A DNA stretch of 64,000 bases from Chloroflexota bacterium (GCA_963663275.1 OY760183.1:2720001-2784000); one strand, 5' to 3'. Counted from the stretch's first letter, positions 1 to 64,000 are shown. The notes: generated by a model not told the origin, from the letters alone. A program made the numbers and translations.

Positions 1-846
1 CGGGACGATTGCGAGCAGAAGAACGATGGCGAGCGCGCTCGCCCGGCCGAAGTGCCGGAACTCGAACATCTGCTTGAACATCAAGGTCGCCACCACGTCG
101 GTGTTGAAGTTCCCGCCGGTCATGACCCAGACCAGGTCGAACTGCTTGAGCGCATTGATCGCGAGGGTAATGGCAACAACCGCAAGCGCCGGGTAGAGCA
201 GCGGCAAGATGATGTAGCGAAACGTCTGCCACTCGTTGGCCCCGTCCGTGCGCGCCGCTTCGAGAACCTCCTCCGATACCCCTTTCAGCGCAGCCGAGAG
301 AATGACCAAGGCAAACCCGGTCCACATCCATACGCCGGAGCCGATGATCGCGAAGTTGTTGATCTGAAACGGCTGCGGCAGGAAGTCCGGCCCGTTATCG
401 ACCAGCCACGCGTTCGGACTGCCGCCCAGCGAAACCAGCAGCGCGTTGACCGTGCCAATCTGCTCGAAACCCGCAGGCTTGAAGGCGTACATGAATCGCC
501 AGATTACGCCGGCGGCGACGAACGAAATCGCCATTGGAATGAAGATCGCCGCCTGCACGTACCGCTCGTAGCGCACGGTGTTGAGCAAGACCGCGATGAC
601 GAGGCCCAATCCCACCGTGAGTCCGGTAAACAGCGCGAGCCAGAGCAGGTTATTGAGTATCGCCGCTTGCGTAGCCGGTTGGGTCAGCACGTACCCATAG
701 TTGTCTAAACCCTCGAACCGGGTCGAATTGCCGTTCATGAAGCTGAGACGCAATGTGTCGAGCGTCGGATAGACGAGAAAGACGCCGAGGATGATCAGAG
801 CCGGTGAAAGCCACAACCACGGCGCGTACCATTTTCGGCCTACCAT
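1..846 (-). CDS. Carbohydrate ABC transporter permease (MalF/AglF-like), runs off the window start
   Basis: Not in ORF track. ATG at 846 behind AAGGAGA; reads MVGRKWYAPWLWLSPALIILGVFLVYPTLDTLRLSF...; multiple TM helices and EAA loop (EVLEAARTDGANEWQTF); directly downstream of the binding protein gene. Confidence 0.9.
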   Translation of the reverse strand, partial: MVGRKWYAPWLWLSPALIILGVFLVYPTLDTLRLSFMNGNSTRFEGLDNYGYVLTQPATQAAILNNLLWLALFTGLTVGLGLVIAVLLNTVRYERYVQAAIFIPMAISFVAAGVIWRFMYAFKPAGFEQIGTVNALLVSLGGSPNAWLVDNGPDFLPQPFQINNFAIIGSGVWMWTGFALVILSAALKGVSEEVLEAARTDGANEWQTFRYIILPLLYPALAVVAITLAINALKQFDLVWVMTGGNFNTDVVATLMFKQMFEFRHFGRASALAIVLLLAIVP

Positions 847-869
847 GAGCAAATCTCCTTCGTAGCAGA

Positions 870-907
870 AAAGGGCAGTGGCCGCGCCGGGGCCGCCACT
901 GCCCTTT
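870..907 (-). terminator. GC stem-loop with U-tract between binding protein and permease (terminator or mRNA-stabilising hairpin)
   Basis: AAAGGGCAGTGGC / GCCACTGCCCTTT 13-bp inverted repeat, ending in TTTT on the minus strand. Confidence 0.7.
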
Positions 908-930
908 CGATTGCCGGGACGGATACGCGG

Positions 931-2229
931 TTAGCCGGCCGCGTAGGCCTCCTGCGCGACGGCCTCGATCTCCGCCAGAATCGCGTCGAGATTGTCAGGA
1001 TTCTGGAGATAGTCGAGCACGCCTTTCCAGAAAGCCGCTTGCACCTCAGAGGGCATCGAGTCGTCGGCGTCGAAGCGATAGATGCTCGCCGTCGTCAACT
1101 GCTCGGCCGCTTGCGCCGCGAGCACGTCCGGATACGCCTCGAGGCTTACCTGATTGTTGACCGCGGTAAAACCGCCGCGCTCTACCCAGATCTGCTGTGC
1201 TTGCGCGCCGGCGAGGTGCTGCATCAGTGAGCGCGCGGCCGGCGTATCGCGCAGCATGACGATGACGTCGGCCCCGCCCGTAACGGCGCCGGCGTATGCC
1301 GGATCAATCGTCGGGAACGGGAAGAACGAGTAGTCCTCTCCCGCCACTTTGTCCGGGAATTGCTCGCTGATGAAACCTTGAGTAAAGCTGCCGAGATAGT
1401 ACATGCCGGCTTGCGGCGGGTCTTGGAACGGCAGGTGCGAGCCGTCGATGAAGTTCGTGGCGAGAACGGCTTGCGCGCCGCCGGGCACGTAGCCCTCCGT
1501 CAGCGCAATCTGCCCGAACTTCTCGAACGCCGACTTGACCACCGGGTCGGTCCAGGGAATCTCGTGCGCTACCCACTGGTCGTAGGCCTCCGGCCCGGAT
1601 TCATGCAACAGAATCTCGCCGATCCAGTCTGTGCCGGGCCAACCGCTGGCGCCGCCGCTCTCGACCGCAACCGACCAGGGCGCCAGCCCCGACGCCTTCA
1701 TCTGCTCGGAAAGGGCGATCATCTCGTCCCACGTCGCCGGCACGCTCCAGCCGTTTGCGGCAAAGACCTTAGGGCTATACCATATCGTGCCCTTGTTGGC
1801 CGCCTTGAAGAATATGGCGTAAAGATTGCCGTCCACCGTGCCCAGGTCCACCCACGCTTGCGAGTATTCCGCCGCCATCATGTCCATGTCCAGCACGCCG
1901 TCAAGCGGTATCAGCCTTCCTTCACTTGCCAGCGCGTGCATAAGGCCGGGATTAGGCAGGATCACGATGTCCGGCGGGTTCCCGGCTTCCAGCCGGCTCG
2001 TGAGCACCGCGTTCAGGTCGCGGGTGCCGGAAAATCCCATCGCATATCCGGTTTCCGCTTCCCACGGGGCGACGGCGGCCTGGAAGCTGGCGAGTTCGTC
2101 GCCGCCCCAGACACCGAGCACGTTCACCTGTTTCGACTCTTCAGCCGGCGCTACCCCGCAGCTCGCGAGGACCAATGAAAAGAACACAAAGACAGAGAGG
2201 GCACGCAGACACAACTTCGTGCGTCCCAT
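931..2229 (-). CDS. Sugar ABC transporter substrate-binding lipoprotein (AglE alpha-glucoside-like)
   Basis: Lipobox LASC; GNPPDIV, GWPGTDW and RFDADDSMP motifs typical of AglE-type binding proteins. Confidence 0.88.
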   Translation of the reverse strand: MGRTKLCLRALSVFVFFSLVLASCGVAPAEESKQVNVLGVWGGDELASFQAAVAPWEAETGYAMGFSGTRDLNAVLTSRLEAGNPPDIVILPNPGLMHALASEGRLIPLDGVLDMDMMAAEYSQAWVDLGTVDGNLYAIFFKAANKGTIWYSPKVFAANGWSVPATWDEMIALSEQMKASGLAPWSVAVESGGASGWPGTDWIGEILLHESGPEAYDQWVAHEIPWTDPVVKSAFEKFGQIALTEGYVPGGAQAVLATNFIDGSHLPFQDPPQAGMYYLGSFTQGFISEQFPDKVAGEDYSFFPFPTIDPAYAGAVTGGADVIVMLRDTPAARSLMQHLAGAQAQQIWVERGGFTAVNNQVSLEAYPDVLAAQAAEQLTTASIYRFDADDSMPSEVQAAFWKGVLDYLQNPDNLDAILAEIEAVAQEAYAAG

Positions 2230-2342
2230 GGCGAACTCCTTCCTCCTTACTACACCTACCTTGACGTATATTGCCTACCGCAGACCGAACGCCGGAATCA
2301 TAAGAGACTCCATGCCGTCAATCGCGGAGCATACCCAGACGT

Positions 2343-2371
2343 ACTCTAGCACACGAAAAAGTTACTGACAA
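2343..2371 (-). promoter_or_regulatory. Putative sigma70 promoter of the sugar ABC operon
   Basis: Minus strand TTGTCA-17 nt-TAGAGT with extended TG. Confidence 0.5.
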
Positions 2372-2515
2372 CCCTCAAGTACGTGCGTTTTGCCGTTTAT
2401 TCCAAAGAGTGCTAACGGCGCATATCCACTGAAACGCGCTTCACAGCGCCGGGATGCCCCGCCGCGTTGCGCGCCCAGGCCACGCGCAAAGCGCGGACGC
2501 CAGCGGGGCGCCTCG

Positions 2516-3271
2516 TCAGGGCATCAGGATACCGCCGTCCACGTTGATGATCTGTCCCGTCATGTACGCGGATTGGTCCGAGCAGAGAAAGACCGCGAAC
2601 TGCGCAATATCCTCCACCGCGCCGATGCGGTCCAAGGGAATGTGTGGCATGATCTTCCGCTGCCAGCTTTCGGGAAGCGGCGCCGGCTTGGAGTCGATAA
2701 CCCCCGGCGCGATGCAGTTCACGCGAATCTCCGGCGCCCACTCCCGGGCCAATCGCTTGGTCAACATCACTAGGCCGGCCTTGGCGGTCGCGTAGTGTGC
2801 TCCCGTCTCATAGGCGGGATGCGGGCTGATGCCGCCCCCCGAGGCGATGTTGAGAATGACACCACCCTGCCGCGCCTGCATCACGCGCGCGGCGGCCTGG
2901 CAGAGCAGGAAGGGGCTTTGGAGATTGATCGCGTGCACCCGCTGCCACTCCTCAGGCGTAATCTCCAACGCGGGCTTGCCGCTGAAAACGCCCGCGTTGT
3001 TGACGAGGATGTCCACCGTGCCGAACGCCTCCAGGGCGGCGTCAACGATTTCCCGCGCCGCGGACACGTCTCGCAAGTCCGCCTGAACCACCGCCACACC
3101 GGCGTCCTGCGCTTCGATTGCGCGGCGTACCTCGTCCACGTACCGCCCCGAATTGTGGTAGTGCAGCACGACGCGCGCTCCATTGCGCGCCAGAGCCAGG
3201 GCAATCCCCCGGCCGATGCCGCGCGCGGCCCCGGTGACAAGCGCAACTTTGCCCTGTAAAGGCTGCGTCAT
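2516..3271 (-). CDS. Short-chain dehydrogenase/reductase (FabG-like)
   Basis: TGAARGIG, NNAG, YATAK, VDGG motifs. Confidence 0.92.
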   Translation of the reverse strand: MTQPLQGKVALVTGAARGIGRGIALALARNGARVVLHYHNSGRYVDEVRRAIEAQDAGVAVVQADLRDVSAAREIVDAALEAFGTVDILVNNAGVFSGKPALEITPEEWQRVHAINLQSPFLLCQAAARVMQARQGGVILNIASGGGISPHPAYETGAHYATAKAGLVMLTKRLAREWAPEIRVNCIAPGVIDSKPAPLPESWQRKIMPHIPLDRIGAVEDIAQFAVFLCSDQSAYMTGQIINVDGGILMP

Positions 3272-3371
3272 GCGCTCACTCGTTCCACTGTTTCTTGCCT
3301 GTTCGCCTGCGTGCGCGTACCATCTCCACTACGACTGCTTCCATAGATGCCATTCAGGAGGAGGAACTCCG

Positions 3372-4163
3372 TTGCTGCTTGCCGTTTCTGAAAACATGAT
3401 ACCTGGCGCGGGCTATGGCGAGAAACTCCGCTGCCTGCGTGAGGCCGGCTACGACGGCATCGAACTCTTCCCCGACATTGCCGGCCGGCATACCGCAGAG
3501 CTTAAGCAAGCCATGGCCGATACGGGCATCGTCGCGCCGAGCATGCGCGGCCGCACGCGCGACCTGCTGTCTGCCGATCCGTCCGCGCGCCGCGACCAGA
3601 TCGAGCGCCTGCGGGGTGTCTGCGCGCTGGCCGAGGAGTGCGGTGTGGGCGTGGTGGTCATCGTGCCCGTCTTTGGCGGCCCCAACCTGCCGGATTTGTC
3701 GCCGTGGCGTTCCGCTATCGAACTTGAAGAAGCCCTCCTGGATACGATCCTGCCTACAATCGGCGTGGTCGCGGCGGATCACGGCGTTACGCTGGTAATG
3801 GAGCCGCTCAACCGCTACGAGACCCACTATCTCAAAACCCTGGCGCACGGCGCGGCGCTTTGCCAACGCGCGCACCATCCCAGCGTGCGCGTCATGGCGG
3901 ATTTCTTCCACATGCACATCGAGGAGGCGGACGTAGCCGCGAGCCTTGCCGACAATCTGGCATACGTCAGCCACGTGCACCTGGCCGACAGCAACCGCGA
4001 CCTGCCAGGCAGAGGCCATACGGACTTCGCGCCCGCGTTCCGCGTGTTGAAGCAACGCAGCTTCAGCGGCGCGTTCGCGCTTGAGTGCTCGCGCCGGGGG
4101 TCGCCGGACTTCGGCCTGAAGGAAAGCGCCGCCTACATACGCGGCATTTGGCAGGCGGCCTGA
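3372..4163 (+). CDS. Sugar phosphate isomerase/epimerase (xylose isomerase-like TIM barrel)
   Basis: TTG at 3372 after AGGAGGAGG; EPLNRYE, DFFH, HLADSNR.PG.G motifs. Confidence 0.88.
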   Translation: MLLAVSENMIPGAGYGEKLRCLREAGYDGIELFPDIAGRHTAELKQAMADTGIVAPSMRGRTRDLLSADPSARRDQIERLRGVCALAEECGVGVVVIVPVFGGPNLPDLSPWRSAIELEEALLDTILPTIGVVAADHGVTLVMEPLNRYETHYLKTLAHGAALCQRAHHPSVRVMADFFHMHIEEADVAASLADNLAYVSHVHLADSNRDLPGRGHTDFAPAFRVLKQRSFSGAFALECSRRGSPDFGLKESAAYIRGIWQAA

Positions 4164-4251
4164 GCGGCGACCGGATAGAGCCTCCGCGTGCAATTGCCTG
4201 GTCGGCAGTCTTGCCCCGGCCTAAGCCGCGGCGCGGCCTGCGGCGGCGGAT

Positions 4252-6066
4252 CTATTCCGCGCCGTCGGCCGTAAGCGTGAACGCCACGGCGCGCACGGCC
4301 AGCGGCACCACGTTGCGCACGTGCAGCGTGCGCGCGTCCAGCACGAGAATAGCGCCCGCGTGCGGCGCTAGGGCGTAGAGAATGTTGCGGCCCGGATCGA
4401 GCGCCAACTGCGTAATGCCTCCCCCCTGCCACAACTCGCGCTCCACGCTGCCGTCGGACGTATTGATCATCGTCAACGCCGCCGGCTCTCTGATTTGGCC
4501 AGCCTCATCTGCCGCCGCCTCTTCACCCGCGGCATCCCCACCCGAACTGCCTCCGCTCGAGGAGGTATTGCTCGAGGAGCCGTCGCTGGTCAACCGCGAT
4601 CGAAAGCCGGAAACAAAACCGGTGGCGCCAACGTTGCCGCCGGACGATTGCGTCCGGTCGGCGACCGGCTCATCCGGCAGCGGACCGGTCTCGACGCTCA
4701 GGTAGAGGGCGGCGCCGTCGGCGTCCAGGATGCCATGCGCGGCCCGCGCCGCCGGCAGCGCCGCCACCCGCACGGCCTGGCCGGTGTCCAGGTCTACGCG
4801 CCACAGCGCTTCCGTCTCCGGCGTGGTCACGTAGGCCGAAGCGCCGTCAGCGGCAGGCACGACTGCGCCCAGCGCCAGGCCGGCGCCAATCGTGATGGTT
4901 TCCCCCACGCTGCGGGATTCCAGCTCCACCCGCGCCATCTGCGAGCGGTCGATCGACACGGCCAGTATCGCGGTTTCGCCCAGCGGCAGCAGCCTATCCA
5001 CCGCCCACGGCAACGGAACGTCGGCTGCCGATTCGTCACTCTGATCCGTTACCATCAGCGAGGTGGCGGTGGCGGAACCCACCACCGTGTACGGGCCTGC
5101 GATTGCCAGGCTGCTCCAGTCCTGTTCCGGCAGGCCCATGAGCCGGCCCACCTGCTGGGATTGGGCGTCTACGGTCAGCAATCCGTCTTCTTGCAGAATG
5201 TAGAGGGTTTTGCCGTCGGCGGAAAGTCCCAACGCGCGGGGTTCGCCGCCGACGCCGGTGACCGTAGCCGGCCGCAAATCGACGGCGTCGTACGCCAGCA
5301 ACGCGCCGGTATCGGCAACGCCCAGCACCAGAATCGTCTTCGGCTCCGCGGCGGCCTGTTCCGGCGCGGCCTCGTCCTCCTCCTGAACGCGCAGCAGCGA
5401 GAAGAGCACGGAGCCCGTCAGCGCCAGCGCCAGAAGCGCTATGCCGACCTGCATGACGCGGGTGCGCGTCGTGGTGTCGCCGGTACCGAGCGCGGCGGCC
5501 ACGTCGGCGCGGAGGCCCGCGCCGGGGCGGGGCGCGTGGAGTTGGCGCAAAGCGCGCTCGATCGCGGCGCGGTCGGCATCGCCGTCCGGCGGACGGAACT
5601 CCGCGCGCGCCCGCTCCAGCAGTGACTCCACGCGCTCCAGCGATGCACCCATCGCCTCCGCCGTCTGGCTCTGGGGCATGCCCTCCGCCAGGGTCAGCAG
5701 CCAGACCACGCGCAGGCGCGGCGGCAGCGCGACCGCGGCCTGGCGCCAGGGGAGTGTGCGCTCATCGACCTCCACCGGACCGTCCGGGCGGCGCGAGAGC
5801 CATTGCCACCGCCTGGAAGCGAGAAACGTCCGCACCGCCATGCGATAGAACCAGGTATCCAGCACCATGGTGCGGGGCCGTTTGGGGAAGGCCCGATACG
5901 CGCGGCGGAAGGCGGCCACGACCAACGCGCGCGCTTCGTCCTCGTTCCCGGTGAGCCAGAAGCAGAAGCGGTACAGCATCGGGCCGAACTGATCGTAGAG
6001 CCCGAGGAATGCGTCCCGGTCGCCGCTTTCGGCCGCCGCGAGAATTCGTCCCCGGTTGACAAGCAT
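4252..6066 (-). CDS. ECF sigma factor fused to a TM helix and extracytoplasmic YVTN/YncE-like beta-propeller
   Basis: N-terminal sigma2 (GDRDAFLGLYDQF...TWFYRMA) and sigma4 (LPPRLRVVWLL...EAMG); hydrophobic helix VGIALLALALTGSVLFSLL; blade repeats such as LSADGKTLYI and ALDPGRNILY. Confidence 0.75.
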   Translation of the reverse strand: MLVNRGRILAAAESGDRDAFLGLYDQFGPMLYRFCFWLTGNEDEARALVVAAFRRAYRAFPKRPRTMVLDTWFYRMAVRTFLASRRWQWLSRRPDGPVEVDERTLPWRQAAVALPPRLRVVWLLTLAEGMPQSQTAEAMGASLERVESLLERARAEFRPPDGDADRAAIERALRQLHAPRPGAGLRADVAAALGTGDTTTRTRVMQVGIALLALALTGSVLFSLLRVQEEDEAAPEQAAAEPKTILVLGVADTGALLAYDAVDLRPATVTGVGGEPRALGLSADGKTLYILQEDGLLTVDAQSQQVGRLMGLPEQDWSSLAIAGPYTVVGSATATSLMVTDQSDESAADVPLPWAVDRLLPLGETAILAVSIDRSQMARVELESRSVGETITIGAGLALGAVVPAADGASAYVTTPETEALWRVDLDTGQAVRVAALPAARAAHGILDADGAALYLSVETGPLPDEPVADRTQSSGGNVGATGFVSGFRSRLTSDGSSSNTSSSGGSSGGDAAGEEAAADEAGQIREPAALTMINTSDGSVERELWQGGGITQLALDPGRNILYALAPHAGAILVLDARTLHVRNVVPLAVRAVAFTLTADGAE

Positions 6067-6480
6067 CGCCGCCCTCGGTCCGTTTCACGCTGCGCAATTG
6101 CCTGACTGCATGGTAGCACACAGGGCGCGCCGCCTTGCCGCTCTGCGCGCAAAGTCCGCGCATGGGCAGCGTCCGAGCGGCGCGGCGCCGCAATTGCGCG
6201 AACCACGCGAAAGATGTACCGTACACGTAATCGGAGACACGTTCGCCAACGTCTTCAAGAGCCCTCTATCCGTTCATTTGAGAGGCAATCGGGACGCGCG
6301 ATTCCCGCTTACGCGCCGCTGCCCGGGGGTTTGTCCTCCGTAACATGGCGCGCCAGGCAAGCATTATCATAAGCGCGCGGCACGACTAACCGCGCGCCGT
6401 TCCCGCACAATCGAGGATTCCCTGTGGCATCGACAAGAAGGTCGTTGGTTTCCCATCCCAGCTTGCGCGTCGCCTTCAGG

Positions 6481-7743
6481 ATGTTCGAGTCGGTGCGGAT
6501 TCCCGCCTTCCGCGACCTGTGGATCGGCATGCTCGCCTCGTACGTGGGCATGTACATGGGAATGGTCTCGCGCGGGTACCTGGCCTATGAGCTAACCGGA
6601 TCGGCGACGGTGCTCGGAGTCGTCACCGTCGCGTCGGGAGTGCCCATGCTGCTCCTCTCTCCGCTGGGGGGCGTTCTGGCGGACGTGATGAACCGCCGCT
6701 TCATCCTGATTCACAGCCAGACCTTCATGGTGGTTTCGTCCCTGCTCCTTGCCGCCCTCATTCATCTAGACCTAATCGCCATTTGGCACCTTGTCTTCTT
6801 CGGCTTTCTGCAAGGCGTCCTCTTCACCGTCAACATGCCCGCGCGCTCTTCCGCCCTGCCGCACCTGGTGGGCAGGCCCATGCTGCCCAGCGCAATCGGA
6901 CTGACCAACTCGGGACGCAACCTGATGTCGGTGATTGCCCCGGCCATTGCCGGCACCGTGATCGCGATTCCCTGGCTGGGCACGGCCGGCGCTTTCGACA
7001 TTGCCGCGTTTTGCTACGTGCTCGCAACGTTGCTGATGCTGCGCCTGCCTAAGAGCCTGGCGGACGGGCGCAAGCCGACCGAGGTTGCGCTTGCCCGGCA
7101 GATGATCGATGGCTTCAGTTACATGTTCACGCGCCGCGACCTGCTCGTGCTGCTCGTGCTGGGACTCGTCCCCATTCTCTTCGGTATGCACGTGCACTCC
7201 TTCATGCCGGTGTTCCAAGCGGACGTGCTTGGCGTTGGGGCGGTAGAGTTGGGCCTGCTGCTCTCGGCGCTGGGGGTCGGCGGCACCTTCGGCTCGCTCG
7301 TCATCGCGCCGCTGGCCGAGAGCAAGCACAGCCACGTCATGCAGCTTGCCGCGGGCATCTTCTTCGGCCTGACCCTCATCGCGTTTGCCAGTAGCACGTC
7401 GTTCACCTTCAGCTTGATTACGGCCGGGTGGGTCGGCTTCGCGGGGAATGCCTCCACGGGCCTCAACAGCGCCTTGCTGATGCTGCGGGCGGAGGAGGCG
7501 TACTATGGGCGCGTGATGAGCATCTACATGATGAACTGGTCGCTCATGACGCTCTTCACGCTGCCCCTGGGCATGCTGGTGGACCGCTGGGGCGCGCCGC
7601 TGGTGGTAAGCGTCACCGGAATGGGCATTGTGCTCTTCATGGCCGCCGCGTTCTTCCTCTTCCGCGACGTCCGCGAAGACCGGCCCCACAGCGAGGAGTT
7701 AAGCGTCGAAACCGGCCCCGCAGCCGTTGAGAAGAGCGTCTAG
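6481..7743 (+). CDS. MFS transporter (DHA3/H+ antiporter-like)
   Basis: About 12 TM helices; FRDLW and GGVLADVMNRR motif A; start may be GTG 6424. Confidence 0.88.
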   Translation: MFESVRIPAFRDLWIGMLASYVGMYMGMVSRGYLAYELTGSATVLGVVTVASGVPMLLLSPLGGVLADVMNRRFILIHSQTFMVVSSLLLAALIHLDLIAIWHLVFFGFLQGVLFTVNMPARSSALPHLVGRPMLPSAIGLTNSGRNLMSVIAPAIAGTVIAIPWLGTAGAFDIAAFCYVLATLLMLRLPKSLADGRKPTEVALARQMIDGFSYMFTRRDLLVLLVLGLVPILFGMHVHSFMPVFQADVLGVGAVELGLLLSALGVGGTFGSLVIAPLAESKHSHVMQLAAGIFFGLTLIAFASSTSFTFSLITAGWVGFAGNASTGLNSALLMLRAEEAYYGRVMSIYMMNWSLMTLFTLPLGMLVDRWGAPLVVSVTGMGIVLFMAAAFFLFRDVREDRPHSEELSVETGPAAVEKSV

Positions 7744-7790
7744 TGGCATCCCCCAATGGCCTCGGCAGGCAGAAACGTCCCGCCTTGATC

Positions 7791-8166
7791 CCCTCTCCCG
7801 AAGGAGACCTTTGCGTTACCCCTTCCCCATTGAGGGGGAAGGCCGGGATGGGGGTGAAAAGGCTTGACGGCAAGCAATCCAATAGGGTAAAGGCGCCTCT
7901 GGATTCCGGTCTTCACCGGAATGACAGAGTTATGCAAAGGTCTCCGAAGGGCTGACAGGGGTATGTACTCCACAATCGACGCCAAGTGTCATTCCGAGCG
8001 GAGCGAGGAATCTAGTAGAGGTGTTCTTGCAGGGCAATGCCTTAGATTCCGCGCTCTTAGCGACTCTCCGCTGCGCTCCGTTCGGAATGACACGTCGAGC
8101 CAATTCAAGATTGCCTACCCCTGACAGATCCCAGAGGGAGAAGGAGAGGGATTGGGTGAGGGTGAA
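7791..8166. mobile_element. Composite of MITE-A (7803-7945) and MITE-B (7949-8130) inserted in a CCCTCTCCC..GGGAGA hairpin repeat
   Basis: MITE-A TIR GGAGACCTTTGC/GCAAAGGTCTCC with GAA on both sides; MITE-B TIR GGGCTGACAGGGGTA/TACCCCTGACAG; related copies near 35.2 kb and 61.8 kb. Confidence 0.8.
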
Positions 8167-8244
8167 TCAGAGAATCAGAGCAACTCGGTAAGTAACGAGG
8201 GCGTTCCCTTGCGGGCGCGTGGAAAGCGGGGCAAGGATTAGTCT

Positions 8245-9006
8245 ATGAGCGCATCACGAGACAAGATCGTCGCCTTCCTGGATGAATACCTCGACGTGCG
8301 CGGCATTCGCGACTACGGCCCCATGGGGATGCAAGTAATCGGCAAAGCGGAGGTGAGCCGCGTCGCCGTGGCGGTGAGCGCCTCGCGGGCCTGCTTTGAA
8401 CAAGCGGCGGCGCAAGCGGCGGACATGCTAATCGTTCATCACGGTCTCTTCTGGGACAACGAGAGCCGCGTGATCGGCACGGTGATGCGGGGACGCCTCG
8501 AAACGTTGTTTCAGCATGACGTGAGTCTGCTGGGCTACCATCTCTGCCTCGACAAGCACCCGGAGATCGGCAACAACGCGCTCGGCTTGCGCGCCTTGGG
8601 CGCTACGCCGGTGGAGCGCGACGCGCCCCTCGGCGCGGTAGGGTACGTCGGCGCGTTTTCCAAACCGCTGCCTTGGGACGACCTCGCGACCCGCGTGCGC
8701 AATGTCTTTGGCGGCGAACCGTTCTTCTTTCCAACCGGACCGGCGGAGACGACGCGCCTGGGCCTGATTACCGGCGGCGCGGGCTCTCCCGCCTACGTCA
8801 CGGAGGCGGTGGAACGCGGCTGCGACACCTATCTCACCGGCGACCTCAGCGAGCCCGCGCCCGCCGTGGCCGCCGAATTGGGCATCAACCTCATCGGCGC
8901 CGGTCACTACAACACCGAGAAACTCGGCGTGCAGGCCGTTGGCGGCCTGCTGGAGAGGCGATTTGGGGTGAGCGCCGTTTTCATCGACGTGCCTAATCCG
9001 CTGTAG
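8245..9006 (+). CDS. Nif3/YbgI-like dinuclear metal centre protein
   Basis: HHGLFW, YHLCLDKHPEIGNN, GHYNTE motifs. Confidence 0.92.
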   Translation: MSASRDKIVAFLDEYLDVRGIRDYGPMGMQVIGKAEVSRVAVAVSASRACFEQAAAQAADMLIVHHGLFWDNESRVIGTVMRGRLETLFQHDVSLLGYHLCLDKHPEIGNNALGLRALGATPVERDAPLGAVGYVGAFSKPLPWDDLATRVRNVFGGEPFFFPTGPAETTRLGLITGGAGSPAYVTEAVERGCDTYLTGDLSEPAPAVAAELGINLIGAGHYNTEKLGVQAVGGLLERRFGVSAVFIDVPNPL

Positions 9007-9028
9007 CGCCGCGGGCGCCCACAAGGGG

Positions 9029-9190
9029 CAATGCTGTCGCATTAACGTAGCGTGGGGGCTTGTCCCCCGCCGGTATGGGAAGAATGAGAAAGAAATGGAT
9101 TGACCATACGGAAGACGCAGGTTACAAACCTGCGCTACCGGAGAAATGAGCGTAGTTTTCACTCTCATTGCGTTTAGTGCGACAACATTA
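9029..9190. mobile_element. IS4-like MITE (MITE-C, 162 bp)
   Basis: TIR CAATGCTGTCGCATTAA / TTAGTGCGACAACATTA; perfect 11-bp duplication CCCACAAGGGG at 9018-9028 and 9191-9201; inverted copy at 50211-50387. Confidence 0.85.
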
Positions 9191-9330
9191 CCCACAAGGG
9201 GCGCCCCTACCGGATTCCGGCGCCGGTCCGTAGCGGGATAGTACGCCGCACCTTTTAGGCGCCTTGTCAATATATGTGAAGAGACCGAGTTGCCGGTTTG
9301 CGGATCATGCGAATCGGCCGCGGCCCGATG

Positions 9331-10446
9331 CTACGAGGGATTTGCCCGCTCGGAGTGTGAGCGCGCGTGGAGAAGCTGCCGCGCCGCGCGCCAAACCGCT
9401 TCTATCTCACTCTCGCTTGGCGCGCCGCGCCGGTCGGGGTCGAAACGCGCGACGGCGCTTGCCACGCCATATGGTCCATACCGCTCCGGGGAGGTAGGCC
9501 CGAACAGGGCAACGACCGGCGTGCCCACGGCCGCGGCCAAGTGCATAGGCGCCGAATCGTTGCCAATGAAGAGGCTACAGCGCCGCAAGAGCGCGCCAAG
9601 CTGGGCGAACGTCAGCCTGCCGGCCAGGTCCGCCAAGGGCGCGCTCGTTCCACTTTGCACCGCTTCACTGGCAGGCGCGTCGTCAGGCCCGCCAACAAGC
9701 ACTATTCCCGCGCCGGCGTCACCCACCAGACGCTCCGCAAGCGCGGCAAAGCCTTCGCTCGACCATCGTTTGCTAGTGCGCTCCGCGCCGGGGTTGCGGC
9801 CGCCGCCGGCGTGCACCGCCACCAGCGGCTGTTTGTTCGCCAGACCTTTGTCCGCGAGCAAGTTGCCCACTGCCAATTCAGCGGAGGCCTCAGGTTGAAA
9901 GTGCAGGCGCGGCGCTGAAGCCTCGTAGCCAACGGCCCGCAGCACGTCCAGATAAAGCTCCACCTCATGGCGCTCCACGGGGCAGGGCACGCCCACTTGC
10001 AGCGCGACGCCGCGCCCGGCGCTGTTCAGGCCCGCGCGCCAGGGAATGCCGGCCAGGCGCGGCAGCAGCGCCATCAGCGGCGAGCGATCGAGCACGAAGC
10101 AGTGGGTAAACTCCTCTTGCCGCACGCGGGAAACGCACGACCGGTACGCGCCCACGCCGTAACGTCCGGGAAAGCCCACGCTATCGGAGTCAAGCAGGCG
10201 ATCGCAATGAGGATTGCCCGCCAGCGCCTCCTTGGCCCAGGTCGTCACCAGCACGGTGATTTCGGCATCCGGCAGATTGGCGCGCAATGCGGCAAGAAAG
10301 GCCGTGCTCATCAGCACGTCGCCCAAGCTGGCGGGCTTGATCACCAGCACGCGCGGCCGCTCAGTCTCATGAGGCGGCGGCGCGGGTGGTGTGCGCAGCA
10401 GGGGATGCAAGCAGCGAGAGACCAGTTCGATCGGTAACGACTTCAT
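9331..10446 (-). CDS. Glycosyltransferase family 9 (heptosyltransferase-like)
   Basis: SLGDVLM, KRW, GNDSAPMHLAAAVGTPVVALFGPT; start chosen at ATG 10446. Confidence 0.88.
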   Translation of the reverse strand: MKSLPIELVSRCLHPLLRTPPAPPPHETERPRVLVIKPASLGDVLMSTAFLAALRANLPDAEITVLVTTWAKEALAGNPHCDRLLDSDSVGFPGRYGVGAYRSCVSRVRQEEFTHCFVLDRSPLMALLPRLAGIPWRAGLNSAGRGVALQVGVPCPVERHEVELYLDVLRAVGYEASAPRLHFQPEASAELAVGNLLADKGLANKQPLVAVHAGGGRNPGAERTSKRWSSEGFAALAERLVGDAGAGIVLVGGPDDAPASEAVQSGTSAPLADLAGRLTFAQLGALLRRCSLFIGNDSAPMHLAAAVGTPVVALFGPTSPERYGPYGVASAVARFDPDRRGAPSESEIEAVWRAARQLLHARSHSERANPS

Positions 10447-10587
10447 GCGGAAGCGCCTCTCGTCGAATGCTTTGCGCAAGCGGCGGCACGGCAACATCCT
10501 CATCCTAGTCAAGCCGACGCGCAGCGTCCATCGAGCGCCGCCCGCCGTGGTTGCGCCGCGCCGCCGCAAGCCAGTAGCATATCGCAT

Positions 10588-11856
10588 ATGCAGTCCACGC
10601 AACACCCCCACCGCTGGCGGACGACCGTTCGGATTCTCTGGGTCACGCAATTTGCCATCATGGCGGCGTTTAGCTCCAGCCTGACGTTCATCCCGCTCTA
10701 CATCCTCGAACTCGGCATCCCCGATCCGCGTCAGGCGGCGCTGTGGGCGGGAATCGTGGCCGGCGGCGCGGGCCTGAGCATGGCCGTCTTTTCACCGATT
10801 TGGGGCGCTCTTGCCGACCGTTTCGGCAAGAAGCTCATGCTGGAGCGCGCCCTCGTGGGGGCAACGGTCACGCTGTTGCTCATGGGCTTTGCCCAGTCCG
10901 CGCCGCAACTGCTCCTGCTGCGCGTCGTCCAAGGCGCGCTCAGCGGCACCACCACCGCCGTCAGCGCGCTCGTCGCTTCCATTACGCCCCGGGAGCATCT
11001 GGGGCGCGTGTTGGGCACGATGCAAATGTCCATCTTTGCGGGCTCGACCATCGGCCCCTTCGTTGGCGGCGTGCTTGCCGACACCTTGGGCTTCCGCGCG
11101 GCGTTCCTCACCACGAGCGCGATCTGCTTCTGTGCCGGTATTGCGGTCTTCGCGCTGGTTCACGAACCTCGCGGCGAGAAGCAACCGCTCCCGGCCCTGC
11201 GGCTGCCGCAATGGCGCAACCCGCTCGCGAACAGCGCGCTTAGCACCGTTCTGATGCTCGCGCCGGCGATCTTCGTGGTGCAATTCGCCGCGATGGCGGC
11301 GCGGCCGGTCTTTCCGCTCTTCGTTGCCGAAATCGCCGCCAGCGAGTTCCAGGCGACGTTCGGCGGCGTAACCCTGGAAGACTTCGTGGCGACGATTGCC
11401 GGGCTGCTCATCGCCACCACCGGCGTCGTGGCAACGCTCTGCTCGCTGGTAACGGGCCGCTTCATCGACTCCCAGCGCGCCCGCCTGCTCTTGATCGCGG
11501 CGGTGCTGGGCAGCGTGCTGGCAAACGCCGGGCACGCCATCGTCACGTCTCTTGTGCAGCTCTGGCTCATGCGCGTCGTGATGGGCGCGTTCAACGGCGT
11601 GTGGGCGCCGACGTACAGCGCGACCGTGGGCCTCAGCGTGCCGGCCGAGCGCCGGGGCCTGGCCTTCGGCATTGCCTCCAGCGCCTCCTCCCTGGGCAAC
11701 GCCGTGGGGCCGGTGGTCGGCGGCTACATTGGCGCGGTTCTCGGAATCCGCGCCGTCTTCGTCGCCGCGGCCGGCGCGCTCCTGCTGGCCGCGCTCTGGC
11801 TCGTGCTGCGGGTCAAGCCGCCCGCGCCGGAGGAACCGGAAGAACCGGAAGACTGA
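10588..11856 (+). CDS. MFS transporter (MdtG/DHA1-like)
   Basis: WGALADRFGKK motif A; about 12 TM helices. Confidence 0.9.
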   Translation: MQSTQHPHRWRTTVRILWVTQFAIMAAFSSSLTFIPLYILELGIPDPRQAALWAGIVAGGAGLSMAVFSPIWGALADRFGKKLMLERALVGATVTLLLMGFAQSAPQLLLLRVVQGALSGTTTAVSALVASITPREHLGRVLGTMQMSIFAGSTIGPFVGGVLADTLGFRAAFLTTSAICFCAGIAVFALVHEPRGEKQPLPALRLPQWRNPLANSALSTVLMLAPAIFVVQFAAMAARPVFPLFVAEIAASEFQATFGGVTLEDFVATIAGLLIATTGVVATLCSLVTGRFIDSQRARLLLIAAVLGSVLANAGHAIVTSLVQLWLMRVVMGAFNGVWAPTYSATVGLSVPAERRGLAFGIASSASSLGNAVGPVVGGYIGAVLGIRAVFVAAAGALLLAALWLVLRVKPPAPEEPEEPED

Positions 11857-11939
11857 CCAACCAACACTGGCCCCCGCCGGCTTCTTTTCAAACCAGATTT
11901 GCGGCGGACTTGACGTCTCCAATACCTTCGACCAGGCGT

Positions 11940-12575
11940 CTACCGCTCAACGCCTCGCGAGCGCGCCCTTTCTCGCGCCGCCGCCAGTTCTGCCGGCGTG
12001 TTGATGTTGCTGAACGACGCCAAATCGGGATCGAACCGGCGCACTTCAACCGGAGAGACCTCCCGCACGCGCAGCCGCTGCATGAGCCGTCCCAGCCTGA
12101 GTTCGCCGGCCTCCAGCATTTCGCTCGCCGCAGGCAGGCAGCGCCGGTGGTAGACCGTGTGCAGGGTCTCCGGTTCATGCCGCACCAACGGCGCAACGGC
12201 GTCCCACTCATCGGTCGCGCGGTCGATGAGCGCGCGCAGCAGTCGTTCATTCAGAAACGGCATGTCGCACGCCACCGCCAGCGCCAGCGGCGTTGCCGCC
12301 GCCCGCAGGCCGCTCACCAGACCGGTCAGGCTGGATTGCGCCGCCGCCACGTCCGGCACGACGGTGAAACCGGCAAGGTCGGTGCGATTGCCTACAACCA
12401 AGACCGCGTCGCAGAGCGGCGCCAAGACCGCGCAGACGTGATGCAGCAAAGTGGTGTGGCTGTTCTCGTCCGGCCAAGGCAGACGCGCCTTGTCTCGACC
12501 GAGCCGCTTGCCCTTGCCTCCGGCCAGAATCAGACCGGTGACCGCGCGCCCCTTGCCGGCGCGAGACGAATCCAC
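11940..12575 (-). CDS. mobA: Molybdenum cofactor guanylyltransferase
   Basis: LAGGKGKRLGRDKA, CDMPF, NINTP; AAGGAGGAG RBS; adjacent to fdh. Confidence 0.9.
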   Translation of the reverse strand: MDSSRAGKGRAVTGLILAGGKGKRLGRDKARLPWPDENSHTTLLHHVCAVLAPLCDAVLVVGNRTDLAGFTVVPDVAAAQSSLTGLVSGLRAAATPLALAVACDMPFLNERLLRALIDRATDEWDAVAPLVRHEPETLHTVYHRRCLPAASEMLEAGELRLGRLMQRLRVREVSPVEVRRFDPDLASFSNINTPAELAAARERARSRGVER

Positions 12576-12717
12576 GTTGCTCTCCTCCTTTCCACCCGGT
12601 TCATGCTCCGGTTCCTGGAAAAGCGGGCCCGCCGCGAGACGAGCGCACCACCGTTACCAAAGAGAATCCCAGCCCCTTCTTAAAGCCATGCTCAAACAAT
12701 GCACGCGCATTCGTTCC

Positions 12718-12726
12718 TGCTATACT
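12718..12726 (+). promoter_or_regulatory. Extended -10 element upstream of the fdh operon
   Basis: TG-C-TATACT about 50 nt before ATG 12775. Confidence 0.4.
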
Positions 12727-12774
12727 AGTGGCACTGTGCCGGTAAGGAAAGCCGCAGCAAGAGGGTGACAGGAC

Positions 12775-14688
12775 ATGGGCAAACGGAACGCGGTGCGGTT
12801 AACGGAACCGCTGGTGCGAAAAGACGGAGCGCTCCGTCCCGCCACCTGGGATGAGGCGCTCGCGCGTGTGGCCGCGGGCGTGGGCGGCGCGGTAGAGCAG
12901 CGCGGGCCGCGCACGTTCGGCCTCTTCAGTTGCTCGAAAGCCACCAACGAGGTCAACTATCTCGCGCAGAAGTTCACGCGCTCCGTGATCGGCAGCAACA
13001 ACATCGATAGCTGCAACCGCACCTGACACGCTCCCAGCGTCGCCGGTCTGGCGACCGTGTTCGGGCTGGGCGGCGGCACGAGTTCGTACCGCGAAATCGA
13101 AGAGACCAACGTTATCCTGCTCTGGGGATCCAACGCCCGGGATACGCACCCGATCTTCTTCCACCACCTGCTCAAAGGCGTGCACAACGGCGCGCGGCTC
13201 TACGTGATCGACCCCCGCCGCACGAGTTCCGCCCAGTGGGCGGACGTGTGGCTGGGCGTGGACGTGGGCGCCGACATCGCCCTGGCAAACGCTATGGCCC
13301 GCGAAATCATCGCCGCCGGCCTTGCCCACGATGAGTTCATCACCCACGCCACCAGCGGCTTCGACGAGTTCCGGGAGTCCGTGGAGCACTACACGCTCGC
13401 CTATGCCGAGGAAATCACGGGCGTCCCGGCGGAGACGATCCGCGAGACTGCCCACGCCTACGCCACGGCGGAGCGCGCCCAGATTTGCTGGACGCTGGGC
13501 ATCACCGAACACCACAACGCGGTTGACAACGTTCTGGCCATCATCAATCTTGCCTTGCTCACCGGGCACGTGGGTCGCTACGGCTCGGGCCTCAACCCGC
13601 TGCGTGGACAGAACAACGTGCAGGGCAGCGGCGACATGGGATCGCTGCCGGACCGGCTGCCCGGCTTTCAACACGTGGAGAACGACCCCCTGCGGGAGAA
13701 GTTCGAGCGCGTGTGGGGCACGCCCCTGCCGGCCAGGAAGGGCTGGAACCTGAGTGAGATGTTCGACGCCATGGAACGGGGCGAGCTGACCGCGCTCTAC
13801 GTGCTGGGCGAGAATCCGGCCCAGTCGGAGGCGGACCAGCACCGCGCAGTGAGACTGCTGCAAGGCCTCGACGTGCTGGTGGTGCAAGACGTGCTCATGA
13901 ACGCCACCGCCGAACTCGCCGACGTGGTGCTGCCTGCCGCCGCAAGCTGGTGCGAGTCCGAGGGCACCGCCACCAACAGCGAGCGGCGCGTGCAGCGCGT
14001 GCGCCAGGCCATGACTCCCCCGCCGGGCGTGAAAGACGACCTCACGATCCTGTGCGACGTGGCGCGCAGCCTGGGCGGCGACGTGGGCAGTCCGGTAGCG
14101 GAAGAGATTTGGAATGAACTGCGCGGCCTCAGCCCCTTCCACGCCGGCATGAGCTATGCCCGCCTGGAGCGCGAAGGGGGCCTGCAATGGCCCTGTTACG
14201 ACGAGACCCATCCGGGAGAGATATTCCTACACTGCCGCTTGTGGGAACGGCCGGTGCTGGGGCCGCGCGCGCCGTTCTCGCCGGTGGTATTCGATCCGCC
14301 GGTGGAGCGGCTCGACGACGAGTACCCTCTCCGCCTGACCACGGGCCGCCGCCTGGATTCATTCAACACCGGCGTGCAGACGGCCGGCTACACCTCGCCG
14401 CTGCGCCGGGGCGAGACAATCGACCTCTCGCCGGAAGACGGCCAGGTACTCGGCGTTGCCGAAGGCGAGACCGTGCGCGTCTGTTCCCGGCGCGGTTCCG
14501 TGCGGGCGCCGGTGCGCTTCGATTCATCCCTGCGCCCCGGCCTGGCCTTCATGACGCCGCACTTTCCCAACGAGGTGGCGACCAACGAGCTAACTATCGA
14601 CGCCACCGATCCAAAGTCCGGCACCGCCGAGTTCAAGGCGGCGGCAATTCGCGTAGAAAGAATCAAGACGGCCGTCGAACAAGCGTAG
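12775..14688 (+). CDS. fdhF: Selenocysteine-containing formate dehydrogenase catalytic subunit (Mo/W-bis-PGD), lacking the N-terminal 4Fe-4S domain
   Basis: ORFs 12775-13026 and 13057-14688 are in frame across TGA 13024-13026, context NNIDSCNRT-U-HAPSVAGL; RGQNNVQG; C-terminal TTGR dinucleotide-binding domain. Confidence 0.9.
13027..13059 (+). promoter_or_regulatory. Bacterial SECIS element
   Basis: GTCGCC-GGTCT-GGCGAC hairpin starting 12 nt after the UGA, with CACG/CGTG lower stem; loop resembles the E. coli fdhF SECIS. Confidence 0.85.
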
Positions 14689-14724
14689 CCCGCGCCTTCA
14701 CCCGCGCCGCGGTAGAGAGCCGCC

Positions 14725-16602
14725 ATGGATCTACACCTCACCCAGGATACGCCCACGGCTGCGGAGACCGTGGCGGTCGATAGCGTCCTCGGCGCGGCGG
14801 AATCCGGCTGGACGGGCGGCGCGCGGCGAATCGCGCGGGAGGGCCGCGTGGCCGTGGGCGGCCGCGCCGCCAGAGCGCAGCGCCACCTCTTGCTGCCGGT
14901 GCTGCACGCCATTCAGGAGCGTATCGGCTGGATCAGCCCCGGCGCGCTCAACTACGCCTGCCAGCGCCTGACGATACCGCCCACGGAAGCCTACGGCGTG
15001 GCGACCTTCTACGCGCTCTTTTCCGTCCGGCCAAAGCCGCCGCTGGTGGCGCACGTGTGCGACGACGTCGCCTGCATGGCAAACGGCGCGGACGACCTCT
15101 GCGCGGAAATGGCGCGGCGGTTCGGCGCGGCAGGCGGCGCGGACGCAAACGGCGGTATCGCCTGGCAACGCAGCCCGTGCCTGGGCATGTGCGAACGCGC
15201 GCCCGCGGCCATGCTGACAGTGGCGGGCGAGCAACCTGCCACCACCGTGCTCGCGCCCACGGACGCGGCCGCCATCGAGCGTACACTGGCGGCGGAAAGT
15301 CAAAAGTCCGGGAATGGAGCGGTCCCTTCCTCTCCGCGCTCGGTACCGCAGGCGGGCGGCGCCGATCTCAGGCTCTTGCGCCGCGTCGGCCGTATCGACC
15401 CCGACGACCTGGCTAGCTACCGCCACGCCGGCGGCTACGAGGCGTTGGCGCGGGCGCTGGCGCTGGGGCCGGAGCAGGTGGTGCGGGAAGTCAGCGCCTC
15501 CAAGCTCCTGGGGCGCGGCGGCGCCGCCTTTCCCGCAGGTGTAAAGTGGCAGGCCGTCGCGTCCGCCGCGGCCCGGCCGCACTACATGGTCTGCAACGCC
15601 GATGAATCCGAACCGGGCACGTTCAAAGACCGGGTGGTGATGGAAGAAGACCCCTTCGCCGTGGTCGAAGCCATGACGATCGCGGGTATTGCCACCGGCT
15701 GCGAGCAGGGCTATCTCTACCTGCGCGGCGAGTATCCGCTGGCCTTGGCGCGCCTGTCGAACGCCATCGCCCAAGCGCGGGCGGCGGGACTGCTCGGCGC
15801 TTCCGTTCACGGCAGCGAACACGCATTCGACATCGAGATTCGCCGGGGCGCGGGCGCGTACATCTGCGGCGAGGAAACCGCGCTCTTCAACTCGATCGAG
15901 GGCTTTCGCGGCGAGCCCCGCAACAAGCCGCCCTTCCCCACGGAGGTCGGCCTCTTCGGCAAGCCGACTCTGGTCAACAACGTGGAGACGCTGCTCAACG
16001 TGCTCGACGTGGTGCTGGAGGGCGGCGAGGCCTTTGCCGCGCTGGGCACGGAACAGTCAACCGGGACAAAGCTCTTCTGCCTCTCCGGCCACGTGGCGCG
16101 CCCCGGCGTTTACGAGGTTCCGTTCGGCACGGCGCTGGACGCCCTTATCGAACTTGCCGGGGGCGTAGCCGGCAGCGGCAATCTGCAAGCGGTGCTGCTG
16201 GGCGGCGCGGCGGGGACATTCCTGACACCGCACGAACTGGACACGCCGCTGACCTTCGAGGCCACCCGCGCCATTGGCGCGACCCTCGGCTCCGGCGTCG
16301 TCATGCTCTTCGACGACACTGTCGACGTGCGGCGCGTCCTGCTGCGCATCGCCGGGTTCTTCCGCGATGAGTCGTGCGGCCAGTGCGTGCCCTGCCGCGT
16401 GGGCACGGTGCGGCAGGAGGAACTCCTGCACCGGCTGGCGGCGGAACAGACCATTGGCTCCGTGGACGACGAACTGCGCCTCCTCGGTGAAGTCGGGCAA
16501 GCCATGCGCGACGCTTCGATTTGCGGGTTGGGGCAGACCGCGTCGAGCGCGATCGAGTCCGCCGTGGCGCGCATAGAGCAATTCAACGGGAGCAAGCACT
16601 GA
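14725..16602 (+). CDS. NuoE-NuoF fusion (NAD-dependent FDH diaphorase, FdsGB-like)
   Basis: 2Fe-2S CDDVAC...CLGMC; GRGGAAF, NADESEPGTFKD, GAGAYICGEET, ESCGQCVPCR...ICGLG. Confidence 0.93.
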   Translation: MDLHLTQDTPTAAETVAVDSVLGAAESGWTGGARRIAREGRVAVGGRAARAQRHLLLPVLHAIQERIGWISPGALNYACQRLTIPPTEAYGVATFYALFSVRPKPPLVAHVCDDVACMANGADDLCAEMARRFGAAGGADANGGIAWQRSPCLGMCERAPAAMLTVAGEQPATTVLAPTDAAAIERTLAAESQKSGNGAVPSSPRSVPQAGGADLRLLRRVGRIDPDDLASYRHAGGYEALARALALGPEQVVREVSASKLLGRGGAAFPAGVKWQAVASAAARPHYMVCNADESEPGTFKDRVVMEEDPFAVVEAMTIAGIATGCEQGYLYLRGEYPLALARLSNAIAQARAAGLLGASVHGSEHAFDIEIRRGAGAYICGEETALFNSIEGFRGEPRNKPPFPTEVGLFGKPTLVNNVETLLNVLDVVLEGGEAFAALGTEQSTGTKLFCLSGHVARPGVYEVPFGTALDALIELAGGVAGSGNLQAVLLGGAAGTFLTPHELDTPLTFEATRAIGATLGSGVVMLFDDTVDVRRVLLRIAGFFRDESCGQCVPCRVGTVRQEELLHRLAAEQTIGSVDDELRLLGEVGQAMRDASICGLGQTASSAIESAVARIEQFNGSKH

Positions 16603-17609
16603 TGCGCCCTGATTCCGATGAGGCGGCCCTGACGCCCACCTGGCAGTTTCTCAATCCGGTGCCGCGCGGCCCGCTGCCCACGGCGCCCGCGGAAGAGCCG
16701 CCGCCTGAGGTCGAGGTCACGATCGACGGCCAGGAAGCCTCCGTGCCCGCCGGCGCGACGCTCCTGGATGCGGCAAAGAGCCTCGGCATCGAAACGCCGA
16801 CGCTCTGCTACCTGGAGAATCTCACGCCGGTCAACGTCTGCCGCGTCTGCGTGGTGGAGCTTGAAGGCTCGCGCACGCTCGTGCCCGCCTGCTCGCGCAC
16901 AGTGGAGCCGGGAATGCGGGTGCAGACCGACTCGCCCCGGGTGCGCTTGAGCCGCCGCATGGTGCTCGAGTTCCTCGCCTCGTCGGTGGACGTATCGACC
17001 GCGCCGGAACTACTGCAGTACATGGAGCAATATGAGGCGCAACCGGAGCGCTACGGCCCGCCGGGGCCGCCCGCCGCCGCCAACGAACGCGACACCGCCG
17101 TGCCCGGCCATCACGCCGCGCCGGCCGTGGAAACGGCCCAGACGGTCGCGCAGCCGGTGAAGATCGATAACGAACTCTACATCCGCGACTACGCCAAGTG
17201 CATCCTCTGCTACAAATGCGTCGAAGCCTGCGGCGAGGACGCCCAGAATACGTTTGCCATCGCCGTTGCCGGCCGGGGCTTCGACGCGCAGATTTCCACG
17301 GAGTACGCGGTACCCCTGCCGGACTCGGCCTGCGTCTACTGCGGCAACTGCATCGGCGTCTGCCCCACCGGCGCGCTCATGTTCCGCAGCGAGTACGATA
17401 TGCGCGCTACCGGAACCTGGGACGAATCGGCGCAGACCGAGACCGACACGATCTGCTCCTACTGCGGCGTGGGCTGCACCCTGAGCCTGCACATCCAGGA
17501 CAACGAAATCGTGAAGGTTACTTCACCCTTGGATAGCAACGTCACCGAGGGGCATCTCTGCATCAAGGGGCGATTCGGCTGGCAGTTCATGCAGAAACCC
17601 AAGAAGTAG
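16602..17609 (+). CDS. FDH Fe-S subunit: 2Fe-2S, 2x4Fe-4S and C-terminal molybdopterin-enzyme 4Fe-4S domain (N-terminal part of FdsA/NuoG-like)
   Basis: TGATG overlap; PTLC..CRVC..C; CILCYKCVEAC; CVYCGNCIGVCP; TICSYCGVGC...HLCIKGRFG. Confidence 0.9.
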   Translation: MRPDSDEAALTPTWQFLNPVPRGPLPTAPAEEPPPEVEVTIDGQEASVPAGATLLDAAKSLGIETPTLCYLENLTPVNVCRVCVVELEGSRTLVPACSRTVEPGMRVQTDSPRVRLSRRMVLEFLASSVDVSTAPELLQYMEQYEAQPERYGPPGPPAAANERDTAVPGHHAAPAVETAQTVAQPVKIDNELYIRDYAKCILCYKCVEACGEDAQNTFAIAVAGRGFDAQISTEYAVPLPDSACVYCGNCIGVCPTGALMFRSEYDMRATGTWDESAQTETDTICSYCGVGCTLSLHIQDNEIVKVTSPLDSNVTEGHLCIKGRFGWQFMQKPKK

Positions 17610-17620
17610 ACGAGGGAAAA

Positions 17621-17656
17621 CTCCCTCTCCCCCTGGGAGAGGGCCGGGGTGAGGGT
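17621..17656. repeat. CCCTCTCCC..GGGAGAGGG..GGGGTGAGGG palindromic repeat between convergent genes
   Basis: Same family at 60363-60398 and 62030-62158. Confidence 0.7.
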
Positions 17657-17698
17657 AATTCCCAGCAGTTCGGCCCGCAGCCACCGGCTATCGCGCCG

Positions 17699-18574
17699 TT
17701 ACCCAAGGCTCTTCCCTGAGACGATGCGCTCGGCTCCGGTGTAGACGTTCATAGTAGCGGCGCGGAGGAAGCCGATCAGCGTCATGCCCCCCGCCGCCGC
17801 CAACTCCACCGCCAGGCTGGACGGCGCGCCTACCGCCGCCACCACGGGCACGCCCGCCATCAGGCACTTCTGCACGATCTCGAAGCCCGCGCGCCCGCTG
17901 ACGAGCACAACGTAGTCGTCCAGCGGCAGCATCCGGCGGAAGAGCGCCGCCCCAATCATCTTATCCACCGCGTTGTGGCGGCCCACGTCTTCCCGCAGCA
18001 GCGCGAGTTCGCCAGCGGCGTCGAAGAGCCCGGCGGCGTGCAAGGCCCCGGTGCGGTCGAAGGTATCCTGCGCCGCGCGCAGGGTATCCGGCAAGCGATG
18101 AATCGTCTCCGCGCCGACCCGCAGTGCGCTCCGCACCGGCGGCGCCGCCTGCCGCACGGCGTCGATGCTGGCCTTGCCGCAGATGCCGCAACTGGAAGAG
18201 GCCGGAAAGTTGCGCTGCCAGCCGCTCTCCGGCAAGCCGTTCGCGCCCTTGACGTAGGCGAGCACGATGTTGTCCCGCTCTTCCGCGGACTTGCCCGGGC
18301 AATGGCCGACCGAGACCAGGTCCGACGGCGCCGCTATCAGCCGCTCCGTCCACAGGAAACCGGCCGCCAGTTCCTCATCGTGGCCGGGCGTGCGCATGGT
18401 GACCGCGACGCTCTGCCCGTTTACCCGCATCTCCAGCGGTTCCTCACGCGCCAGCACGTCAGGGCATTGCGCCGCGCCCTCGGCAGAGATTTTCGTTACC
18501 TGCCACCCAGCCGTCGGCGCTTGCCGCTCGATGTTCGTCTGTGCCACCGGCCATCCGCTCCCCGCGCGCGACAT
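17699..18574 (-). CDS. fdhD: Formate dehydrogenase sulfurtransferase
   Basis: MRTPG, SSCGICG, TGALHAA, EDVGRHNAVDK. Confidence 0.93.
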   Translation of the reverse strand: MSRAGSGWPVAQTNIERQAPTAGWQVTKISAEGAAQCPDVLAREEPLEMRVNGQSVAVTMRTPGHDEELAAGFLWTERLIAAPSDLVSVGHCPGKSAEERDNIVLAYVKGANGLPESGWQRNFPASSSCGICGKASIDAVRQAAPPVRSALRVGAETIHRLPDTLRAAQDTFDRTGALHAAGLFDAAGELALLREDVGRHNAVDKMIGAALFRRMLPLDDYVVLVSGRAGFEIVQKCLMAGVPVVAAVGAPSSLAVELAAAGGMTLIGFLRAATMNVYTGAERIVSGKSLG

Positions 18575-18720
18575 ATACCTCTCGCATAGAGTCCGGCGCG
18601 CGCTTGCCAATACACTACCGCATACTCCGCAGGCGTGCTACCCCGATGTGGTATGCTGCCACCGGCGCGGCAAGGCGACTATCGGCTCAATGCGTACGGC
18701 TCGTGGCAAAGGACGAAAAC

Positions 18721-20856
18721 ATGGCGCTTTCCACTGTTGGCGGACGGGTATATGATGCGGATGGCGGAGCGGGAATCGGCGGCGTGCTCGTCTCCAACGG
18801 CGACGCCGTTGTCCAGACCGCTGCCGACGGCCGCTACACGCTGGACGTCGATCCCCAGCAAGACCGCTGCGTTTTCATCACCGTGCCCGCGGGCTATCGT
18901 CCGCAAGAGCGCTTCTACGCGCTCCTCAGCGAGCACTCGACGCCAGCGGCGCTTGACTTTCCCCTACGCGCCGAGCCGGAGCGGGCGCGCGATGCTTTCC
19001 GCCTCGTCCACCTCTCCGATACCCACGTGGTGCTCGAAGACAGCGGCCCGGTCTCCCCGGCGATGCTGGCGCAGGATCTCCAAGAGCTTGTAAGCGAAGA
19101 GTTGCCCGACCTGGCCGTGGTCACCGGCGATCTGACCAACATGGGCACCATCGAGGAGCTTGAAGGCTACCGCGCGGCGATCGAATCCGTTTCCGTGCCG
19201 GTCATCTCCGTCTTTGGCGGACACGACGGCAACATCGAACGCCGCTCCAACGAGGGCGACGTGCCCTGCACCCGCAACTTCGAGGCCACCCTCGGCCCCA
19301 CCTACTACAGCTTCGATTGGGGCGGGTATCACTTTGTGGTATACGCCACGGAGGACGCCTACTTCACCGCCGCCGAGCGCGCCCGCAAGGAACGCTGGCT
19401 CTGGGCCGACCTCGCCCTGCAACCCAGCGACCGCCGGTCGGTAATCCTGCACCACACGGCGCCGGACGCGGCCCTGCTGGCGCGATTCAGCCAACACAAC
19501 GGCGCGCTCGTCTTGCACGGCCACTGGCACTCCAGCCGGGTCTTCACGGACGGTGAGACCCTGGTGGCCTCCGCGCCCTCGTTTTGCTTTGGCGGCATCG
19601 ACACCCGACCGCGCGGATGCCGGGTCGTCTCCTTCTCTCCGCAGGGGATTGAGACGGATTTGCGCCCAAGCGCGCGCGCAGCCCAAGGCAGCGCCGCGGC
19701 CGCGCGGCCCGCCGGCGAAGCGCAAACGAGCATTGCGCTGGGAGAGGAGGAGTACGTTTTGGCTTGGAAGCGCGATCTTGGCAGACCGCTACATCGCGCC
19801 GCGCCGGTTGCCCACCAAGACCGCGTGCTGGTCGCCTTGCAGAGTGAGAGCAATCCCGGCGGCAGCGGCGTGGCGTGTATCGATAGCGTCAGCGGCGCGG
19901 AGCGGTGGCGCTACGAAACGCCCGCCGCGTTGAAGAATAGCTGCGCGGTTGTAGAGACGCCAAACGGCGATGCGTGGTGCGCGGCCCTGACCGTCACGGG
20001 AGAGCTTCATCTCATCGCCGCGGACACCGGCGAACGCGCGTGGCGGGTCACGCTGCCGGCGCATCCCCACCGCTGGGTGTATTCGTCTCCCGCCCAGAGT
20101 GGTGAAGCGGTCATCGCCGGCTCCAAGGCCGGCTACGGCGCGTACGAACTGGCAACCGGAAACCAACGCTGGTATTTCCAGCCGTCGGACGGGGATGAAT
20201 GGCCGTCGTACATCTGTCCGCAGGTATTCGCCGACGAGCTTTGCATCGTGCCCGTGCAGCGCCGGGGTTTTCTGGCGTTGCGCATGGCGGACGGCGAGGC
20301 CGCGTGGGAACGGAACCTGCCGGTGGAGTACTTCTGCGGCTCCCCAACGCTGGCGGGCAACCTGCTGGTGGTGAGTTCCGCCTCTCCGCACACGGGCGCG
20401 AGCCTGACGGGAGGACGGGAGGGAGACCTCGCCGTGCTCGAAGCGGCAACCGGGAAGGTCGTCTCCCTATTTGAACGGTCGTTGGCGGGCTACGCCACGG
20501 GCGTCGCAGTGGCGGACGACCGCGTCTACGCGGCGACGGCGGCGGGAACCGTCCACTGCCTTCACCTAAATTCGGGCGCTCCGCTCTGGGAGTTTCAATC
20601 CGGTGAAGACCTGCTGGACATGACACCGTACCGGCGCGGCATCCGCTCGCTGCTGGCCGCGCCCGCGCCGATGGGTGAACACGTCCTCGTGGGCGGCTGC
20701 GACGGCTGGCTCTCGGTGTTGGACGCCGCGACCGGCGCGTGCGCCGACCGCGTCTTCCTGGGCGCGCCGCTCACGGCCACGCCCTGCGCCACCCCGGACG
20801 GGTTCGTCATCGGCGCGTACAACGGAACGCTATACTCCTATCGCGCCAATCGCTAA
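18721..20856 (+). CDS. Metallophosphoesterase fused to PQQ-like beta-propeller repeats
   Basis: N-terminal VSNG beta domain; SDTH, GDL, GGHD, GHWH metal motifs; repeated xxTGxxxW blades. Confidence 0.85.
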   Translation: MALSTVGGRVYDADGGAGIGGVLVSNGDAVVQTAADGRYTLDVDPQQDRCVFITVPAGYRPQERFYALLSEHSTPAALDFPLRAEPERARDAFRLVHLSDTHVVLEDSGPVSPAMLAQDLQELVSEELPDLAVVTGDLTNMGTIEELEGYRAAIESVSVPVISVFGGHDGNIERRSNEGDVPCTRNFEATLGPTYYSFDWGGYHFVVYATEDAYFTAAERARKERWLWADLALQPSDRRSVILHHTAPDAALLARFSQHNGALVLHGHWHSSRVFTDGETLVASAPSFCFGGIDTRPRGCRVVSFSPQGIETDLRPSARAAQGSAAAARPAGEAQTSIALGEEEYVLAWKRDLGRPLHRAAPVAHQDRVLVALQSESNPGGSGVACIDSVSGAERWRYETPAALKNSCAVVETPNGDAWCAALTVTGELHLIAADTGERAWRVTLPAHPHRWVYSSPAQSGEAVIAGSKAGYGAYELATGNQRWYFQPSDGDEWPSYICPQVFADELCIVPVQRRGFLALRMADGEAAWERNLPVEYFCGSPTLAGNLLVVSSASPHTGASLTGGREGDLAVLEAATGKVVSLFERSLAGYATGVAVADDRVYAATAAGTVHCLHLNSGAPLWEFQSGEDLLDMTPYRRGIRSLLAAPAPMGEHVLVGGCDGWLSVLDAATGACADRVFLGAPLTATPCATPDGFVIGAYNGTLYSYRANR

Positions 20857-20922
20857 GCCTCACTCGTAGGCCGAGAGAGGCAAGAATCCGTCAAGGGAGC
20901 CGGTGCACGTTTCAACGAATGA

Positions 20923-20971
20923 GCCGGCATCCGTTCGTCCTGAGCCTGTCGAAGGATGAACGGATGGCGGC
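20923..20971. repeat. REP-like hairpin (GTTC-GTCCTGAGCCTGTCGAAGGAT-GAAC family)
   Basis: Stem CATCCGTTC/GAACGGATG around the conserved core; between convergent genes. Confidence 0.75.
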
Positions 20972-20985
20972 CTATGCGCGCGCTC

Positions 20986-21711
20986 TCAGAGTTGGCTCGG
21001 CAGCAGCCGCATATCAGGCACGTAAGCGCGTTCCGGCAGCGAAGCCACCAGCAGCGCGGCCTGGGCCACGTCCTCCGGTTCCAGCGCCTTTGCCAACACT
21101 TCCGGCGGAGTGGGCGTGGGGCGTTTCTCCACCAGCGGCGTATTGCAAAGTCCGGGGAAGATCACCGTCACCCGCACGCCGTTCTCCTTCTCCTCCTCCA
21201 TGGTGCCGTAGGCCAGCCCGGCCACGCCGTGCTTGCTGGCCTGGTAGGCCACACCGGACACGTCCGGACGCTGCACCGCGCCGGACGAATAGTGAATGAT
21301 GAGGCCCCGTCCCTGGGCGCGCAATTGGGGCAGCACGGCGCGGGTCAGGTTGAAGGCGGCCGAGAGATTCACCGCCAGCATCATCTCCCAGTCAACCGGG
21401 TCGAGCACCGTGAGCGCGCGCTGCTTGAGATTGGTGCCCACGCTGTTCACCAGCACGTCAATCGTGCCGTGCCGCTCCACCGCCGCCTCCACCAGCGCCT
21501 GCGCGGACGCGCCGTCGGTGGCGTCCGTGGGCACGGCCAGCGCCGCGCCGCCCGCCGCGTTGATTTCGCGGGCCAGCGCCTGCAACGCGCCGGCGCTGCG
21601 CGCTCCCAGCACAACCGCCGCCCCCTGCGCCGCGAAGAGCCGCGCCGTGGCCGCCCCCATGCCGCTGCTGGCGCCGGCCACCAGCGCCACCTTGCCGTCG
21701 AGCAATCCCAT
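20986..21711 (-). CDS. Short-chain dehydrogenase/reductase
   Basis: AGASSGMG and YQASK motifs. Confidence 0.9.
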   Translation of the reverse strand: MGLLDGKVALVAGASSGMGAATARLFAAQGAAVVLGARSAGALQALAREINAAGGAALAVPTDATDGASAQALVEAAVERHGTIDVLVNSVGTNLKQRALTVLDPVDWEMMLAVNLSAAFNLTRAVLPQLRAQGRGLIIHYSSGAVQRPDVSGVAYQASKHGVAGLAYGTMEEEKENGVRVTVIFPGLCNTPLVEKRPTPTPPEVLAKALEPEDVAQAALLVASLPERAYVPDMRLLPSQL

Positions 21712-21989
21712 TCTCGTTCTCCCTTTTCACGCAGATCATTAGTTCGGTTGAGACTCTGGCGCCAGTGCGACGCGGGCTAGCCCGGCCCTCTAAGCACGGA
21801 GTCGCATAGACGCGCCGCGAGGGGCACACGGTATCGCCCGCCCCACGCTCTACCGTTGACTATACCGCATTTGCGCCGCCGACCATGCGCACGGCTGCGC
21901 AAGACTCAGCCGGAGTGTGGTACTTTGAACAGTGAAGCGCCGCTGAGCACTGGCGCACGTCTCGTCGAAGACACGCGAGGGAGGCCGGG

Positions 21990-22535
21990 ATGGAACGCGG
22001 GCCGTTGCGAACGCTGCTGATGATCCTGGCGATTCTCGTTGCCGCCATTGCCGTCTCCTTCCTCTTGCAGTGGCGGGACTCGCTCCTCGATCGTTTGCCC
22101 GGCCTGCCGGAGGCCGCGCCGAGCCAGGGCGCCGAAGCGCCGGACATTACCCTGCAAAACATGGACGGCGAGACCGTCTCCCTCAGCGACTATCGCGGCC
22201 AGCCGGTGGTGCTGAACTTCTGGGCCACCTGGTGCGCGCCGTGCCGCGAGGAAATGCCGCACTTGCAGGAAGCCTACGAGACGCACCGGGACGCGGGCCT
22301 GGTGGTGGTGGGCGTCAACGTGCGCGAGACGCGGGAGGAGGCCCAGCGCTTCCTGCGGGAACTTGGCGTTGACTTTCCCGTCTTACTCGACCCCGATCTG
22401 GCCGCCTCCGAACGTTACAGCGTGACCAGCCTGCCGCTGACGTTCTTCATCGACCGCGACGGCAAGATCAGGACCCTGGTCGTGGGCGGGATGACCAAGA
22501 CGGTGCTGGAAGAGCGCTTAACGACAATTCTCTGA
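21990..22535 (+). CDS. Membrane-anchored TlpA/ResA thiol-disulfide oxidoreductase
   Basis: N-terminal TM; NFWATWCAPC; SLP cis-Pro loop. Confidence 0.92.
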   Translation: MERGPLRTLLMILAILVAAIAVSFLLQWRDSLLDRLPGLPEAAPSQGAEAPDITLQNMDGETVSLSDYRGQPVVLNFWATWCAPCREEMPHLQEAYETHRDAGLVVVGVNVRETREEAQRFLRELGVDFPVLLDPDLAASERYSVTSLPLTFFIDRDGKIRTLVVGGMTKTVLEERLTTIL

Positions 22536-22600
22536 TGGCGGCGCGTCTGCCCAAAACCCGGCTGAACCCCAATTAGCGGGCAAGAGATGGAGAACAGCAC

Positions 22601-23668
22601 ATGCCTGAACGAACATTGCGTGTTGGCGTCATAGGCGCGGGCGGCATCGCCCGGGGCGCGCACGTTCCCGGCTATCGTCAAACCGGACGGGCCGAAGTCA
22701 CGGCCGTCTGCGACGTGAACGCGGCGGCCGCGCGGGCGTTCGCCGAGAGCCAGGACGTCCCCCGCCACTACCCGAGTGTTGACGCCATGCTGGAGCGGGA
22801 GGAATTGGACGTCGTCAGCATCTGCACGTCCAACGACGCGCACCATCCCGCCGCCATGGCCGCCATCGCGCTGGGACTGCACGTCTTTTGCGAAAAGCCG
22901 TTGGCGCTGAACTTCGGGCAAGCGCGGGAGATGTACCAGGCCGCCCAGGCGCGGGGCGTCGTCACCGGCATCAACTTCACCTACCGCACATTTCCCGCCG
23001 CTCGCTACGTGAAGGAACTTACCGAGCAGCGGCCGTTCGGCGACGTCAAGCACTTCAGCATCGAGTACTACCAAAGCTACTCGGTAGATCCGAAGCGGAC
23101 GCTGGAGTGGCGCTTTCAAAAGAAACTCACCGGCACCGGCGCGTTGGCGGACCTGGGCTCCCACGCCACCGACCTGGCGCTCTGGATGGCGGGCGGCATT
23201 GCCGGCGTGCGCGGCCACATGGCGACGTTCATCCACGAACGTCCGCTGCAGGACGGCTCCGGCATGGGCACGGTGGACGTGGACGACTCCACCACCTTTC
23301 TCGCCGAATACGAAAACGGCGCTACCGGCGTGGTGGACGCCACGCGCTTTGCCACCGGCCGCGCCAATCACCAGCGCATCTCGATCTATGGGGACAAGGG
23401 CTCGCTGGTCTACCAGAACGGCCCGGAGCCGCGCATCGAGGTTTCCGCGAAACCGTTTAGCAAGGACGGTTCTACCGTGCTCGCGCCGGTGCCGCCGCGC
23501 CTGGCCGAAAGCCCGCGTTCGCACGTGCCGGCCTTCGTGAATACGATCCTCGACGGCGCGCCGGTCGATTTTCCCACGTTCGAGGACGGCCTGCGCACCC
23601 AGGAGGTGCTCGAAGCCGCCGAAGTCTCCCACCTGGAAGACCGCTGGGTGTCCCTGCCGCTGCCGTAA
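22601..23668 (+). CDS. Gfo/Idh/MocA oxidoreductase
   Basis: GVIGAGGIA, CEKP, GALADLGSH. Confidence 0.92.
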   Translation: MPERTLRVGVIGAGGIARGAHVPGYRQTGRAEVTAVCDVNAAAARAFAESQDVPRHYPSVDAMLEREELDVVSICTSNDAHHPAAMAAIALGLHVFCEKPLALNFGQAREMYQAAQARGVVTGINFTYRTFPAARYVKELTEQRPFGDVKHFSIEYYQSYSVDPKRTLEWRFQKKLTGTGALADLGSHATDLALWMAGGIAGVRGHMATFIHERPLQDGSGMGTVDVDDSTTFLAEYENGATGVVDATRFATGRANHQRISIYGDKGSLVYQNGPEPRIEVSAKPFSKDGSTVLAPVPPRLAESPRSHVPAFVNTILDGAPVDFPTFEDGLRTQEVLEAAEVSHLEDRWVSLPLP

Positions 23669-23694
23669 CGAGCGGCGATGGCGCGAGACCCGGC

Positions 23695-24591
23695 TTAATC
23701 ACCGTCGCCCTGTTGCCTGTCCGGTGGCGGCCGCCGGGCAGTCTCGGCGGTGTGCAGGCGCACGTCCCGCCGCGGGAACGGAATCTCGATGCCCTTCTCC
23801 CGGAAGGTCGCGCAAACCGTGTGGTGTAGGTCGCTCACCGTCTGGAAGCGGTCGCTCAGGTCGGCAACCCAGGCGATCACCCAGAAGTCGAGCGCGGAGT
23901 CGTCGAACGCGCGAAAGTAGACGCGCGGTTCCGGCTCTTCCAGAACAGCCGGATGGCAGCGCACGATGTCGAAGAGCGTCTCCTCCACCAGTTTCGTATC
24001 GGCGCTATAGGAGACGTGTACGCTGAAGTCCAGCCGGATGCGCCGGTCGTCCAGCGACCAGTTGATCACCACGGAAGAGAGCAGGTCGGCGTTCGGCACC
24101 ACCGCCTGGGTGTGGTCGAACTTGCGCAAGGTCGTGGACCGCGCCCCCAGGTGCTCGACGGTGCCGAGTTGGCCGTTCACTTCGATTACGTCTCCGATCC
24201 CCACCTTGATGGGACGCTCCGCCAGCAAGATGAGACCGGAGACGAAGTTGTTGACGATGCTCTGCAATCCGAAGCCAATGCCAATGCCCAACGCGCCCAA
24301 CACGACCAAGATGGCATTGAGATCGAACCCAAGCGTCCGGAAGCCAATGTACCAGCCGACGATGAGAATGAGGTAGTGCAGCATCGCGCCCACCGCGTAC
24401 TGCACCGGCGCTTCCGGTTGCTCGTCCGGCACGGCGCGTTCCTGGAATATCCGCCGCACCCGGCGCGCGATTGCCCACGTTGCGCCCAGGATGACGACCA
24501 GGACGATGAGGCTCTTTATGTCTACCGTCGTCTCGTTGATCGTCAGCAGCGTCGCGTCGAGCACGCGCCACAGCATTTCCAATATCTCCAC
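23695..24591 (-). CDS. Small-conductance mechanosensitive channel (MscS family)
   Basis: GIGFGLQSIVNNFVSGLILL, VPN, GIEIPFP. Confidence 0.92.
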   Translation of the reverse strand: MEILEMLWRVLDATLLTINETTVDIKSLIVLVVILGATWAIARRVRRIFQERAVPDEQPEAPVQYAVGAMLHYLILIVGWYIGFRTLGFDLNAILVVLGALGIGIGFGLQSIVNNFVSGLILLAERPIKVGIGDVIEVNGQLGTVEHLGARSTTLRKFDHTQAVVPNADLLSSVVINWSLDDRRIRLDFSVHVSYSADTKLVEETLFDIVRCHPAVLEEPEPRVYFRAFDDSALDFWVIAWVADLSDRFQTVSDLHHTVCATFREKGIEIPFPRRDVRLHTAETARRPPPDRQQGDGD

Positions 24592-24688
24592 ACGCGCCTC
24601 CGTGCGCCAGCGCGCTCACGCGGCGAACGCCATGGGCGGCACACCGCTTGCCGAGCCGCCGTAAAATCACCCCAAACCGGCTCTACCG

Positions 24689-26809
24689 CTACGCCCGCCG
24701 CGCCCAGGCGGAGAGCGCGGCGAGCGCCTCGGCGCGGGTCGTTCGCGTCTGGATCCGCAGGCGCTTGCGCGCGTCGAGTCGCTTGAAGACCTTCTCCGTT
24801 GGCGCAAAGGTCTCGTCCGTGTCCTGCGGGGTGACTGTTTCGCCAATTGCATCCGTTGGATTGACGATGAGCGTAGCCCGCGGCGCGAGCGCGCCCACCA
24901 GACTTGGCAAGTCGTAATGCAGGAGCACGCCGGGCAGGAAACTGCTGGCGGGCACGGTATAGTCACCCGCGCGCGTGATATGGCGATACGAGGCGAGCGT
25001 CTCATACGCCGCTACCGAACCGATACGCTCATCGAGCGCGGCGGCGTGGAGCGCCACCAGTCCGCCGCCGCCCTGGCCGAGCATGGACACGCGCTCCGCT
25101 TGCACGTCGGGACGCTCCACAACCAGATCGACGCAGCGAACGGCATCGGTAACGCGCTGGGTCAGCGGCCACTCGCCTAGGAAGTAGCCCAGGTACGCCA
25201 GGCGCGAGTCATTGCCGAGCAAGGCCGTATCCTCGGGCCGGTAGACCACCTCCGGCTTCCAGCGGGTCTCGCCCCAGCCGCGCAGGTCCATGGCAAAGAC
25301 CAAGCTGCCGGCGCGGGCCAACTCGGCGGCAATGCCGTACTCGTGGGCTTCAGCGTCTTTGCCACCGTCGTGCGCGTAGATGAGCGCGGGATGCGGCCCC
25401 GCGCCCGGTGGATGGAAGACCAGGCCGGGCACGGGCAGGTCAACCTCGCTCTCGAAGTAGACCTCTTCCACCCGCAAGCCGCCGATGGTGCGCGCGCCTA
25501 CCGCTTGCAGCGCGCCCGCGGCCGGCGATGCCCGGTAGTCGAGCGCCGCGCGCGCCGCCGCGCGCACGTCCTCCTGATACTGCGCCGCTTCCTTCTTCTT
25601 GGCCAGTTTCGGGACGGCCGGCGCGAGTTCCTGCGCGCGCTTCTCATTCAGCGAAACCACCGTCTCGTTCCGGTCTGTCAGAAGCACTTGTCCGGACGCT
25701 GTGCACCACAGGGTTTCCGGCGCTTCCGCCGTGAACGGGGCCTCCGTCACCGGTCCCGGCTCGTCCTTCAGCCAGCGGTTGAACCAGGCGTACATGGCCT
25801 CCCGCATGGGTTGGTTGTAGTCGTGGTGCGCCGGCGTTTCCACCATGTTTGCCCGCTCCGGCACGCCGAGGGCGGTGTAGCAGTCCAACACGTCGGCGTA
25901 GACGTCCCGCGCGCCAATCAATGGGAAAAAGTCATAGATCGTGGACATGATCTGCATGGGCAGCGGCGCGCGGCACATCAGCAGGTCGGCCATCTCCAGG
26001 TCGTCGGGATAGCTGCGCACCGGGTCCTGGCACGGATCGCCGATCTGGCCTTTGGAGTGCATCCGCTCATAGGTGGCGGTCGAGCACACCGGCGCCGCCG
26101 CCGTGATGCGCTCGTCGAAGGCGGTCAGGAACATGGTGTACGTGCCGCCGCCGGACGCGCCGGTGCAGCCGATGCGGCTGGAGTCCACGTCGGTGCGCAT
26201 CTCCAGGTAATCGAGCATTCGCACGCCGTCCCAGACCATGTGGGTGATCACCGTCTGGCCGACCAGCCAGCACGGCAGGCACGCGCCGGCGTGCTGTTCC
26301 GTGCTGCTCTCCACCGGGTTCGTGTGGGTGGCGGCATCCCAATGCTGGCTGCGCTCGCCCTGCCCGATGGGATCGTAGACCAGGGCGACGTAGCCGTTTC
26401 GCGCCAGGCCGATGCCCCGCGCCTGCACGACGGTTTCCGCCTTGCCGTCGGCCCAGTGCCCCAGGGGATTGAGCACGGCCGGCAGCGGTTCCGCAATCTC
26501 CGGTGGGCGGTAGAGATTGACCGTAACCGCAAAACCCGGCTGGCTCTCGATGAGCAGTTTCTCCACCACGTAGCCGTCGCGATCCAAAATACCCACCAGT
26601 TGCGGTTCCAGCGGCGTCCTTTCGGGGAATTGCCCCAGCGAGAGGCGGAAGTTTTCGCGCACGGCGTCTACGTGCCCCTGCCAGTCTTGCGCCGTATCGA
26701 AAGAGCGCAGTTTGCGCTTGCGCCGCCAGTTGTGCTCGCGCGCCTGCCGCAAGAGATAGCCGAAATAGGCTTCGTTCGCTCCGTTTACGCGCCCGCTCAA
26801 GACTGCCAT
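24689..26809 (-). CDS. Tandem alpha/beta hydrolase (acetylxylan esterase-like)
   Basis: YDPIGQGER and GASGGG nucleophile; second degenerate domain (DLRGWGE, GQGGGG); start chosen at ATG 26809. Confidence 0.82.
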   Translation of the reverse strand: MAVLSGRVNGANEAYFGYLLRQAREHNWRRKRKLRSFDTAQDWQGHVDAVRENFRLSLGQFPERTPLEPQLVGILDRDGYVVEKLLIESQPGFAVTVNLYRPPEIAEPLPAVLNPLGHWADGKAETVVQARGIGLARNGYVALVYDPIGQGERSQHWDAATHTNPVESSTEQHAGACLPCWLVGQTVITHMVWDGVRMLDYLEMRTDVDSSRIGCTGASGGGTYTMFLTAFDERITAAAPVCSTATYERMHSKGQIGDPCQDPVRSYPDDLEMADLLMCRAPLPMQIMSTIYDFFPLIGARDVYADVLDCYTALGVPERANMVETPAHHDYNQPMREAMYAWFNRWLKDEPGPVTEAPFTAEAPETLWCTASGQVLLTDRNETVVSLNEKRAQELAPAVPKLAKKKEAAQYQEDVRAAARAALDYRASPAAGALQAVGARTIGGLRVEEVYFESEVDLPVPGLVFHPPGAGPHPALIYAHDGGKDAEAHEYGIAAELARAGSLVFAMDLRGWGETRWKPEVVYRPEDTALLGNDSRLAYLGYFLGEWPLTQRVTDAVRCVDLVVERPDVQAERVSMLGQGGGGLVALHAAALDERIGSVAAYETLASYRHITRAGDYTVPASSFLPGVLLHYDLPSLVGALAPRATLIVNPTDAIGETVTPQDTDETFAPTEKVFKRLDARKRLRIQTRTTRAEALAALSAWARRA

Positions 26810-26982
26810 TTGAAGTTGCTCCCTTTTCTTACCGCGACCCAGACTACCAGCGAAATCACCACTCCTATTGTGGTCGCGGACGCGCGCCAAGCAGCGCTGT
26901 CACGCCATGATCGAAATCGCTTGTGCATTGAGAATACAACGGCTTGGATGCAGCGAGCAAAGTGTGTTACCATTTTGCCGCC

Positions 26983-28245
26983 ATGACCAGACCTCCACCA
27001 AGCGACATCCGCGCCTTCATCGAAGGCGAAGCCGCCGCAGTCGCGGACTGGCTCTTCGACCTCTGCGCCCTGGAGAGCAAACTCGGCAACGAGGCGAGAA
27101 CCCTTGCTGAGGTGATGAACGCCTTTCAGGGCCTCGGCCTGGACGTGCGGGAAGCGCCCTATCCGCCGGACATCGCCGCCAATCCCCACCACATTCCGGT
27201 GCCGGAACTCGAAGACTACCCGGATCACGTGCGCGCCAACCTGCTGGCCACGCGGCCCGGCAGCGGCGGCGGACGCAGCCTCATCTTGCAGACCCATCTC
27301 GACGTGGTGCCGGAGAGCGAGGGGCAGCGCTACGAGCGCATCCAGGACCCTGAGCGCGGCGAAATCCTCTACGCCCGCGGCAGCAACGACGCCAAAGGGC
27401 AAGCGGCGGCGCTACTGCTGGTGGCGCGGGCGCTGGCGCACTTCGGCATTGCGCTGGCCGGCGACCTGGAGTTGCAGCTTGTCACCGAGGAGGAAGTCGG
27501 CGGCAACGGCGCGCTGGCTTTCATCCACGCCGGGCATCGCGCCGACGGCGTGGTGGTCATGGAACCCTCCCTGGGCCAGATTCACCCCGCCAATCGCGGC
27601 GCGCTCTGGTTCCAAATCGGCATCGAGGGCGTCAGCATGCACATGGGGCGCATGCACGAAGGCGTCAGCGCCATCGACAAGGGCATCGCCCTCATCGCCA
27701 GTTTCAAGGAGTACGAGAAGGAACTGGTCGCCATGAGCCAGGGGTATCGCGGTTTCGAGCGTTACGAGCGCCCGGTGCAGTTGAACGTCGGCATCTTCCA
27801 GGGCGGCCACTGGCCCAGCGCCGTGGCCGGCGAGGCTCTGATCGAAGGCGGCGTCGGATTCCTGCCCAACAAGGCCATGGCCGACGTGCGCGCCGACCTG
27901 GAGCGCATCATCGCCACCCATCCCGACGAGTGGATTCGCAACCACACCACAATCGCGTTCGACAAACTGCGCAACGATTCGTTCGAAATTCCCTACGACC
28001 ATCCCCTGCCCGCCGCGCTGCACGCCGCCGCGCGGGCCAGCGGCCTGGCAAGCGAGGTCTTTGGCTGGAACGTCTCCTGCGACGCCCGGCTCTACGCCCG
28101 CGTCGCTAATCTGCCCGTCGTCGTCTTTGGCCCGGGCGACCTCGCCACCGCCCACGGCCCCCACGAGCACTTTGCGGTCGCGGACATGGTGGACGCCGCC
28201 TGCGCGCTGACACAGTTCGTGCAAGATTGGTGCGGAGTGGGTTAG
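26983..28245 (+). CDS. M20 family deacylase (ArgE/DapE-like)
   Basis: HLDVVP, RGSNDAKG, EEE, MEP, AH.PHE. Confidence 0.9.
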   Translation: MTRPPPSDIRAFIEGEAAAVADWLFDLCALESKLGNEARTLAEVMNAFQGLGLDVREAPYPPDIAANPHHIPVPELEDYPDHVRANLLATRPGSGGGRSLILQTHLDVVPESEGQRYERIQDPERGEILYARGSNDAKGQAAALLLVARALAHFGIALAGDLELQLVTEEEVGGNGALAFIHAGHRADGVVVMEPSLGQIHPANRGALWFQIGIEGVSMHMGRMHEGVSAIDKGIALIASFKEYEKELVAMSQGYRGFERYERPVQLNVGIFQGGHWPSAVAGEALIEGGVGFLPNKAMADVRADLERIIATHPDEWIRNHTTIAFDKLRNDSFEIPYDHPLPAALHAAARASGLASEVFGWNVSCDARLYARVANLPVVVFGPGDLATAHGPHEHFAVADMVDAACALTQFVQDWCGVG

Positions 28246-28270
28246 TGCCCTTTCACAGTGTCGTTGATTG

Positions 28271-28377
28271 AGCAACGTTCGCCCTGAGCCAGGTCGAAGG
28301 GTGAACGTTGCTGTAGGGAATTGTCGCTCTTGCGCTAGATCCGCCGTTCATGCTTCGACAAGCTCAGCACGAACGGC
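28271..28377. repeat. Inverted doublet (REPIN-like) of GTTC..GAAC hairpins
   Basis: 28271-28312 and 28343-28377 are oppositely oriented copies of the same core. Confidence 0.75.
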
Positions 28378-28384
28378 TCAGAGA

Positions 28385-28452
28385 GAGATTGCGAACGCCC
28401 AATAAGAAGTGAGTTCGCGAACACCCAGTGAGAAGCGAGTTCGCGAACGCCC
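28385..28452. repeat. Three imperfect 26-bp-period tandem repeats with a GTTCGCGAAC palindrome
   Basis: GAGATTGCGAAC at 28385, GAGTTCGCGAAC at 28411 and 28437. Confidence 0.6.
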
Positions 28453-28528
28453 TGCGAAGAGGAAGTAAGCAGAAACTCAAATACACTAACTCAGCTCACC
28501 GCTGCCTCGTGAACCAGGTGAGAGTCTC

Positions 28529-29173
28529 ATGGCAAGCATAGAGAACATTGGAGAAGACAGCCGCAGAATCTGGGAGGCGCTGGCCTTCATCCTGCACCGC
28601 GTCTACGAGCCGTTGGAAGAGGCCGGCGCCGAGTGGGCCGTCATCGGCGGCGCGGCCTCGGCCTTGCAGGACATAGCGGTCAGCCCTAACGAACTGCGCA
28701 TCCTCACCGCCCCGGACGCGTTCGACCTCTGGTCCGGCCACCTGTGGGACTGGCTGGACGATGAACCCGACGTCCGCGAACCGGAACGAGCCAGGCTCAC
28801 CCTCACGGTAGAACACGCGCCGGTCACCGTCTTCGTGCGCGAACCCCGCGCCAACGAACAAGGTATACTGCTAGAGGGCATCGGCGGGGCGCTGTGGGGC
28901 GTGGTGGGTAGAGTGCGTTTTCAAAATTGGCTCGTGCCCGTAGCGCCGTTGGAGGTGCAATTCGCCTCCGCGGTGGGGCGCATGGTGCGCGACCCCTCCC
29001 GGCCCTCGTGGCAGCGGCTGGCCGAAAAGCTGGCGCGGGCGCTCTACGCCAATGGATACTACCGCGAATTGATCGAAGAAGCGCTCAGTCCGTACGGCGC
29101 GCAGGCGGCCGGCGTCGCCCTTGATTTGATCCGCGCGCAAGCGGCGCCAAGGCCGTCACGCTCGCTCCGCTGA
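28529..29173 (+). CDS. Hypothetical protein, degenerate nucleotidyltransferase-like fold
   Basis: WAVIGGAASALQ resembles the NTase first motif, but the DxD position reads ELR. Confidence 0.5.
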   Translation: MASIENIGEDSRRIWEALAFILHRVYEPLEEAGAEWAVIGGAASALQDIAVSPNELRILTAPDAFDLWSGHLWDWLDDEPDVREPERARLTLTVEHAPVTVFVREPRANEQGILLEGIGGALWGVVGRVRFQNWLVPVAPLEVQFASAVGRMVRDPSRPSWQRLAEKLARALYANGYYRELIEEALSPYGAQAAGVALDLIRAQAAPRPSRSLR

Positions 29174-29306
29174 CGTTCCGACGACAGGAGCATTGCTTAG
29201 TTTCACAGTGAGTGCGCTCACACAGTCATAGGCGTGCGCCGGCCGTGAACGCGGCGCGGGCCCCACACTTCATGCGGCGCAAGTAAATCCAGGAGGTAGC
29301 AATCCC

Positions 29307-30389
29307 ATGGCAGACGCGATCCGCATCGGTGTCATCGGCACCGGTGTTTTTGGCATTAGTCACCTGCGTGTCTTCAAACAGGCGCAGAATGAAGGCCGTA
29401 CCGTGCTGGTGGCGGCGTGCTCGTCCGGGCGCGACCCGGCGCGGGACCAGGAGCGCAAGGATGAATTCGGCATCCCCATCTACACCGACTGGCGCGAGAT
29501 GCTCGATAAAGAGTCGCTCGACGCCGTCACCATCGTCACGCCGGACCACCTCCACCGCGAAATGACCGTCGAGGCCGCCAACCGGGGCCTGCACGTGCTC
29601 GTGGAAAAACCGTTGGATGTCACCAGCGACGGCTGCCGCGCGATTGTGGACGCCTGCCGCGCCAACCAGGTCTTCTTGCAAGTTGACTTCCACAAGCGCT
29701 ACGACCCCTATCACCTGGCCCTGGAACGGCAGTGCAACGACGGCACCTTGGGCGAGGTGCTCTACGGCTACGTGCACATGGAAGACAAGATCGTCGTGCC
29801 GCGCGATTGGTTCCCGCACTGGGCGGGATCGACCAGCCCGGCGTGGTTCCTCGGCGTCCACTTCTACGACCTGGTGCGCTGGTGCATCAAGAAAGAGGCA
29901 ACCCGGGTCTACGCCACCGGCCAGAAGAGAAAGCTGGCGGCGGCGAACATCGATACGTTCGACGCCATCCAGGCCAAGGTAGAGTTCGAGGGCGGCGCCA
30001 GCGTCTTCTTCGACACCGGCTGGGTGCTGCCCGACACCTTCGAGGCCATCGTGAACCAGTCTATCCGCCTGGTCGGCACTGAGGGATTTGCCGAGGTGGA
30101 CAGCCAGAACCGGGGCATGGAAGCGGCAAGCTACAAGGACGGCATGAGGACGTATAACGAGGCCTTCATGCGCGAGGAAGAGGACAAGCACGGCAACGTG
30201 GTCTATCGCGGCTACGGCTACGAGAGTATCCTGGACTTCGTGGACAACCTCGAATTCTTGCATGAAGGCGGCACCATCGAGCAACTGGAAGGCCGCTACC
30301 CCAGCGGTGAGGACGCGCTGGAAGTCACCAAGATTGCGGAGGCGGTCCACAAGAGTATCGAAACCGGCGCGATCGTGTCGCTGAGGTGA
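29307..30389 (+). CDS. Gfo/Idh/MocA oxidoreductase
   Basis: AGGAGG RBS; GVIGTGVFG, VEKP, HKRYDP. Confidence 0.92.
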   Translation: MADAIRIGVIGTGVFGISHLRVFKQAQNEGRTVLVAACSSGRDPARDQERKDEFGIPIYTDWREMLDKESLDAVTIVTPDHLHREMTVEAANRGLHVLVEKPLDVTSDGCRAIVDACRANQVFLQVDFHKRYDPYHLALERQCNDGTLGEVLYGYVHMEDKIVVPRDWFPHWAGSTSPAWFLGVHFYDLVRWCIKKEATRVYATGQKRKLAAANIDTFDAIQAKVEFEGGASVFFDTGWVLPDTFEAIVNQSIRLVGTEGFAEVDSQNRGMEAASYKDGMRTYNEAFMREEEDKHGNVVYRGYGYESILDFVDNLEFLHEGGTIEQLEGRYPSGEDALEVTKIAEAVHKSIETGAIVSLR

Positions 30390-30401
30390 GAGTTACGCGC
30401 C

Positions 30402-30977
30402 ATGGAGCAACTCTTCCCCGGTTTCTATTGTTGGCGCGCGCCGTATCGTCCCGGACGCGAGGCCTACAGCGTCTGGGTGGAAGGCGAGAGCGAGAACGTC
30501 CTCATCGACCCGTTTACGCCGGAAGACGGCCTCAGCCAATTCAGCCATCCGAGCAAGTCCATCATCGTGCTGCTGACCAACGCCAACCACGAGCGTGACG
30601 CCTCCTCGTTCAAGCTGGCGTTGCGGGCGGAGATCTGGGCGCCGGAGGCGGCGCTGGGCGACCTGGACCAAACGCCCGACCGCGTCTATAGCAGCGAAGA
30701 AGACCTGCCGTGCGGCATCCGGGCCTTTCACCTGGAAGGCTCGCACTCGCCGGGCGAAACCGCCCTGCTCGTGCCGCGCGGCCCCGGCGTGCTGGTCATC
30801 GGCGATGGCCTGGTGGCGCGTCCCGATGAGGATTGGCGCGTCTTTCAGGAGCACGAACGCGCCGCCCTGGAGCCCTTGCGGGAACTGGCGTTCGATGCCC
30901 TCGTTACGTCCCACGGCGCGCCGGTGCCCTCCGGCGCAAAGGCAGGCCTAGTCGCATTTCTAGAGGTGCAGAGTTGA
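30402..30977 (+). CDS. Metallo-beta-lactamase fold protein with atypical metal motif
   Basis: LIDP, LTNANHERD, HSPG, GD, SHG. Confidence 0.75.
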   Translation: MEQLFPGFYCWRAPYRPGREAYSVWVEGESENVLIDPFTPEDGLSQFSHPSKSIIVLLTNANHERDASSFKLALRAEIWAPEAALGDLDQTPDRVYSSEEDLPCGIRAFHLEGSHSPGETALLVPRGPGVLVIGDGLVARPDEDWRVFQEHERAALEPLRELAFDALVTSHGAPVPSGAKAGLVAFLEVQS

Positions 30978-31153
30978 AACCGCTATCAAGTTGCAGTGTT
31001 AGAAGGGTATTCAACCCCGTCTGTTGACCGAAAACTACGCTAAACTATGGTAACTTCCCTAATTTTGCTATAAATGAGTGGTGGTGAATAACGCTCCACA
31101 TCAAGCGTCACATTCAGTTTACCAAGCGACAACCGTCACAGGAGGAGAATACA

Positions 31154-32503
31154 GTGAAGACCAGCGCCCGATTGCGCGGCCCGATTATCAACACCGAGTT
31201 GCCCGGCCCGCGCTCGCGCGAGATCAAGGAAATCTCCGAGCAATACGAGCCCAACGCTTCCAGCGAGCAAGTGCCGATCGTGTGGAAGAGCGCGGAGGGC
31301 GTGTGGGCGACCGACATGGACGACAACACGTTCCTGGACTTCACCAGCGGCGTGCTCGTCGCCAACGCCGGACACAGCCACCCCCGCCTGGTGCGCGCCA
31401 TGCGGGAGCAGGCGGAGCGCGCGGTAAACACGTACGACTTTCTCAACGAATGGCGGCCGCAGCTTGCCAGGAAACTGGTCGAAATCACGCCGCCGAATCT
31501 CTCCCGCGCCATCGTGCTCTCCACCGGCGCGGAAACGATTGAAACGGCCATGAAGATCGCGCGCCTCTACACCGGCAAGCACGAAATCGTGGCCTTCCAC
31601 GGCGCGTTCCATGGCCGCACCTTTGGCGCTATGTCGGTAAACGGCAAGCGTTCCAGCCCGGGCATTAAAGGGTTTGGGCCGTTCCTGCCCGGCGTTGTAT
31701 TCGCGCCGTTCCCCTATCCTTACCGCAGCATCCTCTGCCGCGGCCATGAAGACGAGTGCAGCGAACGCAGCTTCGAGTACTTCAAGTGGATCATCGAGAC
31801 GGAATCCGAGAAAGACATCGCCGCCGTGCTGGTTGAAACCTATCAAGGCTCGGCCGGTTCGATCATCGCCCCCAAGGATTGGCTGCAGATGATCGCGCAA
31901 TGGTGCCAAGAAAACGGCGCGGTGCTCATCATCGACGAGGTGCAGGCATCGTTCGGACGCACCGGCAAGCTCTTCGGCTTCGAGCACTACGGCATCGAGC
32001 CGAACCTGCTCTGCCTCGGCAAGGGCATCTCGTCCACCGTGCCGGTTTCGGCGGTCGTGGGCGAAGAAGACATCATGAGCGTGTTGACACCGGGTTCCGT
32101 TTCCAGCACCCACGGCGGCAACGCCTTTTCCAGCCGCGTGGCGCTGGAGAACATCAACGTGATTCTGGAGGAGAACCTCTCCGACAACGCGGCCCATATC
32201 GGCGCGATGCTCGACCGGCGTTTCCGTGAGATGCAAGACAAGTATCCCGTCATCGGCGAGGTGCGAGGCCTCGGCCTGGTCTTCGGCATCGAGTTCGTCA
32301 AAGACCCCGACACCCGCGAACCCGCGCCCGAACTGACGCAGGCCATCATCGACGAAGCCTTCAAGCGCGGCATCGTGATGATTGCGCCCATCGGCTTCCA
32401 CGGCAACGTGATTCGCATCGCCCCGCCGCTGGTCATCACCGAGGAAGAGGCGCTGCTGGGGGCCGACCTCTTCGAAGAAGCAATCGCGGCCGCGGTCGGT
32501 TAG
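31154..32503 (+). CDS. Class III PLP aminotransferase (GabT-like)
   Basis: AFHGRT, DEVQASFGRTG, LGKG, THGGN. Confidence 0.92.
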   Translation: MKTSARLRGPIINTELPGPRSREIKEISEQYEPNASSEQVPIVWKSAEGVWATDMDDNTFLDFTSGVLVANAGHSHPRLVRAMREQAERAVNTYDFLNEWRPQLARKLVEITPPNLSRAIVLSTGAETIETAMKIARLYTGKHEIVAFHGAFHGRTFGAMSVNGKRSSPGIKGFGPFLPGVVFAPFPYPYRSILCRGHEDECSERSFEYFKWIIETESEKDIAAVLVETYQGSAGSIIAPKDWLQMIAQWCQENGAVLIIDEVQASFGRTGKLFGFEHYGIEPNLLCLGKGISSTVPVSAVVGEEDIMSVLTPGSVSSTHGGNAFSSRVALENINVILEENLSDNAAHIGAMLDRRFREMQDKYPVIGEVRGLGLVFGIEFVKDPDTREPAPELTQAIIDEAFKRGIVMIAPIGFHGNVIRIAPPLVITEEEALLGADLFEEAIAAAVG

Positions 32504-32738
32504 ATCTGTGTCTCGTCTTGCGGGCGTGTAACCAGCGTCCTGATGTTTGCGCCATTACTTGACTCTTGCTGGTGTGAACTCCGGGCCAATATGAACACCG
32601 TTCGTGGTGGGTGGGCTTCGCGGAGCCCTTGTCGATTCATGAAGGTAAGGGGTAGACTTCACGCAAACAACCACTCTGCTTGCGCGAAGTTTGGGAGACT
32701 AGTGTCCTCTCTCAATAGGCTCGAAAGGGGCTAACCGC

Positions 32739-33161
32739 ATGTCCGACCTGTTCGTCACCGATCTGAACTACCTGGCAATCCTGGTAGCGGGCATCTCCAA
32801 CATGGTGTTGGGGTTCTTGTGGTACGGGCCGCTCTTTGGCAAAGCCTGGATGGCATTGCGGGGCATAAACCCGGAGGAAACGAACCCAAACCCACTCATC
32901 TACGTCGTTTCCTTCTTGCTCTCATTGCTCATGGCGCTCGTCCTCTCAGTCTTCATCCACCACGTAGATTCCAGCATTCAGGCCATGGGGCTTGTTCTCG
33001 GTCTCTTGGTCGCTCTTCTGATTTGGGTTGGCTTCGTTGGACCGGCGACGTTTCAGAACAACATGTACTCAGGCATTTCGAAGAAACTCTACGCCATCGA
33101 CTACGGTTACGTGCTCGTTGCCTTGCTGATTCAAGGCGCGATTGTTGGCGTGTGGCGCTAA
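32739..33161 (+). CDS. DUF1761 membrane protein
   Basis: LGFLWYGPLFGKAW; four TM helices; IDYGY. Confidence 0.82.
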   Translation: MSDLFVTDLNYLAILVAGISNMVLGFLWYGPLFGKAWMALRGINPEETNPNPLIYVVSFLLSLLMALVLSVFIHHVDSSIQAMGLVLGLLVALLIWVGFVGPATFQNNMYSGISKKLYAIDYGYVLVALLIQGAIVGVWR

Positions 33162-33300
33162 GGCGATAGCTGGCCTATTGCAGGTGCGCCCCATTATGCG
33201 CCTGGCGCAAACGAGAGACCATAGTGTGCAGCGCAATTCTGTTTCGGTCTTGCATCGCTCCGTTGCATGAAACTACCCACACTTTAGGAGTAGCAAGCAG

Positions 33301-34989
33301 ATGGCCAAGATGAGTGGGGGCGAAGCCCTTGTCAGGTCACTCGTTCGTGAGGGAGTCGAAGTAATCTTCGGAATCCCCGGTATACACATGTCCGGGATCA
33401 TCGCCGCCCTGCGAGACGAGCCGGCCATCCGCATGATCACCACGCGCCACGAAGCCGGCGCGGCCCACATGGCCGACGGCTATGCGCGCGCCTCAGGCAA
33501 ACCGGGCGTAGTTCTCGTGGTACCGGGAGCGGGCCTCTGCAATGCCGCCTCCGGCCTCGCCACGGCGTATGCCCGTTCCTCGCCGGTCCTTGCCATTGCC
33601 GGCCAGATTCCGCGCGGTCAGATGGGTAAGAACCTCGAGGTCTATCATGAAGTCGCAGATCAAGCCTCGGTCGTCCGTCCCGTCACCAAGTGGCAGCGGC
33701 AGGCGCTGACGCCGAGAGAAATCCCGGACGCCGTGTGCGAAGCGTTCAGGCAGATGCGTACCGGCCGTCCCCGCCCCGTGCTTCTCGATATACCTCCCGA
33801 GGCCGGCGTAGAGCGCGATGAAGTCACGTTGCGGCGTCCGGCGAAGTTTTCACGAATTGTGCCAAGCCAAGAAAACCTGCGGGAAGCCGCTCAGATCATT
33901 GCCCAATCTGAACTGCCTCTCATATTCGCGGGCGGCGGCGTGGCGCTCTCCGGCGCGGAAGAGGCCCTCATTGCACTGGTCGAGGCAACGAACATACCCG
34001 TAGTCACCTCCAGTGGCGGCAAGGGGGCCATTCCGGACCGCCATCCGCTGTGCTACGGCGCGTGTCTCAGCCCCGCCGGGGAGAGACCCGAAATGAATCA
34101 GCTCTTCGACGTCATGCAGTCTGCTGACGTAGTGATTGGCATTGGCGCGCGTTTTTCGCTGGGTAATCCGGCCGGTGAGGCGTCCACGTTGGTGAATATC
34201 AATATCGACGACTCCGAACTTACGAAAGTCCAATCCAACACTATTCCATTGCATGGCGATGCCAGAGCAACCGTTGAAGCGCTGCTCCCTTTCCTCATCG
34301 AAGCCGGTGCGGGGGATCGCTCGTCGCCCGCCGAAGCGGTCAGCGCGGCGCGCCGCCTCATCGCCTATCACGACATCAGACTCAAAGAACCGCAGTATCC
34401 CATTCTGGATACAATGCGCAACAGCATTCCGGAAGACACGTTCGTCGTTTGGGACAGCACGAAGTTTGGCTACTATGCCCGCACCCACTACCAGGTAAAC
34501 CATCCCAAGACGTTTATGGATTCCGGCTATTCATTCAACCTCGGTTTTTCCTTCCCGGCGGCGCTCGGCGTGAAAGTAGCCGAACCCGACCGTCCCGTGG
34601 TGAGCGTCATTGGAGACGGCGGCTTCATGTTCAACTCCCCTGAACTCTCCACTGCGGTCAGGTATGGAATCAACACGGCAACCATCGTCTTTCGAGACGA
34701 TTCTTACGGCAACGTTGCTTTCGACTTGGACGAGTTCTTCGACGGCACGTACGAGACCGGCTTGCACAATCCGGACCTCGTCACGTTCGCCGAGTCGTTC
34801 GGCGCACTCGGCATGAGGGCCCACGACCCTATGGAGCTCGAAACACTGCTGCCACAAGCTCTGGGTTGCCATGCTCCGGTAGTAATTGACGTACCGGTCG
34901 GCGACATGCCGTTGCCCCGCGCGAAGCTGCAAGCGCATCTCCCTTCTGTGCCCTGGGTCGTGCCCCAGGAAGGGTTGATACAGCCTTAG
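33301..34989 (+). CDS. Thiamine-diphosphate enzyme (acetolactate synthase large subunit-like)
   Basis: FGIPG, RHE...HMADGYAR, GDGGFMF; stop codon overlaps the end of a MITE. Confidence 0.88.
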   Translation: MAKMSGGEALVRSLVREGVEVIFGIPGIHMSGIIAALRDEPAIRMITTRHEAGAAHMADGYARASGKPGVVLVVPGAGLCNAASGLATAYARSSPVLAIAGQIPRGQMGKNLEVYHEVADQASVVRPVTKWQRQALTPREIPDAVCEAFRQMRTGRPRPVLLDIPPEAGVERDEVTLRRPAKFSRIVPSQENLREAAQIIAQSELPLIFAGGGVALSGAEEALIALVEATNIPVVTSSGGKGAIPDRHPLCYGACLSPAGERPEMNQLFDVMQSADVVIGIGARFSLGNPAGEASTLVNINIDDSELTKVQSNTIPLHGDARATVEALLPFLIEAGAGDRSSPAEAVSAARRLIAYHDIRLKEPQYPILDTMRNSIPEDTFVVWDSTKFGYYARTHYQVNHPKTFMDSGYSFNLGFSFPAALGVKVAEPDRPVVSVIGDGGFMFNSPELSTAVRYGINTATIVFRDDSYGNVAFDLDEFFDGTYETGLHNPDLVTFAESFGALGMRAHDPMELETLLPQALGCHAPVVIDVPVGDMPLPRAKLQAHLPSVPWVVPQEGLIQP

Positions 34990-35161
34990 AGCCTGTTTAC
35001 GATCTTTCTGTCTGCACGAGGAACGTTCGCCCTGAGCCGCGTCGAAGGGTGAACGGAACCACCGCAAGGTTGCATATAGCCGTTCATGCTTCGACAGGCT
35101 CAGCACGAACGGTCTTTATCGGCTTTGCTAACTCCCTCATAAGCAGATAGTAAACAGGTTC
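34989..35161. mobile_element. MITE-D (173 bp) with TTA duplication, carrying an inverted GTTC..GAAC hairpin doublet
   Basis: TTA|GAGCCTGTTTACGATCT ... AGATAGTAAACAGGTTC|TTA. Confidence 0.78.
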
Positions 35162-35204
35162 TTAAGGGGTTGCCCAAAGACATTGCTTGAGCGCCCCTAC
35201 CTTG

Positions 35205-35426
35205 GGAGACCTTTGCAGAAGCCCTTCCCCATCGAGGGCTGACAGGGGTATGTACTCCACAACCGACTTCACGTGTCATTCCGAACGAAGCGTGGCGGAG
35301 TGAGGAATCTAAGGCTCAGCCCTGCAAAGTCAGCGTTTCTAGATTCCTCGCTGCGCTCGGAATGACATTTGAATGCCCTTGTCAGCCCATTGAGGGGGAA
35401 GGTTGGGATGGGGGTGAAAGGGCTTG
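35205..35426. mobile_element. Partial MITE-A with MITE-B (35236-35388) inserted in its hairpin loop
   Basis: Left TIR GGAGACCTTTGC; CCTTCCCC-ATCGA-[GGGCTGACAGGGG...CCCTTGTCAGCCC]-ATTGA-GGGGGAAGG; the uninterrupted site is visible at 7821-7842. Confidence 0.82.
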
Positions 35427-35582
35427 CAATTTGGTTATCTTTAATTGCAAGTGCGGCTTGGGCGCACTTTCTTGGCGCTGATGCGCAGGGCATCGGTTCA
35501 ACGGCTGGAGCCCGCTTCAATGCAGTGAGTTGCGCCAGCGGAGAGCCGGCGCGGCGCTCAGGCCCATGGTTAGCTGCCAGCG

Positions 35583-37127
35583 CTATTCGCGGAGGGCCTT
35601 CATTACCAGTGGAATCTCGTCGAGCAGGTCTGAAGCCAACAGCCCGCTTTCCCCTAGGCGAGACCGCACCTGTTCGCCGGCCTCCCCGTGAATGAAGGCG
35701 CTCGCCGCCGCCGCCGCGTAGGGCGCAACGCCCTGCGCCAGCAGGCCGGCGGTGATGCCCGCCAGCACGTCGCCGGTGCCGGCGGTCGCCAGCGCCGGAT
35801 TGCGGTGCGGGTTGATGGCGGTCGCGCCGTCGGGCGCCGCGACGATGCTCGGCGCGCCCTTGGCAAGCATGACCGCTCCCCACGCCGCCGCGCATTGCGG
35901 CGCGAGTTGCAGCCGGTGCGCGTCCACGTCCGCCGCCGTTTGCCGCAGCAGGCGGCCCAGTTCTCCGGCGTGAGGGGTGAGAATTGCGTCGGGCGGCAGC
36001 GCGGCTCTTAAGTCAAGCTCCGCAAGGGCATTGATGCCGTCGGCGTCGAGCGCCAGCGGCGGGGCGTCCGGCGCGTTGCGGAGTTCGTCCACAAGCCCGC
36101 GCACGCACGCGAACGTCTCCGGCGCGTTGCCCAGGCCGCAGCCCACTAGCAGAGCGCGGTACTGCGGCAGCGCATCCACAACCGGCTCCAGTGATGCCGG
36201 TGTAAGTTGGCCGTCCGCGTCGGGGAGCGGCAGGAAGGTGCATTCCGTCGCTTTGGCCGCCACCATGGGATGGATCGAGGCTGGCAGCGCCAGCGTGACC
36301 AGACCCGCGCCGGCACGCGCCGCAGCCGCCGCGCTCAGATAGGCCGCGCCGACGTAACGGCGCGAGCCGGCCACGATCAGCGCCCGGCCAAACGTGCCTT
36401 TGTGTGCATTTGCGGGACGAGCCGGCAGCAAGTCCCGCGCCAACGCGGGCGTGGTCCGCTGGAGCGGCAGAGACCCCGCCCACTCCGGCGGCAAGCCAAT
36501 GTCCGCGACGTGCACCGCACCGGCGCAATCCGCGCCCTCGCCCACAAAGCACCCGGGTTTGGCCAGGCCCGTGGCCAACGTGATGTGCGCCTGAAACGCC
36601 CGCGCGTCCGCCGCGCCGGTATCCGCGTCGATCCCGCTGGGAATGTCCACGGCTACCCGCAGCGCCTCTGGAGTCAGGTATTCTTGCAGCACGGTGAGCA
36701 CATCCAAAGCGTTGCCCCGCAGCGGCGGCGCGGCGCCGGTTCCCAGCAGCGCGTCCAGCACGCAGTCCGCCTCCGCCAGCCACTGCTTGAGATTTCGTGT
36801 GCTGTCGTCCTCGCCGTGGACTGCCACCGGAATGCCGACGGACCGTGCGCGCGCGAGATTGCGGTCGCCGCCGCGGTCGCGGGTGAGGTAGACGAACGGC
36901 TCAATACCGGCCCGCCGCAAGTGATAGGCGGCCACCAGGCCGTCGCCGCCGTTGTTGCCCGATCCGGCGAGAACGACCACGCGCTTGCCCGCGCAAAGCC
37001 GCCCCTCTTGCCGGAGCAGCGCGGCGACGTTGTAGCCGGCCAACTCCATGAGGGTAGGCTCATCCATGCCGATGGCAACGGCGTCGGCTTCCAACCGGCG
37101 CATGGCCGCGGTGTGGGCTAACTTCAC
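35583..37127 (-). CDS. nnr: Bifunctional NAD(P)HX epimerase/dehydratase
   Basis: LMELAG, GNNGGDG, DIPSG, HKGTFG, TPHAGE, ATAGTGDVL; GTG 37127 behind GAGGAG. Confidence 0.93.
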   Translation of the reverse strand: MKLAHTAAMRRLEADAVAIGMDEPTLMELAGYNVAALLRQEGRLCAGKRVVVLAGSGNNGGDGLVAAYHLRRAGIEPFVYLTRDRGGDRNLARARSVGIPVAVHGEDDSTRNLKQWLAEADCVLDALLGTGAAPPLRGNALDVLTVLQEYLTPEALRVAVDIPSGIDADTGAADARAFQAHITLATGLAKPGCFVGEGADCAGAVHVADIGLPPEWAGSLPLQRTTPALARDLLPARPANAHKGTFGRALIVAGSRRYVGAAYLSAAAAARAGAGLVTLALPASIHPMVAAKATECTFLPLPDADGQLTPASLEPVVDALPQYRALLVGCGLGNAPETFACVRGLVDELRNAPDAPPLALDADGINALAELDLRAALPPDAILTPHAGELGRLLRQTAADVDAHRLQLAPQCAAAWGAVMLAKGAPSIVAAPDGATAINPHRNPALATAGTGDVLAGITAGLLAQGVAPYAAAAASAFIHGEAGEQVRSRLGESGLLASDLLDEIPLVMKALRE

Positions 37128-37191
37128 TTCTGCGCTCCTCAACGCCTAGTCCGCAAGCGTCCTGTCCGGTTACAGATTATTTGCAATTTCA

Positions 37192-37252
37192 GGTAGCGCA
37201 GGTTTCCAACCTGCGCCCTCTGTCATCGGCGGGGGACAAGCCCCCGCGCTAC
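37192..37252. repeat. GTAG-type REP-like palindrome pair
   Basis: GTAGCGCAGGTTTCCAACCTGCG and GGGGACAAGCCCCCGCGCTAC; same units near 9050, 50115-50440 and 52440-52600. Confidence 0.7.
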
Positions 37253-37300
37253 GGGAATTGACTTTCATGTGGCAAAGGGTCGTCAACCGGATTCTGGCGC

Positions 37301-38200
37301 TCAGGTCGCCACGACAACCGCCGTGGCGAAGTCGCGGCTATGGCTCAGACTGATGGCAAAGTGCCGCAAGTTGAGCGCCCGCGCCCGCGCCGCCGCCGCG
37401 CCGTGCAAGTAGACCAGCGGTTTGCCGCGCATATCCGGCAGAATTTCCATCTCCCGCCAGCGGATGCCCCAGATGCCGGTGCCCAGGGCTTTCGACACCG
37501 CCTCTTTTGCCGCGAAGCGCGCCGCCAACTCCGGGACTCGTCCCCGGTAGAGCGTCCGCTCCGCCTCCGTATAGACCCGGTGGAGAAAGCGCTCGCCGTA
37601 GCGTTCGACCACCCGGGCAATCCGCTCAATCTCGATTATGTCAACACCTGTGCTCGGCCCGCCCGCAGCCGGCAGCAGGCTCGATTCCCCCGCTCCGGCA
37701 GGCGCCGGGCGAATCAACCCCTTGCCTGCGGTCGTATGCGCCGCAATCTCCTCCGCAATCGCCTCGGCGTCATCCCGGCGAGACTCCAGAATCAAGGCGC
37801 GCCGCAGGATGCCCTGCGACCGATCGGGTCTGCGCAAGAGAAAGAGATAGAGCGGGGTCGTCAGTAGCTCGAACGCAACCAGCAGCGCGGACACGTCTTC
37901 CGGCCGGGGCAGGAGAACGACACTCGTGCCGCCGCCGGCGGCAATCCGCTGGGCGCTGGCCGCCAGAGTCCCCGCCAGCCACGGCGCGCGCGGCGAGGTC
38001 AATGCCGCCGGGTCGCTGCCCGCGTCCTGAGCGCCGCCGCCGTTCGACGCACCGACCGGGGCAAAGTAGTCAGCCCGCAACACCGCCGCGCGCGGAAAAC
38101 TCGAGGCCAGCGCGCGGCCAAAGCGCGCGCCCGCGGCGGCGTCCGGCACGAGGCCCCCGTCTGTGACAAACTCGGAGTCGCCGGCCAAGACGATGATCAT
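37301..38200 (-). CDS. acpS: Holo-ACP synthase with an unrecognised N-terminal region of about 180 aa
   Basis: C-terminal GVDIIEIERI, RFAAKEAVSKALGTG, GKP, SLSHS; ATGA overlap with the upstream gene. Confidence 0.82.
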   Translation of the reverse strand: MIIVLAGDSEFVTDGGLVPDAAAGARFGRALASSFPRAAVLRADYFAPVGASNGGGAQDAGSDPAALTSPRAPWLAGTLAASAQRIAAGGGTSVVLLPRPEDVSALLVAFELLTTPLYLFLLRRPDRSQGILRRALILESRRDDAEAIAEEIAAHTTAGKGLIRPAPAGAGESSLLPAAGGPSTGVDIIEIERIARVVERYGERFLHRVYTEAERTLYRGRVPELAARFAAKEAVSKALGTGIWGIRWREMEILPDMRGKPLVYLHGAAAARARALNLRHFAISLSHSRDFATAVVVAT

Positions 38201-39480
38201 TCGCCCACCAGGCTTATCTTCTGAATCGCACCCTCAAACGACCAACCGGCGGCCGCGACCTCGATGGTGTGTATGAACGTCGGCCGCGGCGTCAGTTGCA
38301 GTAGATCGATCTCGTACACATACCAGGCGTCTTGCGGCGCCAGTGTCGCGTGCTTCGTCGAGTAGCGCTCGTCCGTGGGCGCGTCGTAGTAGAAGCCGTG
38401 GTACCAGAGCGTTTCGCCGCCGGTAATGTCCCGGAAGCTGACGCGCACCATGATGGGATACTCGGACCCGGCCGTGCCGCCGCCGGGCAGGCTCTGGTAG
38501 ACCGCCTTTACCCGCACCGCCAGGATCAACTCCTCGAAATCCCACACGTCGCGGTTGATGTGCTGCACCAGCACGGTCTCGCCGGGGCCTTCTCCCGCGC
38601 GCGTGAGAAAGACGCCGTCCGGATGCGGCGTGACGATGCCCTTGGGCTGGCGCTCGGACCGATCTTCCTTCCGCCAGATGTCGTTCCAATCCGGCGCCAG
38701 CGCGGTAAAGTCTCCCATCTCGATTAAGTCCTGCGCGGCCGGCAGCGGCGCCGCCGGCAAGCGGCCGTCTTTGGTCGTCACCCGTTCCCGCTTGGAAAGC
38801 GCGACGACCCTCTCGCCATCGGTCACTTCCGCGTTGCCCAAGCGCGCGACCAGCGAACCGCGAAACTCCGCTTCCGTTTCGCTCCCTCGTTCGCGAGAGG
38901 CGGCGTTGACCTCAACGGCAAAGCTGCCCTCTTGCAGCGCGGCGGCAAACGCCGGTGTGCGCACGCGGAACACGCGCTTTTCAGGTGAAACGACCGGCGC
39001 GACGCCGATGCGGGTCTTGCCCCTGCTCTGCTCCAGCGTAATCTGCATCGTTTCCGGCCGGTAGCGCACAAAGTTCGACGCCACCAGCGTCAGTTCGGTA
39101 TCCGGATACATCAAGACGGTGCTGTCATCCGGCAGCGTGAGAAACGCGCGGGAGGACTCGTGTGTGCTGATGCTGTCCCCGGGATTGAGTTGCGTCGTCC
39201 CGGCGCGCACGACCCAATTGGGAGAACCGGCCGCGAGCACGTAGACCTGGCCGCTAATCACGAGCACCGGCGCCGGGGCGTCCTGCCGCACGCGCTCGAT
39301 CGCCCAGGTAACGGTGCGCGGAATCGCTACCACCAGGAGCATGAAGAGAACGAACCCCGCGACCAGCGTGGCCCACGCCAACCGCTGCAAGCCGCGGTAT
39401 TGCTGATGCGCGGCCTGCGACGACGCCAGCCCATTTTGGCTGCCGGTCTCAGTCACGTGTGCGGCGTCGTGTCGCTCCAT
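38197..39480 (-). CDS. Single-pass membrane protein with FecR-like domain and C-terminal beta-sandwich
   Basis: TM helix, then GDSIST...AFLTLPDDSTVLMYPDTEL and FRVRTP..GSFAV FecR-like pattern. Confidence 0.65.
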   Translation of the reverse strand: MERHDAAHVTETGSQNGLASSQAAHQQYRGLQRLAWATLVAGFVLFMLLVVAIPRTVTWAIERVRQDAPAPVLVISGQVYVLAAGSPNWVVRAGTTQLNPGDSISTHESSRAFLTLPDDSTVLMYPDTELTLVASNFVRYRPETMQITLEQSRGKTRIGVAPVVSPEKRVFRVRTPAFAAALQEGSFAVEVNAASRERGSETEAEFRGSLVARLGNAEVTDGERVVALSKRERVTTKDGRLPAAPLPAAQDLIEMGDFTALAPDWNDIWRKEDRSERQPKGIVTPHPDGVFLTRAGEGPGETVLVQHINRDVWDFEELILAVRVKAVYQSLPGGGTAGSEYPIMVRVSFRDITGGETLWYHGFYYDAPTDERYSTKHATLAPQDAWYVYEIDLLQLTPRPTFIHTIEVAAAGWSFEGAIQKISLVGE

Positions 39481-39481
39481 G

Positions 39482-39784
39482 CTATTGCCGGATCTGAAAC
39501 TCGCTGAGAGAACCGGACGCGGGCTCCCAGGTTGCCTCTACGGACGCCACGCGGCTGAGGAGCGGCCTGCTTTCAAGCCGCAGCAGCAGCGTTTGCAACG
39601 CGCTTTCCGGCCCTTCGGCGAGAATCTCCACACTGCCGTCACAATCCACGTTGCGCGCGTATCCCACCAGCCCCAGGCTCACGGCGGCCCGCGCCGCGAA
39701 CTGGCGATAGCCAACGCCCTGCACGTGTCCGTACACGCGGGCCCGCAGCCGCCGGTCGGACGCCGCGCTCATGCTCGCCTCCAC
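39482..39784 (-). CDS. acyP: Acylphosphatase
   Basis: GHVQGVGYR, GYARN..DGSVE; start could be ATG 39772. Confidence 0.9.
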   Translation of the reverse strand: MEASMSAASDRRLRARVYGHVQGVGYRQFAARAAVSLGLVGYARNVDCDGSVEILAEGPESALQTLLLRLESRPLLSRVASVEATWEPASGSLSEFQIRQ

Positions 39785-39796
39785 TTCAGAAGCCTA

Positions 39797-40783
39797 TCAG
39801 CCCCGGGCGTTGTCCAAGCCGAGTTCCTGGCGGACTTCGTCTACGGCTTCCACGATTACGGCAAGTTTGGCCTGCGCCTCGTCCACCGTGCGGGTCTTCA
39901 GGCCGCAATCCGGATCGATGTAGAGCCGGTCGGCGGGCACGACTTCCAGCCCCTTGTAGATGCCGGCCTTTACCTGAGCCTTGTCCTCGATGACGTGGCT
40001 GTGCACGTCCACCACGCCCATCGCCAGTTTCTTCGTAAACGGCGCCCGCTCCTTGAAGAGGTCGAGCAGGTCGAAATCGCTATTCGCCATCTCCAGGTCG
40101 ATCACGTCCACCGGAATGTCGAGCAGTTTGGGGTAGATCGCGTCGAAGTCGCCGTAGCAGATGTGCGTGCCGGTGGTTGCCGTCAGGCCGTCAACCACCA
40201 CTCCCATGGCTTCGATCGCCAGCGGCAGGTCTTCGGGGCGGGTGGAAACTGCCGGTTCGTCGATCTGGATGAACTGCGCCCCGGCTTCCTCCAATGCGAC
40301 CACCTCTTCGTGCAACACTTCGGCCATGGCCAGCACGAATTCCTCTTGGGTATCGTAGTAGTTGTTGTACGACCACTCGGCCATGGTGTACGGGCCGGTG
40401 ATCATGCCCTTCACGGGCTTATCCGTCAGGCTTTGGGCGTACTGCCACCAATCGAGCGTGAACGGTGTGACCCGCTTCAGCGGCCCCACGGCGATCGGCT
40501 TGCGGTAGTAGCGGTTGCCGTACGAGCGCACGAGCCCGCTGATCTCCATGCCCTCCATCATTTCGGCGAAGTACGTCGCCATGTCGCCCCGGTACATCTC
40601 GGCATCAACGGCGATGTCCAGTCCCAGTTCGTTCTGGTACTCCATCCAGAATTGCGTATAAGCGCGCTCCAGCGCCGTCAACTCTTCCTGCGGCAGCTTG
40701 CCCCGCGCGAAACTGGTGCGCGCCTTGGCGAGCGCCGGCGGCTTGGGCAAACTCCCAACCTGCGTTGTCCATAGACCTTCCAT
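39797..40783 (-). CDS. metE: Cobalamin-independent methionine synthase, catalytic Zn-binding half
   Basis: TTQVGSLPKP, KGMITGPYT, IQIDEPA, HICYG, LE, PDCGLKTR. Confidence 0.88.
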   Translation of the reverse strand: MEGLWTTQVGSLPKPPALAKARTSFARGKLPQEELTALERAYTQFWMEYQNELGLDIAVDAEMYRGDMATYFAEMMEGMEISGLVRSYGNRYYRKPIAVGPLKRVTPFTLDWWQYAQSLTDKPVKGMITGPYTMAEWSYNNYYDTQEEFVLAMAEVLHEEVVALEEAGAQFIQIDEPAVSTRPEDLPLAIEAMGVVVDGLTATTGTHICYGDFDAIYPKLLDIPVDVIDLEMANSDFDLLDLFKERAPFTKKLAMGVVDVHSHVIEDKAQVKAGIYKGLEVVPADRLYIDPDCGLKTRTVDEAQAKLAVIVEAVDEVRQELGLDNARG

Positions 40784-40785
40784 CG

Positions 40786-41763
40786 TTATGCGACAGCCTC
40801 CTGAGCTTTCTCGACGGCTCGAACCATATTCTCCAACTTGGCGTACGCCGTTTCGCGGGGCAGGAACTCCAATCCGGTGTTCGGGCTGACGGCTAAACGG
40901 TCTTTCGCCACGTATTGCGCCGCCCAGCTAACGGTCTCTACCACTGCTGCGTCCGTTTCCATGCGCACGTTGCGCGCGTCGATGATGCCGAGCGTGAGGT
41001 CTCTCTCGTCCGGGAATTCGGAAATGAGCGACTCATTCCCCTTGCCGTGCACCATGTCCAGGCCGAAGCCCTGGAACGGCAGCGCGAAGAAATCCGGCAA
41101 GCCCACGGCGTCGCCAAAGTCCGTGCGCAGCAGCGCCGCGGCGTCCACGCCGTCCACGAGCACGTCCATCGCCTCGCGGAAGAGGTGCCAGTCGTCCTTG
41201 TAGCGATGCCAGACGATGGCCGGTTCGTCCACCTGTATCAACGGGGGAGCGGTCGCCGCCAGCGCCTTCATCTCGTGGTTGAGCGCCCGCGCCGTGTCCA
41301 AGACCAGCGACTTCAGGTCCGTGTAGACGCCCGGCAGAGAGAGTTTCGCAATCGTATAGGGGCCGGTGACCACCGGCTTTACCGGGCGGGCGGCGTTTTC
41401 GCGGGCAAATTCGTAGTCGCGGACGAGGATTGGCGCCTGCCACTCGACTTGTCCGGTCGCCTCCGGCTGGCGGTAGAAGGTGTTGGTGTCGAAATAGCGA
41501 ATGAGACCGCCAATCTCGTAGCCGTGCAGGCTGCCGGCGATGTACGTCACCGGATCCTGCCAGCGGATTTGTCCGTCCGTGATTACGTCAACTCCGGCGC
41601 GCTCCTGCTCGCCAATCACCTCGAGGGTAACGTCGTCCGCCGCCGCCGCGAGTTCTTCCGCCGAAATGCGCCCTCTATCAAACGAGGATATGGCGCGGCG
41701 CAACGTCTGGCCGCCGGGCCTGTTGGCGATTTTCGGATAATTCCCTGGAACCGTACTGATCAT
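40786..41763 (-). CDS. MetE N-terminal-half homolog (non-catalytic partner of split MetE)
   Basis: TDGQIRWQD, RYFDTNTFYRQP, TGPYT, DEP; Zn ligands absent (RTDFG, PNTGLEFLP). Confidence 0.82.
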   Translation of the reverse strand: MISTVPGNYPKIANRPGGQTLRRAISSFDRGRISAEELAAAADDVTLEVIGEQERAGVDVITDGQIRWQDPVTYIAGSLHGYEIGGLIRYFDTNTFYRQPEATGQVEWQAPILVRDYEFARENAARPVKPVVTGPYTIAKLSLPGVYTDLKSLVLDTARALNHEMKALAATAPPLIQVDEPAIVWHRYKDDWHLFREAMDVLVDGVDAAALLRTDFGDAVGLPDFFALPFQGFGLDMVHGKGNESLISEFPDERDLTLGIIDARNVRMETDAAVVETVSWAAQYVAKDRLAVSPNTGLEFLPRETAYAKLENMVRAVEKAQEAVA

Positions 41764-41803
41764 CAACCGCTCCTGTACTGAGAGACTGCAATGCACTAGC
41801 TCT

Positions 41804-41832
41804 ATGGTATGGCACACCGTGCCAAATTTCAA
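41804..41832 (-). promoter_or_regulatory. Putative sigma70 promoter of the metE operon with a palindrome in the spacer
   Basis: TTGAAA-17 nt-TACCAT on minus strand; TGGCAC-N3-GTGCCA at 41810-41824. Confidence 0.5.
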
Positions 41833-42055
41833 AAGCCGGCACGCGCGGAGCGGCATTTGCCGCCTTACGCAGGTGGATTCAGTGGTTCCGGTCGTCCATC
41901 TTCTCCATACAATGCGACGGGCGGCCCCTGACACCGGCTGCTCTCTCCGCTATGCTAAGAGCAGGCCAGTGTGACCGCAACGCGGTTTGCGGCAGCGATT
42001 CCAAGGCCGTTCAACCACCACAAGAGAGTTCCGTTAGGGGAAAGGAATACCCACC

Positions 42056-43201
42056 GTGCGCATCACGGACGTGGAAACGTACGTTCTCGGCGACAACTGG
42101 CGCAACATCGTCTTTGCGCGGGTCATGACCGACGAAGGTCTCTACGGCATTGGCGAAGCGACGCTCCAGAATCGCGATGAAGCCGTCGTCGCATACCTGC
42201 AAGCCGCTAAAGGGCGGCACATCATCGGCAGCGACCCGTTCAACATCGAGGACCTCTGGCTGCGCATGTACCGCGATGACTTCTGGCGCGGCGGCCCGGT
42301 AGCCAACACGGCGCTGAGCGCCGTGGAAATCGCCTGCTGGGACATTGTGGGCAAGGCGCTGGGCGTGCCGGTATTTCGCCTGCTGGGCGGCCAGTGCCAC
42401 GAGCGGCTCAAGGCCTACGCCAACGGCTGGTACACCGGCGAGCGCACGCCCGAGGACTTTGCCCAACGCGCCAAGGGCGTCGTGGCCAAAGGATACCGCG
42501 CGCTGAAGGTAGACCCGTTCGGCGCGGGGACCTACGAGATGGAGCCGGCGGAGAAGCGCGTTTCCATCGCGCTGGTAGAAGCGGTCCGGGACGCGGTCGG
42601 TCCGGAGGTGGAAATCTTCATCGAGATGCACGGCAGATTCAGTCCGGCAACCGCAATCGAGATTGCCCGTGAACTCGAACCGTTCAACCCCGGCTGGGTG
42701 GAAGAGCCGGTGCCGCCGGAAGACCAGGACGCTCTGGAACGGGCGGCCCGCGACATTCACGTGCCCGTTGCCACCGGAGAGAGGCTCTTTACCCGATTCG
42801 AATACGCGCGGTTCTTCAAGAACAACGTCGTTGACATCATTCAGCCGGACATTATTCACGCCGGCGGCATCATGGAGCTTAAGAAGATTGCGGCCATGGC
42901 CGACGCCCACTACGTGACGGTCGCGCCCCATTGCTCCAACGGCCCGGCCTGCACCGCCGCCAGCGTGCACTTCGACTTCTGCACGACGAACGTGAAGATC
43001 CAGGAATGCTTCGACGACTTTGCGCCGGACTTCGTGCGCGCGGCGGTGCCCGGCTTTCCCAGAGTGAAAGACGGCTACTTTTCCCCACCGGAAGCGCCCG
43101 GCCTCGGCATCGACCTCGATCTCGACGTGATCGCGGAACATCCGTACCGCTTCGGCCACTTCAACCTCTTTGCCGACGATTGGCAGCGGCGCGCGTATTA
43201 G
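42056..43201 (+). CDS. Mandelate racemase/enolase-superfamily sugar acid dehydratase (DgoD-like)
   Basis: WDIVGK, AYANGW, K.DPF, EMHGR, EEP, TGER, QPD, APH. Confidence 0.88.
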   Translation: MRITDVETYVLGDNWRNIVFARVMTDEGLYGIGEATLQNRDEAVVAYLQAAKGRHIIGSDPFNIEDLWLRMYRDDFWRGGPVANTALSAVEIACWDIVGKALGVPVFRLLGGQCHERLKAYANGWYTGERTPEDFAQRAKGVVAKGYRALKVDPFGAGTYEMEPAEKRVSIALVEAVRDAVGPEVEIFIEMHGRFSPATAIEIARELEPFNPGWVEEPVPPEDQDALERAARDIHVPVATGERLFTRFEYARFFKNNVVDIIQPDIIHAGGIMELKKIAAMADAHYVTVAPHCSNGPACTAASVHFDFCTTNVKIQECFDDFAPDFVRAAVPGFPRVKDGYFSPPEAPGLGIDLDLDVIAEHPYRFGHFNLFADDWQRRAY

Positions 43202-43219
43202 CAGCCAGGAGAAACAGCA

Positions 43220-43427
43220 ATGCAGTACGCCGTCGTCATCGAGAATAACCGGCAACGGCTACTCGGCGTACGTGCCCGATTTGCCGGGCTGCGCCGCCGC
43301 CAGGGACAGGCAGGAGGATATAGACAGCCTGATCCGGGAAGCCGTCGCCTACCACGTTGCCATGCTCCGCGAACACGGCGACCCGGTGCCGGAACCGCAG
43401 GCCACGACGGGGCTGGTAGAGGTGTAG
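43220..43427 (+). pseudogene. HicB-family antitoxin, frameshifted
   Basis: MQYAVVIE in one frame continues as TGNGYSAYVPDLPGC...IREAVAYH...GDPVPEP in another; one extra base in GAGAATAACC near 43246. Confidence 0.8.
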
Positions 43428-43495
43428 CCGCTGCCTCTCGTCCCGGCGAACCATGCGCTTGAGGCTGAAAGCTGCCTGACGGCAGAGAACCTGGT

Positions 43496-43918
43496 ATGAA
43501 AATCAATACGGAATTCCTTACCCGCTGCATCCAAACACTGGATACCGCGTATGCCCAATTGCAGCGGCAAGAAGCGGGCAGCACGATGTACGACATCCTG
43601 CGCGCCGCGTGCGTTAAGGAGTTCGAACTGGTCCTGGAGCAAAGCGGCAGTCTGCTGGCCAAACGGTTGCGGCCCTACTTCGCCAGCAACCGGCAGGCCG
43701 ATCACCTGACCTTCAAAGACCGCTTTCGCCACGCCGCGAAGCACGGCCTGCTCTCCGTCGAGAGTTGTGAACGCTGGCTCGCCTATCGAGACGCCGGCAA
43801 CGACACGGCGCACCGCTACGGCGCGGGCTTTGCCGATGTGACTCTCAAGCTGCTGCCGGCCTTCATTGCGGACGCCGCAGAACTGGCGAAAGTCATCGCG
43901 GAGGAGATCGATGAGTGA
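43496..43918 (+). CDS. HEPN protein (HI0074 nucleotidyltransferase substrate-binding family)
   Basis: RAACVKEFELVLE, FKD.FR.AAK.GL, NDTAH.Y. Confidence 0.85.
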   Translation: MKINTEFLTRCIQTLDTAYAQLQRQEAGSTMYDILRAACVKEFELVLEQSGSLLAKRLRPYFASNRQADHLTFKDRFRHAAKHGLLSVESCERWLAYRDAGNDTAHRYGAGFADVTLKLLPAFIADAAELAKVIAEEIDE

Positions 43919-44243
43919 TCGGCTGGACCTGCCCTGCCGCTACCGCCGGCAGCTTGAAGCCCTGCTGCGCGTCTGCCTGCCCGGGGTAGAGGCGTGGGCC
44001 TACGGCAGCCGCGTAAACGGGGAATGCCACCCGGGCAGCGACCTGGACCTGGCCTTGCGCGCGCCGGGCCTGGAACCCATACCGGAGGCCATGCTCCGCG
44101 GCTTCAGCGCGGCCTTGGAACAGTCGAATATCCCCATCCTGGTCCAGGCCCACGACTGGGCGCGCCTGCCGGAAAGCTTTCACCGCGAAATCGAACGCAA
44201 CTACGTGGCCCTCAACGTGGCTGACAGCGAAGCCGAAGACTGA
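43911..44243 (+). CDS. Minimal nucleotidyltransferase (MNT)
   Basis: AYGSRVNG....SDLDL; overlaps the HEPN stop; GGAGGAG RBS. Confidence 0.88.
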   Translation: MSDRLDLPCRYRRQLEALLRVCLPGVEAWAYGSRVNGECHPGSDLDLALRAPGLEPIPEAMLRGFSAALEQSNIPILVQAHDWARLPESFHREIERNYVALNVADSEAED

Positions 44244-44410
44244 ACAGGCGGCGCGTCTCACCGCCGCGGCGAAGACAAAATTGCACGGATCCGGGCTTTC
44301 CGTTCGACGCCGGCGCCGTGTCCAACACGGTGAGATTTCCAGAGGGCTGTTAGAATGGCTGGGAGCGGCGCTGCGATAGCGTATGTCACGACGCATTGGA
44401 GAGAGTCCCC

Positions 44411-45583
44411 ATGGCCTACGACCTGATTCTGCGCAACGGCGACATCATCGATCCCGGCGAGAGCCGGCGCTTCACCGGCGACGTCGGCATAACCGGCGGC
44501 AAGATCGCCGCCATCTGCGAGGGTACGCTTGCGGATAGCGGCGCGCGGGAAATAGACGTTGCGGGACAGCTAGTCACGCCCGGTCTCGTGGACCTGCACG
44601 GGCACTGCTACTGGGGCGTAGGCGGCGTCGGCCTCGACCCGGACCTGGTCGGCGCGCGGCACGGCGTGACCACCTGGATCGACCCCGGCAGCAGCGGCGC
44701 GGCCACGTTTCCGGCGTTCAAGCGCTTCATCATCGAGCCGTCCCAGGTGCGCGTCATACCCCTGCTCAATCTCAGCGCCAAGGGCCTGGTGCACTCCCAG
44801 GGGTTTGGCGAACTCAACGACATTCGCTACATCGATTCCGACCTCAGCGCCGCCATGCTGGAACTCCATCGCGGCCTCATTGCCGGCATCAAGGTTCGTT
44901 CCGGCCGTTCCAGCACCGGGCAGATGGGCATGACCCCGCTGTGGATTGGGCGCGAACTCTGCGACCAGTTTTCGATCCCGCTCATGGTGCACATCTCCAA
45001 CGTCGCGCCCACCTTGCAGGAGTTGCTGCCGATGCTGCGCAAGGGCGACATCGTGACCCACTGCTTCCACGGCAAGATGGGCGGCGTCCTGATGCGCGGC
45101 CGGGTGCGGGACGAGGCCTGGGCGGCCCGGGAGCGCGGCGTGCTCTTCGACATCGGCCACGGCAACAGCAGTTTCTCCTTTCCGGTCACCGCCGCGGCCA
45201 TGGAACAGGGCTTTCCGCCCGACTCCATCAGCACCGACCTGCACCAGGTCAGCATCCGCAGCACGGCCAAGAGCTTTCCCCACGTCATGTCCAAGTTTCT
45301 GGCTCTCGGCATGGACCTCGAAACCGTGGTGCGACTCAGCACGCTCATTCCCGCGCAAGCCATGGGGCATGAAGACGTCTGCGGGCAATTGCGTGTCGGC
45401 GCGCCGGCGGACATCGCGGTCTTCCGCGTTCACACCGGCGACTACACCTTCGACGATCCCCAGGGCGTGGAGCGCGACGGCACGCAGGAGTTGGAGAACA
45501 CGCATACGATTGCCGGCGGCGTGCTCCTCGACCGGAGCCGGGACCCGCTGGCGGACAAGCCGTTTCCCATGGCTACCATCTAG
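44411..45583 (+). CDS. Amidohydrolase (dihydroorotase/deacetylase-like)
   Basis: PGLVDLHGH, GIKVR, MVH, THCF, DIGHG, ISTDLH. Confidence 0.88.
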   Translation: MAYDLILRNGDIIDPGESRRFTGDVGITGGKIAAICEGTLADSGAREIDVAGQLVTPGLVDLHGHCYWGVGGVGLDPDLVGARHGVTTWIDPGSSGAATFPAFKRFIIEPSQVRVIPLLNLSAKGLVHSQGFGELNDIRYIDSDLSAAMLELHRGLIAGIKVRSGRSSTGQMGMTPLWIGRELCDQFSIPLMVHISNVAPTLQELLPMLRKGDIVTHCFHGKMGGVLMRGRVRDEAWAARERGVLFDIGHGNSSFSFPVTAAAMEQGFPPDSISTDLHQVSIRSTAKSFPHVMSKFLALGMDLETVVRLSTLIPAQAMGHEDVCGQLRVGAPADIAVFRVHTGDYTFDDPQGVERDGTQELENTHTIAGGVLLDRSRDPLADKPFPMATI

Positions 45584-45643
45584 CGGGCAGACGTGCCCCC
45601 GGATCGCTAGTAGCGCAACGAGCACCTTGGATTAGACGAGAAA

Positions 45644-47164
45644 ATGCGTCTCCGATTCCTCCACGCCGCCGACCTGCATCTTGGCTACCAGCAATACGGC
45701 CTGGTGCAGCGTTACGACGACTTCACCGACGCCTTCCGGTGGGTGGTAGATACCGCGCTGGCGGAACGGGTTGACTTCCTCCTGATTGCCGGGGATCTCT
45801 TCGAAAAGCGCACTCTCGACCCGCGCACGCTGCTCATCGCCGTTACTGAATTCAAGCGACTGCAAGCGGCAGACATCCCGGTTGTCGCCATCGAGGGCAA
45901 TCACGAGCGCGCCTACGGCGACAGTCTCTCCTGGCTGGAGTACCTGAACCACAGCGGTCTGCTCTACCTGCTCGATTGCGCGCCCGGCGACCATGGCTGG
46001 CTGCCCCAACCCTGGGACGAGGCGGAGCGCGCCGGCGGCTACGTGGACCTGGCCGGCGCGCGCATCTACGGCCTCAAGTATCGCGGGGCGCAGACCGGCG
46101 CCGCGCTTCACGAAATCGGTACCGCCATCGCCGCCGCGCCGGCCGCCGCGGACTTTGCTATCTTGATGTCGCATACCTCTGTTGAAGGCTATTTCGACTT
46201 AGGGCATCCGTTCGCGCGCCTGAACGAACTGAGCGCGCTGCGACCGCGCATTGATTATCTCGCGCTCGGCCACGTCCATACTCCCTACAGCGGCGCGCTG
46301 GGCGGCAGGGAGTGGCTCTTCAATCCGGGGTGCCCGGAGACGTGGAGCAGCACAGAGTGGCAATACCAGGACAAAGGCGCCTACCTCGTGGAAGTAGACA
46401 CCGACCGGACACCGGCGTTCCAGGCTACGATGCGCAACTACCCGCGCCGCCGCCCTTTCATTCACATCCGGCAGGAAATGGACGCCTGCCCCTCTCCCGG
46501 CGCGCTCGCGCAACTGCTCGCGGAGAAGATCGACCGTGAGCCGGAACCGGCCGCGGTCGCGGAATCCCTGGCGGTGGAAGAAGGGGCACGCGCGGCGGGC
46601 GGCAGCGCTTCCCACGCGCCCAAAGCCCCGGTGGTTGAAGTCCTGCTCACCGGCATAGCCCGCTTCTCGCGCACGGAAATCGACACCGGGGCCATCGAGC
46701 AACTGGTGCGGCGGCGCTTCGACCCGCTGCTCGTGCGCGTACGCTCGTCGCTCCAGGAAGCGCCCGCGAGCCTGGTGGAAGGCGGGGACACGCTCGACCG
46801 GCACGTGCTGGAACGCCTGGTATTCGAGAACCTGATCCGGGCCGACGATCGCTTTGCCGCGACGGCGGCGGACGCGGCCCAGATCGCGATCGCCCTCAAG
46901 CAGATGACGCTCGACGGCGTGGCGGCTCACGAAATCGCGGAAGAGGTGACGAGCCGCCTGCGCGCCCAGGGGCAAACGGCGCGGGACGACGGGAGCCAAC
47001 CCGCCACGGCAAGCGCCGCCGACGCTCTGCCGAGCGCGGCAGTCCCAGGCGCGCCGCGCGGCGAGAGCGGCAGAGACGATGAGCAACTCCCGCTGCACGC
47101 GCCGCAAGAGTGGCCTGCCGCCTCAGACCTGGCGCCTGCGGAAGACGAAAAGAAGCCGGACTAA
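45644..47164 (+). CDS. Mre11/SbcD nuclease
   Basis: ADLHLG, AGDLF, GNHE, SH, LGHVH, NPG phosphoesterase motifs; low-complexity C-terminal tail. Confidence 0.92.
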   Translation: MRLRFLHAADLHLGYQQYGLVQRYDDFTDAFRWVVDTALAERVDFLLIAGDLFEKRTLDPRTLLIAVTEFKRLQAADIPVVAIEGNHERAYGDSLSWLEYLNHSGLLYLLDCAPGDHGWLPQPWDEAERAGGYVDLAGARIYGLKYRGAQTGAALHEIGTAIAAAPAAADFAILMSHTSVEGYFDLGHPFARLNELSALRPRIDYLALGHVHTPYSGALGGREWLFNPGCPETWSSTEWQYQDKGAYLVEVDTDRTPAFQATMRNYPRRRPFIHIRQEMDACPSPGALAQLLAEKIDREPEPAAVAESLAVEEGARAAGGSASHAPKAPVVEVLLTGIARFSRTEIDTGAIEQLVRRRFDPLLVRVRSSLQEAPASLVEGGDTLDRHVLERLVFENLIRADDRFAATAADAAQIAIALKQMTLDGVAAHEIAEEVTSRLRAQGQTARDDGSQPATASAADALPSAAVPGAPRGESGRDDEQLPLHAPQEWPAASDLAPAEDEKKPD

Positions 47165-47170
47165 CACCCG

Positions 47171-50086
47171 ATGCGCATCACCGCGGTCTCTCTCAAGAAC
47201 GTTAAGAGCTACCAGGAAGCGACCGTTCCCTTCCCACCGGGCACGGTTGCCATCTCCGGGCCGAACGGCGCCGGCAAGAGCACCATCCTGGAGGCGATCG
47301 GCTTCGCGCTCTTCGATTTCCTGCCCTATCGCAACCAGCGGGAGTTCATGCGCCACAATGCCACCGAGGCGGACGTGCGCGTGACCTTCCTTTCGCGTCT
47401 CGATGAGTGCGAGTATCAAGCGGTGCGCACCCTCAAGCGCGCCACCGGCAGCGCGGACACCGTCACGTCGTCCTACTTCGTCTACAGCTTCGATACCCAC
47501 GAGCAGGTGGCGCGGCAAAAGGAGGAGGTGCAGGCGTTCCTGCGCCGCCACGTCGGTCTGGACGACTACGACGACCTGGCCCGCGTCTTTGCCGACGTGC
47601 TGGGCGTGCCCCAGGGACGCTTGACCGCGGACTTCCTGCTCACCCCCGCGCAGCGGAAACAGACCTTCGATCCCCTGCTGCGGGTGGACGCCTACCGCCG
47701 GGTCTTCGCAAAGCTGCGGGACGTGCTGGACGCGCTGCAAGGCAAGGTGGCGGAACACGAGCGGCAGGTTTCCGGGCTGGAACCCCAGGCCGCGCGCCTG
47801 CCGGACGCGCTGTCGGCGCTGGCTCAGCATAAAGCGGAATACGCCGAGGCGGCGGCGCAATCGAGCGCCCTGTCCGCGGACCTGAAGCGCCTCCAAGCGG
47901 ACTTGAGCAACCTGGAAACGCAGCGCCGCGCGCTGGAGCAACAACGTGGAATTGCAAAGCAACTGACCCAACAGCAGGAAAACCTGCAAAAGCGCCTGGA
48001 AACCGAGCGCGCGCAGGTCGCAGCGGCACGGCAGGCGGCGGCGCGCACACACAGCGCCAAAGCCGGCTACGCCGCCTACCGCGAGGCGCAAGACACACTG
48101 GCAACGCTTGAAGGAGAGCGCAAAGACGCCGACGCTCTCCGCGCGACCGAGCGGACCTTGGAAAACAAACTCGTGGCGCTGGAGACTCAGCGAGCGGCGC
48201 TCAGAAAAGGCGTGGAGGAAGCAAGCCAGGCGGCGGCGCGCATAGCGGCCCTCGCGCCGGACGTCGCGCGGCAGGAGGAGTTGGAGGCGCGGGCGCGCGA
48301 ATTCGGCCAAGACCTGGGCTTCGCGCGGCAACTTGGCCGCCAGATAAACCAGGCGTTGCGGCGGCTCACCGCCAGCGCGCCGGACGAGCGGCTGGCGTTT
48401 GCGGAAGGCCCCCTGCCGGTGGAAACGGACAAGGATGCCGCGCGCGCCCGGGCAAAACTCGCGGAACAGTACGAGCGTTTGCAGGAAGTCGCGCCGTGGC
48501 TCCAGCAGCGCGACGGGTGCCGCCGCCAACTCCGGCAATCGCGTCCGGAACGCGAGCAAGTCGCCCAGGCGGTGGCGCGCTGCCGTACCTTCCTGGAAGC
48601 CGCCGCGCGCCTGCCTGACCTTGAAACGGAATTGCAGTCTGTGCAGGAGAAGATAGGCGCGTACCAAGCGCAGCGGCGCTTCAACGAGCATTCAAGGAGT
48701 ATGGCCGCGGACGGGCTCTGTCCCTTCTTCCAAGACCAGTGCCCCAAGGTGGACGACGGCCACAGCCTCATTCCCGTCATTGCCACCCTCATACGCGACT
48801 ACGCGGATCATGCCGCGCAGGCGCTAACGGCAAGAAAGAAACTGGCAAGCGAGGTTGCCAAGGCGCGCGCGGCGCAACAGGAAGCAAACCGCCTCACCGA
48901 CCTGGAACCGCGCTTGCGGCAACTCGACGACGAGATGCTGGCGCTCACGCGACAAGAGCGAGACCTGACCCAGCGCATCGATGCGCGCCTGCGGGAGATT
49001 TGGCGACCTGAAGCGATTGCCGAAACGCTTTCTTTGCTGGAGGGCGAGGAAGAGTCGCTGGCGCAACAGCTCAAGCGATTGGGCAATCCCCGCCAGGAAG
49101 TCGAACGACTGCACGGAGCGGCCGGCGAGCATAAAGCGCGCACACAGGCGCTGGACGCGGTTTCCACAGAACATGAGCGCGTCGCCAAAGAGTTGGCACA
49201 CGTCGCCGCGCGCCTCGAACCGTACGCCGACCTCGGCAATCGCCTCACCGCGCAGCGCACGCTCATCGAAACACACCGGCACGCTCACGACACCTACTTG
49301 CGCTACCAGGAAACCGCCGCCGATCTGCCGCGCCGTGAAGAAGCCGAGAGGGTCCTGGCAAGCGATGTGGAAGAGAACGAGCGCGCGCTCCGCGAATCCG
49401 CGCAGACGCTTGCAGCGAGCGAGTCCGCCTGGGATCCGGCCGCGCTCGCCGGCGCGCAAGCCGGCGTGAACCGTACGCAAGGCCGGTTGGGCGCGGCAAA
49501 CGAACGCTCCCGCTTTCTCAGCGAGCGGATTGCGGCCGCCAGGCGGGAAATTGCCGAATTGGAAGAGGCGGCGCGGGCGCTGGAGGAGGCCCGGATCGCG
49601 CTGGCCGAGGCGCGGGAGGTGCGCGCGGTGACGGGCTTCCTGCGCGACGTCATCCGCGACGCCGGGCCCCACGTCGCCCGCCACCTGATCCAGCAAGTCT
49701 CGGCGGAGGCCAACACGCTCTTCAGCGAGATCATGGGCGACGCCAGCGCGGAACTCTCGCTCACGGAGGACTACGACATTCTGCTGGAGCAGCACGGCCA
49801 CCGGCGCGGCTTCATGCAGTTGTCCGGCGGCGAGCAGATGAGCGCGGCGCTGGCTGTGCGCCTGGGCCTGCTGCGCCAACTCTCCGACCTGGACATTGCC
49901 TTCTTCGACGAACCGACCCAGAACATGGACGTCGAACGCCGCCACAATCTTGCCGAACAGCTTGAACGAGTAACGGGCTTCCACCAACTCTTCGTCATCA
50001 GCCACGACGATACGTTCGAACCGCTGGTCTCCACGGTGCTGCGCGTGCGCAAGGAGAACGGCGTGAGCACGGTGGAGCAGTTATAG
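47171..50086 (+). CDS. Rad50/SbcC SMC-family ATPase
   Basis: Walker A GPNGAGKST, Q-loop VPQG, coiled coil with central CPFFQDQCP, LSGGEQ, FFDEPT, ISH. Confidence 0.93.
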   Translation: MRITAVSLKNVKSYQEATVPFPPGTVAISGPNGAGKSTILEAIGFALFDFLPYRNQREFMRHNATEADVRVTFLSRLDECEYQAVRTLKRATGSADTVTSSYFVYSFDTHEQVARQKEEVQAFLRRHVGLDDYDDLARVFADVLGVPQGRLTADFLLTPAQRKQTFDPLLRVDAYRRVFAKLRDVLDALQGKVAEHERQVSGLEPQAARLPDALSALAQHKAEYAEAAAQSSALSADLKRLQADLSNLETQRRALEQQRGIAKQLTQQQENLQKRLETERAQVAAARQAAARTHSAKAGYAAYREAQDTLATLEGERKDADALRATERTLENKLVALETQRAALRKGVEEASQAAARIAALAPDVARQEELEARAREFGQDLGFARQLGRQINQALRRLTASAPDERLAFAEGPLPVETDKDAARARAKLAEQYERLQEVAPWLQQRDGCRRQLRQSRPEREQVAQAVARCRTFLEAAARLPDLETELQSVQEKIGAYQAQRRFNEHSRSMAADGLCPFFQDQCPKVDDGHSLIPVIATLIRDYADHAAQALTARKKLASEVAKARAAQQEANRLTDLEPRLRQLDDEMLALTRQERDLTQRIDARLREIWRPEAIAETLSLLEGEEESLAQQLKRLGNPRQEVERLHGAAGEHKARTQALDAVSTEHERVAKELAHVAARLEPYADLGNRLTAQRTLIETHRHAHDTYLRYQETAADLPRREEAERVLASDVEENERALRESAQTLAASESAWDPAALAGAQAGVNRTQGRLGAANERSRFLSERIAAARREIAELEEAARALEEARIALAEAREVRAVTGFLRDVIRDAGPHVARHLIQQVSAEANTLFSEIMGDASAELSLTEDYDILLEQHGHRRGFMQLSGGEQMSAALAVRLGLLRQLSDLDIAFFDEPTQNMDVERRHNLAEQLERVTGFHQLFVISHDDTFEPLVSTVLRVRKENGVSTVEQL

Positions 50087-50114
50087 CAATGAGAACGCGC
50101 CTGCCGCGCCAGAC

Positions 50115-50440
50115 GTAGCGCGGGGTCTCGTCCAAATTACCGTGTGATTGTCGTAGCGCGGGGGCTTGTCCCCCGCAGTCTTCACCGGCGTAGCGCGGGT
50201 GGCTTGTCCCTAATGTTGTCGCATTAGACGCAATGAGAATGAAAACTACGCTCTTTTCTCCGGTAGCGCAGGTTCGCACGAGACGTGCGCATAACCTGCG
50301 TCTTCCGCAGGGTCAATCCACTCCCTTCTCACGTTACTTGCTCCGGCGGGGGACAAGCCCCCGCGCTACGTTAATGCGATATCATTGGGGCTCGTCCCCC
50401 GCCCGCACATCCGGCGCAGGTTACAAACCTGCGCTACCGG
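50115..50440. mobile_element. GTAG REP cluster containing an inverted copy of IS4-like MITE-C (50211-50387)
   Basis: TIR TAATGTTGTCGCATTA/TAATGCGATATCATTG; imperfect 11-bp duplication TGGCTTGTCCC/GGGCTCGTCCC; interior is the reverse complement of 9029-9190. Confidence 0.8.
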
Positions 50441-50488
50441 AAAGTTGAAAGACACTAATATCCTTGCTTATGGAATGCGAATACTGCC

Positions 50489-51688
50489 GTGTTCTACCGT
50501 GACAAGACACTAGAGGCGCTCAACGCCAAGCGCGCCACACTTACAGAGTTGGACGCCGAGCAGCGTCTCCGCCTGCGGGAGTTGTATGCCGCCCGCGATG
50601 CCCTCTCCAGCATGACCGCCGACGAACTCTGCGAACGGCTCGCGCCGGTAAAGGCCCCCGGCGCGCGTCCCACCGCCGAATTCGACCGCGCGCCGGGGCT
50701 GCGCATCGCATTCTCGGAGTCTTGGGATAACCTGGCCGCCATGCGCCGCTGGGCCGCGGACACACTCGCCAACGTCACCACCTGCGCCGTGGACGGCAGC
50801 CAGTTGCCGGCCACCAAGGACTTTCCGCTGCCGGTAGCCGCCGTGCAAGTCGCGTGGTTCACCAACCGCCACGCGGCGAACGGCGAATATGAGAAGAACG
50901 CCCACGTCGAGGTGCTGACGCCGCGGGAACTTGGTGACGACGAGAGCGACGCCAACATGTGGGTCAACCTCCATCGGTATGAGCTTGAGGTAGCCCGCAT
51001 CAAGACCTTCATGCGGGAACAGCAGCGCCTGGACAAACGCGCGGTTGCGCTCTTCGACGGCTCGCTCACGGTCTCGTTCGCCGGCCCTCTTCCCGATGAC
51101 GCGCGCAATCGCTATCGCGCCGCCGCCGTGAGCATGCTGCGCGTATCCGAGGAGTGCGAGATTCCGCTCGTCGCTTACATCGATCGGTCCCGCGCCCGCG
51201 ACTTTACGCGCATGTTGTGCTATGTCCACGGCGCCAGTCTCACCGACGCCGCGCTCATCAGCGATGCCGCGCTCCTGGATACGCCCCACGCGGACATGCC
51301 GTTTTGGAGACTGCCCGCGTTCCTGTGCCAGCGGCAAGACGTGGTGCAAGACGACAACTACACGGACGCCGAAACAGACAGGAACTTCGCCAATGAAATC
51401 TGCTTTACGTATCTCAAGATCAACAACGGCCCGCCGGCGAGGCTGGAGTTCCCGGCCTGGCTACTGCGCGCCGGTGCGCTCGACCGCGTGGTAGACTGGG
51501 TACGCGCCGAGGCCATCGCCGGCGGCGGCTACCCGTACGCGATTCAGGCAGCGGACGCAGCGGCGGTGATTACCTTCGAGGACCGGCAGCGGTACCTGCG
51601 CGCGCTGGAAGAGTTCGGACGGCGCCACGACATTCGCACCATGCAGGCGTCGTCGAAGCAGGCGAGCAAAGAACGGCGGCGGGCGTAA
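50489..51688 (+). CDS. nurA: NurA nuclease
   Basis: AVDGSQ, FDGSL, RLEFP, GYPYAIQAADAAA; between rad50 and herA. Confidence 0.87.
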   Translation: MFYRDKTLEALNAKRATLTELDAEQRLRLRELYAARDALSSMTADELCERLAPVKAPGARPTAEFDRAPGLRIAFSESWDNLAAMRRWAADTLANVTTCAVDGSQLPATKDFPLPVAAVQVAWFTNRHAANGEYEKNAHVEVLTPRELGDDESDANMWVNLHRYELEVARIKTFMREQQRLDKRAVALFDGSLTVSFAGPLPDDARNRYRAAAVSMLRVSEECEIPLVAYIDRSRARDFTRMLCYVHGASLTDAALISDAALLDTPHADMPFWRLPAFLCQRQDVVQDDNYTDAETDRNFANEICFTYLKINNGPPARLEFPAWLLRAGALDRVVDWVRAEAIAGGGYPYAIQAADAAAVITFEDRQRYLRALEEFGRRHDIRTMQASSKQASKERRRA

Positions 51689-51700
51689 AGGGCAAGAGTG

Positions 51701-52378
51701 ATGGCGGGAAACGCAATCGGACGTATCGTCAAGTCGAATTCCCATACGGATTACGTCTGCCAGGTCTTCGCTCCCCGCGAAACGGCGCGCGACCCGCAGC
51801 CGGAAGATTACGCGTTCGGTCGCTTTGTAGAAGCGCCCATCGACCCCGCTGCCGCCGGCTCATCCTTCGACAGGCTCAGGACGAACGGCGGCGAGCGCGC
51901 TCTCGACAGGGACGGGACGAACGGCGGCGAACGCGCGGCGGTGGGCATCGTCTACGATACGATTCTCCTCAACCCGGAGTACGGCAGCCTCGGCCCCCGG
52001 CTGAATCCACCCGGCGATCAAGCCACGCTGGCGCCGGACTACCTGGTGGAGAAAGCGACCGCCGTCGGCATACTCGTCGTCGGGCTGCGCGCGGGCGAGG
52101 CGAATAACCACGGTGTCATCCCGCTCTCGCTGCCCGTGGACGCCGAGGTTTCCAGCATGAGCGCGGACGACGTGCGGCGCTTCCATGAGGTGGACGGCCG
52201 GCTGTCGCTCGGCTACCTGCCCCATCTCGTCTCGCACCAGAGCCCGCTGGTTACGGAACTCGGCCTCACCGTCATTCGCCACCTGCTCACGCTCTTCCCC
52301 GCGCCCGGCGAGCAGCGCCTCCTGCGCACCCTAGCCGCCCACCTCTCCTGGCAGGCGCGAGTCACGCCGCTCGGGTAG
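51701..52378 (+). CDS. Stand-alone HAS-barrel-like protein with in-frame palindromic insertion
   Basis: IGRIV...FGRFV...VGIVY...ILVVG...PVDAEV pattern resembles the HerA N-terminal barrel; no ATPase motifs; start 51698 or 51701. Confidence 0.65.
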   Translation: MAGNAIGRIVKSNSHTDYVCQVFAPRETARDPQPEDYAFGRFVEAPIDPAAAGSSFDRLRTNGGERALDRDGTNGGERAAVGIVYDTILLNPEYGSLGPRLNPPGDQATLAPDYLVEKATAVGILVVGLRAGEANNHGVIPLSLPVDAEVSSMSADDVRRFHEVDGRLSLGYLPHLVSHQSPLVTELGLTVIRHLLTLFPAPGEQRLLRTLAAHLSWQARVTPLG

Positions 52379-52435
52379 GCCGGTTTGACGCCTGCCGTTC
52401 GCCCCAAGCCTGTCGACTTTGAAGAGATGCCCTCC

Positions 52436-52601
52436 GGTAGCGTAGACTTGCAACCCGCGTCCATACACTCCGGTAGCGCAGGTTTGTAACCTGCGTCTTC
52501 CGTAGGGTCAATGCATTCCGTTCTCAATGTTCTAGCTCCAGCGGGGGACAAGCCCCCGCGCTACGTTTGCGCGACATCATAGGGACAAGCCCCCGCGCTA
52601 C
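52436..52601. repeat. GTAG REP cluster / partial MITE-C
   Basis: Interior matches 50260-50387; degenerate right TIR GCGACATCATA followed by GGGACAAGCCC. Confidence 0.7.
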
Positions 52602-52752
52602 GCCTCGCCCTGTGCGTGTGCGGGCATGACATGGGCTAAGCGCCGCGTGAGAACGCCTGGGATGGCGCAACCCATCCGTTCGCGGCCCCATGCTCTGGTA
52701 CACTAGGGAGTACGTTCAATTCCGTGTTCGGAGAGTATGAGGTAAACGGCGT

Positions 52753-53526
52753 ATGCGCGAAAATTCGGTCAAGCAACTCCTCGCCGCGGGCAGACCCGCC
52801 ATCGGCACGTGGCTTACCCTGGGCGATCCCCTGGCAACCGAGACCCTGGCGCACCTGGGGTTCGACTGGCTCAACGTGGACATGGAGCACGGTTCCATTG
52901 ACGTCCGCGAAACCCGCGCGCTCTTCCAGGTGATCAACACTACCGACGTGGTTCCTACCGCCCGCGTGCCCTGGAACGATCACGTGTGGATCAAGCGCGT
53001 GCTCGACGCCGGCGCGTACGGCGTGGTGGTGCCGATGGTGCGCACACGGGAAGAGGCCGAGCGGGCCGTGGCCGCCTGCCGCTATCCGCCGGCCGGCATT
53101 CGCAGCATCGGCAGCGGACGCAACCACTACGCTTTTCGCACCACGCAGGCCGCATACCTGGAACACGCCAACGACCAACTGCTTGTCGTCATCCAGATCG
53201 AGCACGCCGACGCCATCCGGCGGCTGGACGACATCCTCAGCGTGCCCGGCATCGACGCCGCCTTCATCGGCCCCAACGACCTCTGCGCCTCCCTGGGCCT
53301 GCCGCCCAGCACCGATAGCGATCATCCCGATTTCGAAGCCGCCATTGCGCAGGTCGTGACCGCGGGACGGAAGCACGGCGTCGCGCCGGGCATCCATACG
53401 AGTTCCGGTGAGGCCCTGAACAAGCGGCTGGAGCAGGGCTTTCGCTACCTGGGACTGGCCAACGACCAACGCTTGCTCATCAAGGGCGCGAGTGATGAAC
53501 TGGACGTCATCTGGCGCGAGCAATAA
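52753..53526 (+). CDS. HpcH/HpaI aldolase
   Basis: DMEHG, ARVP, RYPP.G.R, QIE, FIGPNDL. Confidence 0.92.
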   Translation: MRENSVKQLLAAGRPAIGTWLTLGDPLATETLAHLGFDWLNVDMEHGSIDVRETRALFQVINTTDVVPTARVPWNDHVWIKRVLDAGAYGVVVPMVRTREEAERAVAACRYPPAGIRSIGSGRNHYAFRTTQAAYLEHANDQLLVVIQIEHADAIRRLDDILSVPGIDAAFIGPNDLCASLGLPPSTDSDHPDFEAAIAQVVTAGRKHGVAPGIHTSSGEALNKRLEQGFRYLGLANDQRLLIKGASDELDVIWREQ

Positions 53527-53602
53527 TCTCGGGTTCGATTGAGACACGGCGGGAGCAAACCGCGCCGCCGCTGAGAAACGCCGCAGGCAAGAGCGCGATT
53601 CG

Positions 53603-55480
53603 ATGATTATAGGAATTGCCAAAGGTCCCGGCGAAACACCGAACGAATATACGTTCGTCACGCCCGATACCGAACGCCGGGTAAAGACGAGCGAGTTCGT
53701 CTATTACGAAGCGGAGGTTGACGGCACGCAGCGCCAGATTTTGGGCCGCGTGATACGGCGGATTCCGCTGCGCCTCTACCCCGATTCTTTTCTGGCGCAC
53801 CCGGAAGTAGACCCGGCCCAGATGGCGGCGCTGGTCGGCTACCAGAGCGCCGGCGAGCCCACCAACGACGGCGGCGAGGACGCCGGCGACTCCGCTGCCG
53901 AACTCTTCGAAATTCACGTCAGCATCATGGGCTACCACGACGAAGCGTTGAGCGCCTTCGTCAATCCCCGCATCCCGCCGCGCATCGGCTGGAAGATCTA
54001 CCTGGCCGCCGACGACATGCTCACCGAGGTGCTCAACCGCGTCGCGTTCGACTGGCAGGCGGGGGAAGCGCGGCCGGGGGGCGCGTACGTGGGGTCTCTG
54101 CTCTCGCGGCCCGCTCTGGATTTGCGCTCAGGACAAGCCAATGGCGTGCCGGTGGTGCTCGACGTGCGCTCGATTACGGCCACCCACATGGCTGTCATCG
54201 CCGGCACGGGCGCGGGCAAGAGCTACCTGGCCTCGGTGCTGATAGAGGAGATGATGAAGCCCCTCAACCGCGCCAGCATCCTGGTCGTGGACCCCCACGG
54301 CGAGTACGACACGCTGGAGGAGATTCGCAACGCCGCCGACTTTCGCGCCGACGACGGCTACAAGGCGGACGTCAAGACCGTTCCCCAGGACCAGGTGAAG
54401 ATTCGCGTCTCCGAACTCACGCAATTCGACCTGCGCTTTCTCCTGGGCGCGCAGTACGGGTTCTCCGGCCCCATGGAATACGTGCTTGGCAACGCGCTGG
54501 AACGGGTAAGGAAGGACCGGGGCGACAAGACGCCCTGGACGAAGAACGACCTCTACGCCGCCCTGGAGTACATGCAAGACGGAGAAGACGAACCGGCTTC
54601 AGGCCAAGACCGTCATTCCCGCGCAAGCGGGAATCCATCCGCCGGTGACGACGATCCCCTCAGCTTCCTCGACACCGCCGGCACCAACGAGCGGCAGAGT
54701 TCGCGCGCCAAGCCCGACCTCCAGATGCGCGGCAGCGCGCGGGCGGTCGATTGGCGGCTCCGCAGCCTCTTTGCCGAAGCGCCGAACTTCGACGACGTGG
54801 ACAGCATCAACCTCCAGGAGGTCTTCCGCCCCGGCCTCTGCTCCGTCCTGCAACTCAACGAAATCGACCGCCGCCAGCAGCAGGTCATCGTGGCGGTGCT
54901 CCTGCGCATGGTGTGGAAGGCGCGCATGAACGCCGTGAAAGGCGTCGGCAACCCCAAAGACCGCCTTGATTACCCGGTCTTCATCCTGCTCGAGGAAGCC
55001 CATCACTTCGCGCCGGCCAATGAAGACGTGGTGACCACGAACATTCTCAAGACCATTCTCGCCGAGGGGCGCAAGTTCGGCGTCGGCGTGGGCCTCATCA
55101 GCCAGCGCCCCGGCAAGCTCGATTCCGACGTGCTCTCCCAGTGCATGACCCAATTCCTGCTGCGCATCGTCAACGAGTACGACCAGAGCAGCGTGGCCGC
55201 CGCCGTTGAGAGCGCGAGCCACGACCTGTTGGCGGAACTGCCGGCGCTTTCCAAAGGACAGGCAATCGTCGCCGGGGCCGCCGTCAACACGCCGCTCTCG
55301 ATCCGCGTCAGGCAGCGCATCACGCGCCACGGCGGCGCGGAACCCGACGCGCCCAGCGAGTGGCGGTCTTTCTTCTCAGAGGAGGCGGCGCGCCGCCGGG
55401 AAGTTGACGCCTCCGGGCCGCCGGAAGGCCCGCCCCGCGGCCTTAGCAATATCCTCCGGAAGAGCCGCGACCGGCCCTAG
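53603..55480 (+). CDS. herA: HerA/FtsK-family DNA translocase with N-terminal HAS barrel
   Basis: HMAVIAGTGAGKS, DPHGEY, LEEAH, EGRKFG, SQRP, SQC. Confidence 0.9.
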   Translation: MIIGIAKGPGETPNEYTFVTPDTERRVKTSEFVYYEAEVDGTQRQILGRVIRRIPLRLYPDSFLAHPEVDPAQMAALVGYQSAGEPTNDGGEDAGDSAAELFEIHVSIMGYHDEALSAFVNPRIPPRIGWKIYLAADDMLTEVLNRVAFDWQAGEARPGGAYVGSLLSRPALDLRSGQANGVPVVLDVRSITATHMAVIAGTGAGKSYLASVLIEEMMKPLNRASILVVDPHGEYDTLEEIRNAADFRADDGYKADVKTVPQDQVKIRVSELTQFDLRFLLGAQYGFSGPMEYVLGNALERVRKDRGDKTPWTKNDLYAALEYMQDGEDEPASGQDRHSRASGNPSAGDDDPLSFLDTAGTNERQSSRAKPDLQMRGSARAVDWRLRSLFAEAPNFDDVDSINLQEVFRPGLCSVLQLNEIDRRQQQVIVAVLLRMVWKARMNAVKGVGNPKDRLDYPVFILLEEAHHFAPANEDVVTTNILKTILAEGRKFGVGVGLISQRPGKLDSDVLSQCMTQFLLRIVNEYDQSSVAAAVESASHDLLAELPALSKGQAIVAGAAVNTPLSIRVRQRITRHGGAEPDAPSEWRSFFSEEAARRREVDASGPPEGPPRGLSNILRKSRDRP

Positions 55481-55616
55481 GGGCTGAACGGTCGATAGGC
55501 GTTCACACCTTGCGTGTCGGTGTCAGATTTGGGCTCAGCGACTGTGCCCGGTCGCTGTCACTGTTCGCATGTACGCTCGCAGCTTGCAAACTTGCCGTTG
55601 CGCGGGAACTGGTCCC

Positions 55617-55817
55617 AAATGGTGTCGCGTTAATTCGTAATGCATACCGCGGTCCCCCAAATCTTGAGAGATGGATGAGCGCGCGCAGCCGTTCGCCTTG
55701 AGCCTGTCGAAAGGTGAACGGGGGTTGGTTGTGACGCACTGTACTACCCGTTCATACTTCGACGGGCTCAGCACGAACGGGTAGTACAGTGCTCATCAGT
55801 TCTACGCGACAGCACTG
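55617..55817. mobile_element. Element with MITE-C-like ends carrying a GTTC..GAAC hairpin doublet
   Basis: Ends AATGGTGTCGCGTA / TACGCGACAGCACTG, within a degenerate GTAG-type REP; 18-bp perfect stem at 55736-55792. Confidence 0.6.
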
Positions 55818-55896
55818 TGGCTTGTCCCCCGCAGATTGGCGGTAACGCTTCGTACCGGCTTCGGCAGGTCGCTCAAAAGGTGTTTCCAAAGGTCTT

Positions 55897-55956
55897 GTCT
55901 GCGCGAGGTACGTTCGCCCTGAGCCGCGTCGAAGGGTGAACGTACCTCGTGCAGAC
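55897..55956. repeat. Long GTTC..GAAC hairpin (probable MITE-D remnant)
   Basis: GTCTGCGCGAGGTACGTTC / GAACGTACCTCGTGCAGAC; matches 35010-35055. Confidence 0.7.
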
Positions 55957-56016
55957 CAAACGATCCTATAGCAGGCTAGTAGAACACGCTCCACACTGAA
56001 AAAACGGAGAAATCGC

Positions 56017-57072
56017 ATGCCATTCAACTACGAGTACCCCCAACGCATCCGCGCCGGCTTCATCGGCTGCGGCAAGCACGCCTATCAGAGCATTCTGCCC
56101 AGCTTCCAATATGCGCCGGTGGAGTTGGCGGCCGTCTGCGACCTCATCCCGGAACGCGCCCAATTCTGCGCCCGGCAGTTCGGCGCGCCGCGCTGGTACA
56201 CGGATTACCACGCCATGCTGGCGCGGGAAGAACTCGACGCCGTCTTCGTCGTGCTCAATCACGATGAAGCGGGGCGGCCCCAGTACGCGCCGGTAGCCAT
56301 CGACGTGCTGCGCGCGGGCGTTCACGTCTGGATTGAGAAGCCGCCGGCCTCCACGCTAGCGGAGATCGAGCGGATGCAAGCGGCCCGCGACGCGGCGCGG
56401 CGTTTCGTCCAGGTCGGCTTCAAGAAGCCCTTCTACCCCGCCATCCAGCACGCGAAGAAACTGATGAACCAACCGGCGTTCGGCGCGCCTACTTCCGCCT
56501 ACGTCCACTACGCCGTGAACCTGCCGCCGGCTGCGGGACGGCCCCATAGCCGGGCAATGATGCGCTTCCTCCAAATCGGCTGCCACCCGCTCTCGATCCT
56601 CCAGTTTCTGCTCGGCGCGCCGCGCACGCTCTACTTTGCCGATGAAGCGCGCGGCGGCAGTTCGCTCGGCGTCTTCACGTTCGCCAACGGCAGCATCGGC
56701 TGTCTGCACCAGGCCGCGGGCAAAGGCGAACACGCCCCGTGGGACCGGGTGGAGGTGAACGGCGAGGGCGCGTCGCTGGTGGTCGAGAACGGCATCGACC
56801 TCACCTACTACCCGCCGGGCGCGCCCCGCTCGCCGGACACGTTCGTCAGCGAGGACGCCGACGCTCCCCGCCGCTGGCTGCCCGACTTCTCCCACGGCCG
56901 CCTCGCCAACAAGGGCCTCTTCCTGCTCGGTTACGCCCCGGAAATCATCGCCTTCGCCGAAAGCGTGCTCACCAACACGCCGCCCCAAACGGCCACCCTG
57001 GAAGACGCCCACGACGTGATCCGCATGTACCTCGGCTACACCCAACCGGCGGGACAGGTGATTGCGCTCTGA
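56017..57072 (+). CDS. Gfo/Idh/MocA oxidoreductase
   Basis: GFIGCGKHA and IEKPP motifs. Confidence 0.88.
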   Translation: MPFNYEYPQRIRAGFIGCGKHAYQSILPSFQYAPVELAAVCDLIPERAQFCARQFGAPRWYTDYHAMLAREELDAVFVVLNHDEAGRPQYAPVAIDVLRAGVHVWIEKPPASTLAEIERMQAARDAARRFVQVGFKKPFYPAIQHAKKLMNQPAFGAPTSAYVHYAVNLPPAAGRPHSRAMMRFLQIGCHPLSILQFLLGAPRTLYFADEARGGSSLGVFTFANGSIGCLHQAAGKGEHAPWDRVEVNGEGASLVVENGIDLTYYPPGAPRSPDTFVSEDADAPRRWLPDFSHGRLANKGLFLLGYAPEIIAFAESVLTNTPPQTATLEDAHDVIRMYLGYTQPAGQVIAL

Positions 57073-57075
57073 ATC

Positions 57076-58035
57076 TCACACCGGCGGCGGTGCCGGCGGC
57101 AGGTCGTAGTCGCGCGCTTCCAAGTCCATAATCCGCGCCATCTCGTCAGCGGTCATATGCTTGCCGCTTGACGCGCGCACGTTGTCCTCCACCTCGGCCA
57201 CGGTCATGGCCCCGGGAATCACGCCGTTCACACCTGGGGTCGCCAGAACGAATTGCAACGCCGCCTGCGTCATCGTTCTCCCATTCGTGAGGAACCGCAG
57301 TTTCTCTACCCGCGCCAGCACCGCGTCGATGAAGGCCGGTGAGAACAAGCGCCGGTCGTCATGGTCGTCGAAGGCTGTTTTGCGCGTAATCGCCCCGGTG
57401 AGAAATCCAAAGTAGAAGCTCTCCCGCGCGATCACGCCCACGTCTCTTGTCTCAGCCAACGGGAACAGTTCTTGAGCGGGCAACGTGTACAACAGCCGGT
57501 AGGCCTGCTGGATGACGTCCACCTCGCCCTGCTCGATGAGGCGCATCGCCAACGGAATGCCCTCGTCCTCCGACATGACCGAGAAACCCGTCGCCCGGAT
57601 CTTGCCCTGTTCCTTCAAGCGGACGAGCGCTTCCAGGCCGTCGTCACGGTAGAGTTCCTCATCGGGACTATGCAGCATGTAGATGTCGAGATAGTCGGTG
57701 CGCAGGCGGCACAGGCTCTGCTCCACCTCGCGCATGACCGTCGCGCCGGAATAATCGAAGTTCCGGCGTCCGCCGGGAAACATGCCGACCTTCGTCGCCA
57801 ACACGACCTCGTGGCGGCGTCCCGCGATCGCTTTGCCAATGACCTCTTCGCTTCTGCCGTTGCCATAGATAGGCGCGGTATCGATGTGGTTGACGCCCAG
57901 TTCCAGCGCCCGCAGAATGGCGCGCCGCGACTCCGCGTCGTCCGCGCGCCCGTAGCGGTCGCCGCCCATCCCCCACGTTCCCAGCCCCACCTCGGAAATG
58001 CGTATGCCCGTTCTGCCTAACGTCCGATACTCCAT
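57076..58035 (-). CDS. Aldo/keto reductase
   Basis: DTAPIYG.G.SE, ATK, TDYLDIYMLH. Confidence 0.92.
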   Translation of the reverse strand: MEYRTLGRTGIRISEVGLGTWGMGGDRYGRADDAESRRAILRALELGVNHIDTAPIYGNGRSEEVIGKAIAGRRHEVVLATKVGMFPGGRRNFDYSGATVMREVEQSLCRLRTDYLDIYMLHSPDEELYRDDGLEALVRLKEQGKIRATGFSVMSEDEGIPLAMRLIEQGEVDVIQQAYRLLYTLPAQELFPLAETRDVGVIARESFYFGFLTGAITRKTAFDDHDDRRLFSPAFIDAVLARVEKLRFLTNGRTMTQAALQFVLATPGVNGVIPGAMTVAEVEDNVRASSGKHMTADEMARIMDLEARDYDLPPAPPPV

Positions 58036-58262
58036 GACCCGTCCTCTCCGGCGCAGTTTTGTTCGTGGCGTCTATTCTCATACATCGTACTGCCGCAGTC
58101 CATGAGTCAATTCTGTTCATTCGCCGTCACTTTCGACTAAAGTGATTGAACAGAGCAGCCGAACACAGTTATTCCCTCACTCGCATTCGACACGCGCCTG
58201 GGCTTTCCGGTATTCTGGTGCTGGCATTTCTCGTAATCGGTCAAGGTTCGGTTTCTCAATCG

Positions 58263-59432
58263 ATGAAGATTCACGAATTTCAGGCGAAAGACATTCTGGC
58301 GGAGTACGGGCTGCCGATTCCGCCCGGTCGGGTGGCGAGCACGCCGGAGGAGGCGCGGGCCGCGGCGGCGGCAATGGGCGGCATGGTGGTCGTCAAGGCG
58401 CAGGTGCTCGTGGGCGGGCGCGGCAAGGCCGGCGGCGTCAAGCTGGCCGCCACGCCGGACGAAGCGGCGGAGAAGGCTGCGGCCATCCTCGGCATGGACA
58501 TTAAGAGCATCACCGTGCGGCGCGTCCTAGTTGCCCAAGCCGTTGACATCGCGGAGGAGATTTACCTCGGCGTCATCCTGGACCGCGCGTCCAAAGCCAT
58601 CACCATCATGGCCAGCGCCGAGGGCGGCGTGGAGATCGAGGAGGTGGCGCGGGAGACGCCGGAAAAAATCCACCGCATCCACGTGCACCCGCTGGTCGGC
58701 TACGCCGACTACCAAGGCCGCCAACTGGCCTTCGACGTGGGCATTCCGCCGGAGTTGAGCCGGGACTTCGCCCGCATCGTGCGCGCGCTCGTGCAGGCGC
58801 TCACCGAAAACGACGGCGAGTTGGTCGAGATCAACCCGCTGGTCGTCACCGCGGACGGCGCGTTGCAGTGCATCGACGCCAAGATCAACCTGGACGACAA
58901 CGCCCTCTTCCGCCACAAGGCGCTGGCGGAACTGCGCGACCACGCTGAAGAAGAGCCCGCCGAACGCGCGGCGCGGGAAGCGGGCTTGTCGTTCGTCAAG
59001 CTCGACGGCGCCATCGGCTGCGTCGTCAACGGCGCGGGCCTCGCCATGGCGACCATGGACACGATCAAATTGAGCGGCGGCAGTCCGGCTAATTTTCTCG
59101 ATATTGGCGGCGGCGCCCGCGCCGAAAGCGTGGCGGACGCGCTGCGCATCATCCTCGACGACGAAAACGTGAACGCCATCCTCTTCAACATCTTTGGCGG
59201 CATCACCCGCTGCGACGAGGTGGCGCGGGGCATCGTCAGCGCCTTGCCGTCGCTTTCGCGCCCGGTGCCAATGGTGGTGCGTCTCGTCGGCACCAACCAG
59301 GAAGAGGGACGCGCCATCTTGCGAGAAGCGGGCCTGGTGGCCGCCGACACCATGCAGGCCGCGTCGCGGGAAGTAGTACGGGTGGCGGGCGCGCCGCAGG
59401 CGGAGTCCTTGCCAGAGGCGGAGTCGTCATGA
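58263..59432 (+). CDS. sucC: Succinyl-CoA synthetase beta subunit
   Basis: [30 protein letters not shown]. Confidence 0.96.
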
Positions 59433-60301
59433 GCATCCTGGTTGACGAAAACACCCGCCTGCTCGTGCAGGGCATCACTGGACGGGAAGGCAGCTTTCAT
59501 ACCGAGCAGATGGCGCGGTACGGCACGCGCGTCGTGGCCGGCGTGACGCCCGGCCGCGGCGGACAGACGGCCTGCGGCGCGCCGGTCTTCAATACCGTCG
59601 CCCAGGCCGCACGGGAGACCGGCGCGAACGTCTCGATCATCTTCGTGCCCGGCCCGTTTGCGCCCGACGCCATCATCGAGGCGGTGGACGCCGGCATTCC
59701 CTTCGTGATCTGCATCAGCGAGCACATTCCCGTGCAGGACATGCTGCGCGTGTATCATTATGTAAATATCAAAGGCGCGCGCTTGCTGGGGCCGAATTGC
59801 CCCGGTCTGATTTCACCGGGCAAGGCCAAAGTGGGTATCATGGCGGGCGATATTCACATTCCCGGCCCCGTCGGCGTCGTCAGCCGCTCCGGCACGCTCA
59901 CGTACGAGGTCGTTTCCCATCTCACTGGGCAGGACGTCGGCCAATCTACGGTTGTCGGCATTGGCGGGGATCCGGTCGTGGGCACGGGCTTCATCGACGT
60001 GCTGCGCCTGTTCGAGGATGACGCCGAAACTGAGGCGGTGGTCATGATCGGCGAAATCGGCGGCACCGACGAAGAGGAAGCGGCACGTTTCATAGACGCG
60101 CACATGACCAAGCCGGTGGTCGGCTTCATCGCCGGCCGCACCGCGCCACCGGAAAAGCGGATGGGACACGCCGGCGCGATCGTCTCCGGCGGCGTCGGCA
60201 CGGCGGAGTCCAAGATCGAGGCGCTCCAAGCGGCGGGCGTGGCCGTGGCGGACTTCCCCCGCCAAGCGGCCCTGCTGGCGGCAGAGCGCATAGAGAAGTA
60301 A
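59429..60301 (+). CDS. sucD: Succinyl-CoA synthetase alpha subunit
   Basis: [27 protein letters not shown]. Confidence 0.96.
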
Positions 60302-60477
60302 TGCAGGAGAGGCCCCAGACGCTACTGAAATCTCCGCATTAACATGAGCCGCAGGCGATAAGTTCCCTCTCCCTGGGGGAGAGGGCTAGGGTGAGGGGAA
60401 GACCGTGGAAATCCCAGCGCAGTTATGCGCACCGCGAAGAATTAGGCGATTGCATCCAACGGGAGTACAGTGAACCT

Positions 60478-61791
60478 ATGTCACTCTTACTTGGCGCGGC
60501 ACAGCGCAAAATCACACCGCCGCTCGGCACGCACATGGCTGGCTACTACCACGTGCGCCCGGCGGCCGCCGTGCACGACGATCTTTTCGCCCGCGCGCTG
60601 GTGATCGACGACGGCAAGACGGCAATCGCGCTCGTTACCTGCGACCTCGTGTCCATCCGGGAAGAGAGCGTGGTCAACGCGCGGCGGCAGGTAGAGGCAG
60701 CCACCAGCCTCCCGGGCGCGAACGTGCTCGTTTGCTGCACCCACACCCACACCGGCCCCATCACCCGCGGCGACCGCAGTTCCGCCACGTTCGGCAGCAT
60801 GAGTGAATCGTATATGGCAACGCTGGAGGCGCAAATCGCCGCGGCGGTCACGGAAGCCTGGGAGACGCGCGCTTCCGGCGCGCTGCGCATCGGCAAGGCG
60901 CAGGAAACGCGCATCGCCTTCAACCGCCGCTTCCACATGCGCGACGGCAGCGTCAAGACCAACCCCGGCAAGAACAACCCCGACGTCGTCGAGCCGGTCG
61001 GCCCGATCGACCCGGACGTCTACGTGCTGCTGGCGGAATCCGACCAGGGCGATCCAATCGGTGTGCTCGTCAACTATTCGCTCCACGCCGATACCACCGG
61101 CGGCGACCACATTTCCGCCGATTACTCCGGCTGGATGGAGAAGCATCTCAAGAACATGTCGCCGGAACTCGACGACGCCGTGCTGCTCTACGCCAACGGC
61201 TACTGCGGCGACATCAACCACGTCAACGTGAATGACCCTGATCAACTGAAGGGCTTTGCGGAATCGGAGCGCATCGGCCGCGCGTTGGCGGAAAGCGCCA
61301 CCCAGGCGCTCTCGCAACTGGCGCCGGTGGAGGGCGAAACCGTGCACGCCGCCCAGCGTATCGAGGCCCTGCCCGCCGTCGTTCCGACAGAAGAGGATGT
61401 CGCTTGGGCGCAGGAAGCGGTGGCCGCCGCGCCGATGGGAGGCGGTCCCGGTAGGGACGACCTCGTAAAGGCCCACCGGGACCTCGCGCTGGTGGAATTG
61501 AACAAACAGGAGTTCGACACCGAAGTCCAGGTGCTGGCCGCAGGCAACGTGGCGTTCACGGCGCTGCCCGGCGAGATTTTCGTCGAGTTGGGGCTTTCAA
61601 TCAAAGAGGAGTCGCCGTTCGCGCACAATCTGCTGGCGGAACTCGCCAACGGCAACCTGGGTTACATTTGCACGGAAGCGGCCTATCCGCAGGGCGCGTA
61701 CGAGCCGACGTCCAGCCGCGTGCTGCCGGGCTCCGGCGAGCAACTCGTCCGCGCCGCGCTCGACTTGCAGCGCGGGATCGCCGCGCGCTGA
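60478..61791 (+). CDS. Neutral/alkaline ceramidase-like amidohydrolase
   Basis: ITPP.G..MAGY, HDDLFARA, THTHTGP, NRR, ISADY, GDIN, PGE, GAYE. Confidence 0.8.
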   Translation: MSLLLGAAQRKITPPLGTHMAGYYHVRPAAAVHDDLFARALVIDDGKTAIALVTCDLVSIREESVVNARRQVEAATSLPGANVLVCCTHTHTGPITRGDRSSATFGSMSESYMATLEAQIAAAVTEAWETRASGALRIGKAQETRIAFNRRFHMRDGSVKTNPGKNNPDVVEPVGPIDPDVYVLLAESDQGDPIGVLVNYSLHADTTGGDHISADYSGWMEKHLKNMSPELDDAVLLYANGYCGDINHVNVNDPDQLKGFAESERIGRALAESATQALSQLAPVEGETVHAAQRIEALPAVVPTEEDVAWAQEAVAAAPMGGGPGRDDLVKAHRDLALVELNKQEFDTEVQVLAAGNVAFTALPGEIFVELGLSIKEESPFAHNLLAELANGNLGYICTEAAYPQGAYEPTSSRVLPGSGEQLVRAALDLQRGIAAR

Positions 61792-61808
61792 CGTGAGCGT
61801 CATCCGCA

Positions 61809-62196
61809 GGAGGCTTTAGCAAGGCCTCGCGGAGAGGCAAACAGTTCCCTCTCCTGGGCTGACAGGGGTAGGCAAGTGTCATTCCGAGCGGAGCGAGGAA
61901 TCTAGAAGAGACATTTTTGCAGGGAAAGCCTTAGATTCCTCTCTCCGCTGCGCTCCGCTCGGAATGACACGTGAAGTCGGATGTAGAGTGCCTACCCCTG
62001 TCAGCCTCTCCTGGGGGAGAGGCAAACAATTCCCTCTCCTGGGGGAGAGGGTTAGGGTGAGGGGAGATTGTGGGGCAAGTCGTGCATAAACCTTGCGGAA
62101 TGGGGCCGAGCCGGCGAGGATTCCCCCTCACCCCGGCCCTCTCCCCAGGGAGAGGGAGTTGCAATGTGGGCCGACTGGAGTTACGCAAAGGTCTCC
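61809..62196. mobile_element. MITE-A variant containing nested MITE-B (61856-62007)
   Basis: Outer ends GGAGGCTTTAGC / GCAAAGGTCTCC flanked by GCA/GTA; inner TIR GGGCTGACAGGGGTAGGCA / TGCCTACCCCTGTCAGCCT with CTCCT on both sides. Confidence 0.8.
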
Positions 62197-62419
62197 GTAG
62201 GGCACATTCCCGCGCCGTCGCTTGACAGCGGGAAGTTTGCGAGACCAACGGCGCCGGCCGCGCCTGCTGTATTGATACGCGCCGTTGGTATATAATTGAG
62301 AAAGACTATAGAATAGTAGTTTGGCGCCGTTGCGCCGCGCCGGTAGCGGCATCTCCTTGGCTGACGCCGGCGCTTGCGGGACCGCATGAGAACGTTGCAG
62401 GAAGTAAAGCAAACGAACC

Positions 62420-64000
62420 ATGACGAGAAACGATCTAGTCGTCCGTGTCGCCGGTGAGGCCGGCGAAGGCATTCTTTCCACCGGCATGCTGCTCACCCAA
62501 GCGGCGTTGCGGGGCGGCTTCCACGTGCTTACCTATTCCCAGCCGCCGTCGGAAATCAAGGGCGGGCACGCCTTCTACCAGATCAGGCTGAGCGCGGACC
62601 ACTCCTACAGCAAAGGCGATTCCGTCGATATTCTGCTCGCCTTCAACCAGGAAGCCTACGACCGCAACGCGGCCGAAACCAACGACGACGGCCTCTTGGT
62701 TTACGACCCGTCGGAAGTCACGCCGTCCGCCGACAGCCACTTCGTGCAGGTGGAGTTTCCGCTCAACGACATCGCCAAGAACAAGCTCAAGTTCCCCATC
62801 GCCAAGAACGTGGTGGCCGTGGGCGCGCTGGCGGAGCTTTTCGATCTGCCCACCAAGCACCTGGATACCCTCATCGAGGAACGCTGGCTGCGCAAGGGCG
62901 AGGCGGTGGTGCAGAAGAACCTGGACGCGCTGCGGGCCGGCATCGACTACGTTATCGAGCACGTCCCCGACCGCGAGCGCTTTGCCCTCTATCCGGACAA
63001 GCCCCATTCCGGCGAAATCATGGTGAGCGGCAGTGAGGCGATCGGGCTCGGCGCGATTGCCGCCGGGTGCAGTTTCATGGCCGGCTATCCGATTACGCCC
63101 GCCAGCGACATCAAAGAGTTCCTGGAAGTTCACCTGCCGAAAACCGGCGGCCACGCCCTGCAAGCGGAGGACGAACTCGCCGCCATCGGCATGGTGCTGG
63201 GCGCGTCCTACGCCGGCGCAAAGGCGATGACGGCCACCTCCGGCCCCGGCTTCAGCCTGATGATCGAGATGCTCGGCCTGGCGGCCATGGCGGAACTTCC
63301 CTGCGTCATCGTGGACGCCCAGCGCGCCGGGCCATCCACCGGCATGCCCACCCGGCACGAGCAGGGCGACCTCTACCAGGCCGCGTTTGCCGGTCACGGC
63401 GAGTGTCCGCGCATCGTGCTGGCCCCTACCTCAGTCGGCGACGCCTTCTACCAGACCGTCAACGCTTTCAACCTGGCGGAAAAGTACCAGACTCCCGTCA
63501 TCCTGCTGGGCGATACGCTGCTCAACGTCCGCTCCGAGAGCATTCCCCGGCCAAACCTGGACGAAGTCCAGGTGGAAGACCGCGTCCTGTTTTCTGAGAA
63601 CGGCAACGGCCGCATGAACGGCGAGTACAACCGCTACGTGCTCACCGAGGACGGCGTCTCTCCCATGTCCATACCCGGCCAGGCCGGCGGGCAGTACATT
63701 GCCACCGGACTCGAGCACAACGAAGAGGGCCTGCACCGGTATGACGAAGCGACCCACACTATCATGACCCAGAAGCGCTTCCGCAAGCTGGAACGCGCCG
63801 CCCTGGAAGCGCCGGCGCCGGACCGTTTCGGCGATCCTACGGCTGAGGTCGGCATTCTCACGTGGGGTTCCACCGTAGGCTCGGTCATAGAAGCGATCCG
63901 GCGCGCGGAGGCGGAGGGCCTGAGGCTCGACATGCTCGCGCCCAAGATGCTGATGCCGCTGCCGGACGCGCAACTGCGCCCCTTCATCGAGAGCAAACGC
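62420..64000 (+). CDS. 2-oxoacid:ferredoxin oxidoreductase alpha subunit (gamma-alpha fusion, KorA-like), truncated by window end
   Basis: Not in ORF track. MTRNDLVVRVAGEAGEG..., EIKGG, GYPITPAS, QAEDE, TSGPG, QRAGPSTGMPT; near sucCD. Confidence 0.92.
   Translation, partial: MTRNDLVVRVAGEAGEGILSTGMLLTQAALRGGFHVLTYSQPPSEIKGGHAFYQIRLSADHSYSKGDSVDILLAFNQEAYDRNAAETNDDGLLVYDPSEVTPSADSHFVQVEFPLNDIAKNKLKFPIAKNVVAVGALAELFDLPTKHLDTLIEERWLRKGEAVVQKNLDALRAGIDYVIEHVPDRERFALYPDKPHSGEIMVSGSEAIGLGAIAAGCSFMAGYPITPASDIKEFLEVHLPKTGGHALQAEDELAAIGMVLGASYAGAKAMTATSGPGFSLMIEMLGLAAMAELPCVIVDAQRAGPSTGMPTRHEQGDLYQAAFAGHGECPRIVLAPTSVGDAFYQTVNAFNLAEKYQTPVILLGDTLLNVRSESIPRPNLDEVQVEDRVLFSENGNGRMNGEYNRYVLTEDGVSPMSIPGQAGGQYIATGLEHNEEGLHRYDEATHTIMTQKRFRKLERAALEAPAPDRFGDPTAEVGILTWGSTVGSVIEAIRRAEAEGLRLDMLAPKMLMPLPDAQLRPFIESKR

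Follow-up and report, generated by a model that had tools for sequence, protein, structure and literature searches.

A predicted HerA-type barrel protein, DUF8166, linked to herA beside archaeal-type Mre11, Rad50 and NurA in Chloroflexota

Among relatives of the Chloroflexota locus described here, what is conserved as a core is the pair formed by herA and the gene of a small DUF8166 protein, and not the five-gene set mre11-rad50-nurA-DUF8166-herA. On balance we favour the reading that the locus encodes a chromosomal, vertically inherited end-resection system of archaeal type, with DUF8166 as an accessory subunit of HerA. The analysis shows which genes are present, how they are linked and distributed, which folds they encode and which motifs are conserved; what the proteins do, how they assemble and what part DUF8166 plays are what we infer. 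The DNA analysed is a 64,000-nucleotide stretch from a Chloroflexota bacterium (the window), in which ORF calls and Pfam matches give the order mre11-rad50-nurA-DUF8166-aldolase-herA on the + strand, all genes being co-oriented:

45644..47164, + strand: mre11, 506 aa; Pfam Metallophos 4.4e-16; long acidic C-terminal tail
47171..50086, + strand: rad50, 971 aa; SMC_N 7.9e-21, AAA_23, SbcC_Walker_B; coiled coil
50087..50488, no strand: rad50-nurA spacer with REP-like inverted repeats, 402 bp
50489..51688, + strand: nurA, 399 aa; Pfam NurA 1.5e-30
51698..52378, + strand: DUF8166 gene, 226 aa; modelled HerA-type HAS barrel and C-terminal helical hairpin
52753..53526, + strand: HpcH/HpaI-family aldolase, 257 aa; Pfam HpcH_HpaI 1.8e-40
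53603..55480, + strand: herA, 625 aa; HerA central domain DUF87 1.2e-32

The original prediction had placed five co-oriented genes on this strand, and their positions were borne out by the ORFs and, for the four enzymes, by Pfam; the cluster contains the genes it listed, but a sixth gene, the aldolase, and two spacers with REP-like repeats had been overlooked. These spacers are the 402-bp one between rad50 and nurA, with inverted arms of 30 nt that are 93% complementary, and the 374 bp that follow the DUF8166 gene; a REP-like spacer 24-mer occurs in five copies in the window where none is expected. The aldolase, which scores 1e-55 to 1e-59 with the HpaI and GarL models and under their cut-offs, lies immediately 5' of herA within the window's genus and was not found between the DUF8166 gene and herA in non-genus loci; it is probably a genus-specific metabolic passenger gene. 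An antisense ORF overlapping the aldolase gene (52636-53661, 341 aa, no Pfam match) was taken as a chance ORF in high-GC DNA. A consensus scan of 45300-55800 returned one site resembling a promoter and 12 resembling terminators, counts that shuffled sequences also reach; transcription units are not defined by the scan. The flanking genes are metabolic, and their synteny is held across the genus.

In thermophilic archaea, herA, nurA, mre11 and rad50 make up the end-resection operon, and the earlier description of the cluster as archaeal in style holds for the four enzymes in so far as their scores place them with the archaeal repair type. The label "archaeal-type" accordingly denotes score rankings against models and PDB chains, not phylogeny, and the archaeal NCBIfam models are the best-scoring ones despite falling far short of their equivalog cut-offs (HerA 183.9 of 970 bits, Rad50 184 of 700, Mre11 103.6 of 600). 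Mre11 scores 1.1e-29 with Mre11_Pyroc and 2.1e-16 with sbcD, and its top PDB match is Pyrococcus furiosus Mre11 (1ii7, 1.2e-25), with SbcD chains at 7e-9 or weaker. Rad50 scores 3.9e-54 with the archaeal Rad50 model PRK03918 and 1.4e-25 with sbcC. For HerA, which is encoded by a single-copy gene, the NCBIfam archaeal helicase_HerA model gives 4.7e-54, and a profile search of the PDB gives 1.4e-65 for the Thermococcus kodakarensis and 3.8e-48 for the Sulfolobus solfataricus protein, with anti-phage HerAs at 1e-32 to 4e-20. The original prediction had named archaea and Deinococcus for comparison: by score the archaeal repair proteins are nearest for both HerA and Mre11, Mre11 standing closer to them than to E. 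coli SbcD, whereas the Deinococcus radiodurans HerA reaches only E 0.0095 (17.7 bits) with the profile and is absent at 1e-3 from a single-sequence search. The single NurA match in the genome scores 107 bits with PF09376, whose cut-off is 21, and its profile matches none of the solved NurA structures by sequence at E<=1.

Catalytic and ATPase motifs of all four enzymes were recognised by eye. Mre11 has DLH, GDLF, GNHE, SH and GHVH; Rad50 has a Walker A motif (GPNGAGKST), a Q-loop, the signature LSGGEQ, a Walker B motif (FFDEPT) and an H-loop (SHD); HerA has GTGAGKS and LLEEAH; and NurA has VDGSQ and FDGSL. HerA is predicted to be a hexameric translocase of the FtsK-HerA type, and NurA an RNase-H-like 5'-3' nuclease. 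The motifs had been called intact in all four enzymes, which is accurate except at two positions, both conserved among relatives. The predicted Rad50 hook reads C-x6-C (CPFFQDQCP) rather than CxxC, in 15 of 15 genus sequences (the window and 14 others) and in L070, while the 15 remaining sequences among 31 relatives read CxxC. In NurA, the DGSQ, E, DG[ST] and ADA elements are kept in 39 of 39 relatives, giving the active-site pattern D/E/D/D, and motif III carries D in all 39 where the motif given in a 2026 NurA review has H.

The archaeal mre11-rad50-herA-nurA operon of Sulfolobus, Pyrococcus and Thermococcus offers the closest parallel by likeness of HerA (T. kodakarensis, S. solfataricus) and Mre11 (P. 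furiosus), with the same four families clustered and co-oriented and with the HerA barrel, Walker A, Walker B and NurA DG motifs in common. The present locus differs from it in its bacterial host, in the order mre11-rad50-nurA-X-herA, in the fifth protein DUF8166, in the NurA motif III D and the genus-wide C-x6-C hook, and in a NurA that matches no solved archaeal NurA. D. radiodurans and Thermus thermophilus likewise have a bacterial NurA and HerA, and their HerA shares the overall fold (7wrw and 7f6d are among the fold matches), yet a search from the HerA of the window scarcely recognises the D. radiodurans protein by sequence; we know of no mre11-rad50 linkage and no DUF8166 partner described for either organism. 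In the anti-phage systems Sir2-HerA/Nezha and DUF4297-HerA, and in TdpAB, a HerA hexamer carries a partner on its barrel face, and it is in these systems that the DUF8166 barrel has its best structural counterparts; their partner proteins are the effectors Sir2, DUF4297 and TdpB, whereas here they would be NurA and a catalytically featureless barrel in a housekeeping context. As the original prediction supposed, the arrangement appears uncharacterised: literature searches gave no paper on it, nor on NurA in Chloroflexota.

The 226-aa ORF has no match in the local Pfam models, which do not include PF26500, or in those of NCBIfam and PADLOC, and its assignment to PF26500 (DUF8166) comes from a precomputed label on the window protein and all 113 relatives, together with Atlas cluster names. 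Literature searches returned nothing on the family, the term "DUF8166" being absent, and Pfam lists it with no described function. An AlphaFold model (pLDDT 82.8) places a HAS barrel at about residues 4-166 and a helical hairpin at about 179-226, at the C terminus. In VIA-align comparisons the model matches the HAS barrels of HerA proteins (9c1m_M, Z 12.5, rmsd 2.6 over 108 aligned residues; 4d2i_B, Z 10.9; 8j4u_M, Z 10.0; 8wet_A, Z 9.8), and all Foldseek matches listed are HerA-containing entries. The model thus identifies DUF8166 as a free-standing HAS barrel of the HerA type, and the earlier term "HAS-barrel-like" was right. The HerA of the window has a conserved N-terminal barrel of its own, as a model of its first 190 residues matches HerA chains, and the DUF8166 barrel is therefore an extra one; between DUF8166 and the HerA N terminus no sequence similarity was detectable (hhalign probability 0.28%). 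The DUF8166 alignment of 34 sequences has 23 invariant columns at identities down to 33%; its most conserved loop, at about residues 92-118 and with N92, P93, G99, P100, R101, P113, D114, Y115 and E118 invariant, has low confidence in the model, and the copy in the window has a genus-specific insertion of about 25 residues. At E<=0.001 the family comprises 344 representative clusters, and in 395 species genomes the reading frames that match it are intact; P0264, a divergent member, returned two proteins only when used as the query. The labelled members of Atlas DUF8166 clusters are mostly Cyanobacteriota, with one mixed cluster that includes Methanobacteriota, a spread to cyanobacteria and archaea that is given by automatic Atlas labels only. 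A complex prediction for HerA (625 aa) with DUF8166 (226 aa), run without controls, gave scores of 0.25 and 0.11 where the mark is 0.32, and speaks neither for nor against an association.

Linkage among relatives is strongest between the barrel gene and herA. Of the 66 loci for which 2.5 kb or more of sequence is available downstream, 59 have herA on the same strand no more than 3 kb beyond the DUF8166 gene, and in eight loci the DUF8166 stop and the herA start overlap by 4 nt (ORFs called from the first start codon), which suggests translational coupling. The pair is also found in a cultured organism, Thermosporothrix hazakensis (L093). Upstream, where enough DNA was available, mre11, rad50 and nurA are all present in 24 of 57 loci and none of the three in 29; in three genomes without the upstream set rad50-nurA lies at another locus, and in one nurA alone does so, while the DUF8166-herA pair stays joined where rad50-nurA sits elsewhere. 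The expectation that the five genes would be found together in relatives holds in part: their order, without the aldolase, recurs outside the genus in several lineages and other families of Chloroflexota (G017, G023, G039 and 10 further non-genus loci), but the full upstream set is present in only those 24 of the 57 loci. In the genus of the window, the DUF8166 gene is parted from herA by the aldolase and by a spacer that carries repeats. Six loci of the genus have no herA downstream of the barrel gene; in G004, G005 and G013 it was located far from that gene, the distance being about 1 Mb in G004 and 3 Mb in G005. In this part of the genus the two proteins would have to meet in trans.

DUF8166 is carried by all 16 other genomes of the window's genus and, in a wider sample of Chloroflexota, in 47 of 201 genomes (26 of 120 genera), always as a single copy and in a distribution by family that is close to all-or-none. 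NurA is present in 45 of these 47 genomes and in 133 of the 201 sampled; the DUF8166 tally includes one unpublished genome (G191) and the NurA tally two (G191 and G069). Since NurA is far more frequent than DUF8166, NurA-HerA evidently can do without the barrel protein. Bacterial end resection is usually described in terms of RecBCD, AddAB or AdnAB, and of the 201 genomes only 15 yielded an AddB-like protein. A check of the window genome, a single contig 99.6% complete, for recBCD, addAB and adnAB had been proposed with the original prediction; it revealed no RecC, no AddB-like match and no nuclease-helicase of AddAB or AdnAB size. The genome's only PDDEXK_1 domain lies within a 304-aa frame, its UvrD-type helicase domains are confined to frames of 838 aa and 1718 aa at other sites, and RecJ is present.

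By analogy with the archaeal and Deinococcus systems, Mre11-Rad50 would recognise and trim DNA ends, and a HerA hexamer would then pass the duplex along its central channel to a NurA dimer bound at the HAS-barrel face, with processive resection as the result. DUF8166 would accompany HerA as a stoichiometric accessory subunit and would most probably form or join a barrel ring at the NurA-docking face, and this ring may adapt or gate the coupling of HerA to NurA and/or Mre11-Rad50. That all five proteins form one machine, as the original prediction held, is a proposal drawn from gene linkage only. A bolder version, which we offer tentatively as possible, is that DUF8166 represents a new class of FtsK-HerA subunit, a barrel ring on the HerA crown that docks NurA and/or Mre11-Rad50 through its loop and hairpin, and that the resulting gated holoenzyme is the main resection machine of much of Chloroflexota, in place of RecBCD/AddAB. 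On this version, and if the Atlas labels are borne out, HerA systems of cyanobacteria and of some archaea would use the subunit as well.

Rather less likely, in our estimation, is that DUF8166 acts as a regulator or decoy, a barrel mimic occupying the NurA-docking or oligomerisation surface of HerA and keeping the motor inactive until damage occurs, or that it belongs to a HerA process unrelated to NurA and Mre11-Rad50. Its linkage to herA rather than nurA, a barrel fold without an ATPase domain and its absence from most NurA-bearing Chloroflexota would all fit such a role; the 4-nt overlap with herA, however, would suit joint synthesis in equal amounts, as is commoner for a subunit than for a regulator, and NurA is kept in nearly all genomes that have DUF8166. 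The idea that the 226-aa gene is a split-off herA N terminus or a decaying, functionless duplicate draws on its fold and its position upstream of herA, yet HerA retains its own conserved N-terminal barrel, to which DUF8166 has no sequence similarity, and a family of 344 clusters with 23 invariant columns and intact frames in 395 species genomes is not what a relic would leave. Contradicted by these conservation data, the relic reading was rejected, and we give it almost no credence.

The original prediction had also allowed for a defence function. In such a system, directed against phages or plasmids, Rad50-Mre11 would sense linear foreign DNA and HerA-NurA, as effector, would destroy it, with DUF8166 as a subunit for specificity or immunity. 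PADLOC does match Rad50 (LmuB 2.2e-35, mad3 1.2e-31) and HerA (HerA models to 1.4e-47, mad8 1.2e-19), degradation of foreign dsDNA is given as the main job of bacterial NurA-HerA in the 2026 review, and a possible genome-protection role of HerA-NurA is discussed by Blackwood et al. 2012. These PADLOC matches, however, are to generic SMC and HerA ATPase cores, with none for NurA or DUF8166, and HerA scores much higher against archaeal repair HerAs than against those linked to Sir2 or DUF4297. Among the neighbouring genes examined, none encodes a cognate partner as in the anti-phage HerA, Lamassu or MADS systems (Sir2, DUF4297, LmuA-like protein, methyltransferase), and none belongs to a mobile element; metabolic genes flank the cluster in an order kept throughout the genus, and a single-copy gene in 47 genomes, distributed by family in a nearly all-or-none manner, is unlike the patchy occurrence of defence islands. 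The defence alternative thus found no support in its context, and we consider it improbable.

NurA-HerA is usually viewed as archaeal, with two odd bacterial cases, Deinococcus and Thermus; the presence of NurA in 133 of 201 Chloroflexota genomes, full clusters in several lineages and AddB-like proteins in only 15 of 201 speak against that view. As for what couples HerA to its partners, DUF8166 is a specific candidate that lends itself to experiment.

The + strand between 45644 and 55480 carries six genes rather than five, in a genome of 3.53 Mb on one contig (completeness 99.6%). The original prediction of an archaeal-style five-gene Mre11-Rad50-NurA-HerA cluster is borne out by ORF calls and Pfam as to the co-oriented mre11, rad50, nurA, small barrel gene and herA, with Pfam models matching all four enzymes, and an aldolase gene is now added. 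The features are as follows.

45644-47164, + strand, mre11, 506 aa (Metallophos, 4.4e-16)
47171-50086, + strand, rad50, 971 aa (SMC_N, AAA_23, SbcC_Walker_B)
50489-51688, + strand, nurA, 399 aa (PF09376, 1.5e-30)
51698-52378, + strand, DUF8166 barrel gene, 226 aa (without a match in the Pfam, NCBIfam and PADLOC copies searched)
52753-53526, + strand, HpcH/HpaI-family aldolase (1.8e-40)
53603-55480, + strand, herA, 625 aa (HerA central domain, 1.2e-32)
within 50087-50488, within 52379-52752, 9047-9070 and 37229-37252, strand not given, 24-nt REP-like repeat

Gaps of 6 bp separate mre11 from rad50 and of 9 bp nurA from the DUF8166 gene, and there are spacers of 402 bp between rad50 and nurA and of 374 bp 3' of the DUF8166 gene. 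The REP-like element, a GC-rich palindrome with five copies in the window against 0 expected, is present as two inverted copies in the first spacer and a single copy in the second. These REP-bearing spacers coincide exactly with the joints at which the operon of this genus is loosened or broken.

Reading the translations by eye, we find the phosphoesterase motifs in Mre11, those of an ABC ATPase in Rad50, Walker A and Walker B in HerA and both DG motifs in NurA; the catalytic motifs noted as intact are present in all four enzymes, with departures at the Rad50 hook and at NurA motif III. The hook, at ~48.7 kb, reads CPFFQDQCP, i.e. C-x6-C, a form common to the window, 14 other sequences of the genus (15 in all) and one further locus (L070), whereas CxxC, the usual form, is found in the other 15 of the 31 relatives aligned from Chloroflexota; an insertion of ~8 residues follows the C-x6-C hook. 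The third NurA motif is ADA here compared with AH in the motif quoted in a 2026 review, and its Asp is kept in 39 of 39 aligned relatives. The active site thus looks like a D/E/D/D type and not a decayed one.

The 226-aa protein, like all 113 relatives found, bears the precomputed Pfam label PF26500, named DUF8166 by Atlas. An AlphaFold model was built on 34 relatives (mean pLDDT 82.8, pTM 0.78), and the Foldseek matches listed from the PDB are all HerA-containing entries, among them T. kodakarensis HerA-NurA (2.3e-6), Sir2-HerA, DUF4297-HerA, D. radiodurans HerA and S. solfataricus HerA. A structure search independent of Foldseek placed model residues 5-166 onto residues 1-108 of 9c1m_M (Z 12.5, rmsd 2.6, 108 residues) and also returned 4d2i_B (Z 10.9), 8wiv_A (10.5), 8j4u_M (10.0), 8wet_A (9.8), 9x1l_A (9.0) and 7f6d_B (8.2). 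From these matches, residues ~4-166 are predicted to form a HerA-type HAS barrel, in agreement with the "HAS-barrel-like" fifth component originally proposed. Residues ~179-226 are modelled as a helical hairpin with generic structural matches only, and the most conserved stretch, LNPxFGSLGPRLSP...SPDYLxEK (residues ~90-118), has low model confidence, a combination that is often the sign of a partner-binding loop. Residues ~52-76 (51850-51930) contain a low-complexity insertion with repeated TNGGER; most genus members have forms of 198-204 aa that lack it, and in one compared genome (G011) it is longer.

The idea that the DUF8166 gene is a split herA or a recent duplicate was rejected: the first 190 residues of HerA are conserved and, modelled alone (pLDDT 71.4), also match HerA chains, so HerA retains its own barrel beside DUF8166; and profile comparison of DUF8166 with the HerA N-terminus gave no sequence similarity (probability 0.28%). 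DUF8166 is a small family of almost always free-standing proteins, with 344 representative clusters at E<=0.001, 109 at E<=1e-30 and lengths of 72-448 aa among the 150 clusters listed of the 344.

Within the genus, the gene is present in all 16 other genomes, compared with 4 of the 24 other sampled genomes of the class (21 of 41 in total with the window's genome). A wider scan, limited to one genome for each species, recovered relatives from 395 genomes, and every label on the best 80 loci is a Chloroflexota lineage or unclassified, including Anaerolineae, Caldilineaceae, Ktedonobacteria, Ardenticatenia and the cultured Thermosporothrix hazakensis. At 59 of the 66 loci whose downstream DNA extends for at least 2.5 kb, herA lies on the same strand within 3 kb downstream of DUF8166; six of the seven loci without it belong to the window's genus. 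The DUF8166 stop and herA start overlap by 4 nt in eight loci when each ORF is taken to begin at its first start codon. Upstream, 57 loci have at least 6.5 kb of DNA: mre11, rad50 and nurA are all present in 24 (14 from the genus, 10 others), nurA alone in 4 and none of the three in 29. The herA linkage is kept while the upstream genes vary, so that DUF8166 and herA together make up the conserved core. The predicted five-gene order does recur outside the genus, without the aldolase, in three genomes from other families of the class (G017, G023, G039), yet it is one among several arrangements, and the window's genome shows a loosened version.

Five of five checked genomes whose DUF8166 locus lacks the upstream genes have nurA elsewhere; three of the four nurA contexts inspected place it beside rad50, and the fourth shows it on its own. 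At two of these loci the neighbours are unrelated genes. A Ktedonobacteria-like genome has, at a locus lacking DUF8166-herA, a 241-aa ORF without an NCBIfam match 3' of rad50-nurA (L109, 7723-8448, - strand). The aldolase gene directly precedes herA throughout the window's genus; its position between the barrel gene and herA is seen in this genus only, and it moves along with relocated herA. In G004, G005 and G013 an aldolase-herA-oxidoreductase block lies far from mre11-rad50-nurA-DUF8166 (~1 Mb in G004, ~3 Mb in G005). In G005 a gene for a 1708-aa protein, a DEAD/Helicase_C module fused to a UvrD-type helicase, follows DUF8166 in herA's stead (L033, 11426-16552), and a 1718-aa UvrD-matching frame in the window's genome (G000:C1 ~3171369-3171974) is probably its counterpart.

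Repair or attack on linear foreign DNA had both been proposed as the function. Mre11 is nearest to P. furiosus Mre11 (1.2e-25, compared with 7e-9 to 5e-6 for Thermotoga and E. coli SbcD) and Rad50 to the archaeal model PRK03918 (3.9e-54, compared with 1.4e-25 for sbcC). The HerA profile matches T. kodakarensis HerA at 1.4e-65 and S. solfataricus HerA at 3.8e-48, the anti-phage HerAs at 1e-32 to 4e-20 and D. radiodurans HerA at 0.0095. NurA has no sequence match to solved NurA structures, even by profile, and no archaeal equivalog model reaches its cut-off on the cluster proteins. By score, the proteins are nearest to archaeal repair enzymes, and these results point to a distinct bacterial branch and not a recent archaeal import. 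PADLOC matches fall in the ATPase cores only (LmuB and mad3 for Rad50, HerA models and mad8 for HerA), with none for NurA or DUF8166. The adjoining genes encode an amidohydrolase, a GFO/IDH/MocA oxidoreductase and an aldo-keto reductase, the first two syntenic across the genus; farther out are aminotransferase, TPP enzyme, NAD(P)HX repair, methionine-synthase-like and succinyl-CoA ligase genes, and the flanking genes scanned include neither a mobile-element gene nor a defence partner. Upstream of the cluster, a 140-aa ORF (43496-43918) belongs to the nucleotidyltransferase substrate-binding (HEPN-like) family (3.3e-12) and is possibly one member of a small toxin-antitoxin-like pair. The original interpretation is supported in part.

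Across 201 phylum genomes, each at least 90% complete, DUF8166 is found as a single copy in 47 (26 of 120 genera; tally including the unpublished G191), close to all-or-none by family (e.g. 7/7, 4/4, 7/7, 14/15, 3/3, 3/3). NurA is found in 133 (78 of 120 genera; including the unpublished G191 and G069) and in 45 of the 47 DUF8166 genomes, the exceptions (G050, G112) being fragmented assemblies. An AddB-like frame of 1000-1150 aa occurs in 15 of the 201, always below the model's cut-off, and in none of the DUF8166 families named in this tally. A search of the window's genome for recBCD, addAB or adnAB found no RecC, one PDDEXK_1 domain, within a 304-aa frame, and UvrD-type helicase domains in 838-aa and 1718-aa frames only. 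RecJ is present (518 bits, cut-off 397), and nurA and herA are each single copy. Outside the window, at 3.412-3.415 Mb (G000:C1:3412162-3414691; locus L113, ~3856-6710), lies another sbcC-like gene, of bacterial type; it is spread over three or more reading frames, with 123.6 bits to TIGR00618 (sbcC) for the C-terminal piece, and is either decayed or hit by assembly indels.

The literature searched has no paper using the term DUF8166 and none treating NurA and HerA together with Chloroflexota, and the 2026 review names Thermus and Deinococcus NurA as the only characterised bacterial ones. In solved HerA-NurA complexes the HAS-barrel ring is where NurA docks, so an extra, free DUF8166 barrel with a conserved loop and a hairpin would sit in the right place to extend this face, adapt it or gate it; DUF8166 may serve as an adaptor or a gate, or else as a decoy. 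The simplest reading is of an archaeal-kind housekeeping end-resection system, vertically inherited in Chloroflexota, which would probably be the main helicase-nuclease route beside RecJ and in which DUF8166 would be a so far unstudied HerA-associated subunit.
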